64,000 nucleotides of DNA, from assembly GCA_945875865.1 (NCBI GenBank), contig CAMCMF010000002.1:179-64178 (forward strand), written 5' to 3'. The stretch's first letter is position 1. Every line of letters begins with the position of its first letter. Source of the stretch: Rhizobium sp. Q54. GTDB lineage: Bacteria > Pseudomonadota > Alphaproteobacteria > Rickettsiales > UBA1997. Positions 1-64,000 of this stretch are shown here, in pieces. The position numbers and the translations under genes are program-made. The notes under the pieces are model-generated. The model saw only the letters and a list, made by a program, of their open reading frames with translations, did no database searches and was not told the DNA's origin.

Positions 1-103
1 GAGTCGGTATATGGGGTTCCCCACGACCGTGGGGCGCAGGCCCTCGTGCGTAAAAACAAAATCAATATACCAAGTCGGCTTCTTGAAGCTGATTTGGCAT
101 AAT
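1..103. repeat. Family C structured intergenic repeat, copy 1 (left end cut by window edge)
   Basis: gagtcggtatatggggttccccacgaccgtggggcgcaggcc...gaagctgatttgg matches 13445-13545 and 13584-13684 nearly base for base. It ends 3 nt from the ndk stop codon. Confidence 0.85.
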
Positions 104-526
104 TTACTCAAAAATTTCCAATCCAGCAAAGAAAAACGAAATCTCATTCTTCGCATTTTCCAAACTATCTGATCCGTGAACTGAATTAGCTTCGATTGAA
201 AGAGCAAACTCTTTGCGGATGGTTCCGGCGTCGGCATTTGCTGGATTAGTGGCGCCCATGATTTCGCGATTTTTTGCGACGGCACTTTCGCCTTTTAGCA
301 CTTGGACTACAACTGGACCAGAAGTCATGAACTTCACTAGATCATTGTAGAATGGGCGTTCGCGATGCACAGCGTAAAATTCGCCGGCGATTTTTTCTGA
401 AAGTTGCATTCTTTTTTGTGCAACGATTTTCAAACCAGCTTCTTCAAATTTTGTATTAATTTTTCCAGTAAGGTTTCTGATCGTAGCATCGGGTTTGATG
501 ATCGATAAAGTCATTTCGATAGTCAT
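104..526 (-). CDS. ndk: Nucleoside-diphosphate kinase
   Basis: 140-aa ORF with the SIIKPDA N-terminus and the NSVHGSD active-site His motif. Full-length similarity to alphaproteobacterial Ndk. Confidence 0.97.
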
Positions 527-653
527 GATTTTTAATTAATTTGATTTTGAATTGAATGCGATTTCGCTGACAATCTTTCCCATCAAAAATAAAATCAAGT
601 TTCAATCACAAAAAATGTTTGAGTTGTTGGCAAAGCAAATTTAGTTTCTGAAA

Positions 654-766
654 AACCCTCTTTCAAAAAGAGGGTGGCGTCGCGTTAGCGATGACGGGTG
701 ATTTATCTAAAAAAATCCTCCGACCCTTCGACAGGCTCAGGGCCACCTCCTTTTGCAAAGGAGGTT
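654..766. repeat. Family A modular palindromic repeat (RPE-like), copy A1, orientation R'-L'
   Basis: Contains hairpins ccctctttcaaaaagaggg and cctccttttgcaaaggagg plus the core tcctccgaccc. It is the reverse complement of copy A3 (58158-58273). Confidence 0.85.
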
Positions 767-779
767 AAGAAAAATTTAC

Positions 780-1871
780 ATGAACAAAAAAATCCTCTCA
801 CTATTTCTGCTTGGGCTCTTGCTTGCGGCTGGTGGATATTATTTTTTCATCATCACGCCAAAAATCGCCCAGCAAAAAGCCGCGATGCAGACAATGATGG
901 GTAAGTCTCCTGAAGTTAGCATCTTGGTGATAAAAAAAGAACCACTACAAACTTTTCGCGAATTACCAGCGCGTGTTGCCGCTTTTCGTATTTCCGAAGT
1001 TCGTCCACAAATTGAAGGCGTAATCAAAGAACGTAAATTTGAAGAAGGCAGCTTTGTCAAGCAAGGCGATCAGCTTTACCAAATCGATCCCAACGTCTAC
1101 GACATCACTTTAAAAAATACCAAAACTAGCTTCGATCGAATGCGCGCCAGACGCGATCGCTACAAAATTTTATTCAAAGAAGATGCCCTCAGCCAACAGG
1201 AATTTGAGGATAGCGAGGCTGATTTCGCTAAGGCGGAAGCTGATTTCAAACTGGCACAAACTAATTCCAATTACGCCAAAGTTTTAGCGCCGATCAGCGG
1301 TTATGTTGGCAAATCGAATGTCACGGAAGGTGCGCTAGCCACTACCAATCAAACTACCATTCTAACTACAATCACGCAGCTTGATCCGATTTATGTCGAC
1401 ATGATTCAGCCTAGCAAAGAATCAATTAAATCGCCGGCGCAAAAAAATATGGCGGTGAGTTTGTTAGTTGATGATGAAAAATATGAGCATGACGGCGAAT
1501 TAAAATTTGCCGAAAAATTTGCTGATGAAGCCACTGATTCCGTAAGATTGCGCGCCGAAATAAAAAATCCTGACGGCAAACTTATTCCCGGAATGTTCGT
1601 CACTGCGCGGCTACATTTGCCAGTGTTCGATGCCATTACAATTCCACAACGCGCAACAATGCGCGCCGCAAATGGCGAATTATTTGTCTTCATTCTTGAA
1701 AATGGAAATAGCGCCAAACAAAGGCCAATCAAGGTTAGCCAAGCCATTGATAATCGCTGGATTGTTGTTGAAGGCTTGGCGGAAGGCGAAATTTTAATTT
1801 ACGAAGGCCTACAAAAAATAACCGACGGAGCGAAAGTTACTGTGGCTCCAAAAATCGAAAAAGGGGTCTGA
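780..1871 (+). CDS. RND efflux pump membrane-fusion (periplasmic adaptor) protein, AcrA/MexA family
   Basis: N-terminal TM/signal MNKKILSLFLLGLLLAAGG and a coiled-coil plus beta-barrel MFP layout (QIDP..., VLAPISGYVG). It lies directly upstream of the RND pump. The start was moved from 753 to ATG 780 because 753-779 lies inside repeat A1. Confidence 0.9.
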   Translation: MNKKILSLFLLGLLLAAGGYYFFIITPKIAQQKAAMQTMMGKSPEVSILVIKKEPLQTFRELPARVAAFRISEVRPQIEGVIKERKFEEGSFVKQGDQLYQIDPNVYDITLKNTKTSFDRMRARRDRYKILFKEDALSQQEFEDSEADFAKAEADFKLAQTNSNYAKVLAPISGYVGKSNVTEGALATTNQTTILTTITQLDPIYVDMIQPSKESIKSPAQKNMAVSLLVDDEKYEHDGELKFAEKFADEATDSVRLRAEIKNPDGKLIPGMFVTARLHLPVFDAITIPQRATMRAANGELFVFILENGNSAKQRPIKVSQAIDNRWIVVEGLAEGEILIYEGLQKITDGAKVTVAPKIEKGV

Positions 1872-1875
1872 CCCC
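1863..1875. repeat. Family E short palindrome GGGGTCTGACCCC, copy E1
   Basis: Exact 13-nt palindrome. The TGA stop of the MFP gene (1869-1871) sits at its centre. Confidence 0.8.
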
Positions 1876-1911
1876 CAAGGCCGACGCATGAAAATCCAAA
1901 CTCAACCAAAC

Positions 1912-2132
1912 CTCGGTCTAGCTCCCTCTCCCTTGAGGGGAGAGGGTTGGGGTGAGGGTGATGAGCGTAAGCGAAGTTTTGTAAAATTTTACAACAGCTA
2001 CAAAATTTAAAATAATTACCACGTAAAAAGTTTTAATTTTCGTTTTTTAGTTGGCGTAAGTTTTGTAATTCGCTTTACTTATTCACCCTCACCCCAGCCC
2101 TCTCCCCTCAAGGGAGAGGGAGTTTGACCGAG
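1912..2132. mobile_element. MITE-like element with ~47-bp terminal inverted repeats (family D) between the MFP and RND genes
   Basis: Left arm ctcggtctagctccctctcccttgaggggagagggttggggtgagggtga. The right arm is its near-perfect reverse complement (tcaccctcaccccagccctctcccctcaagggagagggagtttgaccgag). AT-rich ~125-bp core with no ORF. caaac is present on both flanks. Confidence 0.6.
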
Positions 2133-2158
2133 TCAAACAAAAAAAATCGAAAAAAATA

Positions 2159-5100
2159 ATGTCCGACTTTTTTATTCAACGACCGATTTTTGCTTGGGTG
2201 ATCTCTATTATCATCATGCTTGCTGGCGCGTTGGCATTGCTTAAAATGCCGGTTGAACAATATCCAAATATCGCGCCGCCTTCAGTTTCAATTTCGACTC
2301 TTCTTCCCGGCGCATCTGCTGAAACTCTGGAAAATAGCGTCACCCAAGTAATCGAGCAAAGCCTTACTGGTATTGACAATTTGCGTTATTTTTTTTCGAG
2401 TTCTGATGCTGATGGCAATGTCACAATCACTCTTACTTTTGAGCCAAAAACTAATCCCGACATCGCGCAAATTCAGGTACAAAACAAGCTGCAAGCCGCG
2501 ATGCCTCTACTGCCGCAAGAAGTTCAGCAGCAAGGTGTTCGAATAAATAAATCCAATAATAATTTTCTGTTGGTGATCGCGCTTTATTCCAAAGATCATT
2601 CCGTCGATCAGGGCGATCTTGGCGACATACTTTTATCTGACGTCAAAGATGCCATCGCGCGCGTCAATGGCGTAGGCAACGTAATTTCCTTCGGCAATCC
2701 AAATGCCATGCGAATTTGGCTCAATCCCAACAAACTTTTCAGCTACGGCATTTCAACCGGCGATATTATTGCCGCAATTCGTGCCCAAAATAATGACGTT
2801 TCCGCTGGCCAACTTGGTGGATTACCCGCGGTAAAAGGTCAGCAGATTAACGCCACGATCACCGCGCAATCGCGCTTACGAAGCGTAGAGCAATTCGAAG
2901 GAGTGATTTTGCGCGTGAATAAAAACGGCTCGCAAGTTCGTTTGCGTGACGTCGCAAAAGTTGAAATCGGCTTACAAAATTACAGCACATTAGCTCGTTA
3001 CAAAGGTCATCCCGCTGCAGGAATGGCGGTAGTTTTAGCTAGTGGTGCCAATGCTTTAGAAACCGCAGCCAATGTGAAGAAAAAAATGGCCGACCTCGCA
3101 AAAACTTTACCAAAAAGCGTCGAATTTGTTTACACTCTTGATTCAACTCCTTTCATCAAACTTTCGATTATCGGCGTAGTTGAAACCTTGCTCATCGCGA
3201 TATTTCTAGTGTTTTTAGTAATGCTACTTTTCCTACAAAATTTCCGCGCCACGCTAATTCCAACCATCGCCGTCCCTGTTGTTTTGCTCGGCACTTTCGC
3301 CATTCTTTTTTCCTGCGGCTTCACCATTAATACTCTGACGATGTTCGCCATTGTGCTAGCGATTGGCTTGCTGGTTGATGACGCGATTGTAGTCGTCGAA
3401 AATGTGGAACGCATCATGCATGAAGAAGGCCTCTCGCCTGTCGAAGCAACAAAAAAATCAATGAAACAAATCACTGGTGCCTTGATTGGAATCGCCGTTG
3501 TTCTCTCCGCCGTATTTGTGCCGATGGCATTTTTCGGCGGCTCGGCTGGCGGAATTTATCGCCAATTTTCCATTACTATTGTTTCGGCAATGGGGCTTTC
3601 AGTTTTAGTAGCCTTGATTCTTTCTCCCTCACTTTGCGCCACCATTTTAAAACCAGCAAAAAAAGATTTTACTCTCACGCAAAATCGCTTCGATCGCGGA
3701 TTAAATGCGCTGCGAAATTTTTACCTCTCAAGCTCTAACAGCGCCATCAATTCCAGCATTCGTTTCATTTTAATTTACGTCGTAATGTGCGGCGGAATCG
3801 TTTTTCTTTTCAGCAAACTTCCCACTTCATTTTTGCCGGTTGAAGATCAAGGCATAATGTATGTGATGCTTAACACGCCAAGTGGATCAACGCTGGAACG
3901 CACCTCAGAAAGTTTGAAAAAAGTTGAAGAATATTTTTTAACCAAAGAAGAAAAAAACGTCGAACATCTTTTTACCGTTGAAGGTTTCAGCTTTATGGGA
4001 CGCGCTCAAAATGCTGGTTTTGGTTTTATCGGATTGAAAGATTGGTCACAAAGAAAAAATCGAGATCAACATGTTGCGGCGATTTCACACCGCGCCATGA
4101 TGTCGCTTGGAGGCTTGAAAGACGCAGTTGCTTTCACATTATTCCCCCCACCAATTCGCGAACTTGGCAATGCTTCAGGATTTGATTTACAACTAATTGA
4201 TCGCACTGGCGTTGGTCACAATGTTTTGATGGCGGCACGCAATCAGCTGCTCGGCGCCGCTGCAAAAAATCCGCTACTGATGGGAGTTCGACCAAATGGT
4301 TTGAGCGATGTCGCGCAATATAAAATCGATGTTGATTACGAAAAAGCTGCGGCGCTAGGCATTTCTCCAGCCGACATTAATCAAACTTTGCAAAGCGCTT
4401 GGGGATCATTTTACGTAAATGATTTTCTTGATAAAACCCGCATCAAAAAAGTTTTCCTTCAAGGCGAAGCTCAGTATCGCATGGCGCCGGAAGATTTGAA
4501 GCAATGGTATGTTCGCAACAAGGATGGAAAAATGGTCTCTTTCGGCAGCTTCTCGACAGCACATTGGACTTTCGGCTCACCAAAGCTGGAGCGCTTCAAC
4601 GGCTTTTCTTCAATCAATATTCAAGGTAGCGCGATTCCTGGCGTAAGCTCTGGCGTTGCGATTGCAGAAATGGAAAAAATGATGGCGGATATTTTGCCCA
4701 AAGGCATGGATTACACTTGGTCGGGAATTTCTTTTGAGGAAAAAGCCAGCGGTTCAAAAACTTTAATTCTTTACGTCATTTCAACGATCGTAGTTTTTTT
4801 ATCGCTCGCTGCACTTTATGAAAGTTGGGCGATTCCTTTTTCAGTGATTTTGGTGGTGCCATTTGGTATTCTCGGCGCCCTACTCTTCTCGCTATTTTTC
4901 GGCATGAATAATGATGTTTATTTCCAAGTCGGTCTTTTAACCACCATTGGACTTTCCGCCAAAAACGCGATTTTAATCGTCGAATTTGCGCGCCGACTTT
5001 ACGATTCTGGCCATGATATTGTTGAAGCCACGATGATTGCCACCAAACAAAGATTTCGTCCCATCATCATGACTTCAATGGCATTTATTTTAGGAATCAC

Positions 5101-5251
5101 TCCACTGGCACTCGCTACTGGCGCTGGTTCTGCAAGTCAAAGAGCAATTGGAATTGGCGTGATGGGCGGCATGATTTTTGCAACTTTCATCGCCACTTTA
5201 TTCGTACCGATGTTTTATGTTTTGGTGATAAAATTGGTGAAAAAATCATGA
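2159..5251 (+). CDS. RND multidrug efflux transporter, AcrB/MexB (HAE1) family
   Basis: 1030 aa. MSDFFIQRPIFAWV N-terminus, a 12-TM RND architecture with two large periplasmic loops, and conserved LLVDDAIVVVEN and AKNAILIVEFA motifs. Confidence 0.96.
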   Translation: MSDFFIQRPIFAWVISIIIMLAGALALLKMPVEQYPNIAPPSVSISTLLPGASAETLENSVTQVIEQSLTGIDNLRYFFSSSDADGNVTITLTFEPKTNPDIAQIQVQNKLQAAMPLLPQEVQQQGVRINKSNNNFLLVIALYSKDHSVDQGDLGDILLSDVKDAIARVNGVGNVISFGNPNAMRIWLNPNKLFSYGISTGDIIAAIRAQNNDVSAGQLGGLPAVKGQQINATITAQSRLRSVEQFEGVILRVNKNGSQVRLRDVAKVEIGLQNYSTLARYKGHPAAGMAVVLASGANALETAANVKKKMADLAKTLPKSVEFVYTLDSTPFIKLSIIGVVETLLIAIFLVFLVMLLFLQNFRATLIPTIAVPVVLLGTFAILFSCGFTINTLTMFAIVLAIGLLVDDAIVVVENVERIMHEEGLSPVEATKKSMKQITGALIGIAVVLSAVFVPMAFFGGSAGGIYRQFSITIVSAMGLSVLVALILSPSLCATILKPAKKDFTLTQNRFDRGLNALRNFYLSSSNSAINSSIRFILIYVVMCGGIVFLFSKLPTSFLPVEDQGIMYVMLNTPSGSTLERTSESLKKVEEYFLTKEEKNVEHLFTVEGFSFMGRAQNAGFGFIGLKDWSQRKNRDQHVAAISHRAMMSLGGLKDAVAFTLFPPPIRELGNASGFDLQLIDRTGVGHNVLMAARNQLLGAAAKNPLLMGVRPNGLSDVAQYKIDVDYEKAAALGISPADINQTLQSAWGSFYVNDFLDKTRIKKVFLQGEAQYRMAPEDLKQWYVRNKDGKMVSFGSFSTAHWTFGSPKLERFNGFSSINIQGSAIPGVSSGVAIAEMEKMMADILPKGMDYTWSGISFEEKASGSKTLILYVISTIVVFLSLAALYESWAIPFSVILVVPFGILGALLFSLFFGMNNDVYFQVGLLTTIGLSAKNAILIVEFARRLYDSGHDIVEATMIATKQRFRPIIMTSMAFILGITPLALATGAGSASQRAIGIGVMGGMIFATFIATLFVPMFYVLVIKLVKKS

Positions 5252-6639
5252 AAAAAATTACCTCACTTCTCATCGCAGTCACTCTGATTTCCTGCACGAT
5301 GGAACCAAAATATCGTAAACCAAAAATCGATTTACCTCTAGCCGAAAATTCAAAAGAAAAAATTAGCCAAATTTCTTGGGACAGATTTTTTCAATCAGAA
5401 GATTTGCAGCGCGTCATTAAAATGGCGCTGGCGAATAATCGCGATCTCAAAACTGCCAATCTCAATGTTGAATCAGTCGAAGCAATTTATGGCGTGACGC
5501 GCTCTAGTCTTTTTCCTTCGATTAGCGCTAATGCTTCCGAAATTAAACAAAAAGCACCCACAGCTTTCAGATCATTTACTCCAAAAAAACAATTCAGAGC
5601 TAACCTCGCTTTCACTTCTTACGAGTTGGATTTTTTCGGACGTTTAAGAAGTTTAAAAAAATCAGTTTTTGAAGATTTATTGGGAAGTAGACAGGCGCGC
5701 AATCTAGTAAAAATCACCGTGATTTCACAAACCGTAAATGCCTACGCGCAATTTTTAGTCGATCGTGAAAATCTCAGAATTGCCGAAGAAAATGTTAAAG
5801 CCTTAGAAGAAAAAACTCGTCTTGTTGAATTGCGCCACAAAGCTGGTTTAGATGCGCCAACAGATTTATTAAATGCGGAAGCAAACACTGAAAATGCTCG
5901 ATTGACTTGCGATAATTACAAAAAATTTGTCGAACAAGACAGCAATGCTTTGATGATTTTAACCGGAAAATTCGATGCTGAATCCTTACCAAAAATTGAT
6001 TCAATTGATGAAATAAAAATTGATGAATCCTTACTGGAATTCACACCTTCAACTTCACTACTTTCACGTCCCGACATCTCACAAGCCGAACATCAATTAA
6101 AAAGTGCCAATGCCGATATTGGCGCCGCTCGTGCCGCTTTTTTTCCAACAATTTCCTTGAGTGGAACTTACGGCTACAGCTCGCGCGAATTAAATAGCAC
6201 GATTGCTCCGGCTTCTAGATCTTGGACGCTTACACCACAAATTTCTTTGCCAATTTTTTCTGGCGGACAAAATATCGCGCGCTTAAAAAACGCTAATGTT
6301 TTGAAACAAATCGAAATCATAAATTACCAACAAGCCATTCACACCGCTTTTGGCGAGGCTTTAGACCAGTTTGCACAAAGAGAAGCTTCTGTGCGACAAT
6401 TAAAATCATCCGACCTAATTTTAAAAATGCGGGAAAAAGGTTTCAAAATTGCTACCGCAAAATATCACCAAGGCGCTTCAAGCTCTCTCGATAAAATCGA
6501 TTCACAATTAACACTGTTTTTAGCCAAGCAAAATCGCAATAATGTTAAAAAAGAATATCTGGTAAACCTCATTACGCTCTACAAAGTGTTGGGCGGAGGA
6601 AATGCAATTGATAAGGAAGAGGAATATTCAATTTTTTAA
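5248..6639 (+). CDS. Outer-membrane efflux lipoprotein, NodT/OprM (OMF) family
   Basis: 463 aa with lipobox LISC and a two-repeat OEP layout. It overlaps the RND stop by 4 bp (operon). Confidence 0.9.
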   Translation: MKKITSLLIAVTLISCTMEPKYRKPKIDLPLAENSKEKISQISWDRFFQSEDLQRVIKMALANNRDLKTANLNVESVEAIYGVTRSSLFPSISANASEIKQKAPTAFRSFTPKKQFRANLAFTSYELDFFGRLRSLKKSVFEDLLGSRQARNLVKITVISQTVNAYAQFLVDRENLRIAEENVKALEEKTRLVELRHKAGLDAPTDLLNAEANTENARLTCDNYKKFVEQDSNALMILTGKFDAESLPKIDSIDEIKIDESLLEFTPSTSLLSRPDISQAEHQLKSANADIGAARAAFFPTISLSGTYGYSSRELNSTIAPASRSWTLTPQISLPIFSGGQNIARLKNANVLKQIEIINYQQAIHTAFGEALDQFAQREASVRQLKSSDLILKMREKGFKIATAKYHQGASSSLDKIDSQLTLFLAKQNRNNVKKEYLVNLITLYKVLGGGNAIDKEEEYSIF

Positions 6640-6642
6640 AAA

Positions 6643-6960
6643 ATGTCAGAAATAAAATTAACCTTCGAAGAAATTTTTGTAATATTAAAACAACGAGCGA
6701 CGACGCTGGGGAAAAATTCCTACACTGCTGATCTCATCAAAGGCGGTGTTGAAAAAATCACTCGCAAAGTTGGCGAAGAAGCGGTTGAAGTTGTAATCGC
6801 GGCTTTTCTAAATGATAAAAATCGCAATCAAAAAACTCGCGAAGATTTAGCGGGAGAAGTTTGTGATTTATTTTACCACACTCTAGTTTTACTGATCTCA
6901 CAAAATATTGAACTTGATGAAATTTTGAGTGAATTAACCAAAAGAAATAACAGGAAATGA
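6643..6960 (+). CDS. hisE: Phosphoribosyl-ATP pyrophosphohydrolase
   Basis: 105 aa. MazG-like HisE motifs: GEEAVEVVIAA and LAGEVCDLFYHTLVLL. Confidence 0.85.
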   Translation: MSEIKLTFEEIFVILKQRATTLGKNSYTADLIKGGVEKITRKVGEEAVEVVIAAFLNDKNRNQKTREDLAGEVCDLFYHTLVLLISQNIELDEILSELTKRNNRK

Positions 6961-7292
6961 ACGGCGTGAACATCTCAGAATCAGCATTAACCAGAATTGC
7001 AGAGATCAGAAGCAAAGCAGAAAATCAGAATAAATTTTTGCGCGTTTCAATTTCTGGCGGCGGTTGCAGCGGCTTTCAATATATTTTCGAGCTAGATGAA
7101 AAGCATCTTGATGACGATATTGAGATCGCCAAAAAAGAAAATTTTATTCTCGCTGTCACCGACGAAACCTCGATGGAATTTTTAAAAAATGCCGAAATCC
7201 AATTCGTAAAAGAACTCGGCGCCTCTTACTTCAAAGTCGTAAATCCCAACGCCGCCAGCAGTTGCGGCTGCGGTTCATCCTTTAGCGTCTAA
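6957..7292 (+). CDS. erpA: Iron-sulfur cluster insertion protein (HesB/IscA/ErpA family)
   Basis: 111 aa. GGGCSGFQY and the C-terminal SCGCGSSF cysteine motif. Confidence 0.88.
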   Translation: MNGVNISESALTRIAEIRSKAENQNKFLRVSISGGGCSGFQYIFELDEKHLDDDIEIAKKENFILAVTDETSMEFLKNAEIQFVKELGASYFKVVNPNAASSCGCGSSFSV

Positions 7293-7302
7293 AACCAAAA
7301 AA

Positions 7303-7314
7303 GGGTCAGACCCC
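7303..7314. repeat. Family E palindrome, copy E2 (variant GGGTCAGACCCC, opposite orientation), terminator-like
   Basis: aaaaaagggtcagaccccttttcg immediately after the erpA stop. A GC stem flanked by an A-tract and a T-tract. Confidence 0.65.
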
Positions 7315-7337
7315 TTTTCGTATTAATTGTTAATTTC

Positions 7338-8201
7338 ATGAAATCCTTCCAAGAAATAATCCTAACTCTCCAAAACTTTTGGGCTGCGCAAGGATGCGCG
7401 ATTTTACAACCAATTGATATTGAAGTTGGCGCTGGCACTCTTCATCCTTCAACAGTTTTAAAAGCATTGGGTAAAAAACCGTGGAATGTTGCTTACGTGC
7501 AACCAAGCAGAAGACCTACCGACGCTAGATACGCGCAGAATCCCAACCGTCTAAGCCACTATTATCAATTTCAAGTTTTACTAAAACCGGCACCAAAAAA
7601 TATCAAAGACCTTTATCTGCAAAGTCTGGAATTAATTGGTCTGAACCCCTCACAAAATGATGTGCGTTTCGTGGAAGATGATTGGGAAAATCCTTCAGTT
7701 GGCGCTTCTGGCTTGGGTTGGGAAATTTGGTTCAATGGCATGGAAGTCAGTCAATTCACTTACATGCAACAAGTTGGCGGCATCGAATGTGAAGTCATTG
7801 CCGGCGAAATTACTTACGGCTTAGAACGCCTCGCCATTCATATTCAGGGCGTTGATTCGATTTTCGAAATTAATTGGAATGGACTTGAAGGCGATAAAAA
7901 AATTTCTTACGGCGATGTTTTTCGTGACAGCGAAATCGAAAATTCCGCTTTTATTCTCGAACATTCCAATCTTGAGACTCTTTTCAAAAATTTTGCTGAA
8001 AATGTTGAACATTCAAAAATTTTAGCGGAAAAGAAATTACCAATTCCTGCTTACGAAATGGCACTTAAAGCCAGTCACTTACTAAATTTACTTGATGCCA
8101 GAGGAGCTATTTCAGTAAATGAAAGAGCTTCTTACCTCACCCAAATTCGCGGACTTGTGAGAGCAGCTTGCGAATTAACTTTAGAAAAAAATCAAAGCTA
8201 A
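7338..8201 (+). CDS. glyQ: Glycine--tRNA ligase alpha subunit
   Basis: 287 aa. [30 protein letters not shown] and [10 protein letters not shown] are typical GlyQ blocks. Confidence 0.97.
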
Positions 8202-8207
8202 AAACAC

Positions 8208-10628
8208 ATGACAAATTTAATTATTCTTCTTGGCGAAGTTCCTCATCTCGGTTTGATAATCGCAACTTTAGCGGTGCTTTGTGCCTACAAAAAATTCCCC
8301 GGAATTTCTTATTTTATTCTTCTCGCAACTTATCTTCTCCCCCAAAATCTCCCAACAAGTTTCTGGGTATTTTTTGCGCTAATTTCACTTCCCCTAGTCA
8401 TCCCGGCAATCCGCCGCAACCTGATCACCATCCACATTATCTCTCTAATCAAAGCTCTCGGTCTCTTGCCAAAAATTTCTGAAACTGAAAAAATCGCACT
8501 CACTTCGGGAACGGTTTGGGTTGATGGTGAACTTTTTTCCGGTCGTCCAAATTTTAAAAGAATCTTCTCCGAAAAATATCCCAAGCTAACCAGCGAAGAA
8601 CAAAATTTTTTGGATAATGAAGTTGAAGAACTTTGTAAAATCTGCAGCGATTACGAAGTACAAAAGCTGCGCGATCTTCCAGAAAATGTTTGGAAATTTT
8701 TACGCGAGAAAAAGTTTTTTGGCCTGATCGTTCCCAAAAAATTCGGTGGCTTGCAATTCTCCGCTTACGCCAATGGCTGCGTCATTGAAAAATTATCTTC
8801 ACGCTCGGTTCCACTAGCAATCACTGCCATGGTGCCAAATTCCTTAGGACCCGCAGAATTATTGATGCATTACGGAACCGAAAATCAGCGCAATTATTAT
8901 CTTCCTCGCCTAGCCGACGGCCGCGAGTTACCTTGCTTCGCGCTTACCGAACCAACCGCAGGATCTGATGCAACTTCAATAATTTCTAACGGCGTTTTAT
9001 TCAAAGATGAAAGTGGCGAAATAAAAATTCGTCTCAATTGGAATAAACGCTACATCACTCTCGGCGCTTACGCCACCTTGATCGGACTCGCTTTTCAACT
9101 TCGCGATCCCGAACATTTAATTTCAGAAAAAGAAGATATTGGTATCACTTGCGCTTTAATTCCCCACACAACTAAAGGCGTGCGCCAAGGCCGCAGACAT
9201 GATCCGCTAGCAACTCCATTCGTAAATTCTCCACTTAATGGCGAAAATGTTGTAGTGGGTTTGGATGCTGTAATTGGCGGCAAGGACGGGCTTGGAATCG
9301 GCTGGAAAATGTTGATTGATTGTCTTTCGGCAGGTCGCGGAATTTCTCTGCCCTCAACTTCCAGCGGCGGTTCAAAATTAACTTTAAGAGCTGTTAGCGC
9401 CTACTCAGCAATCCGCCAACAATTCGGCACTGCAGTTGGAAAATTCGAAGGAGTCGAAGAAGTTTTAGCGCGCATGACTTCGCGCACTTACGCAATCGAC
9501 GCCATGCGCTGCTTCACTGCCGGTGCTATTGATTCTGGCTCAAAACCTGCGGTAGTTACTGCAATTGCCAAATATCACGCCACTGAAATGTTCCGTCAAA
9601 ATATTAATGACGGCATGGATATTCTGGGCGGACGCGGCATTATTCGTGGGTCGCGCAATCTTCTTGCCAACGCTTATTTCTCGACGCCAATTTCAATTAC
9701 GGTTGAGGGCGCCAATATTATGACGCGCAGCTTGATCCACTTCGGACAAGGCGCCATCATGTGTCACCCTCATGCTTACAAGGAAATTATCGCGCTACAA
9801 ACTGGCGATTTGAAAGTTTTTGATCGCGAATTTTTTGCGCACATTAATCATCTAATCAGCAATTTAACGCGCTCGATTTTACTTTCTCTAACTCGCGGAT
9901 ATTTGCACAAACCATTCAAAAATGATTTTGTCGGACGCTACGAACGCAAAATTTCTTGGTGCTCTGCAACTTTTGCTCTTCTCGCTGACATCGCTCTGGC
10001 GCGCTTCGGTGGCAATTTAAAACGCAAAGAAAAATTAAATGGCCGTTTCGGCGACGTTCTTTCTGCAATGTATCTCAGCACTTCGATTTTAAGAAAATTT
10101 ATTGAGAATGGAAAAAAAGCTGAAGAAATTGACGTAGCAAAACATGCGCTAAAAGAACAATTCCAAAAAGCACAAATTGCCTTTGACGGAATTTATGAAA
10201 ATCTTTTTGGCTGCGTTGCAAAGATCATTCTCTGCCCTTTCATTTTGTGGTCTCGCGTCAATATTTTTTCTAAGCCAGCTTGCGATGAACTCGGTCACAA
10301 AGTAGTAAAAAATATGCTGAAAAATGGTCATTTCAGAGATTCCTTAACTAAAGGAATTTTTATTTCCGCTGATAAAAATGATAATTTGGGTCGCCTGGAA
10401 TATGCGCTAGCTTTGCAAGAAAAAGCACAAGAAGCAGCGGAAAAAATCAAAGTTGCTATTCGAGGCAAACTCTTGCCAGCTAAGCGTTTGGAAGATTTAA
10501 TTGAATTAGCTTTTGCACAATCGATCATCACTGCCGACGAAAAACATTTACTAACCGACTCACAAATTGCCACGCTCGATGCGATGCAAGTCGATGAATA
10601 TTCACTCGAAGATTACAAAAAAAATTAA
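8208..10628 (+). CDS. fadE: Long-form acyl-CoA dehydrogenase (FadE type) with N-terminal membrane segment
   Basis: 806 aa, colinear with E. coli FadE. Shared blocks: NSLGPAELLMHYGT, CFALTEPTAGSDA, RLNWNKRYITLG, ITVEGANIMTRSLIHFGQGA. Confidence 0.93.
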   Translation: MTNLIILLGEVPHLGLIIATLAVLCAYKKFPGISYFILLATYLLPQNLPTSFWVFFALISLPLVIPAIRRNLITIHIISLIKALGLLPKISETEKIALTSGTVWVDGELFSGRPNFKRIFSEKYPKLTSEEQNFLDNEVEELCKICSDYEVQKLRDLPENVWKFLREKKFFGLIVPKKFGGLQFSAYANGCVIEKLSSRSVPLAITAMVPNSLGPAELLMHYGTENQRNYYLPRLADGRELPCFALTEPTAGSDATSIISNGVLFKDESGEIKIRLNWNKRYITLGAYATLIGLAFQLRDPEHLISEKEDIGITCALIPHTTKGVRQGRRHDPLATPFVNSPLNGENVVVGLDAVIGGKDGLGIGWKMLIDCLSAGRGISLPSTSSGGSKLTLRAVSAYSAIRQQFGTAVGKFEGVEEVLARMTSRTYAIDAMRCFTAGAIDSGSKPAVVTAIAKYHATEMFRQNINDGMDILGGRGIIRGSRNLLANAYFSTPISITVEGANIMTRSLIHFGQGAIMCHPHAYKEIIALQTGDLKVFDREFFAHINHLISNLTRSILLSLTRGYLHKPFKNDFVGRYERKISWCSATFALLADIALARFGGNLKRKEKLNGRFGDVLSAMYLSTSILRKFIENGKKAEEIDVAKHALKEQFQKAQIAFDGIYENLFGCVAKIILCPFILWSRVNIFSKPACDELGHKVVKNMLKNGHFRDSLTKGIFISADKNDNLGRLEYALALQEKAQEAAEKIKVAIRGKLLPAKRLEDLIELAFAQSIITADEKHLLTDSQIATLDAMQVDEYSLEDYKKN

Positions 10629-10629
10629 A

Positions 10630-10726
10630 CCCAGATCCGTCATCGCTAAAGCGACGCAACCCTCTTTTTCAAAGAGGACTAAGTTCCGAGGTGGCCCGTA
10701 GCGTAAGCGAAGGGTCGGAGGATTTA
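10630..10726. repeat. Family A modular palindromic repeat, copy A2 (module order R-L, L hairpin truncated)
   Basis: ccgtcatcgctaaagcgacgcaaccctctttttcaaagagg ... gaggtggcccgtagcgtaagcgaagggtcggaggattta. Same modules as A1/A3 but permuted. Confidence 0.8.
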
Positions 10727-10740
10727 AAAAAAACCAACTC

Positions 10741-11313
10741 ATGACCATCCTCCTAATCGACAACTACGACAGCTTCACCTACAACCTCTACCACTACCTC
10801 ATCCAAGCGGGTGCAGAAAAAGTTGTGGTTAAGCGTAATGATGAAATTTCAGTCGCTGAAATCAAAAAATTAAAACCGCGCGGAATCGTTTTATCTCCCG
10901 GGCCTTGCACACCAAATGAAGCAGGAATTTGTTTAGAAGTGATCGAAAAATTAAAAGGAATTTTTCCAATTTTTGGTGTTTGCTTGGGACATCAAGCAAT
11001 CGGTCAAGCCTTTGGTGGCAAGGTTGTAAAAACTTTCCCAATGCACGGAAAAGTCAGCGAAATTTTTCACAAAAAAGAAAATATTTTTAAAGACATCCCC
11101 TCACCTTTCAAAGCTACCCGCTACCATTCGCTAATCATCGAAAAAAAAACTTGCCCGAAAAATTTGAAAATTACCGCTGAGACAAAAGATGGAATAATCA
11201 TGGGAATTGCCGACGAAAAGTTAAAAATTTTCGGCGTACAATTCCATCCAGAATCAATTGCTTCCGAGCATGGACATCAGTTAATTGAAAATTTTTTGAA
11301 ATTGATTTCTTAA
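10741..11313 (+). CDS. trpG: Glutamine amidotransferase of anthranilate/aminodeoxychorismate synthase (TrpG/PabA)
   Basis: 190 aa. IDNYDSFTYNL, GVCLGHQ (catalytic Cys) and GVQFHPES. Lies next to trpD. Confidence 0.92.
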   Translation: MTILLIDNYDSFTYNLYHYLIQAGAEKVVVKRNDEISVAEIKKLKPRGIVLSPGPCTPNEAGICLEVIEKLKGIFPIFGVCLGHQAIGQAFGGKVVKTFPMHGKVSEIFHKKENIFKDIPSPFKATRYHSLIIEKKTCPKNLKITAETKDGIIMGIADEKLKIFGVQFHPESIASEHGHQLIENFLKLIS

Positions 11314-11326
11314 GGGGTCTGACCCC
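11314..11326. repeat. Family E palindrome GGGGTCTGACCCC, copy E3
   Basis: Exact copy starting at the base after the trpG TAA. There is no downstream T-tract, so it is not a canonical terminator. Confidence 0.8.
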
Positions 11327-11360
11327 TCATCCACTTTTGACAGAATAAAAAAGTTAAAAT

Positions 11361-12329
11361 ATGAATCTCTCTAATATCTCCCCCCAAGAATTCGAAAAAA
11401 TTTTTAGTGAAATTATTGAAGGTAAGATTGATCCCGATTCGGTAAAAAAATTTCTTCTCGATCTCAATTCCGAGAATCTTCCAAGTAATGCATTTATCGG
11501 TGCCGTTTCTGTGTTGAAGAGCAAGATGAAAAAAATCTCCGCGCCGGAAAATTCGATTGATGTTTGCGGAACTGGCGGTGACAAACTTGGCACTCTCAAC
11601 ATTTCAACTGCGGTTTGTTTTGTGGTTGCGGCTTGTGGCGTCACGGTTGCTAAGCATGGAAATAAAGCGATTTCTTCTCAATCAGGATCTGCAGATATTT
11701 TTGCAGAATTGGGAATAAAAATTTCTGCCGATATTTCTGAAATCGAAAAAAATCTCCGCGAAAAAAATCTGTGCTTTTTATTTGCGCCCTTCTTTCACGA
11801 AGCTTTAAAAAATGTTGGCGAAATTCGTAAATCCCTTGGCATTCCAACAATTTTTAATTTTCTTGGACCATTGCTAAACCCAGCAAACACCAGCTCTCAA
11901 CTCATTGGCACTTCGCGCTACGACACAATGCAAAAAATTGCCGCGGTAATTAAAGAAACAGAAAATAAAGCCTACATCGTTCACGGTTTTGATGGCATGG
12001 ATGAGATCACCCTCACCGCCAATTCTTATCTTTTGCGCGTCGAAAATGGCAAAATTTTTGAAGAGGAAATTATTGATCCCGAAAAATTTGGTTTGAAAAA
12101 AGTTACGCTGGAAAGCTTGAAAGGCGCAGATTCAAAACATAATGCCCAAAAACTTCTGGCGCTTTTTGAAGGAGAAAAATCTGCTTACCGCGACATTGTA
12201 ATTTTAAATTCTGCCTTTGCTTTGAAGTTAGCCGGAAAAGTTGAAGAAATTGTGGATGGAATTGAATTGTCGAAATCAATAATTGATTGCGGAGACGCCA
12301 AAAAAGTTTTGAAAAATTTGCAAAAATAA
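11361..12329 (+). CDS. trpD: Anthranilate phosphoribosyltransferase
   Basis: 322 aa. DVCGTGGDKLGTLNISTA, KHGNKA and FNFLGPLLNP motifs. Confidence 0.93.
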   Translation: MNLSNISPQEFEKIFSEIIEGKIDPDSVKKFLLDLNSENLPSNAFIGAVSVLKSKMKKISAPENSIDVCGTGGDKLGTLNISTAVCFVVAACGVTVAKHGNKAISSQSGSADIFAELGIKISADISEIEKNLREKNLCFLFAPFFHEALKNVGEIRKSLGIPTIFNFLGPLLNPANTSSQLIGTSRYDTMQKIAAVIKETENKAYIVHGFDGMDEITLTANSYLLRVENGKIFEEEIIDPEKFGLKKVTLESLKGADSKHNAQKLLALFEGEKSAYRDIVILNSAFALKLAGKVEEIVDGIELSKSIIDCGDAKKVLKNLQK

Positions 12330-12341
12330 AAGTTCAAAAAA

Positions 12342-12372
12342 AGATTGTCGCCTGCCAGGCGACAATCTTTTT
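12342..12372 (+). terminator. Rho-independent terminator after trpD
   Basis: A 12-bp perfect stem (agattgtcgcct/aggcgacaatct) with a 3-nt loop, followed by tttt. An upstream A-tract makes it potentially bidirectional. Confidence 0.75.
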
Positions 12373-12390
12373 AAATCTCTAAAAAAACCA

Positions 12391-13389
12391 ATGAAAACCC
12401 TTACAACTACTGATGCTACTTACAAAAAACTTCTTGCAGAAATCTTGCTAAATTTGCAAAAAACGCAGCAAAAAATTACTCGCCAAAAAGTTGAGGTTTC
12501 TTGGCAGATTGGAAAATTAGTTGAAGAGCATTTGCTAAAAAATCGCGACGAAGCTTACGGAAAAAATTTGATTAAAAAGTTGGAACAAGACACAAAAATT
12601 TCTAAAACTGCACTCTACAAAATGCGGAACTTTTTTCAAACCTATTCAAAACTTCCTAAAGATGATCCAAAATTAAATTGGTCTCATTACCGAGTATTAG
12701 TAGGGATTCCAAGCAATGATGAAAGAAAATATCTTGAAGATTTAACCAAGAAGAATGATTGGAGCGGAGATACTTTGCAGAAAAAAGTTGCTGAGATAAA
12801 AAATAATAAACCTCAGAAAAAAAAGTTAAAAAAAGTTTCAACTTCACAAAAATTAAAATTTTCGCGCGGAAAATTATTCAACTACCGACTGGCGAAAATG
12901 AAGGGCTCGGATGAAATGTTTGTTGATTTAGGGTTTGGAATTTTTAGTAAAATAAAAACTAACTTTACTGAGAATGAAACTGTAGAAAGCGTGAAAAAAT
13001 CTGAGAAATATTCGCTAAAAAAATCTACCGCTAACAAAAAAGAAATGCACACCTACAAAGCTTTTTTAGATCGCGTGGTTGATGGCGACACGCTGCATGT
13101 GAATTTGGATTTAGGCTTTGGAGTTTTTCACAAGGAAATTTTGCGACTAGCAAAAATTAATGCCGCGGAAAGCAAAACTAAGGAAGGACAAAAAGCTGCA
13201 ACTGAGCTCAAAAAAATCTTAAAAGACGCTCCTTTTTTAATCATCAAAACCAATAAAACCGATATTTACGGTCGCTACATTGCCGATATTTTTTTCACCA
13301 AAGATTCTCAAGATCCCAACAAAGTTGCCAGCGACGGAACTTATTTGAATCAATTGTTGATTGATTCTGGAGTGGTTGGAATTTTTTAG
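12391..13389 (+). CDS. Fusion protein: YhcG/DUF1016 N-terminal domain plus C-terminal staphylococcal-nuclease (SNase)-like domain
   Basis: The N-terminus (VSWQIGKLVEEHLL...AYGKNLIKKLEQD...ALYKMRNFFQTY...NWSHYRVL) resembles the DUF1016 N-domain. The C-terminus (VVDGDTLHV...ILRLAKINAAES...DIYGRYIADIF) is SNase-like, with IDAPE changed to INAAE. Confidence 0.6.
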   Translation: MKTLTTTDATYKKLLAEILLNLQKTQQKITRQKVEVSWQIGKLVEEHLLKNRDEAYGKNLIKKLEQDTKISKTALYKMRNFFQTYSKLPKDDPKLNWSHYRVLVGIPSNDERKYLEDLTKKNDWSGDTLQKKVAEIKNNKPQKKKLKKVSTSQKLKFSRGKLFNYRLAKMKGSDEMFVDLGFGIFSKIKTNFTENETVESVKKSEKYSLKKSTANKKEMHTYKAFLDRVVDGDTLHVNLDLGFGVFHKEILRLAKINAAESKTKEGQKAATELKKILKDAPFLIIKTNKTDIYGRYIADIFFTKDSQDPNKVASDGTYLNQLLIDSGVVGIF

Positions 13390-13395
13390 GAAAAA

Positions 13396-13408
13396 GGGGT
13401 CTGACCCC
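13396..13408. repeat. Family E palindrome GGGGTCTGACCCC, copy E4, terminator-like
   Basis: aaaaaggggtctgaccccttttg lies 7 nt after the stop of the upstream gene. Confidence 0.75.
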
Positions 13409-13416
13409 TTTTGTAG

Positions 13417-13686
13417 GATTCAAGAACCCGAACTCAAAAATAAAGAGTCGGTATATGGGGTTCCCCACGACCGTGGGGCGCAGGCCATCCTGCGTAAAAA
13501 CAAAATCAATATACCAAGTCGGCTTTTTGAAGCTGATTTGGTATATACCGAAACCAATTCAAGATACCCAGCTCAAAAATAAAGAGTCGGTATATGGGGT
13601 TCCCCACGACCGTGGGGCGCAGGCCATCCTGCGTAAAAACAAAATCAATATACCTAATCGGCTTTTTGAAGCTGATTTGGTATATT
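13417..13686. repeat. Two tandem copies (period 139 bp) of the family C structured repeat
   Basis: Units start with gagtcggtatatgggg at 13445 and 13584. Internal hairpins are ccccacg/cgtgggg and cgcagg/cctgcg, enclosed by ggtatat...atatacc. The right end abuts the rseP stop codon. Confidence 0.9.
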
Positions 13687-14794
13687 AGTGCATCAGCTGC
13701 AACACGTCATTTATCGTCGTAAAAATCATCAAAGCTAAAAGCAAACTTAGTCCGAAACGAAAACCCATTTGTTGAGTTTTTTGGGAGAGGGCTTTGCCGC
13801 GGATTGCTTCGATTAGGTAGAAAAATAAATGTCCGCCATCCAGTGCGGGGATTGGCAGAAGATTCATCACGCCGAGATTTAGCGAGATCATCGCCATGAA
13901 CCACAGCACTACTAAAATTCCCATCTCGACAGTTTTGCCGGAATATTTGGCGATTTTAATTGGTCCACCCAACTCTTTAACCGAGCGCTTTCCGCTAATT
14001 AATTCGCCGACTGCATTAAAAATTGCGATCGAAATGTGGTAGGCTTCTTTGTTAGCCTCAATAAAACTTTGTCCTAAATTTAAATCACGATGATCGACGA
14101 TAGAAGCGCTAACGCCAAGAGTTGCCAGCTTTACCTCATCACCGAAAAAATCTTTTCTTACTTCAATTTTTGGAGAAATTTTTAGCTCAAGAAATTTTTC
14201 ACCGCGTTTAATTTTAAAATTTAATTCCTGTTCTTTTGTCAGCATCACGGCATTTCTAATTTCATCAAATTCAGAAATTTCTTTTTCATCGATTGCCAGA
14301 ATTTGATCACCTTTTTGCAAGCCAGCTATAAAAGCAGCGCTAGCTGGAACAACTTCATCAATGATCGGCAAAACTTTGTTTAGACCATTAATTTGAAATA
14401 AAATCGTGAAGATAAAAATCGCCAATAAAAAATTTGCGACTGGTCCTGCCACCACGACTGCCATGCGTTGCCAAACATTTTTACCAACGAAAGAAATCTT
14501 TTTTTCATCAGCAGACATCTTGGCAATCGCCTCCTCATCCGGCATCGACGTGGCATTGCGATCACCATACATTCTCACGTAACCGCCGAAAGGCAGCAGG
14601 CAAAATTTCCACTCGGTAGCTTTTTTATCGCGCCAAGAAAAAAGTTTTTTACCAAAGCCAATCGAGAATTCTTCCACCTTCACGCCGCATAAACGCGCCA
14701 CCCAAAAATGCCCAAACTCATGAATAAAAACGATGAGCGAGATGATGAAAACGAAGGAAAGAAAGTTGTGCAGAATCAATTGAATAATGGCCAT
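13685..14794 (-). CDS. rseP: RIP zinc metalloprotease RseP (site-2 protease, M50)
   Basis: HEFGHFWVAR zinc motif, a PDZ region and the C-terminal NLLPIPALDGGH. The start was set at MAIIQ (ATG 14794), so it no longer overlaps dxr. Confidence 0.93.
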   Translation of the reverse strand: MAIIQLILHNFLSFVFIISLIVFIHEFGHFWVARLCGVKVEEFSIGFGKKLFSWRDKKATEWKFCLLPFGGYVRMYGDRNATSMPDEEAIAKMSADEKKISFVGKNVWQRMAVVVAGPVANFLLAIFIFTILFQINGLNKVLPIIDEVVPASAAFIAGLQKGDQILAIDEKEISEFDEIRNAVMLTKEQELNFKIKRGEKFLELKISPKIEVRKDFFGDEVKLATLGVSASIVDHRDLNLGQSFIEANKEAYHISIAIFNAVGELISGKRSVKELGGPIKIAKYSGKTVEMGILVVLWFMAMISLNLGVMNLLPIPALDGGHLFFYLIEAIRGKALSQKTQQMGFRFGLSLLLALMIFTTINDVLQLMH

Positions 14795-14795
14795 T

Positions 14796-15941
14796 TTATG
14801 AATTAAATTTTGCGGCGATTTGACGCGCTTGTTGATCAAAGAAAATAACTTCTTCAATCGAAGAAAGTTTTTGGTGCGAAATTTTTGCTAAAGTTTTTTC
14901 AACAATTTTTGTGATTTTATCGAAAGTAATTTCACCCGCTAAAAACTTTGCCACCGCAATTTCATTGGCGGCATTCAATACCGCTGGCGCACTTCCATCA
15001 ATTTCCAAAGCATTGCGACAAATTTTTACTGCGGGAAATTTTTTTTCATCAACATCAAAAAATTCTAATTTTTGTAACTTAGCCAAATCAAGTTTTTGAT
15101 GTTTTATTTTCATGCGTTTTGGAAAAGATAAAGCGTGAGAAATCGGTACTTTCATATCGGGCAAGCTAAGCATCGCAAGGCTTGAACCATCAGCATAATT
15201 TACCATGCCGTGAAGAATTGACTGTGGATGAACCAAAATTTTAATCTGTTTTTTTGCGACTGGAAAAAGATGAAAAGCTTCGATCACTTCCAAGCCTTTA
15301 TTCATCATGGTCGCCGAATCGATGGAAATTTTTGCGCCCATTTTCCAATTAGGATGTTTAAGCGCCTCAGCAATTGAAATTGTTTTTGGATCTTGCTTGG
15401 AAGCGAAAAAAGGCCCACCAGAAGCGGTTAGAATGATGTCGTCAATCATTTCTAAATTGTCATTTTCGAAAATTTGGAAGATGGCATTATGTTCGGAATC
15501 AACTGGAATAATTTTTACTTTTTGTTTTTTAGCTTCAGCCATTAAAAATTCTCCGGCGCAAACTAGCGATTCTTTATTAGCGAGAGCGATGTGCGATTTG
15601 GCCTTGATGGCAGCGAGTGTAGGCAACATTCCCGCCGCACCAACAATTGCTGAAACAAATAAATCACAGCGAATTTTTGCTACTTCTAAAATCGCTTTTT
15701 CACCTGCCAAGACTTGACATTTTTTTAGATTTTTTAGTGCTGATTTTAATTCTGGAAAATGTTTTTCATTGGCGATGACAACGTATGAAGGCTTGGTTTC
15801 TAAGGCTTGCTTGATGAGAGTCTTGACATCATTTCTCGCAACTAACGCGAAAACTTCAAAATCCTGCGGCGCGTTTTTAATGACCTCAATGGTATTTTTT
15901 CCAATTGATCCGGTGCAACCAAAAATCGAAATCTTTTTCAT
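14796..15941 (-). CDS. dxr: 1-deoxy-D-xylulose 5-phosphate reductoisomerase
   Basis: 381 aa. IFGCTGSIG, PVDSEHNAIFQ, LTASGGPF and NKGLEVIEA motifs. Confidence 0.96.
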   Translation of the reverse strand: MKKISIFGCTGSIGKNTIEVIKNAPQDFEVFALVARNDVKTLIKQALETKPSYVVIANEKHFPELKSALKNLKKCQVLAGEKAILEVAKIRCDLFVSAIVGAAGMLPTLAAIKAKSHIALANKESLVCAGEFLMAEAKKQKVKIIPVDSEHNAIFQIFENDNLEMIDDIILTASGGPFFASKQDPKTISIAEALKHPNWKMGAKISIDSATMMNKGLEVIEAFHLFPVAKKQIKILVHPQSILHGMVNYADGSSLAMLSLPDMKVPISHALSFPKRMKIKHQKLDLAKLQKLEFFDVDEKKFPAVKICRNALEIDGSAPAVLNAANEIAVAKFLAGEITFDKITKIVEKTLAKISHQKLSSIEEVIFFDQQARQIAAKFNS

Positions 15942-16307
15942 CTATTTTTTCTTTTCTGGAGTTCTTTTTAACTCTGCATCAAGGATTACTTCAAGATTCA
16001 AAGCCTTCTGCTCCGTTTTATCGAGAATAAAAATAATTTCTGGCACCGCGCGCAAAGTGATTCTTTTTGCCATTTGATAACGAAAATGGGGCGCCGCTTT
16101 ATTCAGAGATTTAACAATTTGCTCGTGCATTTTTTCATTACCAAAAATATCGAGATAAATACGAATATTTTTTGCATCGGGACTAACATCGGCTTCAAGC
16201 ACGGTTAGGATACTTCCCGGAAAAGATAAAACATCTCCCCGCAGAAAAATTTCTGATATTATGCGTTTAATATTTTCACCAATTTGCAGCTGACGTTGTG
16301 ATTTCAT
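15942..16307 (-). CDS. rbfA: Ribosome-binding factor A
   Basis: 121 aa. RQLQIGENIKRIISEIF and VSPDAKNIRIY pattern. Its stop abuts the dxr start. Confidence 0.88.
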   Translation of the reverse strand: MKSQRQLQIGENIKRIISEIFLRGDVLSFPGSILTVLEADVSPDAKNIRIYLDIFGNEKMHEQIVKSLNKAAPHFRYQMAKRITLRAVPEIIFILDKTEQKALNLEVILDAELKRTPEKKK

Positions 16308-16309
16308 AT

Positions 16310-17068
16310 TTAGAATCTTTTATATTGATGAACGCCGCGAAGCGCAATGTTGAAGGTACAAAGCTTGATTGATTGCGGATTGGTAATTTCGGAATGATGC
16401 ACTGTTGCGGTAAGTAATTTTTGCTCATCGGAACTGTAAGCTAAATATTGGTAATCATTTTTATTGTAAGGATGATCTTCGAAATAGATTTCAGTTTCCA
16501 GCTTACCAAACTTGGGATGATAAATATTCATGTTAAGGTGTGGCGCACGTCCTGGATTGGATCCCGGCATGATGGTGATAAAATGGTAATTGCCTAAATT
16601 ATCCGAAATTGCTCGGCCCGACATGTTAAAATATTTGTCAATATATTCGCTGCCCGGCTCAAGCAAAGTGTGATATTTTCCTGCAGCATTAGTTTGCCAA
16701 ATTTGAATGATTGCGCCTTGAATCGGCACCCCAAAAGAATCGCTAACTGTACCTTGCACAAAAATAACTTCACCGAAAGCGCGATAAAATGAGCCAACTT
16801 TTTTAACTAAATTATTGGTGGTTCCAAAAATATCCGGCGTTGACAAATCGGCCGTAAAAAAACGTGATGGAGTTGGATTTTGTGGATTAAAAAATCGCGG
16901 AGATTCTTTGGCGTAATCATTTATAACATCGCCCTTCACATCAACAAAATCAGGAGATGGAGCCTCTTCTACGGCCGTCTGATTAGAATAACTTTCTTTT
17001 GTCGCATCATCCTCCGCGAAGGCTAGATTCGCGAAAAAAAATAGAGTTAAAAAAATTATTCTGATCAT
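16310..17068 (-). CDS. Secreted intradiol ring-cleavage dioxygenase-like protein (PcaH-like fold)
   Basis: Signal peptide MIRIIFLTLFFFANLAFA. IWQTNAAGKYH, GNYHFITIMPG and GRAPHLNMNIY resemble protocatechuate 3,4-dioxygenase beta-subunit blocks. The usual HxH reads HLN. Confidence 0.65.
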   Translation of the reverse strand: MIRIIFLTLFFFANLAFAEDDATKESYSNQTAVEEAPSPDFVDVKGDVINDYAKESPRFFNPQNPTPSRFFTADLSTPDIFGTTNNLVKKVGSFYRAFGEVIFVQGTVSDSFGVPIQGAIIQIWQTNAAGKYHTLLEPGSEYIDKYFNMSGRAISDNLGNYHFITIMPGSNPGRAPHLNMNIYHPKFGKLETEIYFEDHPYNKNDYQYLAYSSDEQKLLTATVHHSEITNPQSIKLCTFNIALRGVHQYKRF

Positions 17069-17071
17069 GAA

Positions 17072-17641
17072 TTAAACTTTTGGTAAAGTGACTCCAGTTT
17101 GTTTCATATATTTCCCGTCACGCATGTCGTAGGAAATTTCGCAAGGTTGGTCGCCTTTTAAAAACAAGAATTGGCAGGCGCCCTCGAAAGCATAAATTTT
17201 TGCTGGCAGAGGAGTGGTATTAGAAAATTCTAGCGTCACGTGACCTTCCCAACCTGGCTCCAAAGGCGTAACATTCACAATAATTCCGCAACGCGCATAA
17301 GTTGATTTGCCAACACAAATTACTAGCACATCTTTTGGAATACGAAAATATTCCACAGTGCGCGCTAGAGCGAAGCTGTTTGGCGGAATGATACAAACAT
17401 CAGTAGTGCGATTTACAAAACTAGTTTCGCAAAAATTTTTCGGATCAACAATCGCAGAATCAATATTAGTAAAAATTTTAAATTCGTTAGAAACCCGCGC
17501 ATCATAGCCATAAGATGAGTTTCCGTAAGAAACGATTTTATTTCCATTGTCGTCAATTTTAATTTGGTTGGCAGCAAATGGCTCAATCATGCCCTGCTTT
17601 GTTGCAAGTTCGGCAATCGATTTATCAGATAAAATAGTCAT
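17072..17641 (-). CDS. dcd: dCTP deaminase
   Basis: MTILSDKSI start, then [24 protein letters not shown] and GKYMKQ blocks. The start was moved to ATG 17641 (the track start 17674 adds 11 aa). Confidence 0.92.
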
Positions 17642-17799
17642 AAAAATATTGGAAATTCGGGGCCTGTCCGCCATAGCTCAAAAGAGCGACGGCGGATCAT
17701 GTTTTTGCAAAATTAAAAGTAAGTTATGCTTGTAAGAAGAGAGGGTGGTTTTTAAAAACGAAAACTGAAAAAAACAAATTTAATTACCAATTCATTTCC

Positions 17800-19542
17800 A
17801 TGCACGACATCTCCTACCTCCACGATATTCTAATTCTTCTATTCGCTTCCGTTGCCATCATCATTGTTTTTAAACAATTGGGATTGAGCCCTGCCCTTGG
17901 TTATCTGGTTGCCGGCGCTGCAATTGGTCCATTTGGTTTTGGAGTTTTAACCAGCACAGAAACCACTCAATCAATCGCTGAACTTGGGGTAGTATTTTTA
18001 CTTTTCGCCATCGGACTTGAACTAACTTTTAGTCGACTTGCCGCGATGCGTAAATTCGTTTTGGGATTTGGCGGATTACAAGTTTTATTTACCAGTGCGC
18101 TAATTTCCTTTATCTGCTATCGCTTCATGCATTTAGCGCCCGATGTTTCAATCATCATCGGTAGCGCTCTGGCGATGTCTTCAACTGCCATCGTGATGCA
18201 AGTAATTGCTGAACATGCTGAACAATCAACTCGCGTTGGTCGCCTCTCTTTTTCAATTTTATTGATGCAGGATTTAGCGGTGATTCCGATTTTAGTTTTG
18301 TTGCCACTTCTTTCTAAAGCTGATTTAGATATCGGTCACGCACTTGGTGGGGCCTTGCTAAACGCGGTCATCGCCATGGCAGTTATTTTTGCTGTTGGTC
18401 GTCTTTTATTGCGTCCGCTTTATCGTTTAATCGCTGAATCGCAAAGCGAAGTTTTATTTTTAAGTCTAACTTTAATCGTAATTTTAGGCTCCGCTTTTTT
18501 AAGCAGCAGCATGGGATTATCCTTTGCCCTTGGCGCCTTCATCGCTGGTTTGATGGTTGCAGAAACTGAATATAAATATCGCGTCGAAGAGGAAATTCTT
18601 TCGCTAAAATCTTTGCTGCTGGGATTATTTTTTATGACGATTGGCATGTCATTTGATTTCGATTTATTGCTGCGCAGCTTGCCTTACATCATCCTCGCTT
18701 CATTTGCTCTCATCGCTTTAAAAACCAGCATCATCATTGGCCTGTGTAAACTTTTTCGTTTTCCAATGGCGCCAGCAATTCATGCCGGATTATTACTTTC
18801 GCAAGGCGGCGAATTTGCCTTTGTAGTATTTTTAATGGCAGTGGAACAAAAATTAATGGATGTCGATACTTCACAATTTTTAATGACATTAGTCACTTTC
18901 ACCATGGCTCTGACACCAATGTTGGCAACGCTGGGACGTAAAATAAAATCACGCATCTACATCAAAGAAGTTTTGCACGACAATAAAATTAAAAGAGAAA
19001 TCGGCGATATTGAAAAACATATTATTGTCATCGGATTTTCTAAAGTTGGACGCATCGTCACTTACATTTTGCGCAAACGCGGCATTCATTACGTAACTTT
19101 GGAAAATAATCATCGCGTAGTTCGCATCGAAAAAAGTAACGGCTACAACATCTATTACGGCGATGCGATGAATCTCGATATTCTGCGCTACATTGGGGTT
19201 GATCGTTGCGAATCAGTTGTGGTGGCAATGGAAGATGAAACCGCTTGCATGTCGATCACGCGCTTCATTCACGAAAATTTCCCGCATGTTTCGGTGATCA
19301 CAAAATCAGAAACCATCAACAATGCCGATCGCTTCAAAAAAGTCGGCGCTAGTTATGTTGTATCAAAAAATCTGGAAACTGGTTTGCAACTAAGCCATGC
19401 CGCCCTAGCTTCAATCGGCACTAGCAGCAATGAAATTACCAGCGCGCTGAATGCATTTCGCGAGATTAATACTGAGGTGATTAAGGATATTATGATGTTT
19501 GATGATGGGGTGAAGGCTTCGGAGATTTTGGAGAAGAAGTAG
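17800..19542 (+). CDS. CPA2 monovalent cation:proton antiporter with C-terminal TrkA-N (RCK) domain, KefB/KefC-like
   Basis: 580 aa. About 12 TM segments (GYLVAGAAIGPFG, LLFAIGLELT), then a Rossmann-like region IIVIGFSKVGR. Confidence 0.9.
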   Translation: MHDISYLHDILILLFASVAIIIVFKQLGLSPALGYLVAGAAIGPFGFGVLTSTETTQSIAELGVVFLLFAIGLELTFSRLAAMRKFVLGFGGLQVLFTSALISFICYRFMHLAPDVSIIIGSALAMSSTAIVMQVIAEHAEQSTRVGRLSFSILLMQDLAVIPILVLLPLLSKADLDIGHALGGALLNAVIAMAVIFAVGRLLLRPLYRLIAESQSEVLFLSLTLIVILGSAFLSSSMGLSFALGAFIAGLMVAETEYKYRVEEEILSLKSLLLGLFFMTIGMSFDFDLLLRSLPYIILASFALIALKTSIIIGLCKLFRFPMAPAIHAGLLLSQGGEFAFVVFLMAVEQKLMDVDTSQFLMTLVTFTMALTPMLATLGRKIKSRIYIKEVLHDNKIKREIGDIEKHIIVIGFSKVGRIVTYILRKRGIHYVTLENNHRVVRIEKSNGYNIYYGDAMNLDILRYIGVDRCESVVVAMEDETACMSITRFIHENFPHVSVITKSETINNADRFKKVGASYVVSKNLETGLQLSHAALASIGTSSNEITSALNAFREINTEVIKDIMMFDDGVKASEILEKK

Positions 19543-19688
19543 GTGGGAGTTTGTTGAGCTAGCCGTGCGGCGCTCTAACCGAATTTAACTTTACCAGCCG
19601 TGCTTCGCCTAAAAGGCTACGCAGGGCATGCTTCGCTCTAACGATCTCCTGCATGGCTTCGCCATGCGTAGCTCGCAAGAGCGAAGCA

Positions 19689-19766
19689 TGGTCGGGGCGG
19701 AGAGATTCGAACTCCCGACCCCCTGGTCCCAAACCAGGTGCGCTAGCCAGACTGCGCTACGCCCCG
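19689..19766 (-). tRNA. tRNA-Pro (anticodon UGG), CCA encoded
   Basis: The reverse complement CGGGGCGTAGCGCAGTCTGGCTAGCGCACCTGGTTTGGGACCAGGGGGTCGGGAGTTCGAATCTCTCCGCCCCGACCA folds as a cloverleaf. It has a 7-bp acceptor stem, GCGC/GCGC D stem, CCTGG/CCAGG anticodon stem with loop TTTGGGA, and a GTTCGAAT T-loop. Confidence 0.95.
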
Positions 19767-19869
19767 ACAATATTTTTCTTGAAAGGAAAAAGTTTGAAAA
19801 GAAAAGTGATTACGCATCTTTCTTAAAAAGAGGCGCGCATAAAAATCTTAACACCAAGAAAAGTCAACC

Positions 19870-20154
19870 ATGAAAATAGTATCACTCACAAAAATCCTCA
19901 CGATCTCCGCAATTTTTTTTAGCTTTAGCTCTGCTTATGCTTGGACGGGCTATGATTATGATAATAAAACCGAAGTAGAAATCGGCGAAGGAAACTTGGT
20001 TCGCGAAGGATCGTTAATTCAATTTTACGATTCCAAAGCTGATAATTATCACACGGCAAAAGTTTTATTTGTGGATTCAATTGCCGGCGGCACTCGAATT
20101 CAGCTGCAGGATTTGGACGCTAAAAAAGAGCGTACCTTAGTCATGCAGAATTAA
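19870..20154 (+). CDS. Small secreted hypothetical protein
   Basis: 94 aa with signal peptide MKIVSLTKILTISAIFFSFSSAYA. No recognisable family. Confidence 0.5.
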   Translation: MKIVSLTKILTISAIFFSFSSAYAWTGYDYDNKTEVEIGEGNLVREGSLIQFYDSKADNYHTAKVLFVDSIAGGTRIQLQDLDAKKERTLVMQN

Positions 20155-20159
20155 GGCCT

Positions 20160-21152
20160 CTACTTACCAGAATACCAAATCACGGTTTCCTTCAATCTCT
20201 CCGCAAAACTCTTTGTTGGTTTAAAACCAAATTCTTTTGCAACTTTTGCATTATCAATCGCATAGCGCTGATCATGTCCCAAGCGATCTTGCACAAACTT
20301 GATTTGTTCGCTGTAAGATTTTTTTGCCGGTTTTAAATCATCCAAAATCGCGCAAATTTCATAGGCCAAATCGATATTTCTTTTTTCGCAATCACCGCCA
20401 AAGCAATAGCTTTGCCCTACTCTTCCTTGAGTTAGTGCCTGATAAATTCCATCGACGTGATCTTTTACAAAAATCCAGTCGCGAATATTTTCGCCATTAC
20501 CATAAATCGGGATGTCTTTTCCCGCTAAGGCGCAACGAATAATAGTTGGGATTAATTTTTCCTGATGCTGATGCGGGCCAAAATTATTTGAGCAATTTGT
20601 GATAATTGTTGGCAATCCATAAGTTTCAAACCAAGCGCGCACCAAATGGTCGGAAGAGGCTTTTGACGCGGAATAAGGAGAGTTGGGACGATAAGAAGAT
20701 TCTTCAGTAAATTTCGGATCATTTTTTTCCAGCGAGCCAAAAACTTCATCAGTTGAAATATGCAAAAAACGAAATTCTTTTTGCTGATCTGAATTAAGAC
20801 TTTTCCAATATTGCAAAGCGCAATTCAACATATTGTAGGTGCCAACGATATTGGTTTCAATAAAAGCGCCAGGAGAAGAAATCGAATTATCCACATGTGA
20901 TTCAGCAGCGAAATTGACTATGGAATCTATTTTTTGACCAGACAAAATCTCGCTCACAATATTGGCATCGCAAATATTTCCTTTTACGAATTTGAACGAT
21001 TTAGAATTTTTTATTTGGTTTAAATTTTCTAAATTTCCAGCATAGCTCAAACTATCTAAAACTATGGCTTCATCGCCAAGTTCACAAATTTTGATAGCAA
21101 AGTGACTGCCGATAAATCCAGCGCCGCCAGTTATTAAATATTTTTTTGACAT
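20160..21152 (-). CDS. rfbB: dTDP-glucose 4,6-dehydratase
   Basis: MSKKYLITGGAGFIGSH, ESHVDNSI, HISTDEVFG and YSASKASSDHLV motifs. The start is set at ATG 21152; the longer track ORF would overlap rfbA. Confidence 0.95.
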   Translation of the reverse strand: MSKKYLITGGAGFIGSHFAIKICELGDEAIVLDSLSYAGNLENLNQIKNSKSFKFVKGNICDANIVSEILSGQKIDSIVNFAAESHVDNSISSPGAFIETNIVGTYNMLNCALQYWKSLNSDQQKEFRFLHISTDEVFGSLEKNDPKFTEESSYRPNSPYSASKASSDHLVRAWFETYGLPTIITNCSNNFGPHQHQEKLIPTIIRCALAGKDIPIYGNGENIRDWIFVKDHVDGIYQALTQGRVGQSYCFGGDCEKRNIDLAYEICAILDDLKPAKKSYSEQIKFVQDRLGHDQRYAIDNAKVAKEFGFKPTKSFAERLKETVIWYSGK

Positions 21153-21169
21153 TATAAATTTTACTAAAA

Positions 21170-22063
21170 ATGAAAGGAATTTTACTTGCCGGAGGAAGCG
21201 GCACCAGACTCGCGCCACTTACCAATCTTATCAGTAAACAACTTTTACCAGTTTACGATAAACCGCTTATTTGCTATCCACTAGCAACTTTGATGAACCT
21301 GAATATCCGCGACATCCTTATAATTTCAACTCCTAACGACACGCCAAAAATTCGCGATTTTTTGAAAGATGGTTCGGATTTAGGAATTAAACTTTCTTAT
21401 GCAGTACAAGATCAGCCAAAAGGAATCGCCGAAGCTTTTATAATCGGCAAAGATTTTATCGGCGACGACGCTGTTTGTCTGATTCTAGGCGATAATATTT
21501 TTTACGGCTCAGAAGTGAGTGGACATTATAATGAGCTACAGCAAAAAATAAAAAAGATTGAGGCCAAAGAAGATATTGGCGCACTAGTATTTACTTATCA
21601 CGTTTCCGATCCTGAAAGATATGGAGTCATCAATTTTGATGAAAATGACAAAGTTATTGAAATCGAAGAAAAACCAAAATTCCCCAAATCACATTTTGCC
21701 GTAACCGGTCTTTATATTTACAATTCAGAAGTTGTTGAAATTGCTAAAAACCTAAAACCTTCAGACCGCGGCGAACTTGAAATTACCGATATCAATAAAG
21801 CCTATTTAAGCCAAAATAAACTTGATGTTATAAAGTTAAAACGCGGCTTCGCCTGGCTTGACGCCGGAACTCCTGACTCACTTCTTGATTCAGCAACCTT
21901 CATTCACACTATTGAAAAAAGACAAGGTCTAAAAATTGCCTGCCTTGAAGAAATTTCTTATCGCAAAGGCTTCATCACCAAAGAACAATTTGAAAATCTA
22001 GTTTCGCGCTACAGCAAAAATTGTGATTACAGAAAATATTTAGATCATGTCACAAAATTCTAA
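21170..22063 (+). CDS. rfbA: Glucose-1-phosphate thymidylyltransferase
   Basis: [35 protein letters not shown] and ERYGV blocks. Confidence 0.96.
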
Positions 22064-23501
22064 GCCGGAAGAAGCGCTAAAATTAATCGAAAATAATCTT
22101 CGCGCCGCTTTCGCTGATATAAGAAATCGTAATCATGTTGTAGATACACTGAAAATAGATGAAGAATGCCAGGAAATCGGGCGCAAGCTTATGGTGAATC
22201 ACCTAGGAAATTCGCCAGCAAAAGGCGGATTAAACAAAAAACTAAATATATATATTTCCGCCGAAATTTATCTTGTCGGCGGACATACTAGAGAGATCGA
22301 GGATTGGATAAAAGATACTTACAAGGATAGAGAAAATATCATAATTCTCAGCGGCTTAATGAGAAAAAGCCAAAAAGAAGAATTAGAAAAACTCGCATCA
22401 GAAAATATTAAAATTATCGGAACCAACGAAGTCAGTTTGGTAAAAAGAATCGAGTGGCTACAAAACTTACTGAGAGAATTAAATCCTGACGTAATTTTCG
22501 TTTCGACAACTCCATTTGACGTTGTGGCTCTAGCTACTATTCAGCCAGAACTAGTAAATAAATTATATTGGAATTTAAGCCTTGATTGTAGCATCAGCAT
22601 CGGACTTCACCTCAAAGGAATAACTAAAATTATCGTCAAAAGACCTTACATATATTTTTATTTCAGAGAATTTTTAAAGCTAAAAAACCTCGTCTATATT
22701 CCCTTCAATCGCCCCGATTCGATAGGACAATTAGATCATTATGTTTCTAACGACAGACAAAAGAAAATCATAACCGCTTCCTGCGCTTCAGCTCATTATA
22801 AAATAGAAACTTGCTACGCCCATAAATTCACCAGCGTCATTCCTAATATTTTAAAAATTACCGGCGGCACACATATTCACATCGGCGCAATATCAGAAGC
22901 TGGCCTTAAAGATCTCTATTCTAATATGGATAATCTTGGTGTAAGCAGAGGTAAATTTATTTTGATTAAACGCGTTGAAAGACTTGCAAAATTCTTGCAT
23001 GAAAATGATGTCGATATCCTGATTCAAACTTTCCCATTCGGTGGTGGGCTTGTAAGCGTAGAAGCCATGGAAGCAGGAAAAATGATCATCAATCACAAAA
23101 ATTATAGCAGCTATTTGTTAACTCCTTCTGATTTTTGCTATGAGGAATCCTTGAGCTGGAGCAATCCAGATGAGCTATATGAATATCTAAAAAAATTGGA
23201 CAGAGATGAGATTGTTCGTCAAAGCAAAATCTCTAGAAACTTTTACGAGAAGCATAATAAATCGGAAAATCTGCGTAAAATCTGCGATTTAGAAAATATG
23301 AGCGGCATCAATATTGACGACAAAAAAGAGGCTATTGATGAAATGTTTCACTATAAAATTGATCATTATCAAAAATATCTCGACGAGCTAGAACTTAGTA
23401 AAATAAAAAATCCGCGAAAATCTTTGGCCAAAAGATTATATAACAGCGTAAAGAAAAGAATTCCTTACATCAAAAAAAATCAAAATGAGCGACCTGATTA
23501 A
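22047..23501 (+). CDS. Hypothetical protein, possible GT-B-fold glycosyltransferase
   Basis: 484 aa. Only the C-terminal block [22 protein letters not shown] resembles the GT-B donor-binding motif. It overlaps rfbA by 17 bp and fdtA by 17 bp. Confidence 0.35.
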
Positions 23502-23892
23502 TTTAATTAAATTCGATGTAAAAGGCGATGATCGAGGAAGCTTGATCGCCTTGGAAAACAACAAAAATATCCCCTTCGATATCAAGAGAGTTTATTATAT
23601 TTTTGATACTAAGGAAAGCGTCAGAAGAGGCTTTCACGCTCATTTGAAGCTACAGCAGGTTTTGATTTGTGTAAAAGGCAGCTGCAAAATTTTACTCGAT
23701 GACGGAAAGCAAAAAAACATCGCCACACTAGCTTCTCCAGATAGCGGCCTGGTGATAGAAAATAATATTTGGCGTGAAATGTATGACTTCTCAGCAGATT
23801 GTGTTTTGCTGGTTTTGGCGAGTGAGCTTTATGACGAAAAAGATTACATCCGCGATTATCAGGAGTTTTTGGCTTATGTTAACAAACCATAA
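23485..23892 (+). CDS. fdtA: dTDP-4-keto-6-deoxyglucose 3,4-ketoisomerase (FdtA/WxcM-like cupin)
   Basis: 135 aa, colinear with FdtA. Shared blocks: DDRGSLIALENNKNIPFDIKRVYYIFDT, RGFHAHLKLQQVLICVKGSC, YDFSADCVLLVLAS. Confidence 0.9.
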   Translation: MSDLINLIKFDVKGDDRGSLIALENNKNIPFDIKRVYYIFDTKESVRRGFHAHLKLQQVLICVKGSCKILLDDGKQKNIATLASPDSGLVIENNIWREMYDFSADCVLLVLASELYDEKDYIRDYQEFLAYVNKP

Positions 23893-23903
23893 TTCTAACT
23901 CAA

Positions 23904-23931
23904 TTGTCACCCCGTCATTCGACGGTGACAA
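23904..23931. repeat. Solo arm of the family B palindromic repeat (copy B4), bidirectional terminator-like hairpin
   Basis: ttgtcaccccgtcattcgacggtgacaa lies between the convergent fdtA and aminotransferase genes. It matches the arms of B1-B3. Confidence 0.7.
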
Positions 23932-23941
23932 TTAGAAGACG

Positions 23942-25039
23942 TTAAGAATAATCATTAAGCGCATTAACAACCTGCTCTATTTCGCTTTCGCTAATCACAC
24001 CGCTAATCGGCAGGCTTAAAATCTGATCATGGATTTTATCAAAACTAAATTCGGTTTTAGAAAATAAGTTTTGGTAACAAGGCTGCTTATAAAAAGGCTT
24101 GGGATAATGAATCAAACTAGTAATTCCGCGCTGCTCTAAAAACTTCTGCAACTCATCTCTTTTTTCGCAACGAATCACAAATAAATGCCAAACATGCGAA
24201 GCCTGGTTTTGCGAAATATTTGGCAGAATTATTTTGGAATTCTTGATGCGCGCAGAATATTCCAACGCCACTTTTCTTCTGCGATTATTATCCAAATCGA
24301 GATAAGGCAACTTAACTCGTAATATCGCAGCCTGCACCTCATCAAGTCGCGAATTGAAACCTATCTCATCATTAAAATATTTTTTCTGTGATCCGTAATT
24401 TCTGAGAATTTTTATTTTATGCGCCAGTTTTTCATCATCAGTTGTGATGCATCCGCCATCGCCAATCGCGCCTAAATTTTTTCCCGGATAAAAACTAAAA
24501 CCCGAAGCAATTCCAAAGGATCCGGCTTTTTTGCCATTCAAATCACAAGCGCCGTGAGATTGCGCGCAGTCTTCAACGACATGAAGATTAAACTTTTTTG
24601 CAATTTCCATTATCGCTTCCATATCGCACAAGCTGCCGTAAAGATGAACCGGCATAATTGCCTTGGTTTTTTTGGTGATGCTTTGAGCGATTCTTGCCGG
24701 ATCGATGTTGTAAGTTTTAGGATCAGATTCGACAGCAACCGGAATTGCACCAACGTGAGAAACCGCAAGCGCTGTTGCGATATAAGTGTTTGATGGAACA
24801 AGAACTTCATCACCCTCACCGATTCCTAAAGCGCGCAAAATTAATGAAAGAGCATTGAGTCCATTATCAACGCCGATGCTATATTTTACGCCGCAATATT
24901 TGGAAAATTCTTCCTCGAATTTTTCAACTTCCTCACCGAGTATGTAGTGACCAGAATCGATAACACGATTTACTGCCGCCTTTATTTCATCAGCGTGAAT
25001 AGAGTTAACCAATTTTAGGTTCAGGAATTCAACTTTCAT
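23942..25039 (-). CDS. DegT/DnrJ/EryC1-family PLP sugar aminotransferase (FdtB/QdtB-like, dTDP-3-amino-3,6-dideoxyhexose forming)
   Basis: MKVEFLNLK start, [17 protein letters not shown], and [16 protein letters not shown] with the PLP lysine. Adjacent to fdtA. The start is set at ATG 25039; the track extension runs into repeat B1. Confidence 0.85.
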
Positions 25040-25062
25040 GATTTTATAAATTTTAAAAAAAA

Positions 25063-25147
25063 AGATGGACCCCGTCATGCGACGGGGTGACAACTTTTGT
25101 AGATACTCACTCAATCTTGTCACCCCGTCGCATGACTGGGTCCATCT
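25063..25147. repeat. Family B palindromic repeat, copy B1 (~85 bp, ~30-bp inverted arms)
   Basis: agatggaccccgtcatgcgacggggtgaca ... tgtcaccccgtcgcatgactgggtccatct. Each arm also self-folds (ccccgtc-atgc-gacgggg). Confidence 0.9.
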
Positions 25148-25153
25148 TTCTAA

Positions 25154-25981
25154 CTATTTATTCAAAAGATATTCCCGCAAAGCACTTTCCCAACTGCACA
25201 AAATATTATTATTTTCCATCGCTGAAAATTTAGGACGCATAGCCGGACGAGGAAATTCTTGAGTTGAAACCGGTGTCACTTCAACATCAATTTCAAGAAT
25301 CTCAAAAATCTTGTTAGCCAGTCCAAACCAGCTCGTAACACCGCTTCCGCACAGATGATAAATTCCAAACGGAGATTTTTTTTCGATCAAATTTTTAATG
25401 CCATTGGCCAAATCAACGCTCCAGGTTGGACAGCCAAATTGATCATTCACAACTCTTAGCGACTTCTGATTTTTTGAAATATTGATCATGGTATCGACAA
25501 AATTTTTGCCGTATTTTCCGTAGAGCCAACTTGTTCTAACTATGTAGTGATGAGGATTTTCTTTTCTAATATTCTCTTCGCCAGCAAGCTTTGAAGCACC
25601 GTAAACATTGATTGGATTCGTAACATCATCAGTCAAATAAGGCGTAGTTTTTTTTCCATCAAAAACATAATCAGTGCTGATATAAATTAACGGAATTGCT
25701 TTTTCATTTGCAGCGATTGCCACATTTTTTGTACCTTCAGCATTAACTAAAAAAGCCAGCTCACGATTGGTTTCCGCATCATCAACTTTGGTGTAAGCCG
25801 CAGCGTGCAAAACAAAGCCGATTTTATTTTGAGAGAAATATTTTTTAACCGCATCGAGACTCGTAACATCTAAATCAGATTTTCCCGCTTTCAAAACTTC
25901 ATAACCAGAATTAGCAAAAACTATAGCAGCATCTTGCCCCAACATGCCATTTGCGCCAGTAATGAGAAGGGTTTTTTTCAT
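25154..25981 (-). CDS. rfbD: dTDP-4-dehydrorhamnose reductase
   Basis: 275 aa. LLITGANGMLG, YGASKLAGE and a typical RmlD length and layout. Confidence 0.92.
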   Translation of the reverse strand: MKKTLLITGANGMLGQDAAIVFANSGYEVLKAGKSDLDVTSLDAVKKYFSQNKIGFVLHAAAYTKVDDAETNRELAFLVNAEGTKNVAIAANEKAIPLIYISTDYVFDGKKTTPYLTDDVTNPINVYGASKLAGEENIRKENPHHYIVRTSWLYGKYGKNFVDTMINISKNQKSLRVVNDQFGCPTWSVDLANGIKNLIEKKSPFGIYHLCGSGVTSWFGLANKIFEILEIDVEVTPVSTQEFPRPAMRPKFSAMENNNILCSWESALREYLLNK

Positions 25982-26533
25982 TTAGAAGAAATTTGTTAGA
26001 TCTTTAAATAAAGGCAAAATTTTATCTTTGTCGGAGATAATCGGATTTTTTACTTTCCAATCAATGCCAATTTCTGCGTCATCGAAACGCACCCCTGATT
26101 CAGATTTCGCATCATATTCACAACCCGAAACATTATAAAAAACTTCCGCTTCATCTGACAAAGTTGAAAAGCCATGAGCAAAACCCTTTGGAATATAAAG
26201 CATTTGATGATTTTGTGCCGAGAGATTTATACCAAAATATTTTCCAAATGTTGGTGATGATTTTCTCAGATCAAGAGCAACATCATAAATTTCACCACGC
26301 AAACATCTGACTAATTTCGCCTGCGCACTTTTGCCGATTTGAAAATGCAAACCACGCACCACGCCTTTATTTGAAAGGGATTGGTTGGCTTGGATAAATT
26401 CATCTTCAATGCCGATTTCTTTAAAACTTGAAGCTTTGTAAGTTTCAAAAAAATAGCCGCGATCATCTTTAAAAATTTTTGGCTCGATTATTTTTAACCC
26501 TTCAAATTGGGTAGTTTTAACATTAAAATTCAT
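25982..26533 (-). CDS. rfbC: dTDP-4-dehydrorhamnose 3,5-epimerase
   Basis: 183 aa. DDRGYFFETY, RGLHFQ and PKGFAHGF cupin motifs. Confidence 0.95.
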   Translation of the reverse strand: MNFNVKTTQFEGLKIIEPKIFKDDRGYFFETYKASSFKEIGIEDEFIQANQSLSNKGVVRGLHFQIGKSAQAKLVRCLRGEIYDVALDLRKSSPTFGKYFGINLSAQNHQMLYIPKGFAHGFSTLSDEAEVFYNVSGCEYDAKSESGVRFDDAEIGIDWKVKNPIISDKDKILPLFKDLTNFF

Positions 26534-26538
26534 AAAAT

Positions 26539-27450
26539 TTATCCTCTTGAATTACCGTTTTTATCGAATGCTTCTAAGCCAATAAAAAATGAAAAAGCAC
26601 CGGCGCTAGAGCCAAGATTCAACACAAGTTTTTCGCGATTAAATGTCAAAGCACAGAACAAAGCTTTAATCAAATAGACTATCGATAATTTGAAGGCTGA
26701 ACGTTTAGCGCCAAGAATTCCTTTGCGCAATTTTTTCCAATAAAGTTTTGACCAAACTAAGTGCCAGTTCTTTTTATAAATCACTTTAAGGCTAGAGCCA
26801 GAAGATTTTCCACCGCCGCTAACATGAAAAGCCAACGCATTTGTGACTATAATATTTTTGTAACCGTTATTTCGAACTCTGGCACATATTTCGTCATCTT
26901 CATAATATAAAAAAATCTTCTCATCGAAAAATCCGATTTTTTTCATGATTGAAATTTTCATAAAAAGCGCCGCGCCGGATAAAAATCTTGCCGCAAAATT
27001 ACCGTCAATTTTTTCGTAATAATTGCCTTCAGCTTTTGTTAAATCAGATTCCGAACGAGAAATTTTTTTCTCCACTTCGTTTTTATTTGCCGGATATTCA
27101 TCCAAAATAATTGGGCCAGTCATTGCAATTGATGCATCATTTCTCATCACTGACAAAACTGTTTCGATATCCTTTTCCAATATCATGGCATCAGGGTTGA
27201 GAACTAGAGCAAAGTCCGTTGCGACCAACTTCAAAGCGGCATTATTGCCATTGCCATATCCGATATTTTTTGGTAGCGCGATTATTTCTGCTTGCGGAAA
27301 ATTTTTTCTAACAAACTCCAGAGCGTTGTCTTTGCTGGCATTATCGACTACTACAACTTTATATTTTTCAAAATTCAGCTTGTTCAAACATTCACCAATA
27401 ATATGCGCACTGTTATAAGCGAGAACGACAATTGTTAGATTAGCTGACAT
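26539..27450 (-). CDS. Family 2 glycosyltransferase (rhamnosyltransferase-like)
   Basis: TIVVLAYNSAHII...VVDNASKDN and a YYEDDEICARV (DxD-type) motif. The start is set at ATG 27450. Confidence 0.8.
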   Translation of the reverse strand: MSANLTIVVLAYNSAHIIGECLNKLNFEKYKVVVVDNASKDNALEFVRKNFPQAEIIALPKNIGYGNGNNAALKLVATDFALVLNPDAMILEKDIETVLSVMRNDASIAMTGPIILDEYPANKNEVEKKISRSESDLTKAEGNYYEKIDGNFAARFLSGAALFMKISIMKKIGFFDEKIFLYYEDDEICARVRNNGYKNIIVTNALAFHVSGGGKSSGSSLKVIYKKNWHLVWSKLYWKKLRKGILGAKRSAFKLSIVYLIKALFCALTFNREKLVLNLGSSAGAFSFFIGLEAFDKNGNSRG

Positions 27451-27612
27451 ATTTGGTTTGATTTTGTAAGTAGAGCCGGCGCGCAATTGGCATAGATTGT
27501 CACTTTATTAAAAATGAAAGTAATTTTACTTGCCAGAAGAATTAATTTCCCTCAAAAAATATGACATAACAGCGCCAATCCTGAATTTAATCAAAATTCC
27601 ACAAGCAAAAAA

Positions 27613-28368
27613 ATGAGCAAAAAAACTTCATACGACGATTTTAACTTTGCTACTTTTCAAAAAATGGCTCAGGACAAAAAGCTCAATCAATATGAAAAGA
27701 TCGGCTTTCCCACCAAATATCGCCAAGGCAAAGAAGAGATTATTTTTGCCGATATTTTACAAAAACTTCCATTACTCAAAAATGGCAAAAAACTCAATGT
27801 TCTAGATATCGGACCGGGCTGTAGCGACTTACCAAATTATACTGTCACACTTTGCAAAAAAAACGGCAATAAACTCACTTGGTGCGATTCATCCGAGATG
27901 CTCGCCAATTTACCAAATGAAAAATTTATCACCAAAATCCCCGGCCCTTTTCCAGAAACTTTTGACGCGGTAAAAAAACAAAATCCTCACGGTTTTGACG
28001 TGATAATTTGCTACAGCGTTTTTCATTATATCGCTTTCGAGCATAATATTTTTACCTTTCTCGATAAAGCGCTGCTGCTCCTCAAAGATGGCGGCCAAAT
28101 GATTATCGGCGATATTCCGAATTTTTCAAAAAGACAAAGATTCTTCGCCAGCAAAAATGGTATAAAATTTCATCAAACTTTCATGAAAACCAAAGAGCTG
28201 CCGCAAGTTGAATATAATACAATTAAGGAAAAAGTTATTGATGAGTCGATGCTCGATGCGATGATAAACCGCGCCAGATTTAGCGGCTTTGATGCCTATT
28301 TGGTGCCGCAAAATTCCGAACTTCCAATGTCGAACCGTCGCGATGATTTAATTATCCAAAAACCATGA
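27613..28368 (+). CDS. SAM-dependent methyltransferase
   Basis: Motif I VLDIGPGCSD, a post-I acidic residue, and motif II/III spacing (DVIICYSVFHY, GGQMIIGD). Confidence 0.7.
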   Translation: MSKKTSYDDFNFATFQKMAQDKKLNQYEKIGFPTKYRQGKEEIIFADILQKLPLLKNGKKLNVLDIGPGCSDLPNYTVTLCKKNGNKLTWCDSSEMLANLPNEKFITKIPGPFPETFDAVKKQNPHGFDVIICYSVFHYIAFEHNIFTFLDKALLLLKDGGQMIIGDIPNFSKRQRFFASKNGIKFHQTFMKTKELPQVEYNTIKEKVIDESMLDAMINRARFSGFDAYLVPQNSELPMSNRRDDLIIQKP

Positions 28369-29027
28369 AACAGAAACTTGTCATAATCGGCGACAGCGAT
28401 TTCGGCCAAATTGCTTACGAATATTTTACTCACGATTCAAACTATGAAGTGGTTGGATTCGCCGTTGAAGCAGATTACAAAAAACGTGATGTTCTTTTTG
28501 ATTTGCCGGTAATTGAGTTAGAAAAAATTGAAGAAATTTTTCCCGCAGCAGAATTTTTTGTTTTCACTGCCATCACTTATCTCAAGCTCAACACAGTTCG
28601 CGAACGCCTTTATCTCGATTTGAAAAAAAAGAATTATCTTTTTGCAAATTACATCAGCTCGCGCTGCTTTTTTTGGCATAATGTTGAGATCGGCGAAAAT
28701 AATTTTATTTTTGAAGATAACACGATTCAGCCTTTTGTGAAAATCGGAAATAATAATATTTTTTGGAGCGGCAATCACATCGGACATCACTCAAGCATTG
28801 AGGATAACTGTTTCATCTCCTCTCACGTCACGATTTCCGGCCACTGCAATATCGACTCTAACTGCTTTATCGGCGTCAATGCTTCAATAGCCAATAACGT
28901 TAATATCGGCAAAAAAAACTTTATTTCTCCCGGCGTCATAATTTTAAAAAGCACCGGAGATAATGAAATTTACAAAGAAAACCAAACCGAAAAATCACCG
29001 GTAAGTTCTGAGAGATTTTTGAAATAA
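28365..29027 (+). CDS. Left-handed beta-helix sugar N/O-acetyltransferase (NeuD/PglD-like)
   Basis: N-terminal Rossmann-like KLVIIGDSDFG, followed by hexapeptide repeats (IGENNFI, IGNNNIF, IEDNCFI, IDSNCFIGVNASI). Confidence 0.75.
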   Translation: MKQKLVIIGDSDFGQIAYEYFTHDSNYEVVGFAVEADYKKRDVLFDLPVIELEKIEEIFPAAEFFVFTAITYLKLNTVRERLYLDLKKKNYLFANYISSRCFFWHNVEIGENNFIFEDNTIQPFVKIGNNNIFWSGNHIGHHSSIEDNCFISSHVTISGHCNIDSNCFIGVNASIANNVNIGKKNFISPGVIILKSTGDNEIYKENQTEKSPVSSERFLK

Positions 29028-29072
29028 GATTATCTCCTTTCGACCAACTGAAAGTTTGAATTATTTGCTTAA

Positions 29073-29157
29073 AGATGGACCCCGTCATGCGACGGGGTGA
29101 CAGCTTTGATAAGTACTCACTCAATCTTGTCACCCAGTCGCATGACGGGGTCCATCT
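29073..29157. repeat. Family B palindromic repeat, copy B2
   Basis: Near-identical to B1 and in the same orientation (shared asymmetric core tactcactcaatctt). Confidence 0.9.
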
Positions 29158-29176
29158 TTTTAATTTTATCCTAATT

Positions 29177-30088
29177 ATGAAATTTATCAAAAAAGGACTG
29201 ATCTATTCTTTAGATAAAAAAAACTGGTGGATGGATAATTCCACTCTCACGCCAACACCTTTTTTACTGAATGACCAAACTATTCGCATCTATTGCGCAA
29301 TCAGGGATGTAAAAGGTTCAGCTCGTATTGGATATGTTGATGTTGATGCGCAAAATCCTTCAAAAATTCTGAAAGTTTCTGATGAGCCGGTTCTTGATAT
29401 TGGCGAAGATGGAATGTTTGACGATAATGGAGTTATTCTTGGCGATGTAATTCGCGATGGCGATGAAGTTCGTATGTATTACGTTGGTTTTCAGTTGGTA
29501 AATAAAGTGAAATTCTTGGCTTATAGCGGACTCGCAATCAGCTCCGACAACGGAGAAACTTTTCAAAGATTTTCCAAAACTCCAATCATGGATCGCGCTG
29601 ATAATGCGCTTTTCATCCGCGCCATTCACGGCACTACCAAAGCAAAAGATCATTGGCGAATTTGGTATTCCGCTAGCAGCAAATGGGAAGAAATCGATGG
29701 CCAAGTTTTTCCTTTTTACAATGTTCGCTACGCCGAATCAAAAGACGGAATTCATTTTAGCGACAATGTTGGCAGCCTTTGCCTTGATAATTCCGGCGAT
29801 GAATATCGCATTGGACGCGCCCGATTTATCAAAATAAAAAATGAAGATTTTCTTTTTTACACCTACGGCACCAAAGATAAAATCAATCACGCCGGTGTTG
29901 CAAAATCTCATGACGGGAAAAACTGGAAACGTGAGAAAAATTTTTATTTTGACCGATCTGAAAATGATTTCGATTCAAAAGATCTCGGCTATCCAGCTCC
30001 ACTAATTTACAAAAATAAAATTTACATTTTTTACACTGGAAATGGCTGCGGCGTAAGCGGATTTGGATATGCTGAGGCGGAACTTTAG
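29177..30088 (+). CDS. Five-bladed beta-propeller protein of the GH32/43/130 type (putative glycosidase/phosphorylase-like)
   Basis: 303 aa from ATG 29177. Repeated blade-like segments (IRIYCAIRD, VRMYYVGFQ, WRIWYSAS, FLFYTYG, IYIFYTG). The assignment rests on pattern only. Confidence 0.4.
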   Translation: MKFIKKGLIYSLDKKNWWMDNSTLTPTPFLLNDQTIRIYCAIRDVKGSARIGYVDVDAQNPSKILKVSDEPVLDIGEDGMFDDNGVILGDVIRDGDEVRMYYVGFQLVNKVKFLAYSGLAISSDNGETFQRFSKTPIMDRADNALFIRAIHGTTKAKDHWRIWYSASSKWEEIDGQVFPFYNVRYAESKDGIHFSDNVGSLCLDNSGDEYRIGRARFIKIKNEDFLFYTYGTKDKINHAGVAKSHDGKNWKREKNFYFDRSENDFDSKDLGYPAPLIYKNKIYIFYTGNGCGVSGFGYAEAEL

Positions 30089-30094
30089 AAAATT

Positions 30095-30901
30095 ATGAAC
30101 ATAAAAAATATTACTCACGGCGTGGCTGAAAGCGAAAATTGCGACATCCATATCGAAAATTTTCTGCGCAAAGGTTTTAGCGTTTTGAAAGGCGTACTTT
30201 CGCCAAGTGAAGTTGTTGAAGCAAAAAAACGCATTCACGATATTTACAAAATTCAATGCGATGCCGCAGGTGGCGAAGAAAATTTACGCAAATTAAATGA
30301 AGGCGGAATTGTACGCTCATTATTTGCTTATGATGAATTTTTCGTAAAAAAAATTCTCAGCAACGAGATAACAGAAAAATACACTTCACAGCTGCTTGAT
30401 GGCCCCTACACTCTTTATTCACAAGTCGGCGTGATTAGCGAACCTCACAATAAACTTTACCAAATTCGCTGGCATCGTGAAATTCAATATCAGCATTTCA
30501 CTTCTTCGCGACCAATGGCAGTACAAACGCTTTTTGTGTTGGATCATTTCAATGCTGAAACTGGCGGAACTTTTTTACTTCCCGGATCACATCTTTTTGA
30601 AAAATTTCCCTCACCGGAATTTGCCGAACGAAACCAAATTCAACCACTTCTTGAGCCAGGAGATGTGATTTTGATGAACTCAATGCTTTATCACCGCGCC
30701 GGACTAAACACTTCAAAAAATAATCGCCTACTGATTACTAATGCCTTTGTCAGACCTTTTATCGCGTCACAATTTAACTACCCAACAATGATCGAAGATT
30801 CCTCAAACCTCACTGCAAAAGAAAAGGAAATTCTGGGATTTCGTTGGAATTATTGCCAAGAAATGCAGCCGTGGAGAAATGAAAGAATTAAAAATCTCTA
30901 A
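30095..30901 (+). CDS. PhyH-family Fe(II)/2-oxoglutarate-dependent oxygenase
   Basis: WHRE (HxD/E), TGGTFLLPGSH and a distal MLYHRAG His. Length is typical of PhyH. Confidence 0.75.
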   Translation: MNIKNITHGVAESENCDIHIENFLRKGFSVLKGVLSPSEVVEAKKRIHDIYKIQCDAAGGEENLRKLNEGGIVRSLFAYDEFFVKKILSNEITEKYTSQLLDGPYTLYSQVGVISEPHNKLYQIRWHREIQYQHFTSSRPMAVQTLFVLDHFNAETGGTFLLPGSHLFEKFPSPEFAERNQIQPLLEPGDVILMNSMLYHRAGLNTSKNNRLLITNAFVRPFIASQFNYPTMIEDSSNLTAKEKEILGFRWNYCQEMQPWRNERIKNL

Positions 30902-30902
30902 T

Positions 30903-32114
30903 ATGTTCAAAAAACTCTTAAATAGAAAAAAAAGGAAATTGCTAAAAGCGCAGCGCAATGAGCCATTGCCGCATAATCGCGAAGCATTTTTTTCGATAAA
31001 TAACATCAAAGTAATTTCCACTTACACCGAATTAAAAAATTGCCAGGTTATCGCCAATACCAGATTTGTAATTTCAGAAAATGAAAAATTATTTTTCACC
31101 TCAGGAAGTTTGCCAAACTACACTTTTCAGGAAGCTTTACAAAAATGGGTTCTTTGCGAAGAAGATTTTTCCAACTGCAAATATTATGAAGATGACGGAA
31201 AAATTTCTTTTAAAATTAACAAAGCAGAAAAATTTCTTTTTGGCAACAGCCTCTACGCGTCAAACTACGAGCCCAACAACATCTACCACTTTTTCATGGA
31301 TTGCATGTTTGATGCAATTTTAGCTCATGAAAAAGGCATCAAAATCGATAATATTATTATCAGCGCCACACTGATTGAAAGATTTCGCGAGATATTAAAA
31401 ACCCTGTTTCCGCAAGCAAAAATTATCGAAGCGCAAAATGGCGAAATTGTTACGACACAAAACTTGATTTTGTTTGGTCAAAGAAATGTGCAATGGCATT
31501 GGCTGCGCGAAAACGCAGATGAAAATGAAAAACCATCCGAAGGTCGGCAATATTTTAACGAGGAATATCTGCTTAAATTGCGCGAATTTTTGCTGGTTAA
31601 TTTTGATATCAAATCGCACATAAGCCGTAAAAATTCTTCAAGCAAAAAAATTGTCTTTATCCCAAGGAAATCAAGCTTCCGCAACACATTGAATCAAAGT
31701 GCTTTAGAGCAATTTTTAAAAGAAAAATGTCGAGGAAATGAATTGCTGATTATTGATCCGCTTAAAATTTCTTTTCAGGAAATGGGAGAAATTTTATCTG
31801 ATACAGATTTGTTATTTTGTCAGGAAGGCGCTGCTCTTTTTAACATGATTTTTGCCGGCAAAAAAGAAATGCAGATTGTAACTTGGCCACTTTTTGATAA
31901 GAAAAAACAGGATTCAATTTACGAAGATATCAGCAAAATTTTAGGATATAATTTTTTAGCACTTCCCGCTTTGTGGTTAAAATCAGAAAAAACTACTGGC
32001 GAATCAGCTGCTCAACTGGCCTCTGAATCGCTCAGCGACCTTTTAGCACCAATTCATCTCATAGATAATTTTTTAACGGAATTTTTAAGCAGTGATAAGA
32101 ATAGAAAAATATAA
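30903..32114 (+). CDS. DUF563/GT61-like glycosyltransferase
   Basis: NIYHFFMDCMFD and the C-terminal block IFIPRKSSFRN...EMGEILSDTDLLFCQEGAALFNMIF are typical of the capsular DUF563 family. ATG 30903 follows the PhyH stop directly (the track start 30879 overlaps it). Confidence 0.55.
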   Translation: MFKKLLNRKKRKLLKAQRNEPLPHNREAFFSINNIKVISTYTELKNCQVIANTRFVISENEKLFFTSGSLPNYTFQEALQKWVLCEEDFSNCKYYEDDGKISFKINKAEKFLFGNSLYASNYEPNNIYHFFMDCMFDAILAHEKGIKIDNIIISATLIERFREILKTLFPQAKIIEAQNGEIVTTQNLILFGQRNVQWHWLRENADENEKPSEGRQYFNEEYLLKLREFLLVNFDIKSHISRKNSSSKKIVFIPRKSSFRNTLNQSALEQFLKEKCRGNELLIIDPLKISFQEMGEILSDTDLLFCQEGAALFNMIFAGKKEMQIVTWPLFDKKKQDSIYEDISKILGYNFLALPALWLKSEKTTGESAAQLASESLSDLLAPIHLIDNFLTEFLSSDKNRKI

Positions 32115-33027
32115 CCCACAGAAAGAGAAAATCTGGAATGAATTTATTGCCACCGCAAAAAACTCAACTTTTCTTTTCAATCGCAACTACATGGATTATC
32201 ACGCCGACAGATTTACTGATAATTCTTTGATGTTTTTTAAAGATGAAACTCTCATCGCCTTGCTTCCGGCAAACCTAAAAAATGACATCCTTTATTCCCA
32301 TCAAGGCCTTACTTATGGCGGATTTATAATTGGTTTTAAAGCGCGCAGCTCCTTGATGCTCGAACTTTTTGAGGAATTAATTAATTATCTGAAAAGCAGC
32401 CAGATCAAAAAATTTATCTATAAACCGATTCCGCAATTTTATAACGCGATTCCTTCGCAAGAAGATCTCTACGCACTTTTTAGAAATAACGCGCAACTTT
32501 TTCGCCGCGATGTAAGTTCGGTAATAAATTTGAAAGATAAAATTCAGTTCAACGAATTACGCCAACGCATGATAAAAAAGGCCACAGCGCAAAATCTTGA
32601 AGTAAAAGAAAGCAAAGATTTTGAAAGTTTTTACAAAATTTTGCAGGAAAATCTGCAAACAAAACATGCGACTTGCGCAGTTCACAGCTTGGAAGAAATC
32701 ACCAAACTTTCACAAAATTTTCCTGAAAATATTAAACTTTACTCCTGCTTCAAAGATGGCGTGATACTTGCAGCAACTTGGATTTTTATCAATCGTAGAG
32801 CCATTCATTTGCAATATATAGCCAGCAATGAAGAAGGTAGAAAAAGTGGCGCATTGGATTTGATAATTAATCATCTCATCAATGAAAAATATCAGGATAA
32901 AAACTATTTCGATTTTGGAATTTCGACCGAGGAAAATGGCAAGGTTTTAAATGAAGGCTTAGTAAACCAGAAAGAAATGTTTGGTGCGCGCGCTTACTGC
33001 TGCGACCATTATTCAATTGAGCTGTAA
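32092..33027 (+). CDS. FemAB-like / GNAT-fold acyltransferase domain protein
   Basis: 311 aa with a GTG start and a two-lobed GNAT-like layout (HQGLTYGGFI ... LQYIASNEEGRKSGALDLII). Low-resolution assignment. Confidence 0.4.
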   Translation: MIRIEKYNPQKEKIWNEFIATAKNSTFLFNRNYMDYHADRFTDNSLMFFKDETLIALLPANLKNDILYSHQGLTYGGFIIGFKARSSLMLELFEELINYLKSSQIKKFIYKPIPQFYNAIPSQEDLYALFRNNAQLFRRDVSSVINLKDKIQFNELRQRMIKKATAQNLEVKESKDFESFYKILQENLQTKHATCAVHSLEEITKLSQNFPENIKLYSCFKDGVILAATWIFINRRAIHLQYIASNEEGRKSGALDLIINHLINEKYQDKNYFDFGISTEENGKVLNEGLVNQKEMFGARAYCCDHYSIEL

Positions 33028-33028
33028 T

Positions 33029-34207
33029 CTATTCGTGAAGGAAAACTATTTTTCCGTAAGTGGAATTTGCATACATCGCATCCATCATTTTTGGCAGATC
33101 GTTAATTGAATTTACCGAGTGGATAAGTGGATTTATTTTTCCTTCAAAAACCAGCTTCGCTGCCTGCTCTGCTTCAAAATAATTGGCGAAATGGCTACCT
33201 ATAAGATGCTTCAAACTCATCCATAAATATCTCAAATCAATTGTTGCATTGAAGCCACTGCTGGCAGCGCAAGTTACAACTTTTCCACCACGTGATAATA
33301 AAAATAATGATAGACCTAAGGTTTCGCGTCCGACATGTTCAAAAACTACTTCCAATTCATTGACACCTTTTTTCTCTAAAGTTTTTTTTGCTTTTCTCCA
33401 AGCTAAATAATTCGGCTCGCCATTTGGCATAATGAAATTCTCGAAATCATCTTTTTTGCGATTGATGATTATTTTTGCACCTAGCTTACGACATTCTTCT
33501 TCTTTTTCGTCACTGGAAACAACGGCGATTGGATTAGCACCCATAAGGTTGCACAGTTGAATTGCAAAATTTCCAAGTCCGCCACTCGCGCCCCAAATTA
33601 AGCAATTTTGATTTGGTCGAAGCGCAACACCATTTTCTGAAACCAACATGCGATAAGCTGTTGAAAGTGTGAGCGAAAAACTGCCGGCAACTTCCCAGGA
33701 AACATGTGCAGGTTTACGAATTAATTGCGAGCTCTTCACTTTGGTATATTCAGCAAAAGCACCATAGTTAGTTTCATAACCCCAGATCGATTGGCTTTTA
33801 GCAAGCATGCCATCAACTTGCGCGATTGGCTCATTGGTGTCGATTACGTTACAATGAACCACAACTTCATCACCCACTTTCCAACCTTTAACATTTTTCC
33901 CAACTTCAGAAATTATTCCCGCCGCGTCCGATCCAAAAATTGCAAAATCTTGCTGCTGATCAATATCGTGCGGATTGCGAACTATATGCGAATTGATTAA
34001 TTGAAAAGGAGCCACCGGATGAGAAAGCGCACTCCAAATTGAATTATAGTTTAAGGCGCTGGCTTTAACTTTTATCAAAACTTCATCATCTTGCAAAACA
34101 GGTTTTGCGACTTCCATCTTCATCACACCATTGGATGGCTTTCTTTGCGCCAAAGGAATTTTTTGCAGATTCGCAACTAGATCTTTATTAACTCCGTAAG
34201 CCCACAT
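33029..34207 (-). CDS. Crotonyl-CoA carboxylase/reductase (Ccr) family enoyl-thioester reductase
   Basis: 392 aa, colinear with Ccr. Shared blocks: ASALNYNSIW, FGSDAAGII, VGDEVVVHC, SIWGYETNYGAFAEY, LIWGASGGLG, GANPIAVVSS, VFEHVGRET, DLRYLWMSLKHLIGSHFAN. Confidence 0.85.
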   Translation of the reverse strand: MWAYGVNKDLVANLQKIPLAQRKPSNGVMKMEVAKPVLQDDEVLIKVKASALNYNSIWSALSHPVAPFQLINSHIVRNPHDIDQQQDFAIFGSDAAGIISEVGKNVKGWKVGDEVVVHCNVIDTNEPIAQVDGMLAKSQSIWGYETNYGAFAEYTKVKSSQLIRKPAHVSWEVAGSFSLTLSTAYRMLVSENGVALRPNQNCLIWGASGGLGNFAIQLCNLMGANPIAVVSSDEKEEECRKLGAKIIINRKKDDFENFIMPNGEPNYLAWRKAKKTLEKKGVNELEVVFEHVGRETLGLSLFLLSRGGKVVTCAASSGFNATIDLRYLWMSLKHLIGSHFANYFEAEQAAKLVFEGKINPLIHSVNSINDLPKMMDAMYANSTYGKIVFLHE

Positions 34208-34224
34208 GTTTTAACCCCAAAGAT

Positions 34225-35016
34225 TTAACTTTTTAATAATGGAAAGAAATTTTCTGGAACCGGCGCATCTTCTACAACCTTAACACCCATGCGATCAAAT
34301 GGCGGAGTGGCATTGATATAATTTTTAGTCATTGAAGCACCATCAAGCAAATAGCGCACCGATAAAGCACGACGGCGATTTTGTGAAAGATGCGGATGAG
34401 ATGCGTGAATTGTACTATTAAAAAAAACCAAAGCATCACCCGGCTTCATGTCAAAACTTATAGCCTCGTAATCTTTAACGGTTTCACTATCGACGATTTC
34501 AAAACTTTCAGACTTCTGCTCAATAATATTTTTTCCGCTGATAAATGATTTTGGCATAAAAAGCTTATCGATTTTGTGCGTGCCTTTATAAAAAATTAGG
34601 CCGGAATCAGGCGGAACATGGTCTGGAGTCATCCAAACCGAAAGATTTAAATCTCCCTTAAAAATATAATAAGGACGATCGTGATGAATTGGAGTTGCAG
34701 AAGCATCGGTATCTTTTACCAAAACGTGATCATGGAAAAGCCAACATTTTTTAGAGCCGGTGAGCTGCGTAACTAAATTTACTAATTTTGGTAAACGGCA
34801 AAATTGATTGATTAAAGGCAGTCTTTTCCAGTTATTGAAATCCATGAAAAATTTTCCTTTTTTTTCCGATTCCATAACGCGGGCAAACGGACTTGGGCTT
34901 TTCATGTCAGAATCAATCGCTGCAATCAGAGCATCCAACTCATCTTTATTCAGCAAGTTTGGAATATGGACAAAGCCATTTTCAAAAAGCTGTTTTGAGT
35001 AATTTTCGATATTCAT
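34225..35016 (-). CDS. PhyH-family Fe(II)/2-oxoglutarate-dependent oxygenase
   Basis: IHHDRPYY (HxD), FYKGTHK and a distal IHASHPH His. Overlaps the GNAT gene by 4 bp. Confidence 0.75.
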   Translation of the reverse strand: MNIENYSKQLFENGFVHIPNLLNKDELDALIAAIDSDMKSPSPFARVMESEKKGKFFMDFNNWKRLPLINQFCRLPKLVNLVTQLTGSKKCWLFHDHVLVKDTDASATPIHHDRPYYIFKGDLNLSVWMTPDHVPPDSGLIFYKGTHKIDKLFMPKSFISGKNIIEQKSESFEIVDSETVKDYEAISFDMKPGDALVFFNSTIHASHPHLSQNRRRALSVRYLLDGASMTKNYINATPPFDRMGVKVVEDAPVPENFFPLLKS

Positions 35017-35603
35017 AAACCTCCTAATTTAGCGTAACTCATTTTCATGAATCTGGTAATATTCTGCTCATAGTCAGATTTTTTTACCGCGAATAAATGA
35101 TATTTTTCTCCTTCTTCGCCAACGATTTTCGCCATTTTGATAAAATCGTGAATTTTGATCATCTTGATAAATTCCTTATCAACCAACCAAGGACCACAGG
35201 TTTCGCGCTCCAGAAATTCAAAACCGATGCGATAAACCATCAACATTGCATCAATTGGAACGTTGGGAGAAGTGGTTTCTGACACTACAAAACTTTGCCA
35301 GTTAAAAACTTTCTCATCATTTAATTCGGTGATGCGCAAAATTCCGGAAAATTTTTGGGTTTTGAGATCAAGAATTTTATAATAAATTTCTTCCCTGTTT
35401 TTGAAGCGCTGTAAATATCCTTCGATATATTTTTTTTGATCTTGCGCTGTGCCGCCAGTGGCTTTTAGAAAACTATCTTTGCGATTAGTTCGTAAATCAT
35501 AAATCAATTGCGCATCATTAACATCAACATGATGAAGCTCGCAAAAAGCTCCTTTGATTGGATTAGCAGCAAAAAGTTTTTCGATTTTTTCACGATTAAC
35601 CAA
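35013..35603 (-). CDS. GNAT-family (RimL-like) N-acyltransferase
   Basis: 196 aa. L..V...DAQLIYDLRTN N-terminus, a central beta-strand block SGILRITEL, and a C-terminal FIKMAKIVGEE...YHLFAV pattern. Confidence 0.55.
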   Translation of the reverse strand: MVNREKIEKLFAANPIKGAFCELHHVDVNDAQLIYDLRTNRKDSFLKATGGTAQDQKKYIEGYLQRFKNREEIYYKILDLKTQKFSGILRITELNDEKVFNWQSFVVSETTSPNVPIDAMLMVYRIGFEFLERETCGPWLVDKEFIKMIKIHDFIKMAKIVGEEGEKYHLFAVKKSDYEQNITRFMKMSYAKLGGL

Positions 35604-36291
35604 AGCTGATTCCTCCAGTTAAATCAATAGCGCCGCCATTTGTATAGTTGTTGCTTAAAATAAATTTAATGGCGCCGAGCAAGTCTTCTCCTTTACCAAG
35701 TCGGCGATTGCCAATTGATAGAACGAATTTTTTGATTTTATCTGGTTCCATCAAATTGGTCATGCGACCATCAAAATAGCCCATGCGAATTGAAGTTGAA
35801 TAAACACCGAAAGCAGCATTTTCTTTTCCTAAAACTTCAAAGAATTTTTCGCCGAAAGCTTTGGAAGCTGAATAAAGAGTGATTCCGCGTGCTGTGCTTT
35901 GAGCGCGGAAAGAGCTAAGATAAATGAAATTTCCTGATTTTATCTTGGTCATATAAGGCAAGATGAAATGGCATAATTGTACATATTGGAAGATATTCAC
36001 ATCGAGCGACTTGGCGATATTTTCTTTGGTTTCTTGCAGGAATAAACTTTTTTGGGTGAGGAAAGCAGCGCCGATAAAAACTATGCGCTTCGGCGCTAAT
36101 TCCTTAAACTTTTCATCAAAAACTTTTTTGAAATCTTCAAAATTATTAACATCGGCAGCATTGCTTAAAGCCTTTGGAACTCTGTTGTTGTAGATGCGGA
36201 TAAAATATGAATCTTCGAATTTAAAAACACCTTCCAACAGCTCGGTTTCCGAACCAAAAACCACATATAAATTAACCATTTTTTCTACCAT
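35596..36291 (-). CDS. Short-chain dehydrogenase/reductase-like protein with a degenerate cofactor-binding motif
   Basis: Has the YSASK catalytic YxxxK, LSSF Ser, the C-terminal GEDLLGAIKFILSNNYTNGGAIDLTGG, and IGAAF for NAAG. The N-terminus reads VVFGSETELLEG instead of TGxxxGxG. Confidence 0.55.
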   Translation of the reverse strand: MVEKMVNLYVVFGSETELLEGVFKFEDSYFIRIYNNRVPKALSNAADVNNFEDFKKVFDEKFKELAPKRIVFIGAAFLTQKSLFLQETKENIAKSLDVNIFQYVQLCHFILPYMTKIKSGNFIYLSSFRAQSTARGITLYSASKAFGEKFFEVLGKENAAFGVYSTSIRMGYFDGRMTNLMEPDKIKKFVLSIGNRRLGKGEDLLGAIKFILSNNYTNGGAIDLTGGISFG

Positions 36292-37183
36292 AAATTATAA
36301 CTGAAGAAGTCAGGCCAACGCCAAAACCGGCGAAAATATTTACTGAATTTTTACCTTCCAGATTAAGTGGAAAATCTTGCAGCAAAAAAGGAATTGAGGA
36401 AGAGACAGTGTTTCCGTAAGTCGAATAATTTTCAAAAACCTTGTCAGCTTCTGGCAATAAACTTTTGATTCCATCAACAACCACGCGGCTTGCTTGGTGA
36501 ATATAAATTCCGTTAATGTGGAGATTATTTTTTTTGCAGTGATCGATCGCTTTGATTATTTGTGGTACAACTTTAATGCGGGTGAACATCCAAACTTCCG
36601 CGCCAGCCATGTATAAATAGCCGTTATTTTCTTCATTTTTTACTGATTGATATAAGAGACTGCGCTTACTGCCATCGGTGTAATGATCTTCATAAACAAT
36701 ACCAAATTCCGGATCATATTCACAAATTGTTGCGCTGGCGCCATCAGAGAAAACGGCGTTGGTTGAACGATCAATTACATTTAATTTGCTGCGGTAACGA
36801 TCTGCGGTAACCAGAAGAATTTTTTTGTAAGAAGCGCTGAGCTTGTCGATTAAACATAAAGCTTGCACAAAACCTGAACAGCCTTGGCTAATATCCATGG
36901 CAAAAGAATTTTGCGAAAGACCGAATTGGCTGGCTAAGGTTATTGAATTTGCCGGCAAATAATCGTCGGGAGTTTGTGTAACCAAAATGCATAATTCGAT
37001 CAAACTTTTATCAACCTGCGACTCAACTTTTTTGCAAGCTTCAAGTGCCAGAGCAACTGTGCTGCCGTCAGACTGATAAATATATTCGATGCCGGTTTTT
37101 TTGATTAGATCATCATTATCAAACAGCGTTTTAACCGCAATTTTATTAGCTCCAAGAGCGGTTTCAGTTTTTAGCAAACGCAT
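36272..37183 (-). CDS. 3-oxoacyl-ACP synthase III (FabH-type KAS III)
   Basis: 303 aa. Active-site contexts are DISQGCSGFVQAL (Cys), IHQASRVV (His) and YGNTVSSSIP (Asn). Confidence 0.85.
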   Translation of the reverse strand: MRLLKTETALGANKIAVKTLFDNDDLIKKTGIEYIYQSDGSTVALALEACKKVESQVDKSLIELCILVTQTPDDYLPANSITLASQFGLSQNSFAMDISQGCSGFVQALCLIDKLSASYKKILLVTADRYRSKLNVIDRSTNAVFSDGASATICEYDPEFGIVYEDHYTDGSKRSLLYQSVKNEENNGYLYMAGAEVWMFTRIKVVPQIIKAIDHCKKNNLHINGIYIHQASRVVVDGIKSLLPEADKVFENYSTYGNTVSSSIPFLLQDFPLNLEGKNSVNIFAGFGVGLTSSVIIYGRKNG

Positions 37184-37197
37184 TTGGATCTACTCAA

Positions 37198-37425
37198 CTA
37201 TTTGTTTAAACAATTAAAAATTTCACGAACTGAGCTAGAAGAGGCTAACTCTTGGCTTTCATTATATTGATCACCGATTTCTTCAGAAATTTTGCTTAAG
37301 ATTGCTAAATGTCCCAAGCTGTCCCATTCAGGAATATCGCTGGATTTAGTATCGATGGTTACAAGATTCGGCTCAACTTCTAAAGCTTGAGCGACAATAG
37401 AAATTACTTGGTTTTCGTTAATCAT
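37198..37425 (-). CDS. Acyl carrier protein
   Basis: 75 aa, acidic, with the phosphopantetheine site EWDSLGHLAIL. Confidence 0.85.
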   Translation of the reverse strand: MINENQVISIVAQALEVEPNLVTIDTKSSDIPEWDSLGHLAILSKISEEIGDQYNESQELASSSSVREIFNCLNK

Positions 37426-37578
37426 TTTATTGGAAAAGTAGGGGAATTAAAGGGAGATAAGCTAAGCAAATTCTGCATTACACAAGTCATCTTAGTCAAG
37501 AAAATTAATTGAAGATTGAAATTGCTAAGCGTGACTTTTACAAATAATAAATATCCAACCTAACTACAACTTCCAAAC

Positions 37579-38649
37579 ATGCCTATAAATCATAACGATC
37601 TAACTAACTTTTATCGCGGCAAAAAAGTATTTCTGACCGGACACACTGGCTTCAAAGGCTCTTGGCTTTCACTGTGGTTAAGTTTGATGGGAGCAAAAGT
37701 TGTGGGATTTTCCTTAAAAGCTGACGAGGAAAGTCTTTTTAATTTAGCAAATATTGCTGGCGACCTAGAGAAATCAATCATCGGCGATATTAGAAATGCT
37801 GACGAAATCACCAAAGCAATCATGGATTTTCGTCCGGAAATTATTATTCACATGGCGGCGCAACCGCTGGTTCGCGACTCTTACCGCGATCCGCTAACAA
37901 CTTATCAAACTAACGTGATTGGCACGCTGAATGTTTTTGAAGCGGCGAGAAAAGTTGGCAGCGTTAAAGCCATCACTAACATCACCACCGACAAATGTTA
38001 TGAAAATAAAGAACAGCTTAAACCATACAGCGAAGAAGATTCTCTCGGCGGTTACGATCCTTATTCATCAAGCAAAGCCTGCGCCGAAATTCTAACTTCT
38101 TCTTACCGCCGTTCATTTTTTGAAAAAGAAGGAATTGCCGCCGGATCAGTTCGCGCCGGCAATGTTATTGGTGGCGGAGACTTTTCTGTTGATAGAATTA
38201 TTCCCGATATTTTTCGCTCAATTCGCGATAAAAAAGAAGTTGAGTTGCGCTCACCAAATGCAATCCGACCTTGGCAACACGTGCTTGAACCTTTGAGTGG
38301 CTATTTGGCTTTAAGCAAAAATCTTTACGAAAAAAATTCCGCTTTCGCCAAGGCCTATAATTTCGGCCCTAATTCTGATGCTGAACAAAATGTCGAAACT
38401 TTAACAAAAACTTTCATCGAAAAAATTGGTTGCGGTAGCTACAGAATCAACGCCAATAGCGATTTGCACGAAGCGGGAATTTTGAAGTTGGATAATAGCC
38501 GCGTTAAAAAAGAATTAAATTGGCAACCAAAATTATCTTTTGACGAGACTATGAAATGGACTGCAAACTGGTACAAAAACTACCTGGAAAAAAAATCCGA
38601 CGTAAAAACATTCACCACCAATCAAATCAATAAATTTATTGCCAATTAA
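37579..38649 (+). CDS. rfbG: CDP-glucose 4,6-dehydratase
   Basis: 356 aa. FYRGKKVFLTGHTGFKGSWLSLWL, YDPYSSSKACAE and RAGNVIGGGD blocks. Confidence 0.92.
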   Translation: MPINHNDLTNFYRGKKVFLTGHTGFKGSWLSLWLSLMGAKVVGFSLKADEESLFNLANIAGDLEKSIIGDIRNADEITKAIMDFRPEIIIHMAAQPLVRDSYRDPLTTYQTNVIGTLNVFEAARKVGSVKAITNITTDKCYENKEQLKPYSEEDSLGGYDPYSSSKACAEILTSSYRRSFFEKEGIAAGSVRAGNVIGGGDFSVDRIIPDIFRSIRDKKEVELRSPNAIRPWQHVLEPLSGYLALSKNLYEKNSAFAKAYNFGPNSDAEQNVETLTKTFIEKIGCGSYRINANSDLHEAGILKLDNSRVKKELNWQPKLSFDETMKWTANWYKNYLEKKSDVKTFTTNQINKFIAN

Positions 38650-38720
38650 GCATCGCATAAAAGTATGCGCCGCAACTTCACGAGTAAGACAATCCAAAAA
38701 ACAAAATAATCGAAAAACCA

Positions 38721-39926
38721 ATGACTAGCCAACCAATCAGCGTTTCTTACGCAAAAACTGTTTACGGCCAAAAGGAAATTGATGCTGTTGTAAAATGCCT
38801 GAAAGAAGGAACTCAAATGGGCAAATATGCTCGTGAATTTGAAACCAAAATCGCTAAGCTTTTTGACAAACAACATTGCCTTTATGTCAATTCTGGCTCT
38901 TCGGCGCTTTACATTGGAATGGAAGCTTTTGGCTTTAAAAAAGGTGGCGAAGTAATAACTCCCGCCCTCACCTTTTCTACCACAGTTGGCTGTATCGTGA
39001 AAAACGGATTAGTGCCAGTTTTTGTTGATGTTGGTGTTTCTGATTATTGTATCGACCCGACAAAAATCGAAGAAATGATTTCGGATAAAACCGTGGCAAT
39101 TCTTGCGCCAAACCTGATTGGAAACGTTTGCCAATGGGACAAAATTTCTGCGATCGCGAAAAAACATAATCTGAAAGTTATCGAAGATTCTGCTGATACT
39201 TTAGGCGCCACTTTAAACGGCAAATCAAGCGGACATTGGTCAGACATGTCAATCACCAGCTTCTATGGTTCTCACATCATCAACTGCGCCGGCAATGGCG
39301 GAGCTTTGTGCATCAATGACGCCGAGCATTTAAAACAATCAAAATTGCTACGCTCTTGGGGACGCAGCTCTTCAATTTTTGACGAAAAATCTGAAGCAAT
39401 TGAAAACCGTTTCAACGTTGATATCGACGGCATTAAATATGACGCCAAATTCGTTTTCGAAACTATCGGCTATAATTTGGAAGGCTCAGAAATCGGCGCT
39501 GCTTTTGGTTTGGAACAATTGAACGATTTAGAAAATAACATCGAAACCCGTCGTAAAAACTATCAAACTCAAACTAATTTTTTCAAAAAACATGAAGAGT
39601 TTTTTGTGTTACCGCAAGAAACTGCCGGGGTTAGAACTGGCTGGTTAGCTTTCCCAATTATCGTTAAAGAATCCGCACCATTTGAACGCAGCGAATTCCA
39701 AATTTATCTCGAAAAAAGAAATATCCAAACTCGCGTAGTTTTCACCGGCAATATCACGCGCCAACCTGGTTTCAAAAATTTGGAAATGAGAAAAGCTGCG
39801 AGTTTACAAAATGCCGACAACATCATGCGCGGCGGCGTTTTGCTCGCTTGCCATCACGGTTTGAATCAAGAAATGATTGCTCACATGCATGCCACAATCG
39901 AAGAATTCTTAAAAACTAAAAAATAA
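38721..39926 (+). CDS. rfbH: PMP-dependent sugar 3-dehydrase of the DegT family (RfbH/E1- or ColD-like)
   Basis: 401 aa, DegT-fold (NSGSSALYIGMEAF). At the position of the PLP lysine (FYPGK in the 23942-25039 paralogue) it has His (SFYGSHIINCAGNGG), as in known 3-dehydrases. Confidence 0.75.
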   Translation: MTSQPISVSYAKTVYGQKEIDAVVKCLKEGTQMGKYAREFETKIAKLFDKQHCLYVNSGSSALYIGMEAFGFKKGGEVITPALTFSTTVGCIVKNGLVPVFVDVGVSDYCIDPTKIEEMISDKTVAILAPNLIGNVCQWDKISAIAKKHNLKVIEDSADTLGATLNGKSSGHWSDMSITSFYGSHIINCAGNGGALCINDAEHLKQSKLLRSWGRSSSIFDEKSEAIENRFNVDIDGIKYDAKFVFETIGYNLEGSEIGAAFGLEQLNDLENNIETRRKNYQTQTNFFKKHEEFFVLPQETAGVRTGWLAFPIIVKESAPFERSEFQIYLEKRNIQTRVVFTGNITRQPGFKNLEMRKAASLQNADNIMRGGVLLACHHGLNQEMIAHMHATIEEFLKTKK

Positions 39927-40699
39927 TGAAAGCAGTAATTTTAGCTGGCGGACTCGGCACTCGAATCAGCGAAGAAACTCATCTTCGCCCCAAGCCCATG
40001 ATCGAAGTTGGCGGCAAACCGATTTTGTGGCATATCATGAAAATTTATTCTTCTTACGGCATAAATCATTTTGTGATCTGCCTTGGCTACAAAGGATATT
40101 TGATCAAAGAATATTTCGGCAACTATCGCCAACACATGTCGGACATGACGATAAATCTTTCCGACAACAGCGTTACAGTTCACAATAATTTCGCCGAAGA
40201 TTGGAAAATAACTTTAGTTGATACCGGCGAAACTTCGATGACCGGCGGCAGAATAAAGCGCATCCACGATTACGTAAAAGATGACGAAAGTTTTTGTCTA
40301 ACTTATGGCGATGGCGTTTCCGATGTTAATGTCGGCAAGTTGATCGACTTCCATAAATCTCACGGAAAACTCGCGACATTAACCGCCACTCAACCTCCGG
40401 GAAGATTCGGCGCACTCCACATCAACGACAAAAATTTGATCACAGAATTTCAGGAAAAACCTGACGGCGATGGTAATTTCATCAATGGTGGCTTCTTCGT
40501 TTTATCCCCAAAAGTAATAGATTACATCGATGGCGATAAAACCTTGTGGGAACAAGAACCACTAAAAAATCTCTCTAAAACCGGTCAGCTTATGGCTTAT
40601 AAACATACAGGTTTTTGGCAACCGATGGATACGTTACGCGATAAGGTGCAGCTTGAGGATTTGTGGCAGTCTGGTAAGGCTCCGTGGAAAGTTTGGTAA
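39926..40699 (+). CDS. rfbF: Glucose-1-phosphate cytidylyltransferase
   Basis: 257 aa. MKAVILAGGLGTRISEET, GYKGYLIKEYF, TGGRIKR and GFWQPMDTLRDK blocks. Confidence 0.95.
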   Translation: MKAVILAGGLGTRISEETHLRPKPMIEVGGKPILWHIMKIYSSYGINHFVICLGYKGYLIKEYFGNYRQHMSDMTINLSDNSVTVHNNFAEDWKITLVDTGETSMTGGRIKRIHDYVKDDESFCLTYGDGVSDVNVGKLIDFHKSHGKLATLTATQPPGRFGALHINDKNLITEFQEKPDGDGNFINGGFFVLSPKVIDYIDGDKTLWEQEPLKNLSKTGQLMAYKHTGFWQPMDTLRDKVQLEDLWQSGKAPWKVW

Positions 40700-40734
40700 A
40701 ATCTTAGCTTTTTTAATCATTAAGAAATTCAAAA

Positions 40735-43305
40735 ATGTCCGATAAATTGCTACTTAGCATATTGATTCCAACTAAAAATAGAGAAAAAAATCTAAGTAAC
40801 ACTTTACGTAGACTGACCAAATCAATCAAAAATTCTGGCATCAATTCTAATTCAATTGAAGTTATTGTAGCTGATAATTTTTCAAATGATGGTACGAAAA
40901 ACGTAGTCCAAGGATGGATAAAGAAGCATTCCTATATCAAATATTTCAAACAAGAGCAGCAATATTTTTCCGTTGAAGAATCTCTCTTTAACGGCCTTAA
41001 ATTTGCTAGCGGTGAATATGTTTGGACGATTGGTGATGATGATTTTGTAGCTTATGATTCAGTAAAAATTTTAACTGAAAATTTAAAAAATACTGATGCC
41101 AAATTCATATTACTTAATTGCGATATTTTAACGCCAGATCGTAAAAAAACTATCTACATGCGCTGCAGCTCAGAGCTTGTTGAATATGAATCGGGATTAG
41201 ATTTTTTTAGCGATTTTGGCATCACCAACACAACAATTTCATGTCTGTGTTTTAAGAGAGATGCTCTTGATAAGAAGCTATTTGATGAGCTAAGAAGTAT
41301 ATCTCCAATCTACAGCCGCTCCTGCACATTTCTCGCAAGTTTTCATAATAAAAAATGCGCTTTCTTATCTACACCAATCATCACTTACAGAGAAAATAAA
41401 CTAGCAATTCAGTATAAAGAAAATTCCAAATCACAAAAAAATAATGCCCAACCGGATTTATTTTCTTTCACCAACGGATTAATCGATCTGCTATTATTTT
41501 TGGAAAAAAGAATCTCCATTCCATTGGAAAAGCTGATCAAGCTTGAAGAAATGGAGTTAAGTAGAGACTCTTGGCGCGTCAAACACAGCCTGCTTTATTG
41601 CTTCATCGGCACTTTCGTAATTAAACAAATCAGAAGCTTAGTTGCAGAAAATCATGTTAACGATTTTTACAAGCAAGAGATCGAAAAATTTCTAACTAAA
41701 TGCCATGATTTTTTCTCAAGATTAGAGAATGAAGATGTTTTTATTCCTGAGTTTTTAGATTATATTCTTCACCTAAAAGAATCCTTACAAAGCAAGTCTT
41801 GGAAAAGACATTTCGCCGCTTTCGCTGAAGCTGAAACTCTGCAATATTTAGAAGATAAATTTTACAAAATCGAAGCCAACTTCTTCCTTAAAAAAGACAA
41901 TAAAATTAGCACCAGCAATCAGGCTATTTTATGTTTCAAGGATAGCTCTCATCTAAAGTTTTTGAGAAATAAAGCGGCAGAAATAAGCGGATCAAAAACC
42001 AACTTAACAATATTGGTTCCAACTTATAACAGAGCCCCAAATTTATTCTTCCTGCTTAGCCGAATGATTCAGCAGAAGATAGACACCATCAAGGATGTGG
42101 AGATATTGATCGCGGTTAATAAATGCTCCGACGAAACTTACGAAGTTTGCGATTTATTCAAAAATAAAATGCCGAATTTGAGAATAAAAAAGTTTGACGA
42201 TTTTGTTGATAGCGCTGAAGAAAATATCAATCGCGCCACTCAATATTGCAGCGGCAAATATATTTTTATTCTCGGCGATGATGATCTTTTGCTGTTCCAT
42301 CCATTTTGCTTCGCTCTTGCCCTAACCAGAAATTCCAACGCTCCGGCAATCATATTGAATAACGCTTTTGAAAGTGATGTATCCAAGAAAGATCTTAACG
42401 GGGTCGATGTTAAAGGCAGATTTGCTTTTCAACACACTATCGATTATCGCGATTTTTCATACCTAGCAAGAGATTGGGGCGTCACGATCTGCATGGCTTT
42501 CATATCAAGATACATAATCAGAAAAGATCTTTTCTTGAGCATGGAAAAGCATATCAAAATATCAAAAATCTATTCTCACGTTTTTGCTTTTCTTGATTTT
42601 TTCAGGGGTAAAAAAGTTTTATTGGTAGATTTGCCTTTAGTTGCGCGCGGCGATTCCGTAGTGCAGGATCGTTTTGAAACCCTCAAGAAAAAGGAAAATA
42701 TAAATCAATATTATTATTGGACCGTTGGACTATTACTGCACTTTGAAAATGTTATAAAATCCGGCATAGCTGACTCATCATGGTTCTTTAAAATCAAAGA
42801 ATATAGCCCGCCGATGGGCTGTTTTTATTTATGGAAAGAAATCTGTGCTCAATTGTGCAAACAATCAATTTTATATTTAAAAACCAAGGATGATTGCGAA
42901 AAACCTTCAATAAAAGCCAAGGAAATTCTTAACGGATTTTCCAAGTCGAAATTAAAGGGAAGAGATGCGGAAATTCTGAATAATTTCTTGGAAAAATATG
43001 AAAAAATATGCCAGTTAGATGCTAATAGATTATCCGAAGAATCGGCAAAAAATCACATCAAAGAATTCCAATATCTCCTCGATAGAATTGCTTCCAATGA
43101 CAATCTTTTGCTAAATTACATCGCTCAAACGCAAATCAATAAACCAAAGGAAAAGCTCAAAAAAATTCGACGCAAATTTTTTAGATCAACTCTGAAAAGA
43201 ACTGCCAGCGTGATTCGCCAATCTCGCAAAGCCATCAGCGTACCACTGGTAGGATTGGAAAGAAAAATCACGAGAATCACCCGCGCGATAAGAAAAATTA
43301 AATAA
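40735..43305 (+). CDS. Large protein with two family-2 glycosyltransferase domains and a basic C-terminal tail
   Basis: GT2 signatures occur twice: LSILIPTKNREKNL...VADNFSNDGT...GDDDF, and LTILVPTYNRAPNL...AVNKCSDET...LGDDDL. The C-terminus is Lys/Arg-rich. Confidence 0.65.
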   Translation: MSDKLLLSILIPTKNREKNLSNTLRRLTKSIKNSGINSNSIEVIVADNFSNDGTKNVVQGWIKKHSYIKYFKQEQQYFSVEESLFNGLKFASGEYVWTIGDDDFVAYDSVKILTENLKNTDAKFILLNCDILTPDRKKTIYMRCSSELVEYESGLDFFSDFGITNTTISCLCFKRDALDKKLFDELRSISPIYSRSCTFLASFHNKKCAFLSTPIITYRENKLAIQYKENSKSQKNNAQPDLFSFTNGLIDLLLFLEKRISIPLEKLIKLEEMELSRDSWRVKHSLLYCFIGTFVIKQIRSLVAENHVNDFYKQEIEKFLTKCHDFFSRLENEDVFIPEFLDYILHLKESLQSKSWKRHFAAFAEAETLQYLEDKFYKIEANFFLKKDNKISTSNQAILCFKDSSHLKFLRNKAAEISGSKTNLTILVPTYNRAPNLFFLLSRMIQQKIDTIKDVEILIAVNKCSDETYEVCDLFKNKMPNLRIKKFDDFVDSAEENINRATQYCSGKYIFILGDDDLLLFHPFCFALALTRNSNAPAIILNNAFESDVSKKDLNGVDVKGRFAFQHTIDYRDFSYLARDWGVTICMAFISRYIIRKDLFLSMEKHIKISKIYSHVFAFLDFFRGKKVLLVDLPLVARGDSVVQDRFETLKKKENINQYYYWTVGLLLHFENVIKSGIADSSWFFKIKEYSPPMGCFYLWKEICAQLCKQSILYLKTKDDCEKPSIKAKEILNGFSKSKLKGRDAEILNNFLEKYEKICQLDANRLSEESAKNHIKEFQYLLDRIASNDNLLLNYIAQTQINKPKEKLKKIRRKFFRSTLKRTASVIRQSRKAISVPLVGLERKITRITRAIRKIK

Positions 43306-43317
43306 ATTTTCTAAGTC

Positions 43318-44202
43318 ATGAAAAAAATTCTTCTGACCGGCGGGTCTGGATTTATCGGAAAAAATATCACCGAATCTTATCTAACAGAAAAATATCACAT
43401 CATAGCGCCAAAACGAGCTGAACTTGATTTAACTAACGATGAAAGCGTTCAAAACTTCTTCCAAAAAAATAATAATTTCGATGCGGTAATTCATTCTGCT
43501 TGCAGACCCGGACATCGCAATGCCGGCGATATTAGCGGATTATTTTACAGCAATAGCCGCATGTTTTTTAACTTGGCGAAATATTCATATTCTTACGGAA
43601 AGCTCATCGATATTGGCTCCGGAGCAATTTATGATGGACGTCATTACAAACCAAAAATGCGAGAAGAATATTTTGGCACCACAATTCCTGCTGATGATCA
43701 CGGTTTCTGCAAATATGTAATCGGAAAATATGTCGAGAAACATCCCAATATTGTTGATCTGCGCGTCTTTGGAATCTTTGGAAAATATGAAGATTACGCC
43801 ATTCGCTTCATCTCCAACGCCATTTGCAAAGCCATCTTCGATTTACCGATCACCATCAAACAAAATCGCAAATTTGATTATCTTTACGTTGATGATTTGA
43901 TGCCGGTTTTGGAATTTTTTATTGAGAACAAAGCACAATTTGATGCCTACAATATAACACCGGACAAGTCTGTAGAATTGCTGGAAATCGCCAAAATCAT
44001 CAACTCAATCTCACAAAAAAATTTACCGATAATTGTCGCAACAGAAGGTTTGGGTTTGGAATATAGCGGCGAAAATTCGCGCTTGAAAAAAGAAATGAAT
44101 TACAAGTTTAAAAAAATCGAAGATTCCGTTGGAGAGCTTTATAACTGGTATCTGAGCAATAAAAATAACATCGATAAACAACTTCTACTCACTGACAAAT
44201 AA
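43318..44202 (+). CDS. NAD-dependent epimerase/dehydratase-family (extended SDR) sugar reductase/epimerase
   Basis: MKKILLTGGSGFIGKNI Rossmann motif and YxxxK (YVIGK). Its size is similar to nucleotide-sugar 4-ketoreductases. Confidence 0.8.
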   Translation: MKKILLTGGSGFIGKNITESYLTEKYHIIAPKRAELDLTNDESVQNFFQKNNNFDAVIHSACRPGHRNAGDISGLFYSNSRMFFNLAKYSYSYGKLIDIGSGAIYDGRHYKPKMREEYFGTTIPADDHGFCKYVIGKYVEKHPNIVDLRVFGIFGKYEDYAIRFISNAICKAIFDLPITIKQNRKFDYLYVDDLMPVLEFFIENKAQFDAYNITPDKSVELLEIAKIINSISQKNLPIIVATEGLGLEYSGENSRLKKEMNYKFKKIEDSVGELYNWYLSNKNNIDKQLLLTDK

Positions 44203-44204
44203 TC

Positions 44205-45533
44205 ATGACCTCATCAAAACTGTCACATTCGATAACTACAAAATTACGAATAATTTTGATGATTTTATGCTTCATCACTTATTGCTCACTTGATTCGCTG
44301 TCAGAAGTTTTAGGCATAAAGCAGATTTTATGCTTAGGCTTGAAATCTGTATTTCTGGGCATCGCCGCTTATTTATTTCTATCCTTTTTCCATAATTTAC
44401 CTCATGGAGAAATCCATCCGCCAAAAGCAATTTCCCCAATCTCCACATTCGCCTCTCTTTTTTACACTAACGACAGTCTTTTGATTCTGCGATTTTTTGC
44501 CGCCTTCTGCGTTTTCTCAACTCACGCCGTAATTTTGCTTCATCCTGACTCGTTGATGGGAAATAAATTCATCGTCGGTTGCGCGCATTCCGGCATGGCG
44601 ATTTTTTTCACCTTGTCCGGTTATTTGATGGGCAAGGCTTTCATCTATAAAAGATATGAATTCAACCAATTGGGAATTTTAAAATTTTATAAAAACCGTT
44701 TCATCCGCATCGCACCTTTAGCCTTCAGCGTTTTTATAATTTACGTCACCTTGATGTATCCCGAAAAAATCAAACATAACTTGCTTGATATGTGGAGAGT
44801 TTTTGCTTTTCACTTTTATGGCAGCGGTGTTTATGGACTTCCGGGAATCGGCGCTCTGTGGTCTCTGACAGTAGAAATGCAATATTACCTGATCACACCT
44901 TTCATTTTTTATTGTTTTCGCGATGTCCTGGCTAAAAAGAAAATCGCTATATTTGCTATTCCGCTTTGCGTTGGATTGGTATATTTAAACCAACATTTCC
45001 ATCTCACTGTTTTAAATAGTTCGCCACAATTCTTCTCCACACTTCAGGGACAGCTACCATATTTTCTAATCGGCTTTGCGCTCAATTATCTCATCAAAGA
45101 TTTCATTTCCTCGCCAATCAAAACTTGGTCAAAAAGATATTTTTATTTCCAGACTTTTTTGCTAACTTTAGAATTTATTATCTTCTTTGCCCTCCTCGCC
45201 TACTTCCAAAAAATAATGTATCAATGGACTCTGATCGGCGCTTCGCTGGCAAGCTGCTATTTTATTCTGCGCTTGGAAATTTTTAAATTTGGCGCGAAAG
45301 ATTTTTCTAAAAAAATTAATTTTTACACAACGCTGCAATCACTCGGAGGACTTTCTTACGGATTTTATCTTTGGCATTCCGGCATTGGATTTGTATATTA
45401 TAATTCTGTGAAGCCAACCTATAGCGGAATGGGAGATTATATTTTGGAATGCACAATTTTGGCAGGAATTACAATTTTTGTTTCGATCTGGTCTTACATT
45501 TTCATCGAAAGACACTTCATGAGAAGCCGCTAA
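44205..45533 (+). CDS. Acyltransferase-3 family integral membrane O-acyltransferase
   Basis: 442 aa, multi-TM. LRFFAAFCVFSTHA is the His-containing AT3 N-terminal motif. Also FFTLSGYLM and WSLTVEMQYY. Confidence 0.75.
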   Translation: MTSSKLSHSITTKLRIILMILCFITYCSLDSLSEVLGIKQILCLGLKSVFLGIAAYLFLSFFHNLPHGEIHPPKAISPISTFASLFYTNDSLLILRFFAAFCVFSTHAVILLHPDSLMGNKFIVGCAHSGMAIFFTLSGYLMGKAFIYKRYEFNQLGILKFYKNRFIRIAPLAFSVFIIYVTLMYPEKIKHNLLDMWRVFAFHFYGSGVYGLPGIGALWSLTVEMQYYLITPFIFYCFRDVLAKKKIAIFAIPLCVGLVYLNQHFHLTVLNSSPQFFSTLQGQLPYFLIGFALNYLIKDFISSPIKTWSKRYFYFQTFLLTLEFIIFFALLAYFQKIMYQWTLIGASLASCYFILRLEIFKFGAKDFSKKINFYTTLQSLGGLSYGFYLWHSGIGFVYYNSVKPTYSGMGDYILECTILAGITIFVSIWSYIFIERHFMRSR

Positions 45534-46840
45534 GACAAAGCCAGCAAACCATCCAAAGTTTCTTCGCCGGTTTTTGTTTGCGCCATAATTCCTTTGCGCT
45601 TGGTCAAAATTTCTAGAACTGGTAAAATAAATTTTCCTCTGCGACTCAAGCCACCAGCAAGCAAAAAAGATGTGCTTTCATTTTCCAAATCAATCTCAGC
45701 AATTGCTTGCGCATATTGCTTCAACCATGATTTAGCAATTGCAGCGATTAATCCTCGTGCAGAAAATTTTCCTTCCATGATACCAGAAATGCTGCCGCCA
45801 TTTTTATAATTCCACGCCGCTTCAAACACCGCGAGATCAACATTCAATTCTGCATTCAAAACTTCTTCGCTACTAAGTGATGAGAAAATATTCCAGAAAG
45901 CAGAATCTTCATCACCTCTTACTGAGCAACTATCAAAGAAATTCGCAAAAACATTCAAGGCGCGTCCTGATGGAATGTGAGTTATGGCAGAAAAATTTTC
46001 ACCTTTAACTCCAAGACGAATTTCTAATTTCTCTGAAGGATTATTCATGCAACCGATAACTTGCGATCCGGTTCCGAGATTTATCAATAATTTTGCCAGA
46101 GCCGGAAAACCCGCGCCGTGCGCTGCAGCTTGCAGATCGCCGATACCGCCGAAAACTTTAACTTTTCGTTCCGCAATATTTATCTCGCCGATTTTTTGTC
46201 CGGCTTCAACAACTTTTGGGAAAATAATTTTTTGATAATCCAAGCCGGCCATTTTCGCTAAATTGGCTGACCAGTTTTTTTCCTTCACTGAAAATAATCC
46301 CGTGCCCGCCGCCAAAGAAGCGTGAATCGCCGGATCTTTTTCGCCGCCGCGCCACAACAGCCAATCGGCGAGAGTTAGAAAGCGAAAAGCGCTTGGTAAT
46401 TTATGAATTTTTTTTAAGTGAGCTAAAGTAATAAAAGGCAAGCCGCAACGCAATCTCATCGCGCTTTGCGCAAAAAAATCTTCGGAAATTTTTTGAAGAT
46501 CAGAGAGAGTTGAAGATCTGCTCGCACGCTCATCGCGCCAGCTGATATATGAGGTTAGCGGCTTGTCGGAATCAACATCAATCAACATCACGCCATGCAT
46601 TTCGGTGCAGAGCCACAAGCTGTCAATTTCTTGATACTCACGCAGAATTTCGCCGGCGGTTTTTTCAAAGGCGATCCAATAATCTTCGGGAGAAATTTCT
46701 ACCGCACCATCAGCACCAAAGTTTGGCGTCGGTGCAGCACATTCTTTAACTGCTATTATTTTTTCTTCTTTACAACACCAAGCCGCGCTTTTTATGCGAC
46801 TGGCGCCAAAATCAACAAGTAATGTGGTTGTTGATGTCAT
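45530..46840 (-). CDS. FGGY/ASKHA-family carbohydrate kinase-like protein
   Basis: 436 aa. LLVDFGASRIKSA phosphate-1 motif, SWRDERA, GGIGDLQAAAHGAG and LLAGGLSRR. Confidence 0.6.
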   Translation of the reverse strand: MTSTTTLLVDFGASRIKSAAWCCKEEKIIAVKECAAPTPNFGADGAVEISPEDYWIAFEKTAGEILREYQEIDSLWLCTEMHGVMLIDVDSDKPLTSYISWRDERASRSSTLSDLQKISEDFFAQSAMRLRCGLPFITLAHLKKIHKLPSAFRFLTLADWLLWRGGEKDPAIHASLAAGTGLFSVKEKNWSANLAKMAGLDYQKIIFPKVVEAGQKIGEINIAERKVKVFGGIGDLQAAAHGAGFPALAKLLINLGTGSQVIGCMNNPSEKLEIRLGVKGENFSAITHIPSGRALNVFANFFDSCSVRGDEDSAFWNIFSSLSSEEVLNAELNVDLAVFEAAWNYKNGGSISGIMEGKFSARGLIAAIAKSWLKQYAQAIAEIDLENESTSFLLAGGLSRRGKFILPVLEILTKRKGIMAQTKTGEETLDGLLALS

Positions 46841-46847
46841 GGGAATT

Positions 46848-48011
46848 TTATGAAATATCTAGGAAAGTCAGGACTTCAGAAATCGCTTGGCGCAATTCTT
46901 TTTCGCCGGCTTCGTTAAGCGTGAAATCAATGAAACGCATTTGCCCAATTTTCTCTAAAGTTGCCAATTTCAAAACTGCGCCTTCGGTTTTTTTATCGCG
47001 GCGCAATAAATCTAAAACTCCATCAAGCGAAGTTGCGGCGAAAATTTTCGCTACGTCAGACGGAACGATTTGACTGCCAACTTTTAGCAATAAATTTCTC
47101 TCTTCCACAGATAGCATTTTGCGCTGATAGGCGATTTCGTTTTCCACTAAAATGCCGATTGTAACCGCAATACCGTGAGGAATTTTATAATCGCTGAGAG
47201 CTTCTAACGCATGGCCGAAGCTGTGTCCGTAATTCATTGAACGTCGGATGTCGAGTTCAAATTCATCAAGCTCGACGATGGCTTTTTTAACCAAAAGAGA
47301 TTTTGAAATTAAGCGACTTCCGGCTTCCATATCACCTTGCAAAAATAGCGGAAGCTCTTTGATGAAAACATTTAAAAACATTTCACCACCGGTGACGCAA
47401 AGGCGGAAAATTTCTCCGATGCCGGAGAGAATATCGTTTCTTGATAATGTCGGTAAAAAACCAGTATCGATTATGACTTTTCTTGGAGCGGAAAAAAGCG
47501 CCAATAAATTTTTGGTGCGCTTGTGATTAAGTGCAGTTTTTCCACCAACACAACTGTCGCCTTGCGCCAATAAAGTTGTTGGAATGAATGTCCAAGGCAG
47601 GCCACGCTTATACATTGCTCCGGCGAAAGCACCTAAATCTTGAATTATTCCACCACCAATAACGTAAAGCATTGAAGTTTTTGTGGCCTGATTTTTTTCC
47701 AGAAAAGTTATGATTTCTAAAACTGTCGTGATCTCTTTTTCATCTTCCGCAGCGTTGACGAAGAAGGTTGGAATTGCGCTTAATTCTTTGATATTTTGTA
47801 AATATAGATCGTGAATTTTTTGATCGATGAGAATCAATGGCACCGAATTATTTTTCAGGATCATGTCAGCCAAACGCTTTCCCGGATTTTCGCCATGCAA
47901 GAAGCTTAGCTGATAAGGACGTGGAGATGATTTAATGACGAATCCTTCCTGATTTTCCAATTCCAGATTCACTGAAAAAGCCTGCTCTTGTATCTTAAAG
48001 TTACCTTTCAT
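46848..48011 (-). CDS. 3-dehydroquinate-synthase-like sugar phosphate cyclase
   Basis: 387 aa. VIGGGIIQDLGAFAGAMYKRGLPWTFIPTTLLAQGDSCVGGKTALN and IRRSMNYGHSFGHALE...IPHGIAV match DHQS nucleotide and metal motifs. EVIK reads EIFR. Confidence 0.8.
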   Translation of the reverse strand: MKGNFKIQEQAFSVNLELENQEGFVIKSSPRPYQLSFLHGENPGKRLADMILKNNSVPLILIDQKIHDLYLQNIKELSAIPTFFVNAAEDEKEITTVLEIITFLEKNQATKTSMLYVIGGGIIQDLGAFAGAMYKRGLPWTFIPTTLLAQGDSCVGGKTALNHKRTKNLLALFSAPRKVIIDTGFLPTLSRNDILSGIGEIFRLCVTGGEMFLNVFIKELPLFLQGDMEAGSRLISKSLLVKKAIVELDEFELDIRRSMNYGHSFGHALEALSDYKIPHGIAVTIGILVENEIAYQRKMLSVEERNLLLKVGSQIVPSDVAKIFAATSLDGVLDLLRRDKKTEGAVLKLATLEKIGQMRFIDFTLNEAGEKELRQAISEVLTFLDIS

Positions 48012-48043
48012 GCGTTTATTTTTTTAGTTTAGAAATTCAGCTT

Positions 48044-48736
48044 CTACTGAAATCCGCCGATTGAAAATCCACCATCAACGACAATGTCTTGTCCGGTAAG
48101 ATATTTGTTTTTTGGAGAACATAAAAACGAAGCAACTTCTGCAATATCTTGCGGCTCGCCCAATTTGCCCAAAGGAATTCCGCTGACTAATTTTTGAATC
48201 ACTTCAGGAGAATTATTGGCGCTGGTCATTTTGGTTTTGATATAGCCAGGAGAAATGGAATTAACTAAAATTCCGTAAGACGCTAACTCAATTGCTAAAG
48301 TTTTTACCGCTCCGTTCAAAGCATGTTTTGAAGTGACATAAGGCAATCTTGCACGTCTGGCGAGAAATCCGTAGAGCGAGGAAATAACAACTATGCGGCC
48401 AGATTTAACTTCTTTCCAATGAGGCAAGCATAAACGCACAATTTGTAAAAAACCGTGCAGGTTAACTTCGAGAGATTCGCGAATTTCTTTGTCGGATAAT
48501 TCTTCAAATAGCTTAGGATGATTTAATCCGGCCGAATGAACCAAGACATCAAATTGATTGCCGTTTTTGGCAAAATAATCAGCGATTTGTTCAGGCGATC
48601 CTAAACTAAAATCTTTGCGCCCTGCTCTAGTTACATCAAATCCATCGCGCTGAAGTTGATCGGAAATAGCGCCACCAATATCGCCATTTCCGCCAAGTAC
48701 CAGAGCGAGATTTGTAAGTTTAGGGGCGCCATTCAT
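48044..48736 (-). CDS. Short-chain dehydrogenase/reductase (FabG-like)
   Basis: 230 aa. VLGGNGDIGGAI, HSAG, ISSLYG...YVTSKHAL and the C-terminal GQDIVVDGG. Confidence 0.85.
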   Translation of the reverse strand: MNGAPKLTNLALVLGGNGDIGGAISDQLQRDGFDVTRAGRKDFSLGSPEQIADYFAKNGNQFDVLVHSAGLNHPKLFEELSDKEIRESLEVNLHGFLQIVRLCLPHWKEVKSGRIVVISSLYGFLARRARLPYVTSKHALNGAVKTLAIELASYGILVNSISPGYIKTKMTSANNSPEVIQKLVSGIPLGKLGEPQDIAEVASFLCSPKNKYLTGQDIVVDGGFSIGGFQ

Positions 48737-49845
48737 TATAAACCGCGATTGAGGATAAGTTGCTTAAGATTTTGATTTTCGTGATATGGACCATCGATGT
48801 GATTGATGGTAAGTGGTTCATTGGATTTAATTTCGATAACCAATTTTTCGCCATTCATAACTTCGCGACAAGATAGCTGTCCTTTGAGCAAAGGAACCGC
48901 CAAGTAAAAATCTTTTTCGAGATTTTCTTTGGTAAAAATATAGCCCGGTTTGAGATCTTTTTTAGCGTAAACGCCGCGCACCAAAGCATCAAGATACTCA
49001 ACTTCTTTTCTGGAAATAATTCTGCGTGAACTATTACAGCCGCCGCACATTTCAGCAGCTTTGTGGAATGATTTAAACCAAGTATCGCAATTTTCTGGAA
49101 CTGAACAATATGAAGAAACCGGAACACCTTCATAATGAATATCAACGTGACGCTCCCAACTACGAGCACCTTTGCCGTAAGAAATCATCATTGATGAAGA
49201 CCAATCGTGATATTCGTGAGTTGAAAGACCAATTACGTGGCTTGGATAGCGAGCTTTAAGATAGTCGATTTGATCGAGCTGAAGATCGCAATCTTCTGAA
49301 GGATAAAGTGAAACGCAGTGATTAATCGCCAATGGAATGTCGCGTTTTTCAAAGAAATGCACCAAATCATCGAGATCTTTTTCCGAAGCTCCTCCCGTTG
49401 AAACAATAGTTGGGCGACGAGTTGAGGCAATTTTTTCAATCAATGGCCAATCGTTAATATCAGAACTGGCGATTTTGATGATCGGCATGTCGAACTCGAC
49501 GCAAAGATCAACTGATGCTTCATCAAATGGAGTAGCCATTGGAATACATCCGAGATATTTAATTTCTTCAACCATGCGCGCAAAATCAGCTTTGCTCAAC
49601 TTGGTATCTTCAGTTTTTTTGATATAGCGGTTAGTAGTGTTTCCTTTAAATTTTGGGTGAACGAATTCATCAACATCTCTGAATTGAAGTTTTATCGCCG
49701 CTTTTACATTGTTGAAACGAATAACTGCCGCATGATCGCGTATGATTTTTAAACCACGATCGAGCTTTCCCCAGTGGTTATTGGCAAGCTCGAGTACAAA
49801 AAAATTCTCGAATAGATCTTTGTCTCTCTGTGAAATAGCGCTCAT
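48736..49845 (-). CDS. NeuB-family PEP-dependent ulosonic-acid synthase-like protein with C-terminal SAF domain
   Basis: 369 aa. ELANNHWG, ATPFDEASVD, IKIASSDIND, IVSTGGAS, NHCVSLYPS, GLSTHE and ERHVD, then a SAF-like VYAKKDLKPGYIFTKENL. Confidence 0.8.
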   Translation of the reverse strand: MSAISQRDKDLFENFFVLELANNHWGKLDRGLKIIRDHAAVIRFNNVKAAIKLQFRDVDEFVHPKFKGNTTNRYIKKTEDTKLSKADFARMVEEIKYLGCIPMATPFDEASVDLCVEFDMPIIKIASSDINDWPLIEKIASTRRPTIVSTGGASEKDLDDLVHFFEKRDIPLAINHCVSLYPSEDCDLQLDQIDYLKARYPSHVIGLSTHEYHDWSSSMMISYGKGARSWERHVDIHYEGVPVSSYCSVPENCDTWFKSFHKAAEMCGGCNSSRRIISRKEVEYLDALVRGVYAKKDLKPGYIFTKENLEKDFYLAVPLLKGQLSCREVMNGEKLVIEIKSNEPLTINHIDGPYHENQNLKQLILNRGL

Positions 49846-50123
49846 AAAATATCGACTCTCCGTTTTTTGTTATTTTTGCTTTTATTGGGAATAATTTTGC
49901 TTCAAATTTGCCAACAATCGAGTGTGAAATATAGGCTCTTGATGAACTAATTTTGCGCGGATTCAATCATCACCTTTTTTAAATTCAAAATATTTTATCG
50001 CTTTTTTAAGCAGCAATTAATTTAGGCAAAGTTATTGGATTCTTAACTCGAGGAAATTAAAAAATTACCCTGATGTGGTCGCATAAAAACTGCTGCAAAT
50101 AACTCTCCTTAATTTTGAAAATC

Positions 50124-51926
50124 ATGATCAAACTTTCTGATTATATAGCCAACGAACTCGTAAAATACGGCGTCCACCACATCTTCATGATTTCTGGTGG
50201 TGGCTCTATGCATTTAAATGATTCGCTGGGAAAACACGAAAAACTCGAATATATCTGCAACCATCACGAACAAGCATCAGCGATTGCAGCTGAAGGTTAT
50301 GCGCGAGTTTGCGGAAAATTGGCAGTAATTAATGTCACAACTGGCCCAGGCGGAGTGAACGCTTTAAACGGAGTTTTCGGACAATGGACTGATAGCATCC
50401 CTGCCCTTTATATTTCCGGTCAGGTTAAATATGAAACCACTCTCGATTCTTATCCGAATTCAAATCTGCGCCAACTTGGCGACCAAGAAGTTGATATTCT
50501 CAGCCTGGTTAAACCGATCACCAAATATGCTGAAATGGTGCGAGATCCCAAAGATATTAAAAAAATTCTGCATAAAGCAATTCGTCTTGCCACAACTGGT
50601 AGAAAGGGTCCGACTTGGATTGATATTCCGATCAACATTCAAGGCGCGATGATTGACGAAGCTAGTTTGCTGGATGAGGAATTTGTTGAAGAGAAAGTGG
50701 ATAATGCGTTTTTAGAAACGCAAATTTCCGAAGTAATAGCCAGCCTAAAATCCGCTAAAAGACCGGTAATTGTGGCTGGACATGGTGTTAGACTTGCGGG
50801 AACAATAGAAGATTTTCATCAACTTCTAAACAAAATTCAAATTCCTTTCGTTACCACTTTTAACGCCGCTGATGTCACTCCAACCGATCATCCGCTTTAT
50901 ATGGGAAAGATCGGATCTGTCGGACAAAGAGCGGGAAATTTTACTTTGCAAAATGCCGATCTGGTTTTGTTTTTAGGAACCAGAAACAATGTGCGCCAAG
51001 TTAGCTACAATTGGGAAATGTTTGCCAGAAAAGCTAAAAAAATTGTCGTTGATATCGATCAGGCTGAACTAAAAAAACCAACGCTTAAAATCGATCTTCC
51101 AATTTGCGCTGATTTGAAAAACTTCATTCCACTGCTATCTGCAAAAATCAGCGAAAAAATTTCCAGAAATGATTGGGTGGAATGGTGCGCAGCTAGAAAA
51201 CAGAAATATGATCCGTCGCAAAATCCCGAATATAAAAAATCACTCGGCCTGATAAATCCTTACAACTTCATTCAGGTTCTAACCAAAAATGCTCCCGAAG
51301 GCAGCGTAATGGTTGCAGGAAACGGCACGGCTTGCGTGGCTTTATTTCAAGCCGGCATCGTCAAAAAAGATCAAAAAGTTTTCTGGAATTCCGGCAATGC
51401 TTCAATGGGATATGATCTTCCGGCAGCAATTGGCGCCTGTATCGCCAATGATAAAAAAGACGTAATTTGTATCGCCGGTGACGGCAGCATCATGATGAAT
51501 CTGCAAGAGTTACAAACCGTGAAGCACCACAATTTGCCGATCAAAATTTTTATCCTGAACAACGCCGGCTATTCTTCGATTCGCCAAACCCAGAGAAATT
51601 TCTTCGGCGAAAAATTAGTCGCTTGCAGCGGCAATTCTGGGGTTTCGGTTCCAGATTTCGCCAAGCTTGCCATCGCTTTTGAACTTCCTTCAATGAAAAT
51701 AGAAAATAATGAAAATCTGCAAAGTGAAGTGGTAAAAGCTTTGGCAAAAGATGGTCCGCTAATTTGCGAAGTCATGCTCGACCATGATTATATTTTTCAG
51801 CCAAAATTATCTTCAGAAAAACTTCCTGACGGACGAATTATTTCCAAACCACTCGAAGACATGTTTCCATTTTTGGATCGAGAAGAGTTTGCACAAAATA
51901 TGATCTCAGACGATTTTGACAAATAG
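50124..51926 (+). CDS. ThDP-dependent enzyme of the acetolactate-synthase large-subunit / YerE type
   Basis: About 600 aa. N-terminal Pyr domain (ISGGGSMHLND, HEQASAIAAEGYAR, TTGPGGVNA) and ThDP motif GDGSIMMNLQELQTVKHHNLPIKIFILNNAGY. ATG 50124 is preferred over TTG 50115. Confidence 0.85.
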   Translation: MIKLSDYIANELVKYGVHHIFMISGGGSMHLNDSLGKHEKLEYICNHHEQASAIAAEGYARVCGKLAVINVTTGPGGVNALNGVFGQWTDSIPALYISGQVKYETTLDSYPNSNLRQLGDQEVDILSLVKPITKYAEMVRDPKDIKKILHKAIRLATTGRKGPTWIDIPINIQGAMIDEASLLDEEFVEEKVDNAFLETQISEVIASLKSAKRPVIVAGHGVRLAGTIEDFHQLLNKIQIPFVTTFNAADVTPTDHPLYMGKIGSVGQRAGNFTLQNADLVLFLGTRNNVRQVSYNWEMFARKAKKIVVDIDQAELKKPTLKIDLPICADLKNFIPLLSAKISEKISRNDWVEWCAARKQKYDPSQNPEYKKSLGLINPYNFIQVLTKNAPEGSVMVAGNGTACVALFQAGIVKKDQKVFWNSGNASMGYDLPAAIGACIANDKKDVICIAGDGSIMMNLQELQTVKHHNLPIKIFILNNAGYSSIRQTQRNFFGEKLVACSGNSGVSVPDFAKLAIAFELPSMKIENNENLQSEVVKALAKDGPLICEVMLDHDYIFQPKLSSEKLPDGRIISKPLEDMFPFLDREEFAQNMISDDFDK

Positions 51927-52005
51927 TCTGAGGTTAAATTTGCAAAAAAAATGTGATGCCATAGTTTGGCTCAAATCAAAACATCCATCAATTACTTTGA
52001 TATAA

Positions 52006-53010
52006 ATGCATAATAACATACTTGGCGATAATACCTCCAAGAACCCTTATTACATATTCGCTCCTTCATATATCAACACATCAGCTGGCATCAAAGCCTT
52101 ACATTTTTTGTGCCATCACCTCAATCTAAAAGGCTATCCGGCATTCTTGGTTACTGCTGCTGATTACTACTACAAAATAAATCCCGATCTTATTACTCCG
52201 ATAATCACTCAAGAAGTGATGAAGCTTCACCAGGAAAACAACAAAAATCCGATCGCTGTTTATCCGGATGTGGTAAAAGGCAATCCGCTAAACTCAAAAT
52301 GCACAGTTAGATATTTACTACATTACGCCGGATTTCTCGGAGGAGATAAAGAATTCGCAAAAGAAGATTTGATATTCACTTACACTAAAAAAATCGGGCA
52401 AAAAATGGGGATCAAAAATCCTCAAATCATGTTCATGCCGATATGTGATAGTGATATTTTTTATCCACCGGCAAACCAAGCAAACAGAAAAGGCGGCTGC
52501 TTTTACGCCAGCAAATATAGATTACTTTCCGGTGAAGAGCCTTTTGAAATCACCAAAAATGCCGTAGAAATAACCCGAAATTTACCCAACTCCCAAACCA
52601 CCGCAGAAGTCGCGGACTTATTGCGCAGATCAGAATGTTTTTATAGCTATGAAGATACTTCATTAATCACCGAAGCAATATTGTGCGGATGTCCTGTGGT
52701 GTTAGTAAAAAATAAATTTTTTGATGGCGAACCGTTGGCAATAAATGAGTTGGGAAGTGAAGGCTTCTCTGTCGATACAGATGAAAAAAATATAGAACAG
52801 GCTCACCAATCTATCGCACTTGCGCAAAAAAAATTCTTTGATGCGATAGAAAATTTTTGGCCGCAGTTGGATAATTTTATCACCCTCACCCAAGAACTCT
52901 CTTTAAAAACAAATAGCGGTGAATTTGATTTAAGATTCATCCCAACAAAAAAGAAGCGCACGCCGATTGGCAGAATTATCAAAAAGAAATTTAAGGATTT
53001 GATTGGATGA
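52006..53010 (+). CDS. Hypothetical protein, possible GT-B-like glycosyltransferase
   Basis: 334 aa. Only CFYSYEDTSLITEAILCGCPVVLV resembles a GT-B C-terminal motif. Confidence 0.3.
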   Translation: MHNNILGDNTSKNPYYIFAPSYINTSAGIKALHFLCHHLNLKGYPAFLVTAADYYYKINPDLITPIITQEVMKLHQENNKNPIAVYPDVVKGNPLNSKCTVRYLLHYAGFLGGDKEFAKEDLIFTYTKKIGQKMGIKNPQIMFMPICDSDIFYPPANQANRKGGCFYASKYRLLSGEEPFEITKNAVEITRNLPNSQTTAEVADLLRRSECFYSYEDTSLITEAILCGCPVVLVKNKFFDGEPLAINELGSEGFSVDTDEKNIEQAHQSIALAQKKFFDAIENFWPQLDNFITLTQELSLKTNSGEFDLRFIPTKKKRTPIGRIIKKKFKDLIG

Positions 53011-53036
53011 AGGTGATTGTTTAAGAACAATTTAGA

Positions 53037-53124
53037 AGATGGACCTCGTCATTCGACGGGGCGACAACTTGTGGGGCGTGAATTACCTCCAGTTTGTCAC
53101 CCCGTCGAATGACGGGGTCCATCT
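53037..53124. repeat. Family B palindromic repeat, copy B3 (divergent core)
   Basis: agatggacctcgtcattcgacggggcgaca ... tgtcaccccgtcgaatgacggggtccatct, between convergent genes. Confidence 0.88.
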
Positions 53125-53136
53125 TGAATCGCCTAA

Positions 53137-53532
53137 TCAGGCAAAAGTGAAGTGGCGGTGTAAAAAATAAATTATCGTCACAACGATCACGCTGACAATA
53201 TTAAAGGCCAAAACCTTGTTCATACCAAGTAAGTTAATGCAAATAAACATCAGTAATAAATTTATAAAAAATGCCAGCAAGTATGTCGCATTTGCTTTCA
53301 TCAAACCTTTCCAGCGGTTTTGCTTAGTTTTAAAAACTAAAAATTCGTAACTGAAATAACTGTTTAAAACAGAAATAACATAAACGATCACTGCAATTAT
53401 CGGGTAAGGTAATTCAAGAAAATAATAGCATAAATTTCCCAAGGCCAAACTAAATACAGTATTATATCCACCAACGATCAAGAATTTGATTTCCCGATTA
53501 TGCTTAATCAAATTTATCAGCCTGTCGAACAT
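53137..53532 (-). CDS. GtrA-family membrane protein (polyprenyl-phosphate-sugar translocation)
   Basis: 131 aa, 4 TM. FLIVGGYNTVFSLALGNL N-terminus and a C-terminal HRHFTF. Confidence 0.7.
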   Translation of the reverse strand: MFDRLINLIKHNREIKFLIVGGYNTVFSLALGNLCYYFLELPYPIIAVIVYVISVLNSYFSYEFLVFKTKQNRWKGLMKANATYLLAFFINLLLMFICINLLGMNKVLAFNIVSVIVVTIIYFLHRHFTFA

Positions 53533-53558
53533 TTTTTAATGATTAAAAGAGATTAGAA

Positions 53559-54527
53559 ATGCCAAATAAAAAACGACTTCTCTCAATTGCAATGAACACT
53601 TATTACGCTGAGAGATTTATAATTTCTTCCTTGGAAAGAGTTAGAAAAATTGCTGAGGAGATAAGACGCAATTTCAATATCGATGTCGAGATTATTATAG
53701 TCGATGACGGCTCTAAAGATGAAACCGTAAATATTTTAAATGCCGAATTTAATAAAAACCAAGATTTTAAGTTTCTGACTTTAACCAGAAATTTTGGCTC
53801 CGTTAACTCTCACCGAGCTGGCGTTGCAGCCTGCAATGGCGATGCTGTTGTTTTTCTTGCATCCGATATGCAAGACCCGCCAGAAGTCATACCAACATTA
53901 GTTAGGGAATGGATCGACAATGGTCATAAATTTATTTACTGCCCTCGCCAATCCAGAAAAGATCCACTGATTTCAAAAATTTTTTCTCAGGCCTATTATT
54001 TTATTTTGAACAAAATTTCCCAAATCAAAGATTTTCCACGCAGTAGTTTTGATATTTGTTTGATGGATCGACAAGTCGTTAACGCATTTCTTGCCTGCAA
54101 AGAAAAAAACTACAATCCACCGCAATTAATTTGGTGGCTCGGCTTTAGATCACTAAGCATTCCAATTGTCAGAGAAAAAAGAGAGTTTGGAAAATCGGGT
54201 TGGACATTTAGCAAAAAACTGACTCTTGCAATCGACGGCATTATTAGCACCTCGCATGTTCCAATCAGATTCATTTCATCCTTTGGAATCATCGTCGCTT
54301 TCTTAAGTATCGGCTATGGATCATATATTTTTTATCAGGCGCTTTTTGGCTCTGTTGTGGTCGCCGGCTGGTCATCTCTTATGTGCATAGTTTCTTTTCT
54401 GCTTGGTATAGTAATGGTCATGCTTGGCATAATCGGAGAATATTTATACCGCGTTTTAGAAGAAACGAGAGGTCGTCCGGCCTACATTATCGACAATGTT
54501 CTCACGCCAAATAACCAACTTAAATAA
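53559..54527 (+). CDS. GT2 polyprenyl-phosphate glycosyltransferase (GtrB/ArnC/DPM1-like)
   Basis: 322 aa. IIIVDDGSKDET, ASDMQDPPE, and two C-terminal TM helices followed by GEYLYRV. Confidence 0.82.
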   Translation: MPNKKRLLSIAMNTYYAERFIISSLERVRKIAEEIRRNFNIDVEIIIVDDGSKDETVNILNAEFNKNQDFKFLTLTRNFGSVNSHRAGVAACNGDAVVFLASDMQDPPEVIPTLVREWIDNGHKFIYCPRQSRKDPLISKIFSQAYYFILNKISQIKDFPRSSFDICLMDRQVVNAFLACKEKNYNPPQLIWWLGFRSLSIPIVREKREFGKSGWTFSKKLTLAIDGIISTSHVPIRFISSFGIIVAFLSIGYGSYIFYQALFGSVVVAGWSSLMCIVSFLLGIVMVMLGIIGEYLYRVLEETRGRPAYIIDNVLTPNNQLK

Positions 54528-55837
54528 TGTCAAAAAAAGAAAAAATAAAGCTGATTGCCTTTATATTGCTGTGCGGATTTTGCTTGGCGATGTATCTCTC
54601 TTTCATTCTTTATGATTTATATTTTGACAAATTTTATTGGTCGAAGGTCAGCATTTTTTTCGATCCACATGACAAGTTTAACGATTTTAAACATGCACTT
54701 CTAAACCAGAATATTATAGATTTTGAACCATATGAACTCAGCGGTAGAACCATAATTAACGGCTATTTTCCTTTCACTTATATTTTCTTCCGCCCCATAA
54801 TTTTCCTCAGCGAAAATCAGGGATTTGCATTATTTTTTACCACTTTCACTTTTGGCTTGCTTTACGCCAATTACAGATTTTTACGCTATGAAGGCGCTTC
54901 AAAAGTTGATAATCTGCAAAATATTTTCATCTTTTCTTTCCTGACCTATCCATTTTTATTTACCATCGATCGCGCCAATATCGAAGGCTGGATATTATTG
55001 ATGTATATCGGTTTTTTAATCGCCTACCAAAAAGAAAAATATAATTTAGCCGCAATAATTATTGGCACCGCCGCCGCAATTAAATTCTATCCTGGAATGT
55101 TGGCCTTCTTCTTTTTGAAGGATAAAAAATATCGCCAATTTTCTCTCTTCGTTGGATTCACCTCAATAGTCACAATAGTAAGCCTGATAGCCTTCAAAGG
55201 AAGCTTGATCGAAAATATTCAGAATTTATTTTTCAGCCTGCACACCAGCGAATTAGCTTTTGGTATTGGCTTTAAAGAAGTGTCAACTTCCTGGGCAGAT
55301 TTAATTCGAATATCAGGTGAACAACAAAGCAATCCTGTAGATATGTATGGCGCAACCGCTTATATGTCGGGCGTTAAAAACTCGTCCTCTCTTTTAGGTT
55401 TTGTAAAATTAATAATGATTGCGCTGCATTTGGAAAACACGATTTCAACCAATGTCGTTATGCATTGGTATAAAATTTCAAGCTTGGTAATTGGATCTGT
55501 TCTCTTCGTATATTTGCTAAAATTTGAAAATGAGAAATGGAAGATCTCAATGTTTTTGGCGTCTTATTTTGTATTATTCATCTATAGCAGCTTCGACTAC
55601 AAATTACTGATATTTTTCATACCTCTTTGGCTCTTCATCAATAGCAATGAAAAATCAAAATATGACTTCGTCTATTGCATTTTGCTGGCTTTGATAATGG
55701 TTCCGAAACATTTTTTAATCAGCATTAACAACAATATATCTGACAGCGGCGCCCTTTTAAATCCGGCGCTAATGCTACTAATTTGCGCAATGATGGTTGT
55801 AGAAAATCACAAACTAAAACAACGCAGCTTCACTTAA
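54527..55837 (+). CDS. Polytopic membrane protein, GT-C-like (DUF2029/GT87-type) candidate periplasmic glycosyltransferase
   Basis: 436 aa, more than 10 TM. The loop DRANIEGW and GTAAAIKFYPGML resemble GT-C family blocks. Its start overlaps the GtrB-like stop. Confidence 0.5.
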   Translation: MSKKEKIKLIAFILLCGFCLAMYLSFILYDLYFDKFYWSKVSIFFDPHDKFNDFKHALLNQNIIDFEPYELSGRTIINGYFPFTYIFFRPIIFLSENQGFALFFTTFTFGLLYANYRFLRYEGASKVDNLQNIFIFSFLTYPFLFTIDRANIEGWILLMYIGFLIAYQKEKYNLAAIIIGTAAAIKFYPGMLAFFFLKDKKYRQFSLFVGFTSIVTIVSLIAFKGSLIENIQNLFFSLHTSELAFGIGFKEVSTSWADLIRISGEQQSNPVDMYGATAYMSGVKNSSSLLGFVKLIMIALHLENTISTNVVMHWYKISSLVIGSVLFVYLLKFENEKWKISMFLASYFVLFIYSSFDYKLLIFFIPLWLFINSNEKSKYDFVYCILLALIMVPKHFLISINNNISDSGALLNPALMLLICAMMVVENHKLKQRSFT

Positions 55838-56607
55838 ATCGAACCGGAAATTTGGTGAAAAGCATTACGATTTTTAATGATGAGCTTTTTAGCGCGCCAG
55901 AAAATTTTGAAAGTTTCCGCTAGATTTTTGGCATATTTGAATTGCACCGCAACTATCTCCAAATTCTCTTTTAATTCCCTTGACCAAGAAGCGGAATTAT
56001 CATTATCTGAATTAAAAACTGCTGGAATATTTACTGGGTAAAAAATGCAATTTCCTTTGGCAACGATCGCCAAATTTAGCTCATATGACGGGCAATAGCG
56101 GTTTTTTTCGTTAAACTTAAATTCATCAAAAATTTTACGTTTGTAATAAAAAGACTCTCCGCAGCCAATCGGCGCATATTCGATCAAACTCTCATTCGTA
56201 ACTTTTTTTAAAGCGCTCGGTAAAAAATTAGCCGAATTTCCTACGCGATAACTGTTAAAATAAATTACATCAAATTGCGGATTTTGCTCTGCATAATAAT
56301 TCATTTCTTCGAAGAAATTTTTATGCAAAAAATCATTAGCTCCTAAAAAACCGATCACATCACCAGTTGTATGCTTCAAGGCCAAATTTCTGGCATGAGA
56401 AATACCGTAATCTTTTTCTCTAACCCAAAAAATAAATTGCGGGAATTTTTCTTGATAAGCGGCGATAATTTCGTGAGTTCCGTCAGTTGAAATATCATCG
56501 ATGATTACCAATTCCTTATTTTCGTAATTTTGCTCTAAAAATGAATCTATGGCTTTAGGCAAGAACTTAGCCGCGTTGAAGGAAGTGATGATTACTGAAA
56601 TTTTCAT
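55834..56607 (-). CDS. Family 2 glycosyltransferase
   Basis: MKISVIITSFNAAKFLPKAIDSFLEQ...VIIDDISTDGT. A canonical GT2 N-terminus. Confidence 0.88.
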   Translation of the reverse strand: MKISVIITSFNAAKFLPKAIDSFLEQNYENKELVIIDDISTDGTHEIIAAYQEKFPQFIFWVREKDYGISHARNLALKHTTGDVIGFLGANDFLHKNFFEEMNYYAEQNPQFDVIYFNSYRVGNSANFLPSALKKVTNESLIEYAPIGCGESFYYKRKIFDEFKFNEKNRYCPSYELNLAIVAKGNCIFYPVNIPAVFNSDNDNSASWSRELKENLEIVAVQFKYAKNLAETFKIFWRAKKLIIKNRNAFHQISGSI

Positions 56608-56683
56608 GAAAATTTTGCTAGAAAGTTTGGAAGCGAGAATTGATGATCGAATCTTCCCTCAATTTCTTAAAAAATCTATAGTT

Positions 56684-57568
56684 ATGACAGATATAATTCC
56701 TTTTGATCAACGCGACGGCTACATTTGGTATAATGGCGAATTTGTTGAATGGAAAAATGCTAAAGTTCACGTTTTAAATCACGGTTTACACTACGCTTCA
56801 TGCGTTTTTGAAGGCGAAAGAGTTTACAATAAAAAAATTTTTAAATCGAACGAACATTCACAAAGATTACACAAATCTGCGGAAATTATCGGCTTCAAAG
56901 TTCCCTTTTCTGTTGAGCAATTAAATGCCGCAAAAGAAGCCGCTGTCGCAAAACAAAATATCACTGACGGTTATGTACGTGCTTTCGCTTGGCGCGGTTC
57001 TGAAAAAATGGCAATCTCGGCACAACACAATAAAATTCACGTTGCGATCGCTTGCTGGGCTTGGCCTCCTTATTATTCTAAAGAAGCTCGCGAAGCAGGA
57101 TTAAAACTAAAATTCGCCCGCTACAAAAGACCTTCACCTGAAACTGCACCAGTCGCAGCAAAGGCTGCCGGACTTTACATGATCTGCACTATTTCAAAAC
57201 ATGAAGCAGAATCTGCGGGTTATAATGACGCTTTGATGCTTGATTATCGCGGCTATTTAGCGGAAGCAACTGGCGCCAATTTATTTTTAGTAATGAAAAA
57301 TGGCGAGCTTCACACTCCCCTTCCCGACTGTTTTTTGAATGGTATTACGCGCCTAACCGTAATTGACCTCGCTAAAAAACGCGGCATTAAAGTTGTTGAG
57401 CGTCACATCATGCCAGAAGAATTATCTGATGCCATGGATGCTTTTTTAACCGGCAGTGCTGCAGAAATAACGCGCATCGGTTCGATCGAGGATAAATTTA
57501 AATATCCAAAAATTAGTCAGATGACGCTTGATCTGATGCAGGATTATCACAATTTGGTACGCAGCTAA
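56684..57568 (+). CDS. ilvE: Branched-chain amino acid aminotransferase (class IV)
   Basis: From ATG 56684: YIWYNGEFVEWKNAKVHVLNHGLHYASCVFEGERVY, AAKAAGLYM and GSAAEITRIGSI, colinear with IlvE. Confidence 0.92.
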   Translation: MTDIIPFDQRDGYIWYNGEFVEWKNAKVHVLNHGLHYASCVFEGERVYNKKIFKSNEHSQRLHKSAEIIGFKVPFSVEQLNAAKEAAVAKQNITDGYVRAFAWRGSEKMAISAQHNKIHVAIACWAWPPYYSKEAREAGLKLKFARYKRPSPETAPVAAKAAGLYMICTISKHEAESAGYNDALMLDYRGYLAEATGANLFLVMKNGELHTPLPDCFLNGITRLTVIDLAKKRGIKVVERHIMPEELSDAMDAFLTGSAAEITRIGSIEDKFKYPKISQMTLDLMQDYHNLVRS

Positions 57569-58158
57569 TGATCCGCTTCCGTAAAGACTACAGCGCGATT
57601 CAAGGAAAATTTTCTAATTTTTTAGCAATAAGTTTTCTGGGAATATTTTTTACAGTAATTTTTTTAACTGCCAATTCTGCCAATTCGCAAAGTAAAAATT
57701 TATACGTAAAATCACATTTACAATTCGATAAAAAATTCTCCGGCAACACATTTGTAATTGATGGCGATTCGATAAAAGTCGGCGGAAAAGAAGTGCGGCT
57801 TTTCGGAATTGACGCACCGGAATATTCTCAAAGTTGCTTCAATGCTAAAAAAGAAGAATATCAATGCGGTCAAGCCAGTCGCAGCTTCCTGATTGATTTA
57901 GCTGGCGGAAAAAATGTCGAATGTGTTTATGCCGAGAAAGATAAATATGATCGTTTTCTCGGAAAATGTTTTGTTGGCGACGTTTCAATCAACGAAGCTT
58001 TAATAGAAAATGGCATGGCAGTGATTTATAATTTTACCGAATCGGATGAAAAAATGGATGAATTAGAAAAAGTGGCGCAGGATAAAAAATTAGGAATTTG
58101 GCAAGGTGCTTTTCAACTTCCGAAAGATTATCGCAAAGCACATCCGAGGGTTAACTAA
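57568..58158 (+). CDS. Secreted/membrane-anchored thermonuclease (SNase) family protein
   Basis: N-terminal TM/signal, then VIDGDSIKV, the canonical VRLFGIDAPE, and DKYDRFLGKCF. Confidence 0.85.
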   Translation: MIRFRKDYSAIQGKFSNFLAISFLGIFFTVIFLTANSANSQSKNLYVKSHLQFDKKFSGNTFVIDGDSIKVGGKEVRLFGIDAPEYSQSCFNAKKEEYQCGQASRSFLIDLAGGKNVECVYAEKDKYDRFLGKCFVGDVSINEALIENGMAVIYNFTESDEKMDELEKVAQDKKLGIWQGAFQLPKDYRKAHPRVN

Positions 58159-58273
58159 ACCTCCTTTGAAAAAGGAGGTGGCTGAGCCCTCTTCGGGCGA
58201 AGTCGGAGGATTTATCAAAATAAATCACCCGTCTTTCGCTTCGCTCAAGCCACCCTCTTTTTCAAAGAGGGTT
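58158..58273. repeat. Family A modular palindromic repeat, copy A3 (module order L-R)
   Basis: cctcctttgaaaaaggaggtggctgagcc...gaagtcggaggattta + aaatcacccgtc...gccaccctctttttcaaagaggg. Fills the SNase-argC gap. Confidence 0.88.
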
Positions 58274-58286
58274 AAAAAAGGAAAAA

Positions 58287-59336
58287 ATGAAAAAACTACA
58301 AATCGCAATCATCGGCGCATCGGGATATACCGGGGCAGAACTCATCAGAATTTTGCTCAATCACAAAAAAGTTGAGATGGTTGCTTTAATTGCCAATAGC
58401 AATGCCGGACAAAAAATTGAGCAGCTTTATCCTCATCTCATTCACTACAATTTACCTGATTTAAAAAAACTTGATGAGATTGATTTTTCTAAAATTGATG
58501 TCGCTTTCGGTTGCTTGCCTCACAGCACTTCCCAAGAAGTTTTCAAAAAACTTTTAGCCGATCCAAAAAATTCTCATCTAAAAATTATCGATCTTTCTGC
58601 CGATTTCAGATTAGAAAATCCTGACGATTATCAGAAATGGTATGAGCAGGAACATCTGGCGAAAGACCTACAGCCGCAAGCAGTTTACGCGCTACCAGAA
58701 ATCCACAGAAACAAAATTAAAAAATCGAATTTAATCGCTTGCCCAGGTTGTTATCCGACTTCTGCGCTCCTGCCTTTGATTCCACTTTTAGAAAATAATT
58801 TGATCGAAAAACACGACATTATTATTGATTCAAAATCTGGAACAAGTGGCGCCGGCAGATCGCTAAAACAAGGTAATTTATTTTGCGAAGTTAATGAATC
58901 GGTTAAAGCTTACTCAATTGGAAAACACCGACATATCGGCGAGATTGAGCAAGAACTTAGCAAAGCTGCTGGTGAAAAAATTGAGATCGATTTCACGCCA
59001 CATCTTTTGCCAATTAATCGCGGAATTATTTCCACAATTTACGCCAAAATTAATCCGAAATTTTCGCTATCTGATATTCAAAATTGTTTGGAAACAAAAT
59101 ATTCTGACGAACCTTTCGTTCACATAATTTCCGGCGAACCGAATATTAAAGATGTCGTCGGCACCAACTTCTGCCTGATCGCCGCCAAAGCTGCTCATAC
59201 AAAAGGCAAGGTGATTATTGTTTCCGTAATCGATAATCTCTGCAAAGGCGCATCGGGACAAGCAGTGCAAAATATGAATATTCTTTTCGGTTTTGATGAG
59301 AAGGAAGGATTGGAATTAGCACCACTTTTTCCCTAA
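58287..59336 (+). CDS. argC: N-acetyl-gamma-glutamyl-phosphate reductase
   Basis: 349 aa. IAIIGASGYTGAEL, the active-site CPGCYPTS, and DNLCKGASGQAVQNMN. Confidence 0.95.
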   Translation: MKKLQIAIIGASGYTGAELIRILLNHKKVEMVALIANSNAGQKIEQLYPHLIHYNLPDLKKLDEIDFSKIDVAFGCLPHSTSQEVFKKLLADPKNSHLKIIDLSADFRLENPDDYQKWYEQEHLAKDLQPQAVYALPEIHRNKIKKSNLIACPGCYPTSALLPLIPLLENNLIEKHDIIIDSKSGTSGAGRSLKQGNLFCEVNESVKAYSIGKHRHIGEIEQELSKAAGEKIEIDFTPHLLPINRGIISTIYAKINPKFSLSDIQNCLETKYSDEPFVHIISGEPNIKDVVGTNFCLIAAKAAHTKGKVIIVSVIDNLCKGASGQAVQNMNILFGFDEKEGLELAPLFP

Positions 59337-59337
59337 G

Positions 59338-60636
59338 ATGCCAACTATTTTTGCACCAATAACATCACCACATCGCGCCGGAATTTCGGTGATTCGGATT
59401 TCTGGACCGCAAACTCTTGCATGCCTTGCAGCCCTTGGTTTTAAAGGAGCGCCACAACATCAAAAAATTACCTTTCAAAAAATTCGCGATCCAAAAAATT
59501 CTGAAATAATCGACGAAGTTTTAATTTCTTTTTTTCAAGCGCCTCAAAGTTTCACCGGCGAAGATGTTGCTGAAATTTCAATCCACGCCTCGCCTTTTAT
59601 TCTCAAAAAAACTTTAGAAATTTTATCCAAAGAAAAAAATTGTCGTATCGCTGAAGCTGGAGAATTTTCCAAGCGCGCTTTTTTAAATGGTAAACTTGAT
59701 CTCGTTCAAGCTGAGGCGATTCCCGATTTAATTGCCGCTGAAACCGCAGCACAACATCGTCAAGCATTGCAACAACTTGAAGGAAAGTTGGGAGAAATTT
59801 ATGAAGATTGGCGTTTACGCTTGATTGAAATTTATGCACTAATTCAAGCGGCGATCGATTTTCCCGACGAAGATTTACCAAAAAATATTATTGATCGCGT
59901 GGAGTTAGATGTAAAAAATTTATGCCAAGAAATTAAAAAACATCTCGATGACAAAAAGATCGGACAAAGAATTAAAGATGGTTTAAGCCTTGCTATTATT
60001 GGCGCACCAAATGTTGGAAAATCTAGTTTGTTAAATTTTTTAGCTAAAAGCGAAGTGGCGATTGTTTCAGAAATTGCCGGAACTACCCGCGATATAATCG
60101 AGACTCATCTTTCAATTGCTGGAGTTGCAGTAAAAATTTCCGACACTGCTGGGATTCACGAAACCACCAATAAAATCGAAGCAGAAGGAATTCGTCGCGC
60201 CTTACAAAAAGCCGCTTCTTGCGATATTAAAATTTTTATGATCGATGCAGCAAATCCAATTTTGCACGAAGATTTGATTGATGAAAATACGATTTTGGTA
60301 ATGAATAAAAGTGATTTAGCTAAAAATCACGATTCTCGCTTCACAGCAATTTCCCTAACAGAAAATAGTAACACTTCCGAACTTCTAAAAAAACTTGAAG
60401 AAAAAATTCTTGAACTAGTTCCGCAACAATCTTCACCTCTAATAACTCAAGAACGTTATCGTAGCGCTTTAGAAAATTGCGTTGAAAATTTAGAAAATTT
60501 TTCTCTCAAAAAAAATATTGAATTAGCTGCAGAAGATTTACGCTTAACCGCCAATGAAATTGGCAAAATTATTGGCAAAATTGATGTCGAAAATTTACTC
60601 GATGTAATTTTTTCTCGCTTCTGCATTGGAAAATAA
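59338..60636 (+). CDS. mnmE: tRNA modification GTPase MnmE
   Basis: 432 aa. IFAPITSP..., G1 GAPNVGKSS, G3 DTAG, NKSD and the C-terminal FCIGK. Confidence 0.95.
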   Translation: MPTIFAPITSPHRAGISVIRISGPQTLACLAALGFKGAPQHQKITFQKIRDPKNSEIIDEVLISFFQAPQSFTGEDVAEISIHASPFILKKTLEILSKEKNCRIAEAGEFSKRAFLNGKLDLVQAEAIPDLIAAETAAQHRQALQQLEGKLGEIYEDWRLRLIEIYALIQAAIDFPDEDLPKNIIDRVELDVKNLCQEIKKHLDDKKIGQRIKDGLSLAIIGAPNVGKSSLLNFLAKSEVAIVSEIAGTTRDIIETHLSIAGVAVKISDTAGIHETTNKIEAEGIRRALQKAASCDIKIFMIDAANPILHEDLIDENTILVMNKSDLAKNHDSRFTAISLTENSNTSELLKKLEEKILELVPQQSSPLITQERYRSALENCVENLENFSLKKNIELAAEDLRLTANEIGKIIGKIDVENLLDVIFSRFCIGK

Positions 60637-60711
60637 TTGGAAATTAAATGGGCGACGTCCTAGAAACCTTTCAGAATAAAATCCTAATTTCAAATTGTGA
60701 CTTTCATATCA

Positions 60712-61173
60712 ATGCCGCACGTAGGCACTCTGACATTCGACGTTTCAAGCCTACTTCACACTCACTCCGGATTGATTAATCAAATCGCCGGAGATGCTTT
60801 GTCGCACGCTTTGTTCAGCTATATGCGTCGCTCCGGTCGTCGTAGTTTGAGTCGCAGAGAGATGCGCAAGTCTTCGAATAGAAAACGCCGCTGGTTTGTT
60901 GATAATATTATCATGCATCACAAAAGACTTCATGATCGCAATCGCGCTATCGTGGTTAGTAATGCCAGAACTAGAGCTTTAGCTAAAAGAGAAGCTTCAA
61001 AAAATAATCAAACTCCATCTTTACAACAATCTACAACTCAACAAAGAGATAGACAAAAAACTCAGTGGAAAAATGGCTCTAGCCTCAAAGAAAGAGGCAT
61101 TTCACTACGCGGCAGAGTTGACGCCAGAAGAGCCAGAGCAAGAAGCCGCTGGCTGAGTGTGATGGCTGCCTGA
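60712..61173 (+). CDS. Hypothetical Arg/Lys-rich basic protein
   Basis: 153 aa from ATG 60712 (the track uses GTG 60697). No family recognised. Locally higher GC than the neighbours. Followed by palindrome E5. Confidence 0.35.
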   Translation: MPHVGTLTFDVSSLLHTHSGLINQIAGDALSHALFSYMRRSGRRSLSRREMRKSSNRKRRWFVDNIIMHHKRLHDRNRAIVVSNARTRALAKREASKNNQTPSLQQSTTQQRDRQKTQWKNGSSLKERGISLRGRVDARRARARSRWLSVMAA

Positions 61174-61181
61174 TAAATTAA

Positions 61182-61194
61182 GGGGTCTGACCTC
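61182..61194. repeat. Family E palindrome, copy E5 (GGGGTCTGACCTC), terminator-like
   Basis: ttaaggggtctgacctctttt lies between the convergent hypothetical gene and rlmH. Confidence 0.65.
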
Positions 61195-61196
61195 TT

Positions 61197-61661
61197 TTAA
61201 TCGCGGTGGTAGGGATGGCCTTCGATAATGGTTTGAGCGCGATAAAGTTGTTCGACGAGAATTGAGCGCGCCATTAAATGTGGTAAAGTTGCAAGGCCGA
61301 ATGAAATTTTTAGTGCGGCTTTTTTTAATATCTCTTCACCCAAACCGTCAGAACCACCAATCACAAAAGTTAGATCAGAATCTCCTTGCACAGCAAAGCC
61401 AGAAAGCAGTTTGGCAAAATCACGACTTTTGAATTGCTTACCATTTTCATCGCAAGCGATAATCTTCGAGGATGGTTTTAGCGTTTTTAAAATTAGCGCT
61501 GCCTCGTCTCTTTTTTTTTCGCTCTCAGAAAGATTGTTGGAATTTTTTAATTCGATTTCCTTGAGCTCTACTTTCCACTTCGAGCGTTTTAAATAATTTT
61601 CAAAAACTGCTTTATGTGGAGAGTTTTCGAATTTTCCGATTGATAAAATTACTATCCTCAT
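61197..61661 (-). CDS. rlmH: 23S rRNA (pseudouridine1915-N3)-methyltransferase
   Basis: 154 aa, SPOUT fold. LTFVIGGSDGL and the C-terminal LVEQLYRAQTIIEGHPYHR. Confidence 0.93.
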   Translation of the reverse strand: MRIVILSIGKFENSPHKAVFENYLKRSKWKVELKEIELKNSNNLSESEKKRDEAALILKTLKPSSKIIACDENGKQFKSRDFAKLLSGFAVQGDSDLTFVIGGSDGLGEEILKKAALKISFGLATLPHLMARSILVEQLYRAQTIIEGHPYHRD

Positions 61662-61698
61662 GAATTTAAAATTTAGTTAATAAAAAACTCCAGCTCAC

Positions 61699-62193
61699 AT
61701 GAAAACTGCAATCTATCCCGGCACTTTTGATCCGATTACTTTTGGTCATATCGATATTATCAGACGGGCTTCCGAAATTTTTGATCACATAATCGTAGCG
61801 CCAGCTCGAGATAATTACAAAAATCCACTTTTTACATTGGAAGAAAGAGTCGAACTTATCGAATCAGAAATTAGAGATTTAAATTTACCAATCAAAATTT
61901 CTGTCGAAAAATTTGAAGGATTATTAGTTGATTTCGCCAGCAAAAAAAATGCCAAAACTATTGTTCGTGGCTTGCGCGCCGTTTCAGATTTTGAATATGA
62001 ATTTCAAATGTTCGGCATGAATGCCAAACTTAATCCTGATATTCAAACTATCTTTCTTCCCGCCTCCGAAACCAATCATTTTATTGCCTCAAAATTAGTC
62101 AAAGAAGTGGCGCGACTCGGCGGAAATATTTCGAAATTCGTTTCTAAAAATGTTGCAGAAAAATTAGCAAAAAAACTTTCTGAAAAAAAATAA
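61699..62193 (+). CDS. coaD: Phosphopantetheine adenylyltransferase
   Basis: 164 aa. AIYPGTFDPITFGHIDII, RGLRAVSDFEYE and ISKFVS motifs. Confidence 0.96.
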   Translation: MKTAIYPGTFDPITFGHIDIIRRASEIFDHIIVAPARDNYKNPLFTLEERVELIESEIRDLNLPIKISVEKFEGLLVDFASKKNAKTIVRGLRAVSDFEYEFQMFGMNAKLNPDIQTIFLPASETNHFIASKLVKEVARLGGNISKFVSKNVAEKLAKKLSEKK

Positions 62194-62194
62194 C

Positions 62195-63190
62195 ATGACA
62201 TCTCAGCTGCGCGATGAAATTTGGATATTGGATGACGGCAGGCCCGGCACGATTTCACAAAGCATCGGTCTCGCTGAGGAAATCGGATTTGATTATAAAA
62301 TCATCAAGCTTGATTACAGTTTTTTTATCCTGCTACCAAATTTTTTTCTCAGTAGCTCTTTAATAAGGTTGAAAAATTCCTGCGCCAAAAAACTTCAGGA
62401 ACAAACTCACTTCCCTCGCCTAATAATTTCTGCCGGAAGACGCTGCGCTACAATCGCACTTTATCTCAAAAAAAAATCTCAGAATAAAAGCAAAGTGATT
62501 CAGATCATGAATCCGAATTTAGATTTCAAAAAATTCGATTTGGTAGTTTTGCCCAAGCATGATGGATTAAGCGAAAAGGATTTTCCTAATCTCGTTACCT
62601 CCATTGGCGCACTCACGAAAATCAACGAAAAAATTATTGCGCAAGAACAGAAAAAATTTGCTCCGTGGTTTTGCGATATCAAAAAAAATAAAATCGCTTT
62701 ATTGGTTGGTGGCTCGTCAAAGGGCGGTGAATTTGAATTAGAATCAGCAATCAAGCTGGCAAAAAATTCCTCAGAAATTGCTAAAAATATGGACGCAACT
62801 TTGCTGATTTTAAATAGTAGAAGAACTGGAGATGCTCTCACCAACGCAATAAAATCAAACCTTGATTGCGACTTCAAATTTTTTGATTGGGAAGAAATAA
62901 AAAATAATAATCCTTATTTAGCGATTCTTGGCGAGGCGGATTTTTTTGTGATTAGCGGCGATTCAGTTTCGATGATTTCAGAATGTTGCTCCACCGGAAA
63001 ACCAACTTATATTTTTGACGAGAAAAATATTTCTTCAAAAAAGCATCGCAGATTTCATCAAAATTTATTCGACGAGAATTTTGCCAGAATATTTTCAAGC
63101 GACCTTTCTCGGTTAGAAAAATTTTCTTCAAAAAGATTGCAAGAAACAAAACGCATCGCCTTAATTGTAAGCGAACAAATTCGTAGTTGA
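62195..63190 (+). CDS. ELM1/DUF1022-family protein (mitochondrial-fission-ELM1-like)
   Basis: 331 aa. WILDDGRPGTISQSIGLAEEIG, ISAGRR, LVVLPKHD, ALLVGGSSK, NSRRTG, NPYLAILGEADFFVISGDSVSMISE. Confidence 0.7.
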   Translation: MTSQLRDEIWILDDGRPGTISQSIGLAEEIGFDYKIIKLDYSFFILLPNFFLSSSLIRLKNSCAKKLQEQTHFPRLIISAGRRCATIALYLKKKSQNKSKVIQIMNPNLDFKKFDLVVLPKHDGLSEKDFPNLVTSIGALTKINEKIIAQEQKKFAPWFCDIKKNKIALLVGGSSKGGEFELESAIKLAKNSSEIAKNMDATLLILNSRRTGDALTNAIKSNLDCDFKFFDWEEIKNNNPYLAILGEADFFVISGDSVSMISECCSTGKPTYIFDEKNISSKKHRRFHQNLFDENFARIFSSDLSRLEKFSSKRLQETKRIALIVSEQIRS

Positions 63191-63285
63191 TTAACTGCTC
63201 TGCGTTTTTAGCCTAAAATATACCTAAGGGCGCCTCTAAGTCCGTTTCAAGAAACCGAACTATCAAAACTGAATTCGCTTCACCA

Positions 63286-63400
63286 AAATCACCCGACTAA
63301 ATTGCTTCGCAATTGAGCCACCCTCTTTTTCAAAGAGGATTGGAAACCTACTTTGTAAAATGAGGCGGCTGAGCCTGAATGCGCGAGGTCGGAGGATTTA
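63286..63400. repeat. Family A modular palindromic repeat, copy A4 (module order R-L)
   Basis: aaatcacccgac...gccaccctctttttcaaagagg + cctactttgtaaaatgaggcggctgagcc...gaggtcggaggattta. Confidence 0.85.
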
Positions 63401-63537
63401 AATGAGTAAATATATCAACCATAAAGGGCACCTCGAAAAATCCTAATTTTTAGAGGCACCCTAAACACTAATCTCTAGCGCATATCAAGAATTTCCTTAA
63501 ACAAATAAATCGTACTTTTTTACTAAGAGCTGGAACC

Positions 63538-64000
63538 TTGATTCTTTGTGCTGCGCTAAATTCGTCTTGTTCAGATAGTGGCTGTATCGATGCTAATGAT
63601 TTTGGTGAATATGAATCTCAAACTTTAGTCGTACTATCCAACGCTTCACAAGAAAGCTGCACTTTTGATTATTCAAAAGATCTTCTAGATACAGTTCAAG
63701 GATCGGGAATAAAGCCATGTTTAACCGCAGGCAACACTACAATTACCGATGAAGCAGGAATTACTCAATCCAATACCAATGATGGCTGCAGTGGATTTGC
63801 TAATGCAAAATTTAGAAACCTTTGCATCAATAACTGCGTACAGCTTTGCAACTCTAACTCCAGTGGAACATCAGCCAGCTCTGAGCCCACTTGGACATCT
63901 ACCGATAAAAAGAAGTCAGGGAAGAATATTGGCGTTACGATCAGACCTGGTTCACAAATCATAATTAGAGCAGTAGGTTCGGTAGTATTGGGAGATGCGG
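63538..64000 (+). CDS. Partial (3'-truncated by window) Cys-rich secreted/lipoprotein-like hypothetical protein; start uncertain
   Basis: The frame is open from 63472 to the window end. It translates ...LLRAGTLILCAALNSSCSDSGCIDANDF...CSGFANAKFRNLCINNCVQLCNS... The only canonical start in frame is TTG 63538. It is absent from the ORF track because it has no stop. Confidence 0.4.
   Translation, partial: MILCAALNSSCSDSGCIDANDFGEYESQTLVVLSNASQESCTFDYSKDLLDTVQGSGIKPCLTAGNTTITDEAGITQSNTNDGCSGFANAKFRNLCINNCVQLCNSNSSGTSASSEPTWTSTDKKKSGKNIGVTIRPGSQIIIRAVGSVVLGDA

Follow-up and report, generated by a model that had tools for sequence, protein, structure and literature searches.

Results

Gene content of the locus

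The window, the whole 64,000-nucleotide stretch of DNA that was analysed, carries four tightly packed minus-strand genes according to ORF calling. They encode a NeuB-like aldolase, a FabG-like SDR, a DHQS-like enzyme and an FGGY kinase, spaced in that order by a 1-nt overlap, a 32-bp gap and a 7-bp gap; coordinates, strand and spacing in the ORF list match the operon described in an earlier note on this DNA exactly. The operon sits inside a larger conserved module (37.5-55.8 kb) that includes a divergent YerE/JanthE-like ThDP carboligase, RfbF, RfbG and an E1/ColD-type 3-dehydrase, and a GtrA/polyprenyl-phosphate GT2/GT87 transfer set. The ThDP enzyme (50115-51926, divergent from the operon) and the CDP-sugar genes (37579-40699) had been overlooked in the earlier note. 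The features are as follows.

37579..38649, plus strand: RfbG, CDP-glucose 4,6-dehydratase (TIGR02622 473 bits, cut-off 278; Pfam GDP_Man_Dehyd/Epimerase)
38721..39926, plus strand: E1/ColD-type PMP-dependent 3-dehydrase, RfbH-like (RfbH model 332 bits, under the 423-bit cut-off)
39926..40699, plus strand: RfbF, glucose-1-phosphate cytidylyltransferase (TIGR02623 461 bits, cut-off 300)
40735..43305, plus strand: two-domain GT2 glycosyltransferase, 856 aa, a member of the locus (two Glycos_transf_2 stretches)
43318..44202, plus strand: extended-SDR of the epimerase/reductase family, 294 aa (Pfam Epimerase and RmlD_sub_bind)
44205..45533, plus strand: Acyltransferase_3 membrane O-acyltransferase (PF01757, E 2e-27)
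45530..46840, minus strand: FGGY-family kinase, 436 aa (FGGY_N, E 1.4e-21); proposed to phosphorylate the C7-OH of the NeuB product
46848..48011, minus strand: DHQS-like enzyme of a TIGR04425-related clade, 387 aa (DHQ_synthase E 1e-32, DHQS_C E 9e-26)
48044..48736, minus strand: FabG-like classical SDR, 230 aa (adh_short_C2, E 2.5e-45); proposed 6-ketoreductase on the DHQS-like product
48736..49845, minus strand: NeuB-family PEP-dependent aldolase with a divergent SAF domain, 369 aa (PF03102, E 5e-35)
49846..50114, no strand: divergent intergenic region of 269 bp between the NeuB-like operon and the ThDP gene, with presumed promoters
50115..51926, plus strand: YerE/JanthE-like ThDP (probably also FAD) carboligase (three TPP_enzyme domains)
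52006..53010, plus strand: 334-aa protein directly 3' of the ThDP gene, without a significant Pfam or NCBIfam match
53137..53532, minus strand: GtrA-family membrane protein, a flippase-type helper (PF04138, E 5e-17); recurs in related loci
53559..54527, plus strand: ArnC/PgfS-like GT2 (NCBIfam PgfS E 2e-53, ArnC-type E 3e-40); recurs in related loci
54527..55837, plus strand: GT87-like GT-C glycosyltransferase (PF09594, E 2.4e-14)

A consensus promoter scan of the intergenic region (49846..50114) gave a site count not above that of shuffled sequence.

All of the motifs previously quoted were found, in the NeuB-like protein (ELANNHWG at 19, NHCVSLYPS at 175 and GLSTHE at 206) and in the DHQS-like protein (GGGIIQD at 119, EIFR at 200, NYGHSFGHALE at 260 and PHG at 278). 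The NeuB-like protein scores far under the equivalog cut-offs of PseI (119 against 340) and NeuB (106 against 400). Its top PDB match is 3G8R (199 bits), and the NeuB and PseI structures reach 77-86 bits. The SAF domain assigned to it is sub-threshold by Pfam (residues 290-350, E 0.016, 16 bits against a 21-bit cut-off), but is backed by the 3G8R alignment, which extends to residue 328, and by a precomputed PF08666 match on the full-length 3G8R protein. As the earlier note had stated, the window ORFs scanned (all of at least 130 aa and some shorter) include no NeuA-type CMP-ulosonate synthetase and no Pse/Leg/NeuC genes; the sole cytidylyltransferase-like ORF in that scan, a 164-aa CTP_transf_like protein (61699-62193), is outside the glycan locus. 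No C-terminal FGGY domain was detected in the kinase by domain profile search, and its PDB matches, to GlpK and XylB, are weak.

The ThDP enzyme is matched best in the PDB by 8RPH (JanthE, 423 bits), followed by PpYerE (259) and ALS (253). The 3-dehydrase motif SFYGSHII has His in place of the PLP lysine of aminotransferases. RfbG is predicted to supply a CDP-4-keto-6-deoxyglucose acceptor, and the E1/ColD-type dehydrase its 3,6-dideoxy-4-keto counterpart. The E3 reductase present in other loci, the 'Epim364' reductase conserved in other loci and the HAD phosphatase found in many related loci were not found in the window. The extended-SDR may, in a YerF-like role, reduce either the branch C1' ketone or the sugar.

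The DHQS-like enzyme

The DHQS-like protein scores 295 bits with TIGR04425 (cut-off 400) and 252 bits with aroB (cut-off 305), and the closest NCBIfam model bears the name 'sugar phosphate phospholyase (cyclizing)'. In the tree, its clade of 49 sequences is separate from AroB (bootstrap 47/60), and the conserved neighbourhood of the clade is missing from 45 ordinary-AroB loci. It is thus not a housekeeping AroB. In an active-site comparison, 12 of the 13 AnDHQS substrate/metal residues are kept, namely the conserved DHQS set R130, D146, K152, N162, E194, K250, R264, N268, H271, H275, H287 and K356; they hold in 18 of 20 cassette sequences and almost everywhere among 127 cluster representatives. 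The exception is K197, replaced by R203, an Arg shared across the subclade of the window protein. The DOIS control departs from the set at three positions (R264G, N268E and K356N); the retained set is of the DAHP type. The implied substrate bears a carboxylate as well as a phosphate, which would place the enzyme ahead of the decarboxylation.

Conservation in related loci

The comparison covered some 50 related loci in more than 10 phyla. The DHQS-like gene follows the SDR and co-occurs with a ThDP enzyme and a NeuB-, HpaI- or HMGL-type aldolase; a homologous SDR lies directly upstream in 40/50 loci, versus 0/38 AroB loci. Among the fully flanked loci of the clade (n=27), the SDR is directly upstream in 24, a ThDP gene is present in 18, and RfbF and RfbG are nearby in 12 and 15, respectively. 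None of these neighbours, nor the aldolase, occurs in 16 ordinary-AroB loci. In many loci the DHQS-like gene has an RfbF homologue of 45-67% identity in its vicinity. The aldolase accompanies the DHQS-like gene in 17/18 ThDP-positive and 0/9 ThDP-negative loci, its slot being taken by non-homologous types (NeuB-like in 10 loci, HpcH/HpaI-like in 5 and HMGL-like in 2). The arrangement, recurring in dozens of unrelated genomes, is not a chance one. The FGGY kinase occurs in 9/10 NeuB-type and 0/5 HpaI-type loci, and the HAD phosphatase in 6/10 and 0/5. This tracking of aldolase type fits phosphorylation after a NeuB step on an unphosphorylated aldose. The clade also has a ThDP-less subgroup, which carries a 2-hydroxyacid dehydrogenase, a GFO/IDH/MocA oxidoreductase, aminotransferases and acetyltransferases; branched sugars are therefore not the only context of the DHQS-like/SDR pair.

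Discussion

The scheme published for acyl-branched sugars (PMC9306805) combines a ThDP carboligase with CDP-4-keto-(3,)6-deoxyglucose genes. The four genes go together with these parts, and the stand-alone shikimate-like or carbasugar module proposed earlier does not hold. The JanthE locus has the order RfbF-RfbG-E1-JanthE-reductase-BphJ-BphI, so the NeuB-SDR-DHQS-FGGY block replaces the keto-acid-supplying aldolase module of that scheme. In Chromobacterium, the gene of 3G8R, a NeuB-type aldolase, lies between E1 and a ThDP enzyme and is directly paired with the latter, together with RfbF/RfbG/E1 and without a DHQS-like gene.

Mycobacterium marinum is the one organism with a matching annotated gene set and a known product. 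By annotation, its caryophyllose (LOS) locus MMAR_2327-2336 resembles the module, with GT87 (2327), DHQS-family (2329), aldolase (2331), ThDP (2332), GT2 (2333, the annotated counterpart of the ArnC/PgfS-like GT2), RfbF (2334), RfbH (2335) and RfbG (2336). From RefSeq annotation and gene order, MMAR_2329 appears orthologous to the DHQS-like clade; mmar_2329 lies within the LOS locus and is co-regulated with it, and deletion of 2331, 2332 or 2333 ends caryophyllose addition. Caryophyllose is 3,6-dideoxy-4-C-(1,3,4,5-tetrahydroxyhexyl)-hexose. Its side chain is linear, 2'-deoxy and methyl-terminated, with no carbocycle, and is what a 3,7-dideoxy donor would give. The gene combination, of which the earlier note knew no description, is not wholly undescribed, since the M. 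marinum locus holds matching annotated parts; the NeuB-plus-kinase version, like a role for the DHQS-like/SDR pair, is apparently not discussed in the literature searched.

We estimate a probability of about 0.6 that the four genes form the donor arm of a pathway to an acyl-branched sugar of the caryophyllose type. Its product is most likely a seven-carbon keto-acid that the neighbouring ThDP enzyme grafts onto a CDP-deoxysugar, and the resulting surface sugar most likely a caryophyllose-like branched one, not a ring-shaped carbasugar. The NeuB-like enzyme, which by family should make a 3-deoxy-2-ulosonic (4-hydroxy-2-oxo) acid, would join PEP to a free four-carbon aldose, which the HAD phosphatase could release from a tetrose phosphate in many related loci, to yield a 3-deoxy-hept-2-ulosonic acid. 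The FGGY kinase would phosphorylate this at C7 to a DAHP-like acid. In an NAD+/metal-dependent reaction, the DHQS-like enzyme would eliminate phosphate from the 3-deoxyheptulosonate 7-phosphate by the first steps of DHQS chemistry (transient NAD+ oxidation at C5, phosphate beta-elimination and re-reduction) and set free an open-chain 6-keto-7-deoxy acid without ring closure. The adjacent SDR would reduce the C6 ketone to give 3,7-dideoxy-heptulosonate. The intact DAHP-type active site thus makes plausible the order of PEP aldol condensation, phosphorylation, DHQS-type reaction and reduction suggested in the earlier note. The YerE/JanthE-like enzyme, whose type is clear, would then decarboxylate the 3,7-dideoxy alpha-keto acid and attach the acyl anion at C4 of CDP-4-keto-3,6-dideoxyglucose made by RfbF, RfbG and the E1-type dehydrase. 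Once a reductase has turned the branch ketone into an alcohol, the CDP-sugar would reach the surface glycan through the ArnC/PgfS-like GT2, which may move the finished sugar to polyprenyl phosphate, GtrA and the GT87-like GT-C, which may perform the final periplasmic transfer.

An unlikely alternative, in keeping with the earlier note, is that the DHQS-like enzyme carries the reaction through the intramolecular aldol step, and a dehydroquinate- or quinate-like carbocycle ends in the glycan. The ring would be a free acid or, if it forms after ThDP ligation, would be attached to the sugar through carbon. The entire DHQS catalytic set is conserved, the closest NCBIfam model has 'cyclizing' in its name, and with Arg for K197 the window's subclade may differ in chemistry from other members. 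All DHQS-family enzymes characterised so far are, to our knowledge, cyclases, and we know of no non-cyclising one. In work by Knowles and Bartlett the enol-pyranose intermediate reportedly cyclises spontaneously to dehydroquinate, and a non-cyclising outcome would need enzymatic C7 protonation or very fast capture. However, a dehydroquinate-type product is no alpha-keto acid and cannot be the donor for the ThDP enzyme that always goes with the aldolase, while the carboxylate-binding Arg264 equivalent speaks against action after decarboxylation. The known product of M. marinum has a linear side chain, and the known carbocyclic sugars caryose and bradyrhizose misfit DHQS regiochemistry: the O7 linkage of caryose means that its C7 bears oxygen where DHQS-type closure would leave CH2.

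It is also conceivable, but unlikely, that the DHQS-like enzyme and SDR act before the aldolase and convert a tetrose 4-phosphate to a 4-deoxy-tetrose aldehyde that then condenses with PEP/pyruvate. This aldehyde is 'compound 28' of Steitz et al., who proposed that the aldolase uses an already deoxygenated aldehyde. The final sugar would be identical, and a four-carbon substrate cannot cyclise. Against this, the Arg264 equivalent is kept, whereas DOIS, which acts on a neutral sugar phosphate, lacks that Arg, and the tracking of aldolase type by kinase (9/10 vs 0/5) and HAD phosphatase is left unexplained. DHQS chemistry also needs a pyranose-form substrate, a form that a tetrose cannot adopt. 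We regard as very unlikely an independent small pathway to a shikimate-/quinate-like or deoxy-ulosonic acid, acyl-attached or exported, with the ThDP and CDP-sugar genes mere neighbours in a glycan island. The ThDP-less subgroup and the Acyl_transf_3 gene abutting the operon agree with it, but that gene is not kept in related loci, an acid-activating ligase is not among the conserved genes, ThDP and aldolase co-occurrence is near-perfect across phyla, and the genes are interleaved in several orders, with overlapping reading frames in locus L018. An ordinary sialic, pseudaminic or legionaminic acid pathway with its remaining genes elsewhere in the genome would account for the NeuB Pfam domain. 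Given the scores far under the PseI and NeuB cut-offs, the absence of NeuA-, NeuC- and PseB/C-type genes from the window ORFs scanned and from the called genes of loci L001-L005, and a closest solved relative that is a Chromobacterium protein paired with a ThDP enzyme, it is extremely improbable, in line with the earlier view.

In the caryophyllose-type pathway favoured here, the DHQS relative probably takes off a terminal oxygen. If true, this would be a new job for the DHQS enzyme family.

Results

Gene content of the operon and of the surrounding island

We identified the four genes on the minus strand with exactly the coordinates and the spacing claimed for them in the earlier note (a 1-nt overlap, then gaps of 32 bp and 7 bp). 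Pfam and NCBIfam agreed on the four family assignments, and every motif quoted from the proteins was present in them. For the NeuB-like protein, which had been described as carrying a SAF domain, the family assignment was upheld, and the SAF domain was a sub-threshold Pfam match (E 0.016). The kinase matched the N-terminal FGGY domain alone, and the stop codon of its gene overlaps a convergent acyltransferase gene by 4 nt. In a scan for consensus promoters and terminators, the sites were not above those in shuffled sequence. The module extends beyond these four genes, as listed below.

Features of the module in the window
45530-46840, minus strand, FGGY-type kinase (Pfam/NCBIfam)
46848-48011, minus strand, DHQS-like protein (Pfam/NCBIfam)
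48044-48736, minus strand, FabG-like SDR (Pfam/NCBIfam)
48736-49845, minus strand, NeuB-like aldolase (Pfam/NCBIfam)
50115-51926, divergent from the NeuB-like gene across a 269-bp spacer, three-domain ThDP enzyme of 603 aa
38721-39926, plus strand, E1/ColD-type dehydrase of 401 aa, in which about 35 N-terminal residues of the RfbH model are missing
43318-44202, extended SDR (Pfam), candidate for a YerF-like branch-ketone reductase

The listed start of the ThDP reading frame is a TTG (50115). An ATG at codon 4 (50124) may be the real start, and the alignment with JanthE, a related carboligase, begins at residue 5 (window 50115-50126 region).

Upstream on the plus strand lie bona fide genes for CDP-glucose 4,6-dehydratase (473 bits, cut-off 278) and glucose-1-phosphate cytidylyltransferase (461 bits, cut-off 300), together with an RfbH-like gene whose product scores under the RfbH model cut-off. 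In the 'SFYGSHII' motif of this protein His replaces the PLP lysine of aminotransferases, the hallmark of E1/ColD 3-dehydrases. No E3 reductase partner was found in the window; the dehydrase may act in a ColD-like manner without E3, or its partner may be encoded elsewhere. The window also has no counterpart of 'Epim364', a reductase conserved beside the ThDP gene in related loci. Downstream are genes for a GtrA protein, an ArnC/PgfS-like GT2 and a GT87-like GT-C enzyme.

The remaining island, from 20 to 56 kb, holds rmlABCD, FdtA/DegT/acetyltransferase genes, two PhyH dioxygenases, KAS III and further glycosyltransferases. The genes at 20160-26533 (RmlB, RmlA, an FdtA-type isomerase, a DegT aminotransferase, RmlD and RmlC) indicate that the locus also makes dTDP-rhamnose and probably a dTDP-3-amino-3,6-dideoxyhexose. 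The block at 27613-37183 encodes a methyltransferase, a hexapeptide acyltransferase, a GT61-like protein, a Zn-ADH, an SDR, a KAS III-like protein and two PhyH-type dioxygenases (30095-30901 and 34225-35016), and its product may be an unusual acyl or hydroxylated substituent. A PhyH gene (MMAR_2314) is also present in the lipooligosaccharide (LOS) locus of Mycobacterium marinum.

The flanks consist of housekeeping genes of a Gram-negative proteobacterial type. At 10741-12329 a TrpG/PabA-type glutamine amidotransferase is followed by TrpD. Chorismate is therefore presumably used, and an ordinary aroB and shikimate pathway is expected elsewhere in the genome, of which the window covers 64 kb.

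A nonulosonic acid pathway was considered for the NeuB-like gene and rejected. The protein shares with NeuB, PseI and LegI synthases the NeuB TIM-barrel family and PEP as the likely nucleophile, but it scored far under the equivalog cut-offs (119 bits against the PseI model, cut-off 340; 106 bits against the NeuB model, cut-off 400). As the earlier note had it, no CMP-ulosonate synthetase accompanies the gene: NeuA-, NeuC-, PseB/C- and other Pse/Leg-type genes, and with them the hexosamine-precursor genes, were absent from the window ORFs scanned.

The DHQS-like protein is a distinct paralogue with a DHQS-type active site

Against the aroB model TIGR01357 the DHQS-like protein scored 252 bits (cut-off 305), and its best NCBIfam match was TIGR04425, 'AroB-related putative sugar phosphate phospholyase (cyclizing)', with 295 bits (cut-off 400). 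TIGR04425 was also matched by all 127 representatives of the nearest 50%-identity clusters. Identity to true DHQS was 24-35%. In a neighbour-joining tree, 42 of 42 SDR-linked sequences formed one clade of 49 (bootstrap 47/60) with seven further sequences, of which six have a ThDP gene near; this clade leaves out every PDB DHQS, DOIS and 48 AroB-like sequences. The tight grouping with housekeeping DHQS that the earlier note had considered was thus not seen. Since the clade is separate and has its own conserved neighbourhood, the DHQS-like gene is a distinct paralogue with its own module and not a housekeeping AroB. A tblastn search of a plasmid collection returned ordinary aroB genes alone, at about 30% identity.

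The active site was compared in an alignment of 20 sequences from the cassette (the SDR/DHQS-like/ThDP/aldolase gene group), Aspergillus nidulans DHQS (AnDHQS; 1DQS), three more PDB DHQSs and, as a cyclase control, Bacillus circulans DOIS (BtrC; 2D2X). The AnDHQS and BtrC reference sequences were exact matches to the PDB entries. In the window protein 12 of 13 AnDHQS substrate and metal residues are identical, the exception being K197, which is replaced by R203. R130, D146, K152, N162, E194, K250, R264, N268, H271, H275, H287 and K356 are all retained in 18 of the 20 cassette sequences; Asn stands at H275 in two loci (L020 and L022), and the residue at H287 was unread in another (L024). At K197 the window's subclade has Arg and the most distant of the 20 members have Lys. 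Among the 127 representatives Lys occupies this position in 96, Arg in 20 and His in 11, and R264 is present in every one (127/127). The clade also has a motif, DSC(I/V)GGK (residues 152-158 of the window's protein), where the compared PDB DHQSs have DSS or DAA; its cysteine, C154, is nearly invariant among the 127 representatives.

DOIS, EEVS and DDGS belong to the same superfamily and have likewise been recruited outside primary metabolism. Their PDB entries scored 65-90 bits, as against 104-138 for DHQS. The substrate of DOIS is a neutral sugar phosphate, and DOIS carries R264G, N268E and K356N, whereas the cassette enzymes retain the DHQS residues. We take R264 of 1DQS to be the ligand of the DAHP carboxylate; the literature searched gave no paper that assigns carboxylate binding to particular DHQS residues, and the DOIS comparison was used in its place. 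If R264 has this role, a DAHP-like 2-keto-3-deoxy acid 7-phosphate is the expected substrate, and a substrate that bears a carboxylate would place the DHQS-like step before the ThDP decarboxylation.

The cassette is conserved across many bacterial groups

Relatives of the DHQS-like protein number in the thousands, the closest 120 at 54-74% identity. Gene contexts came from contig look-ups, 21 loci from GTDB species genomes and 80 metagenome loci, which were annotated by BLAST against the window's proteins. Labels of the GTDB-locus MAGs were Pelagibacterales, Afipia, Polynucleobacter, Crenothrix, Lysobacterales, Beta-, Gamma- and Alphaproteobacteria, Treponema, Leptonemataceae, Acidimicrobiales, Ca. 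Sulfotelmatobacter, Thermodesulfobacteriota, Bacteroidetes and Akkermansiaceae. Two of these, an Acidimicrobiales MAG (L016) and a Ca. Sulfotelmatobacter MAG (L017), both from SPRUCE samples, have the same gene maps and identities, and one of the binnings is probably wrong.

A homologue was placed in the DHQS-like class if its similarity to the window's protein exceeded that to A. nidulans DHQS. The loci split cleanly into 55 of this class and 45 of the ordinary AroB class. Classing was by best match and tree; sorting by a 'DSC' or 'DSS' motif put four members of the cassette group in the wrong class (L004, L008, L011 and L046).

Neighbouring genes in the two classes of loci (DHQS-like class; ordinary AroB class)
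SDR gene immediately upstream, in loci whose sequence reaches far enough upstream: 40/50; 0/38
Loci flanked by 4 kb or more on each side, to which the rows below refer: 27; 16
ThDP gene: 18/27; 0/16
Aldolase: 17/27; 0/16
RfbF: 12/27; 0/16
RfbG: 15/27; 0/16
GT2: 10/27; 0/16

The aldolase gene was present in 17 of the 18 ThDP-positive loci and in none of the nine ThDP-negative ones. Aldolase, ThDP enzyme and SDR therefore recur with the DHQS-like gene, as a co-occurrence search proposed in the earlier note was meant to find out, and the aldolase is NeuB-like in part of the loci. Pelagibacterales, Polynucleobacter, Afipia and Crenothrix were the labels of MAGs with the NeuB and kinase version, which also occurred in marine Gammaproteobacteria.

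Some DHQS-like loci depart from this layout. On a Leptonemataceae MAG chromosome (L018:7481-11146) the ThDP, SDR and DHQS-like genes form a set of three with overlapping reading frames, and aldolase, kinase and CDP-sugar genes were absent within 10 kb; the surroundings encode cysteine-rich VSP-like repeat proteins and a DCC1-like protein, and the LOS locus of M. marinum likewise includes a DCC1-like gene (MMAR_2323). A subgroup of the clade lacks the ThDP gene (L038, L041, L047, L048, L050 and L052), with DegT-type genes near and, in some loci, RfbF/RfbG. In two of them (L038:5297-11042 and L047:6797-11914) a D-2-hydroxyacid dehydrogenase and a GFO/IDH/MocA oxidoreductase flank the SDR/DHQS-like pair, and L038 encodes in addition a GmhA-like SIS protein, a sulfotransferase-like protein and an FdtA-hexapeptide fusion. 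This subgroup indicates that at least one more glycan pathway has taken up the SDR/DHQS-like pair. We speculate that the starting compound of that pathway is a heptulosonate 7-phosphate derived from sedoheptulose 7-phosphate.

Non-homologous aldolases share one slot and the kinase follows the NeuB type

The slot held by the NeuB-like gene in the window is filled elsewhere by other enzymes. An HpcH/HpaI-type pyruvate aldolase lies beside the ThDP, SDR and DHQS-like genes in nine loci (L016, L023, L032-L035, L045, L060 and L099), and an HMGL-like protein takes the slot in three (L015, L037 and L042). The presence of non-homologous enzymes in one slot points to a common function, the synthesis of a 4-hydroxy-2-oxo acid. 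The FGGY kinase was found in 9 of 10 NeuB-type loci and 0 of 5 HpaI-type loci; for HAD phosphatases these counts were 6 of 10 and 0 of 5. As bacterial NeuB enzymes use an unphosphorylated aldose, the simplest reading is that the phosphate for the next enzyme is added afterwards, and that the HpaI-type aldolase can take an aldose phosphate directly.

Among solved structures the NeuB-like protein is closest to 3G8R of Chromobacterium violaceum (199 bits, 36% identity), compared with 77-86 bits for NeuB/PseI. The full-length 3G8R protein ('SpsE') is a NeuB-SAF-cupin fusion and so differs from the window protein in its C-terminal cupin. Its gene lies directly between RfbF-RfbG-E1 and a ThDP enzyme, so that this NeuB subfamily pairs repeatedly with YerE-like enzymes. 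The Chromobacterium locus has no DHQS-like gene, SDR or FGGY kinase. In Chromobacterium subtsugae/violaceum (L031:6845-18238) a methyltransferase, a radical SAM protein and an epimerase are encoded after the ThDP enzyme, the first two setting this locus apart from the window's. It is apparently a branched-sugar cluster of a cultured organism that has so far gone undescribed; the literature searched gave no report on the function of the 3G8R protein.

Discussion

The window module resembles known loci for acyl-branched sugars

The best PDB match of the ThDP enzyme was 8RPH (423 bits, 38% identity), ahead of PpYerE (259 bits) and E. coli ALS I (253 bits), and the GDG ThDP motif is present, which identifies it from its sequence as a YerE-like carboligase. 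8RPH is JanthE, a YerE-like carboligase from Janthinobacterium sp. HH01 that adds decarboxylated alpha-keto acids to ketones and whose physiological substrates are unknown (PMC12188165). We rebuilt the JanthE protein from the alignment, retrieved an exact match and read its genomic locus. In order, the genes there encode RfbF, RfbG, E1, JanthE itself, a reductase of the epimerase family, an acetaldehyde dehydrogenase resembling BphJ and a BphI-like (HMGL/DmpG) aldolase, the layout given as erwiniose-type by Steitz et al. 2022 (PMC9306805). In the 'unifying scheme' of these authors, an aldolase provides a hydroxylated alpha-keto acid, the ThDP enzyme adds it with decarboxylation at C4 of CDP-4-keto-3,6-dideoxyglucose, and a reductase finishes the branch. 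The NeuB-SDR-DHQS-FGGY block fills the position of the aldolase module in this scheme. The window has in common with the loci for yersiniose (YerE/YerF) and erwiniose (ErwE/F/I/J) and with the JanthE locus the ThDP carboligase and, by predicted role, the CDP-4-keto-3,6-dideoxyglucose genes, the 4-hydroxy-2-oxo-acid aldolase and the reductase. Those loci use pyruvate itself or BphI/BphJ-type aldolases, have no DHQS-like protein, FabG-like SDR or kinase, and work with donors of 3-5 carbons, whereas the donor in the window probably has 7.

A further counterpart is the caryophyllose sub-cluster (MMAR_2327-2336) in the LOS locus of M. marinum.

Genes of the M. marinum LOS locus (RefSeq annotation, Table S2 of PMC12395582)
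MMAR_2327, glycosyltransferase family 87
MMAR_2329, DHQS-family protein
MMAR_2331, aldolase of HpcH/HpaI (pyruvate) type
MMAR_2332, ThDP-binding protein
MMAR_2333, GT2
MMAR_2334, G1P cytidylyltransferase
MMAR_2335, RfbH
MMAR_2336, CDP-glucose 4,6-dehydratase

By annotation the window matches MMAR_2327-2336 part for part except in the aldolase type and the kinase: M. marinum has an HpaI-type aldolase and no kinase listed, and the window has the PEP-dependent NeuB type and the FGGY kinase. The hosts also differ, one being a mycobacterium and the other a Gram-negative proteobacterium. The M. marinum HpaI-type layout is found together with DHQS-like genes of the window's clade in three loci (L016, L060 and L099). 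Published work places mmar_2329 inside the LOS locus and shows that it is co-regulated with it, that deletion of 2331, 2332 or 2333 stops caryophyllose addition and that MMAR_2332 accepts hydroxylated keto-acids. By annotation and gene order the window's DHQS-like protein is a putative orthologue of MMAR_2329; no mycobacterial protein was among the homologues listed. A second DHQS-like cluster occurs in M. marinum 1218R (00544-00547, PMC13354803), where aroB_1, kduD_1 (SDR), yfbT (HAD phosphatase) and nanK, a ROK kinase by annotation in the sister strain 1218S, form a DHQS/SDR/phosphatase/kinase combination outside the LOS locus.

A predicted route to the caryophyllose donor

M. marinum caryophyllose is 3,6-dideoxy-4-C-(D-altro-1,3,4,5-tetrahydroxyhexyl)-D-xylo-hexopyranose. 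Its side chain is linear, with a deoxy 2' position and a methyl 6' position, and contains no carbocycle; the 2'-deoxy position corresponds to C3 of pyruvate or PEP. Judging from its sequence relations, we consider that the operon probably, at a probability of roughly 0.6, serves a branched-sugar pathway of the caryophyllose type as its donor arm, in a version with NeuB and kinase. Gene families, the conservation of neighbourhood and residues and the relation of the ThDP enzyme to JanthE are observations; substrates, the order of steps and the open-chain outcome are predicted throughout. The DHQS-like enzyme would take 3-deoxyheptulosonate 7-phosphate through the first half of DHQS chemistry, that is, C5 oxidation by NAD+, E1cB loss of phosphate and re-reduction, and would then release a 6-keto-7-deoxy acid, skipping the aldol closure. 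Reduction at C6 by the SDR would give 3,7-dideoxyheptulosonate, the donor for the ThDP enzyme. This compound is 'compound 8', the caryophyllose donor postulated by Steitz et al. (PMC9306805). [quoted passage not shown] Compared with shikimate entry by DAHP synthase and AroB, it shares the predicted passage of a 7-phosphate PEP aldol product to a DHQS-fold enzyme with 12 of the 13 residues; it differs in the NeuB-type aldolase with a separate kinase, in a glycan-gene neighbourhood instead of aroK and, in the window, in an outcome that is probably not a carbocycle.

It is unlikely that the DHQS-like enzyme instead forms a true carbocycle by aldol closure, although the case is strongest in the K197R subclade. 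The main chemical objection to the open-chain route is that the enol-pyranose intermediate of DHQS cyclises readily; we know of no non-cyclising DHQS relative, so that some probability has to be left to ring closure. A carbocycle is hard to square with the requirement of the ThDP enzyme for an alpha-keto acid and with the linear chain of M. marinum caryophyllose. The carbasugar proposed in the earlier note finds no support here, while the reaction order proposed there is probably right up to ring closure. Should the Arg-for-Lys197 subclade complete the closure after all, which we think improbable, a quinate-like carbocycle would be present in the surface glycan of abundant aquatic bacteria, as a cyclitol-carboxylate unit or as a carbocyclic branch C-linked to a deoxyhexose. 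A NeuB enzyme, a kinase and a DHQS paralogue would together form a shikimate-like route to it, and no sugar of this type has been described so far. Known carbocyclic sugars were considered by retro-biosynthesis, and neither caryose (4,8-cyclo-3,9-dideoxynonose) nor bradyrhizose fits the cassette because the nucleophilic carbon ends up as CH2 in DHQS-type closure and a 3-deoxy position results from PEP or pyruvate, two features that these sugars do not show; the 11 genes of the bradyrhizose cluster are not itemised in the cluster paper.

The DHQS-like/SDR pair might also deoxygenate a tetrose phosphate ahead of the aldolase. The final sugar would then be unchanged, but the carboxylate-type site and the kinase pattern would be left unexplained, and we regard this order as unlikely. 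The caryophyllose-type donor route accounts for both the retained carboxylate site and the correlation of kinase and aldolase type.

Significance

Searches of the literature for NeuB with DHQS and FGGY, for DHQS with O-antigen and thiamine, and for TIGR04425 returned nothing relevant. The gene combination, of which the earlier note knew no description, is of a known kind, that of M. marinum; what appears to be new in the literature searched is the role of a DHQS paralogue with an SDR in a branched-sugar pathway and the wide spread of the module in aquatic bacteria. Acyl-branched higher sugars such as caryophyllose, erwiniose, gastriose and the R. palustris sugar are rare antigenic surface components, and the same literature offered no explanation for the origin of the terminal deoxy group in their long side chains. 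The DHQS paralogue and SDR, conserved in these clusters (in M. marinum by annotation), are candidates for this deoxy step by a testable route, elimination of the 7-phosphate followed by reduction of the ketone. If this is true, the DHQS family would gain a non-cyclising, deoxygenating activity, and the published aldolase step would need revision, with a tetrose or tetrose phosphate replacing the deoxy aldehyde as its substrate. The results also suggest a physiological setting for the 3G8R protein, in its own locus, and for JanthE-type carboligases, through the 38%-identical relative in the window. They further suggest that caryophyllose-like sugars are far commoner in aquatic bacteria than the few known structures imply, a wider spread that matters for recognition by phages and grazers.
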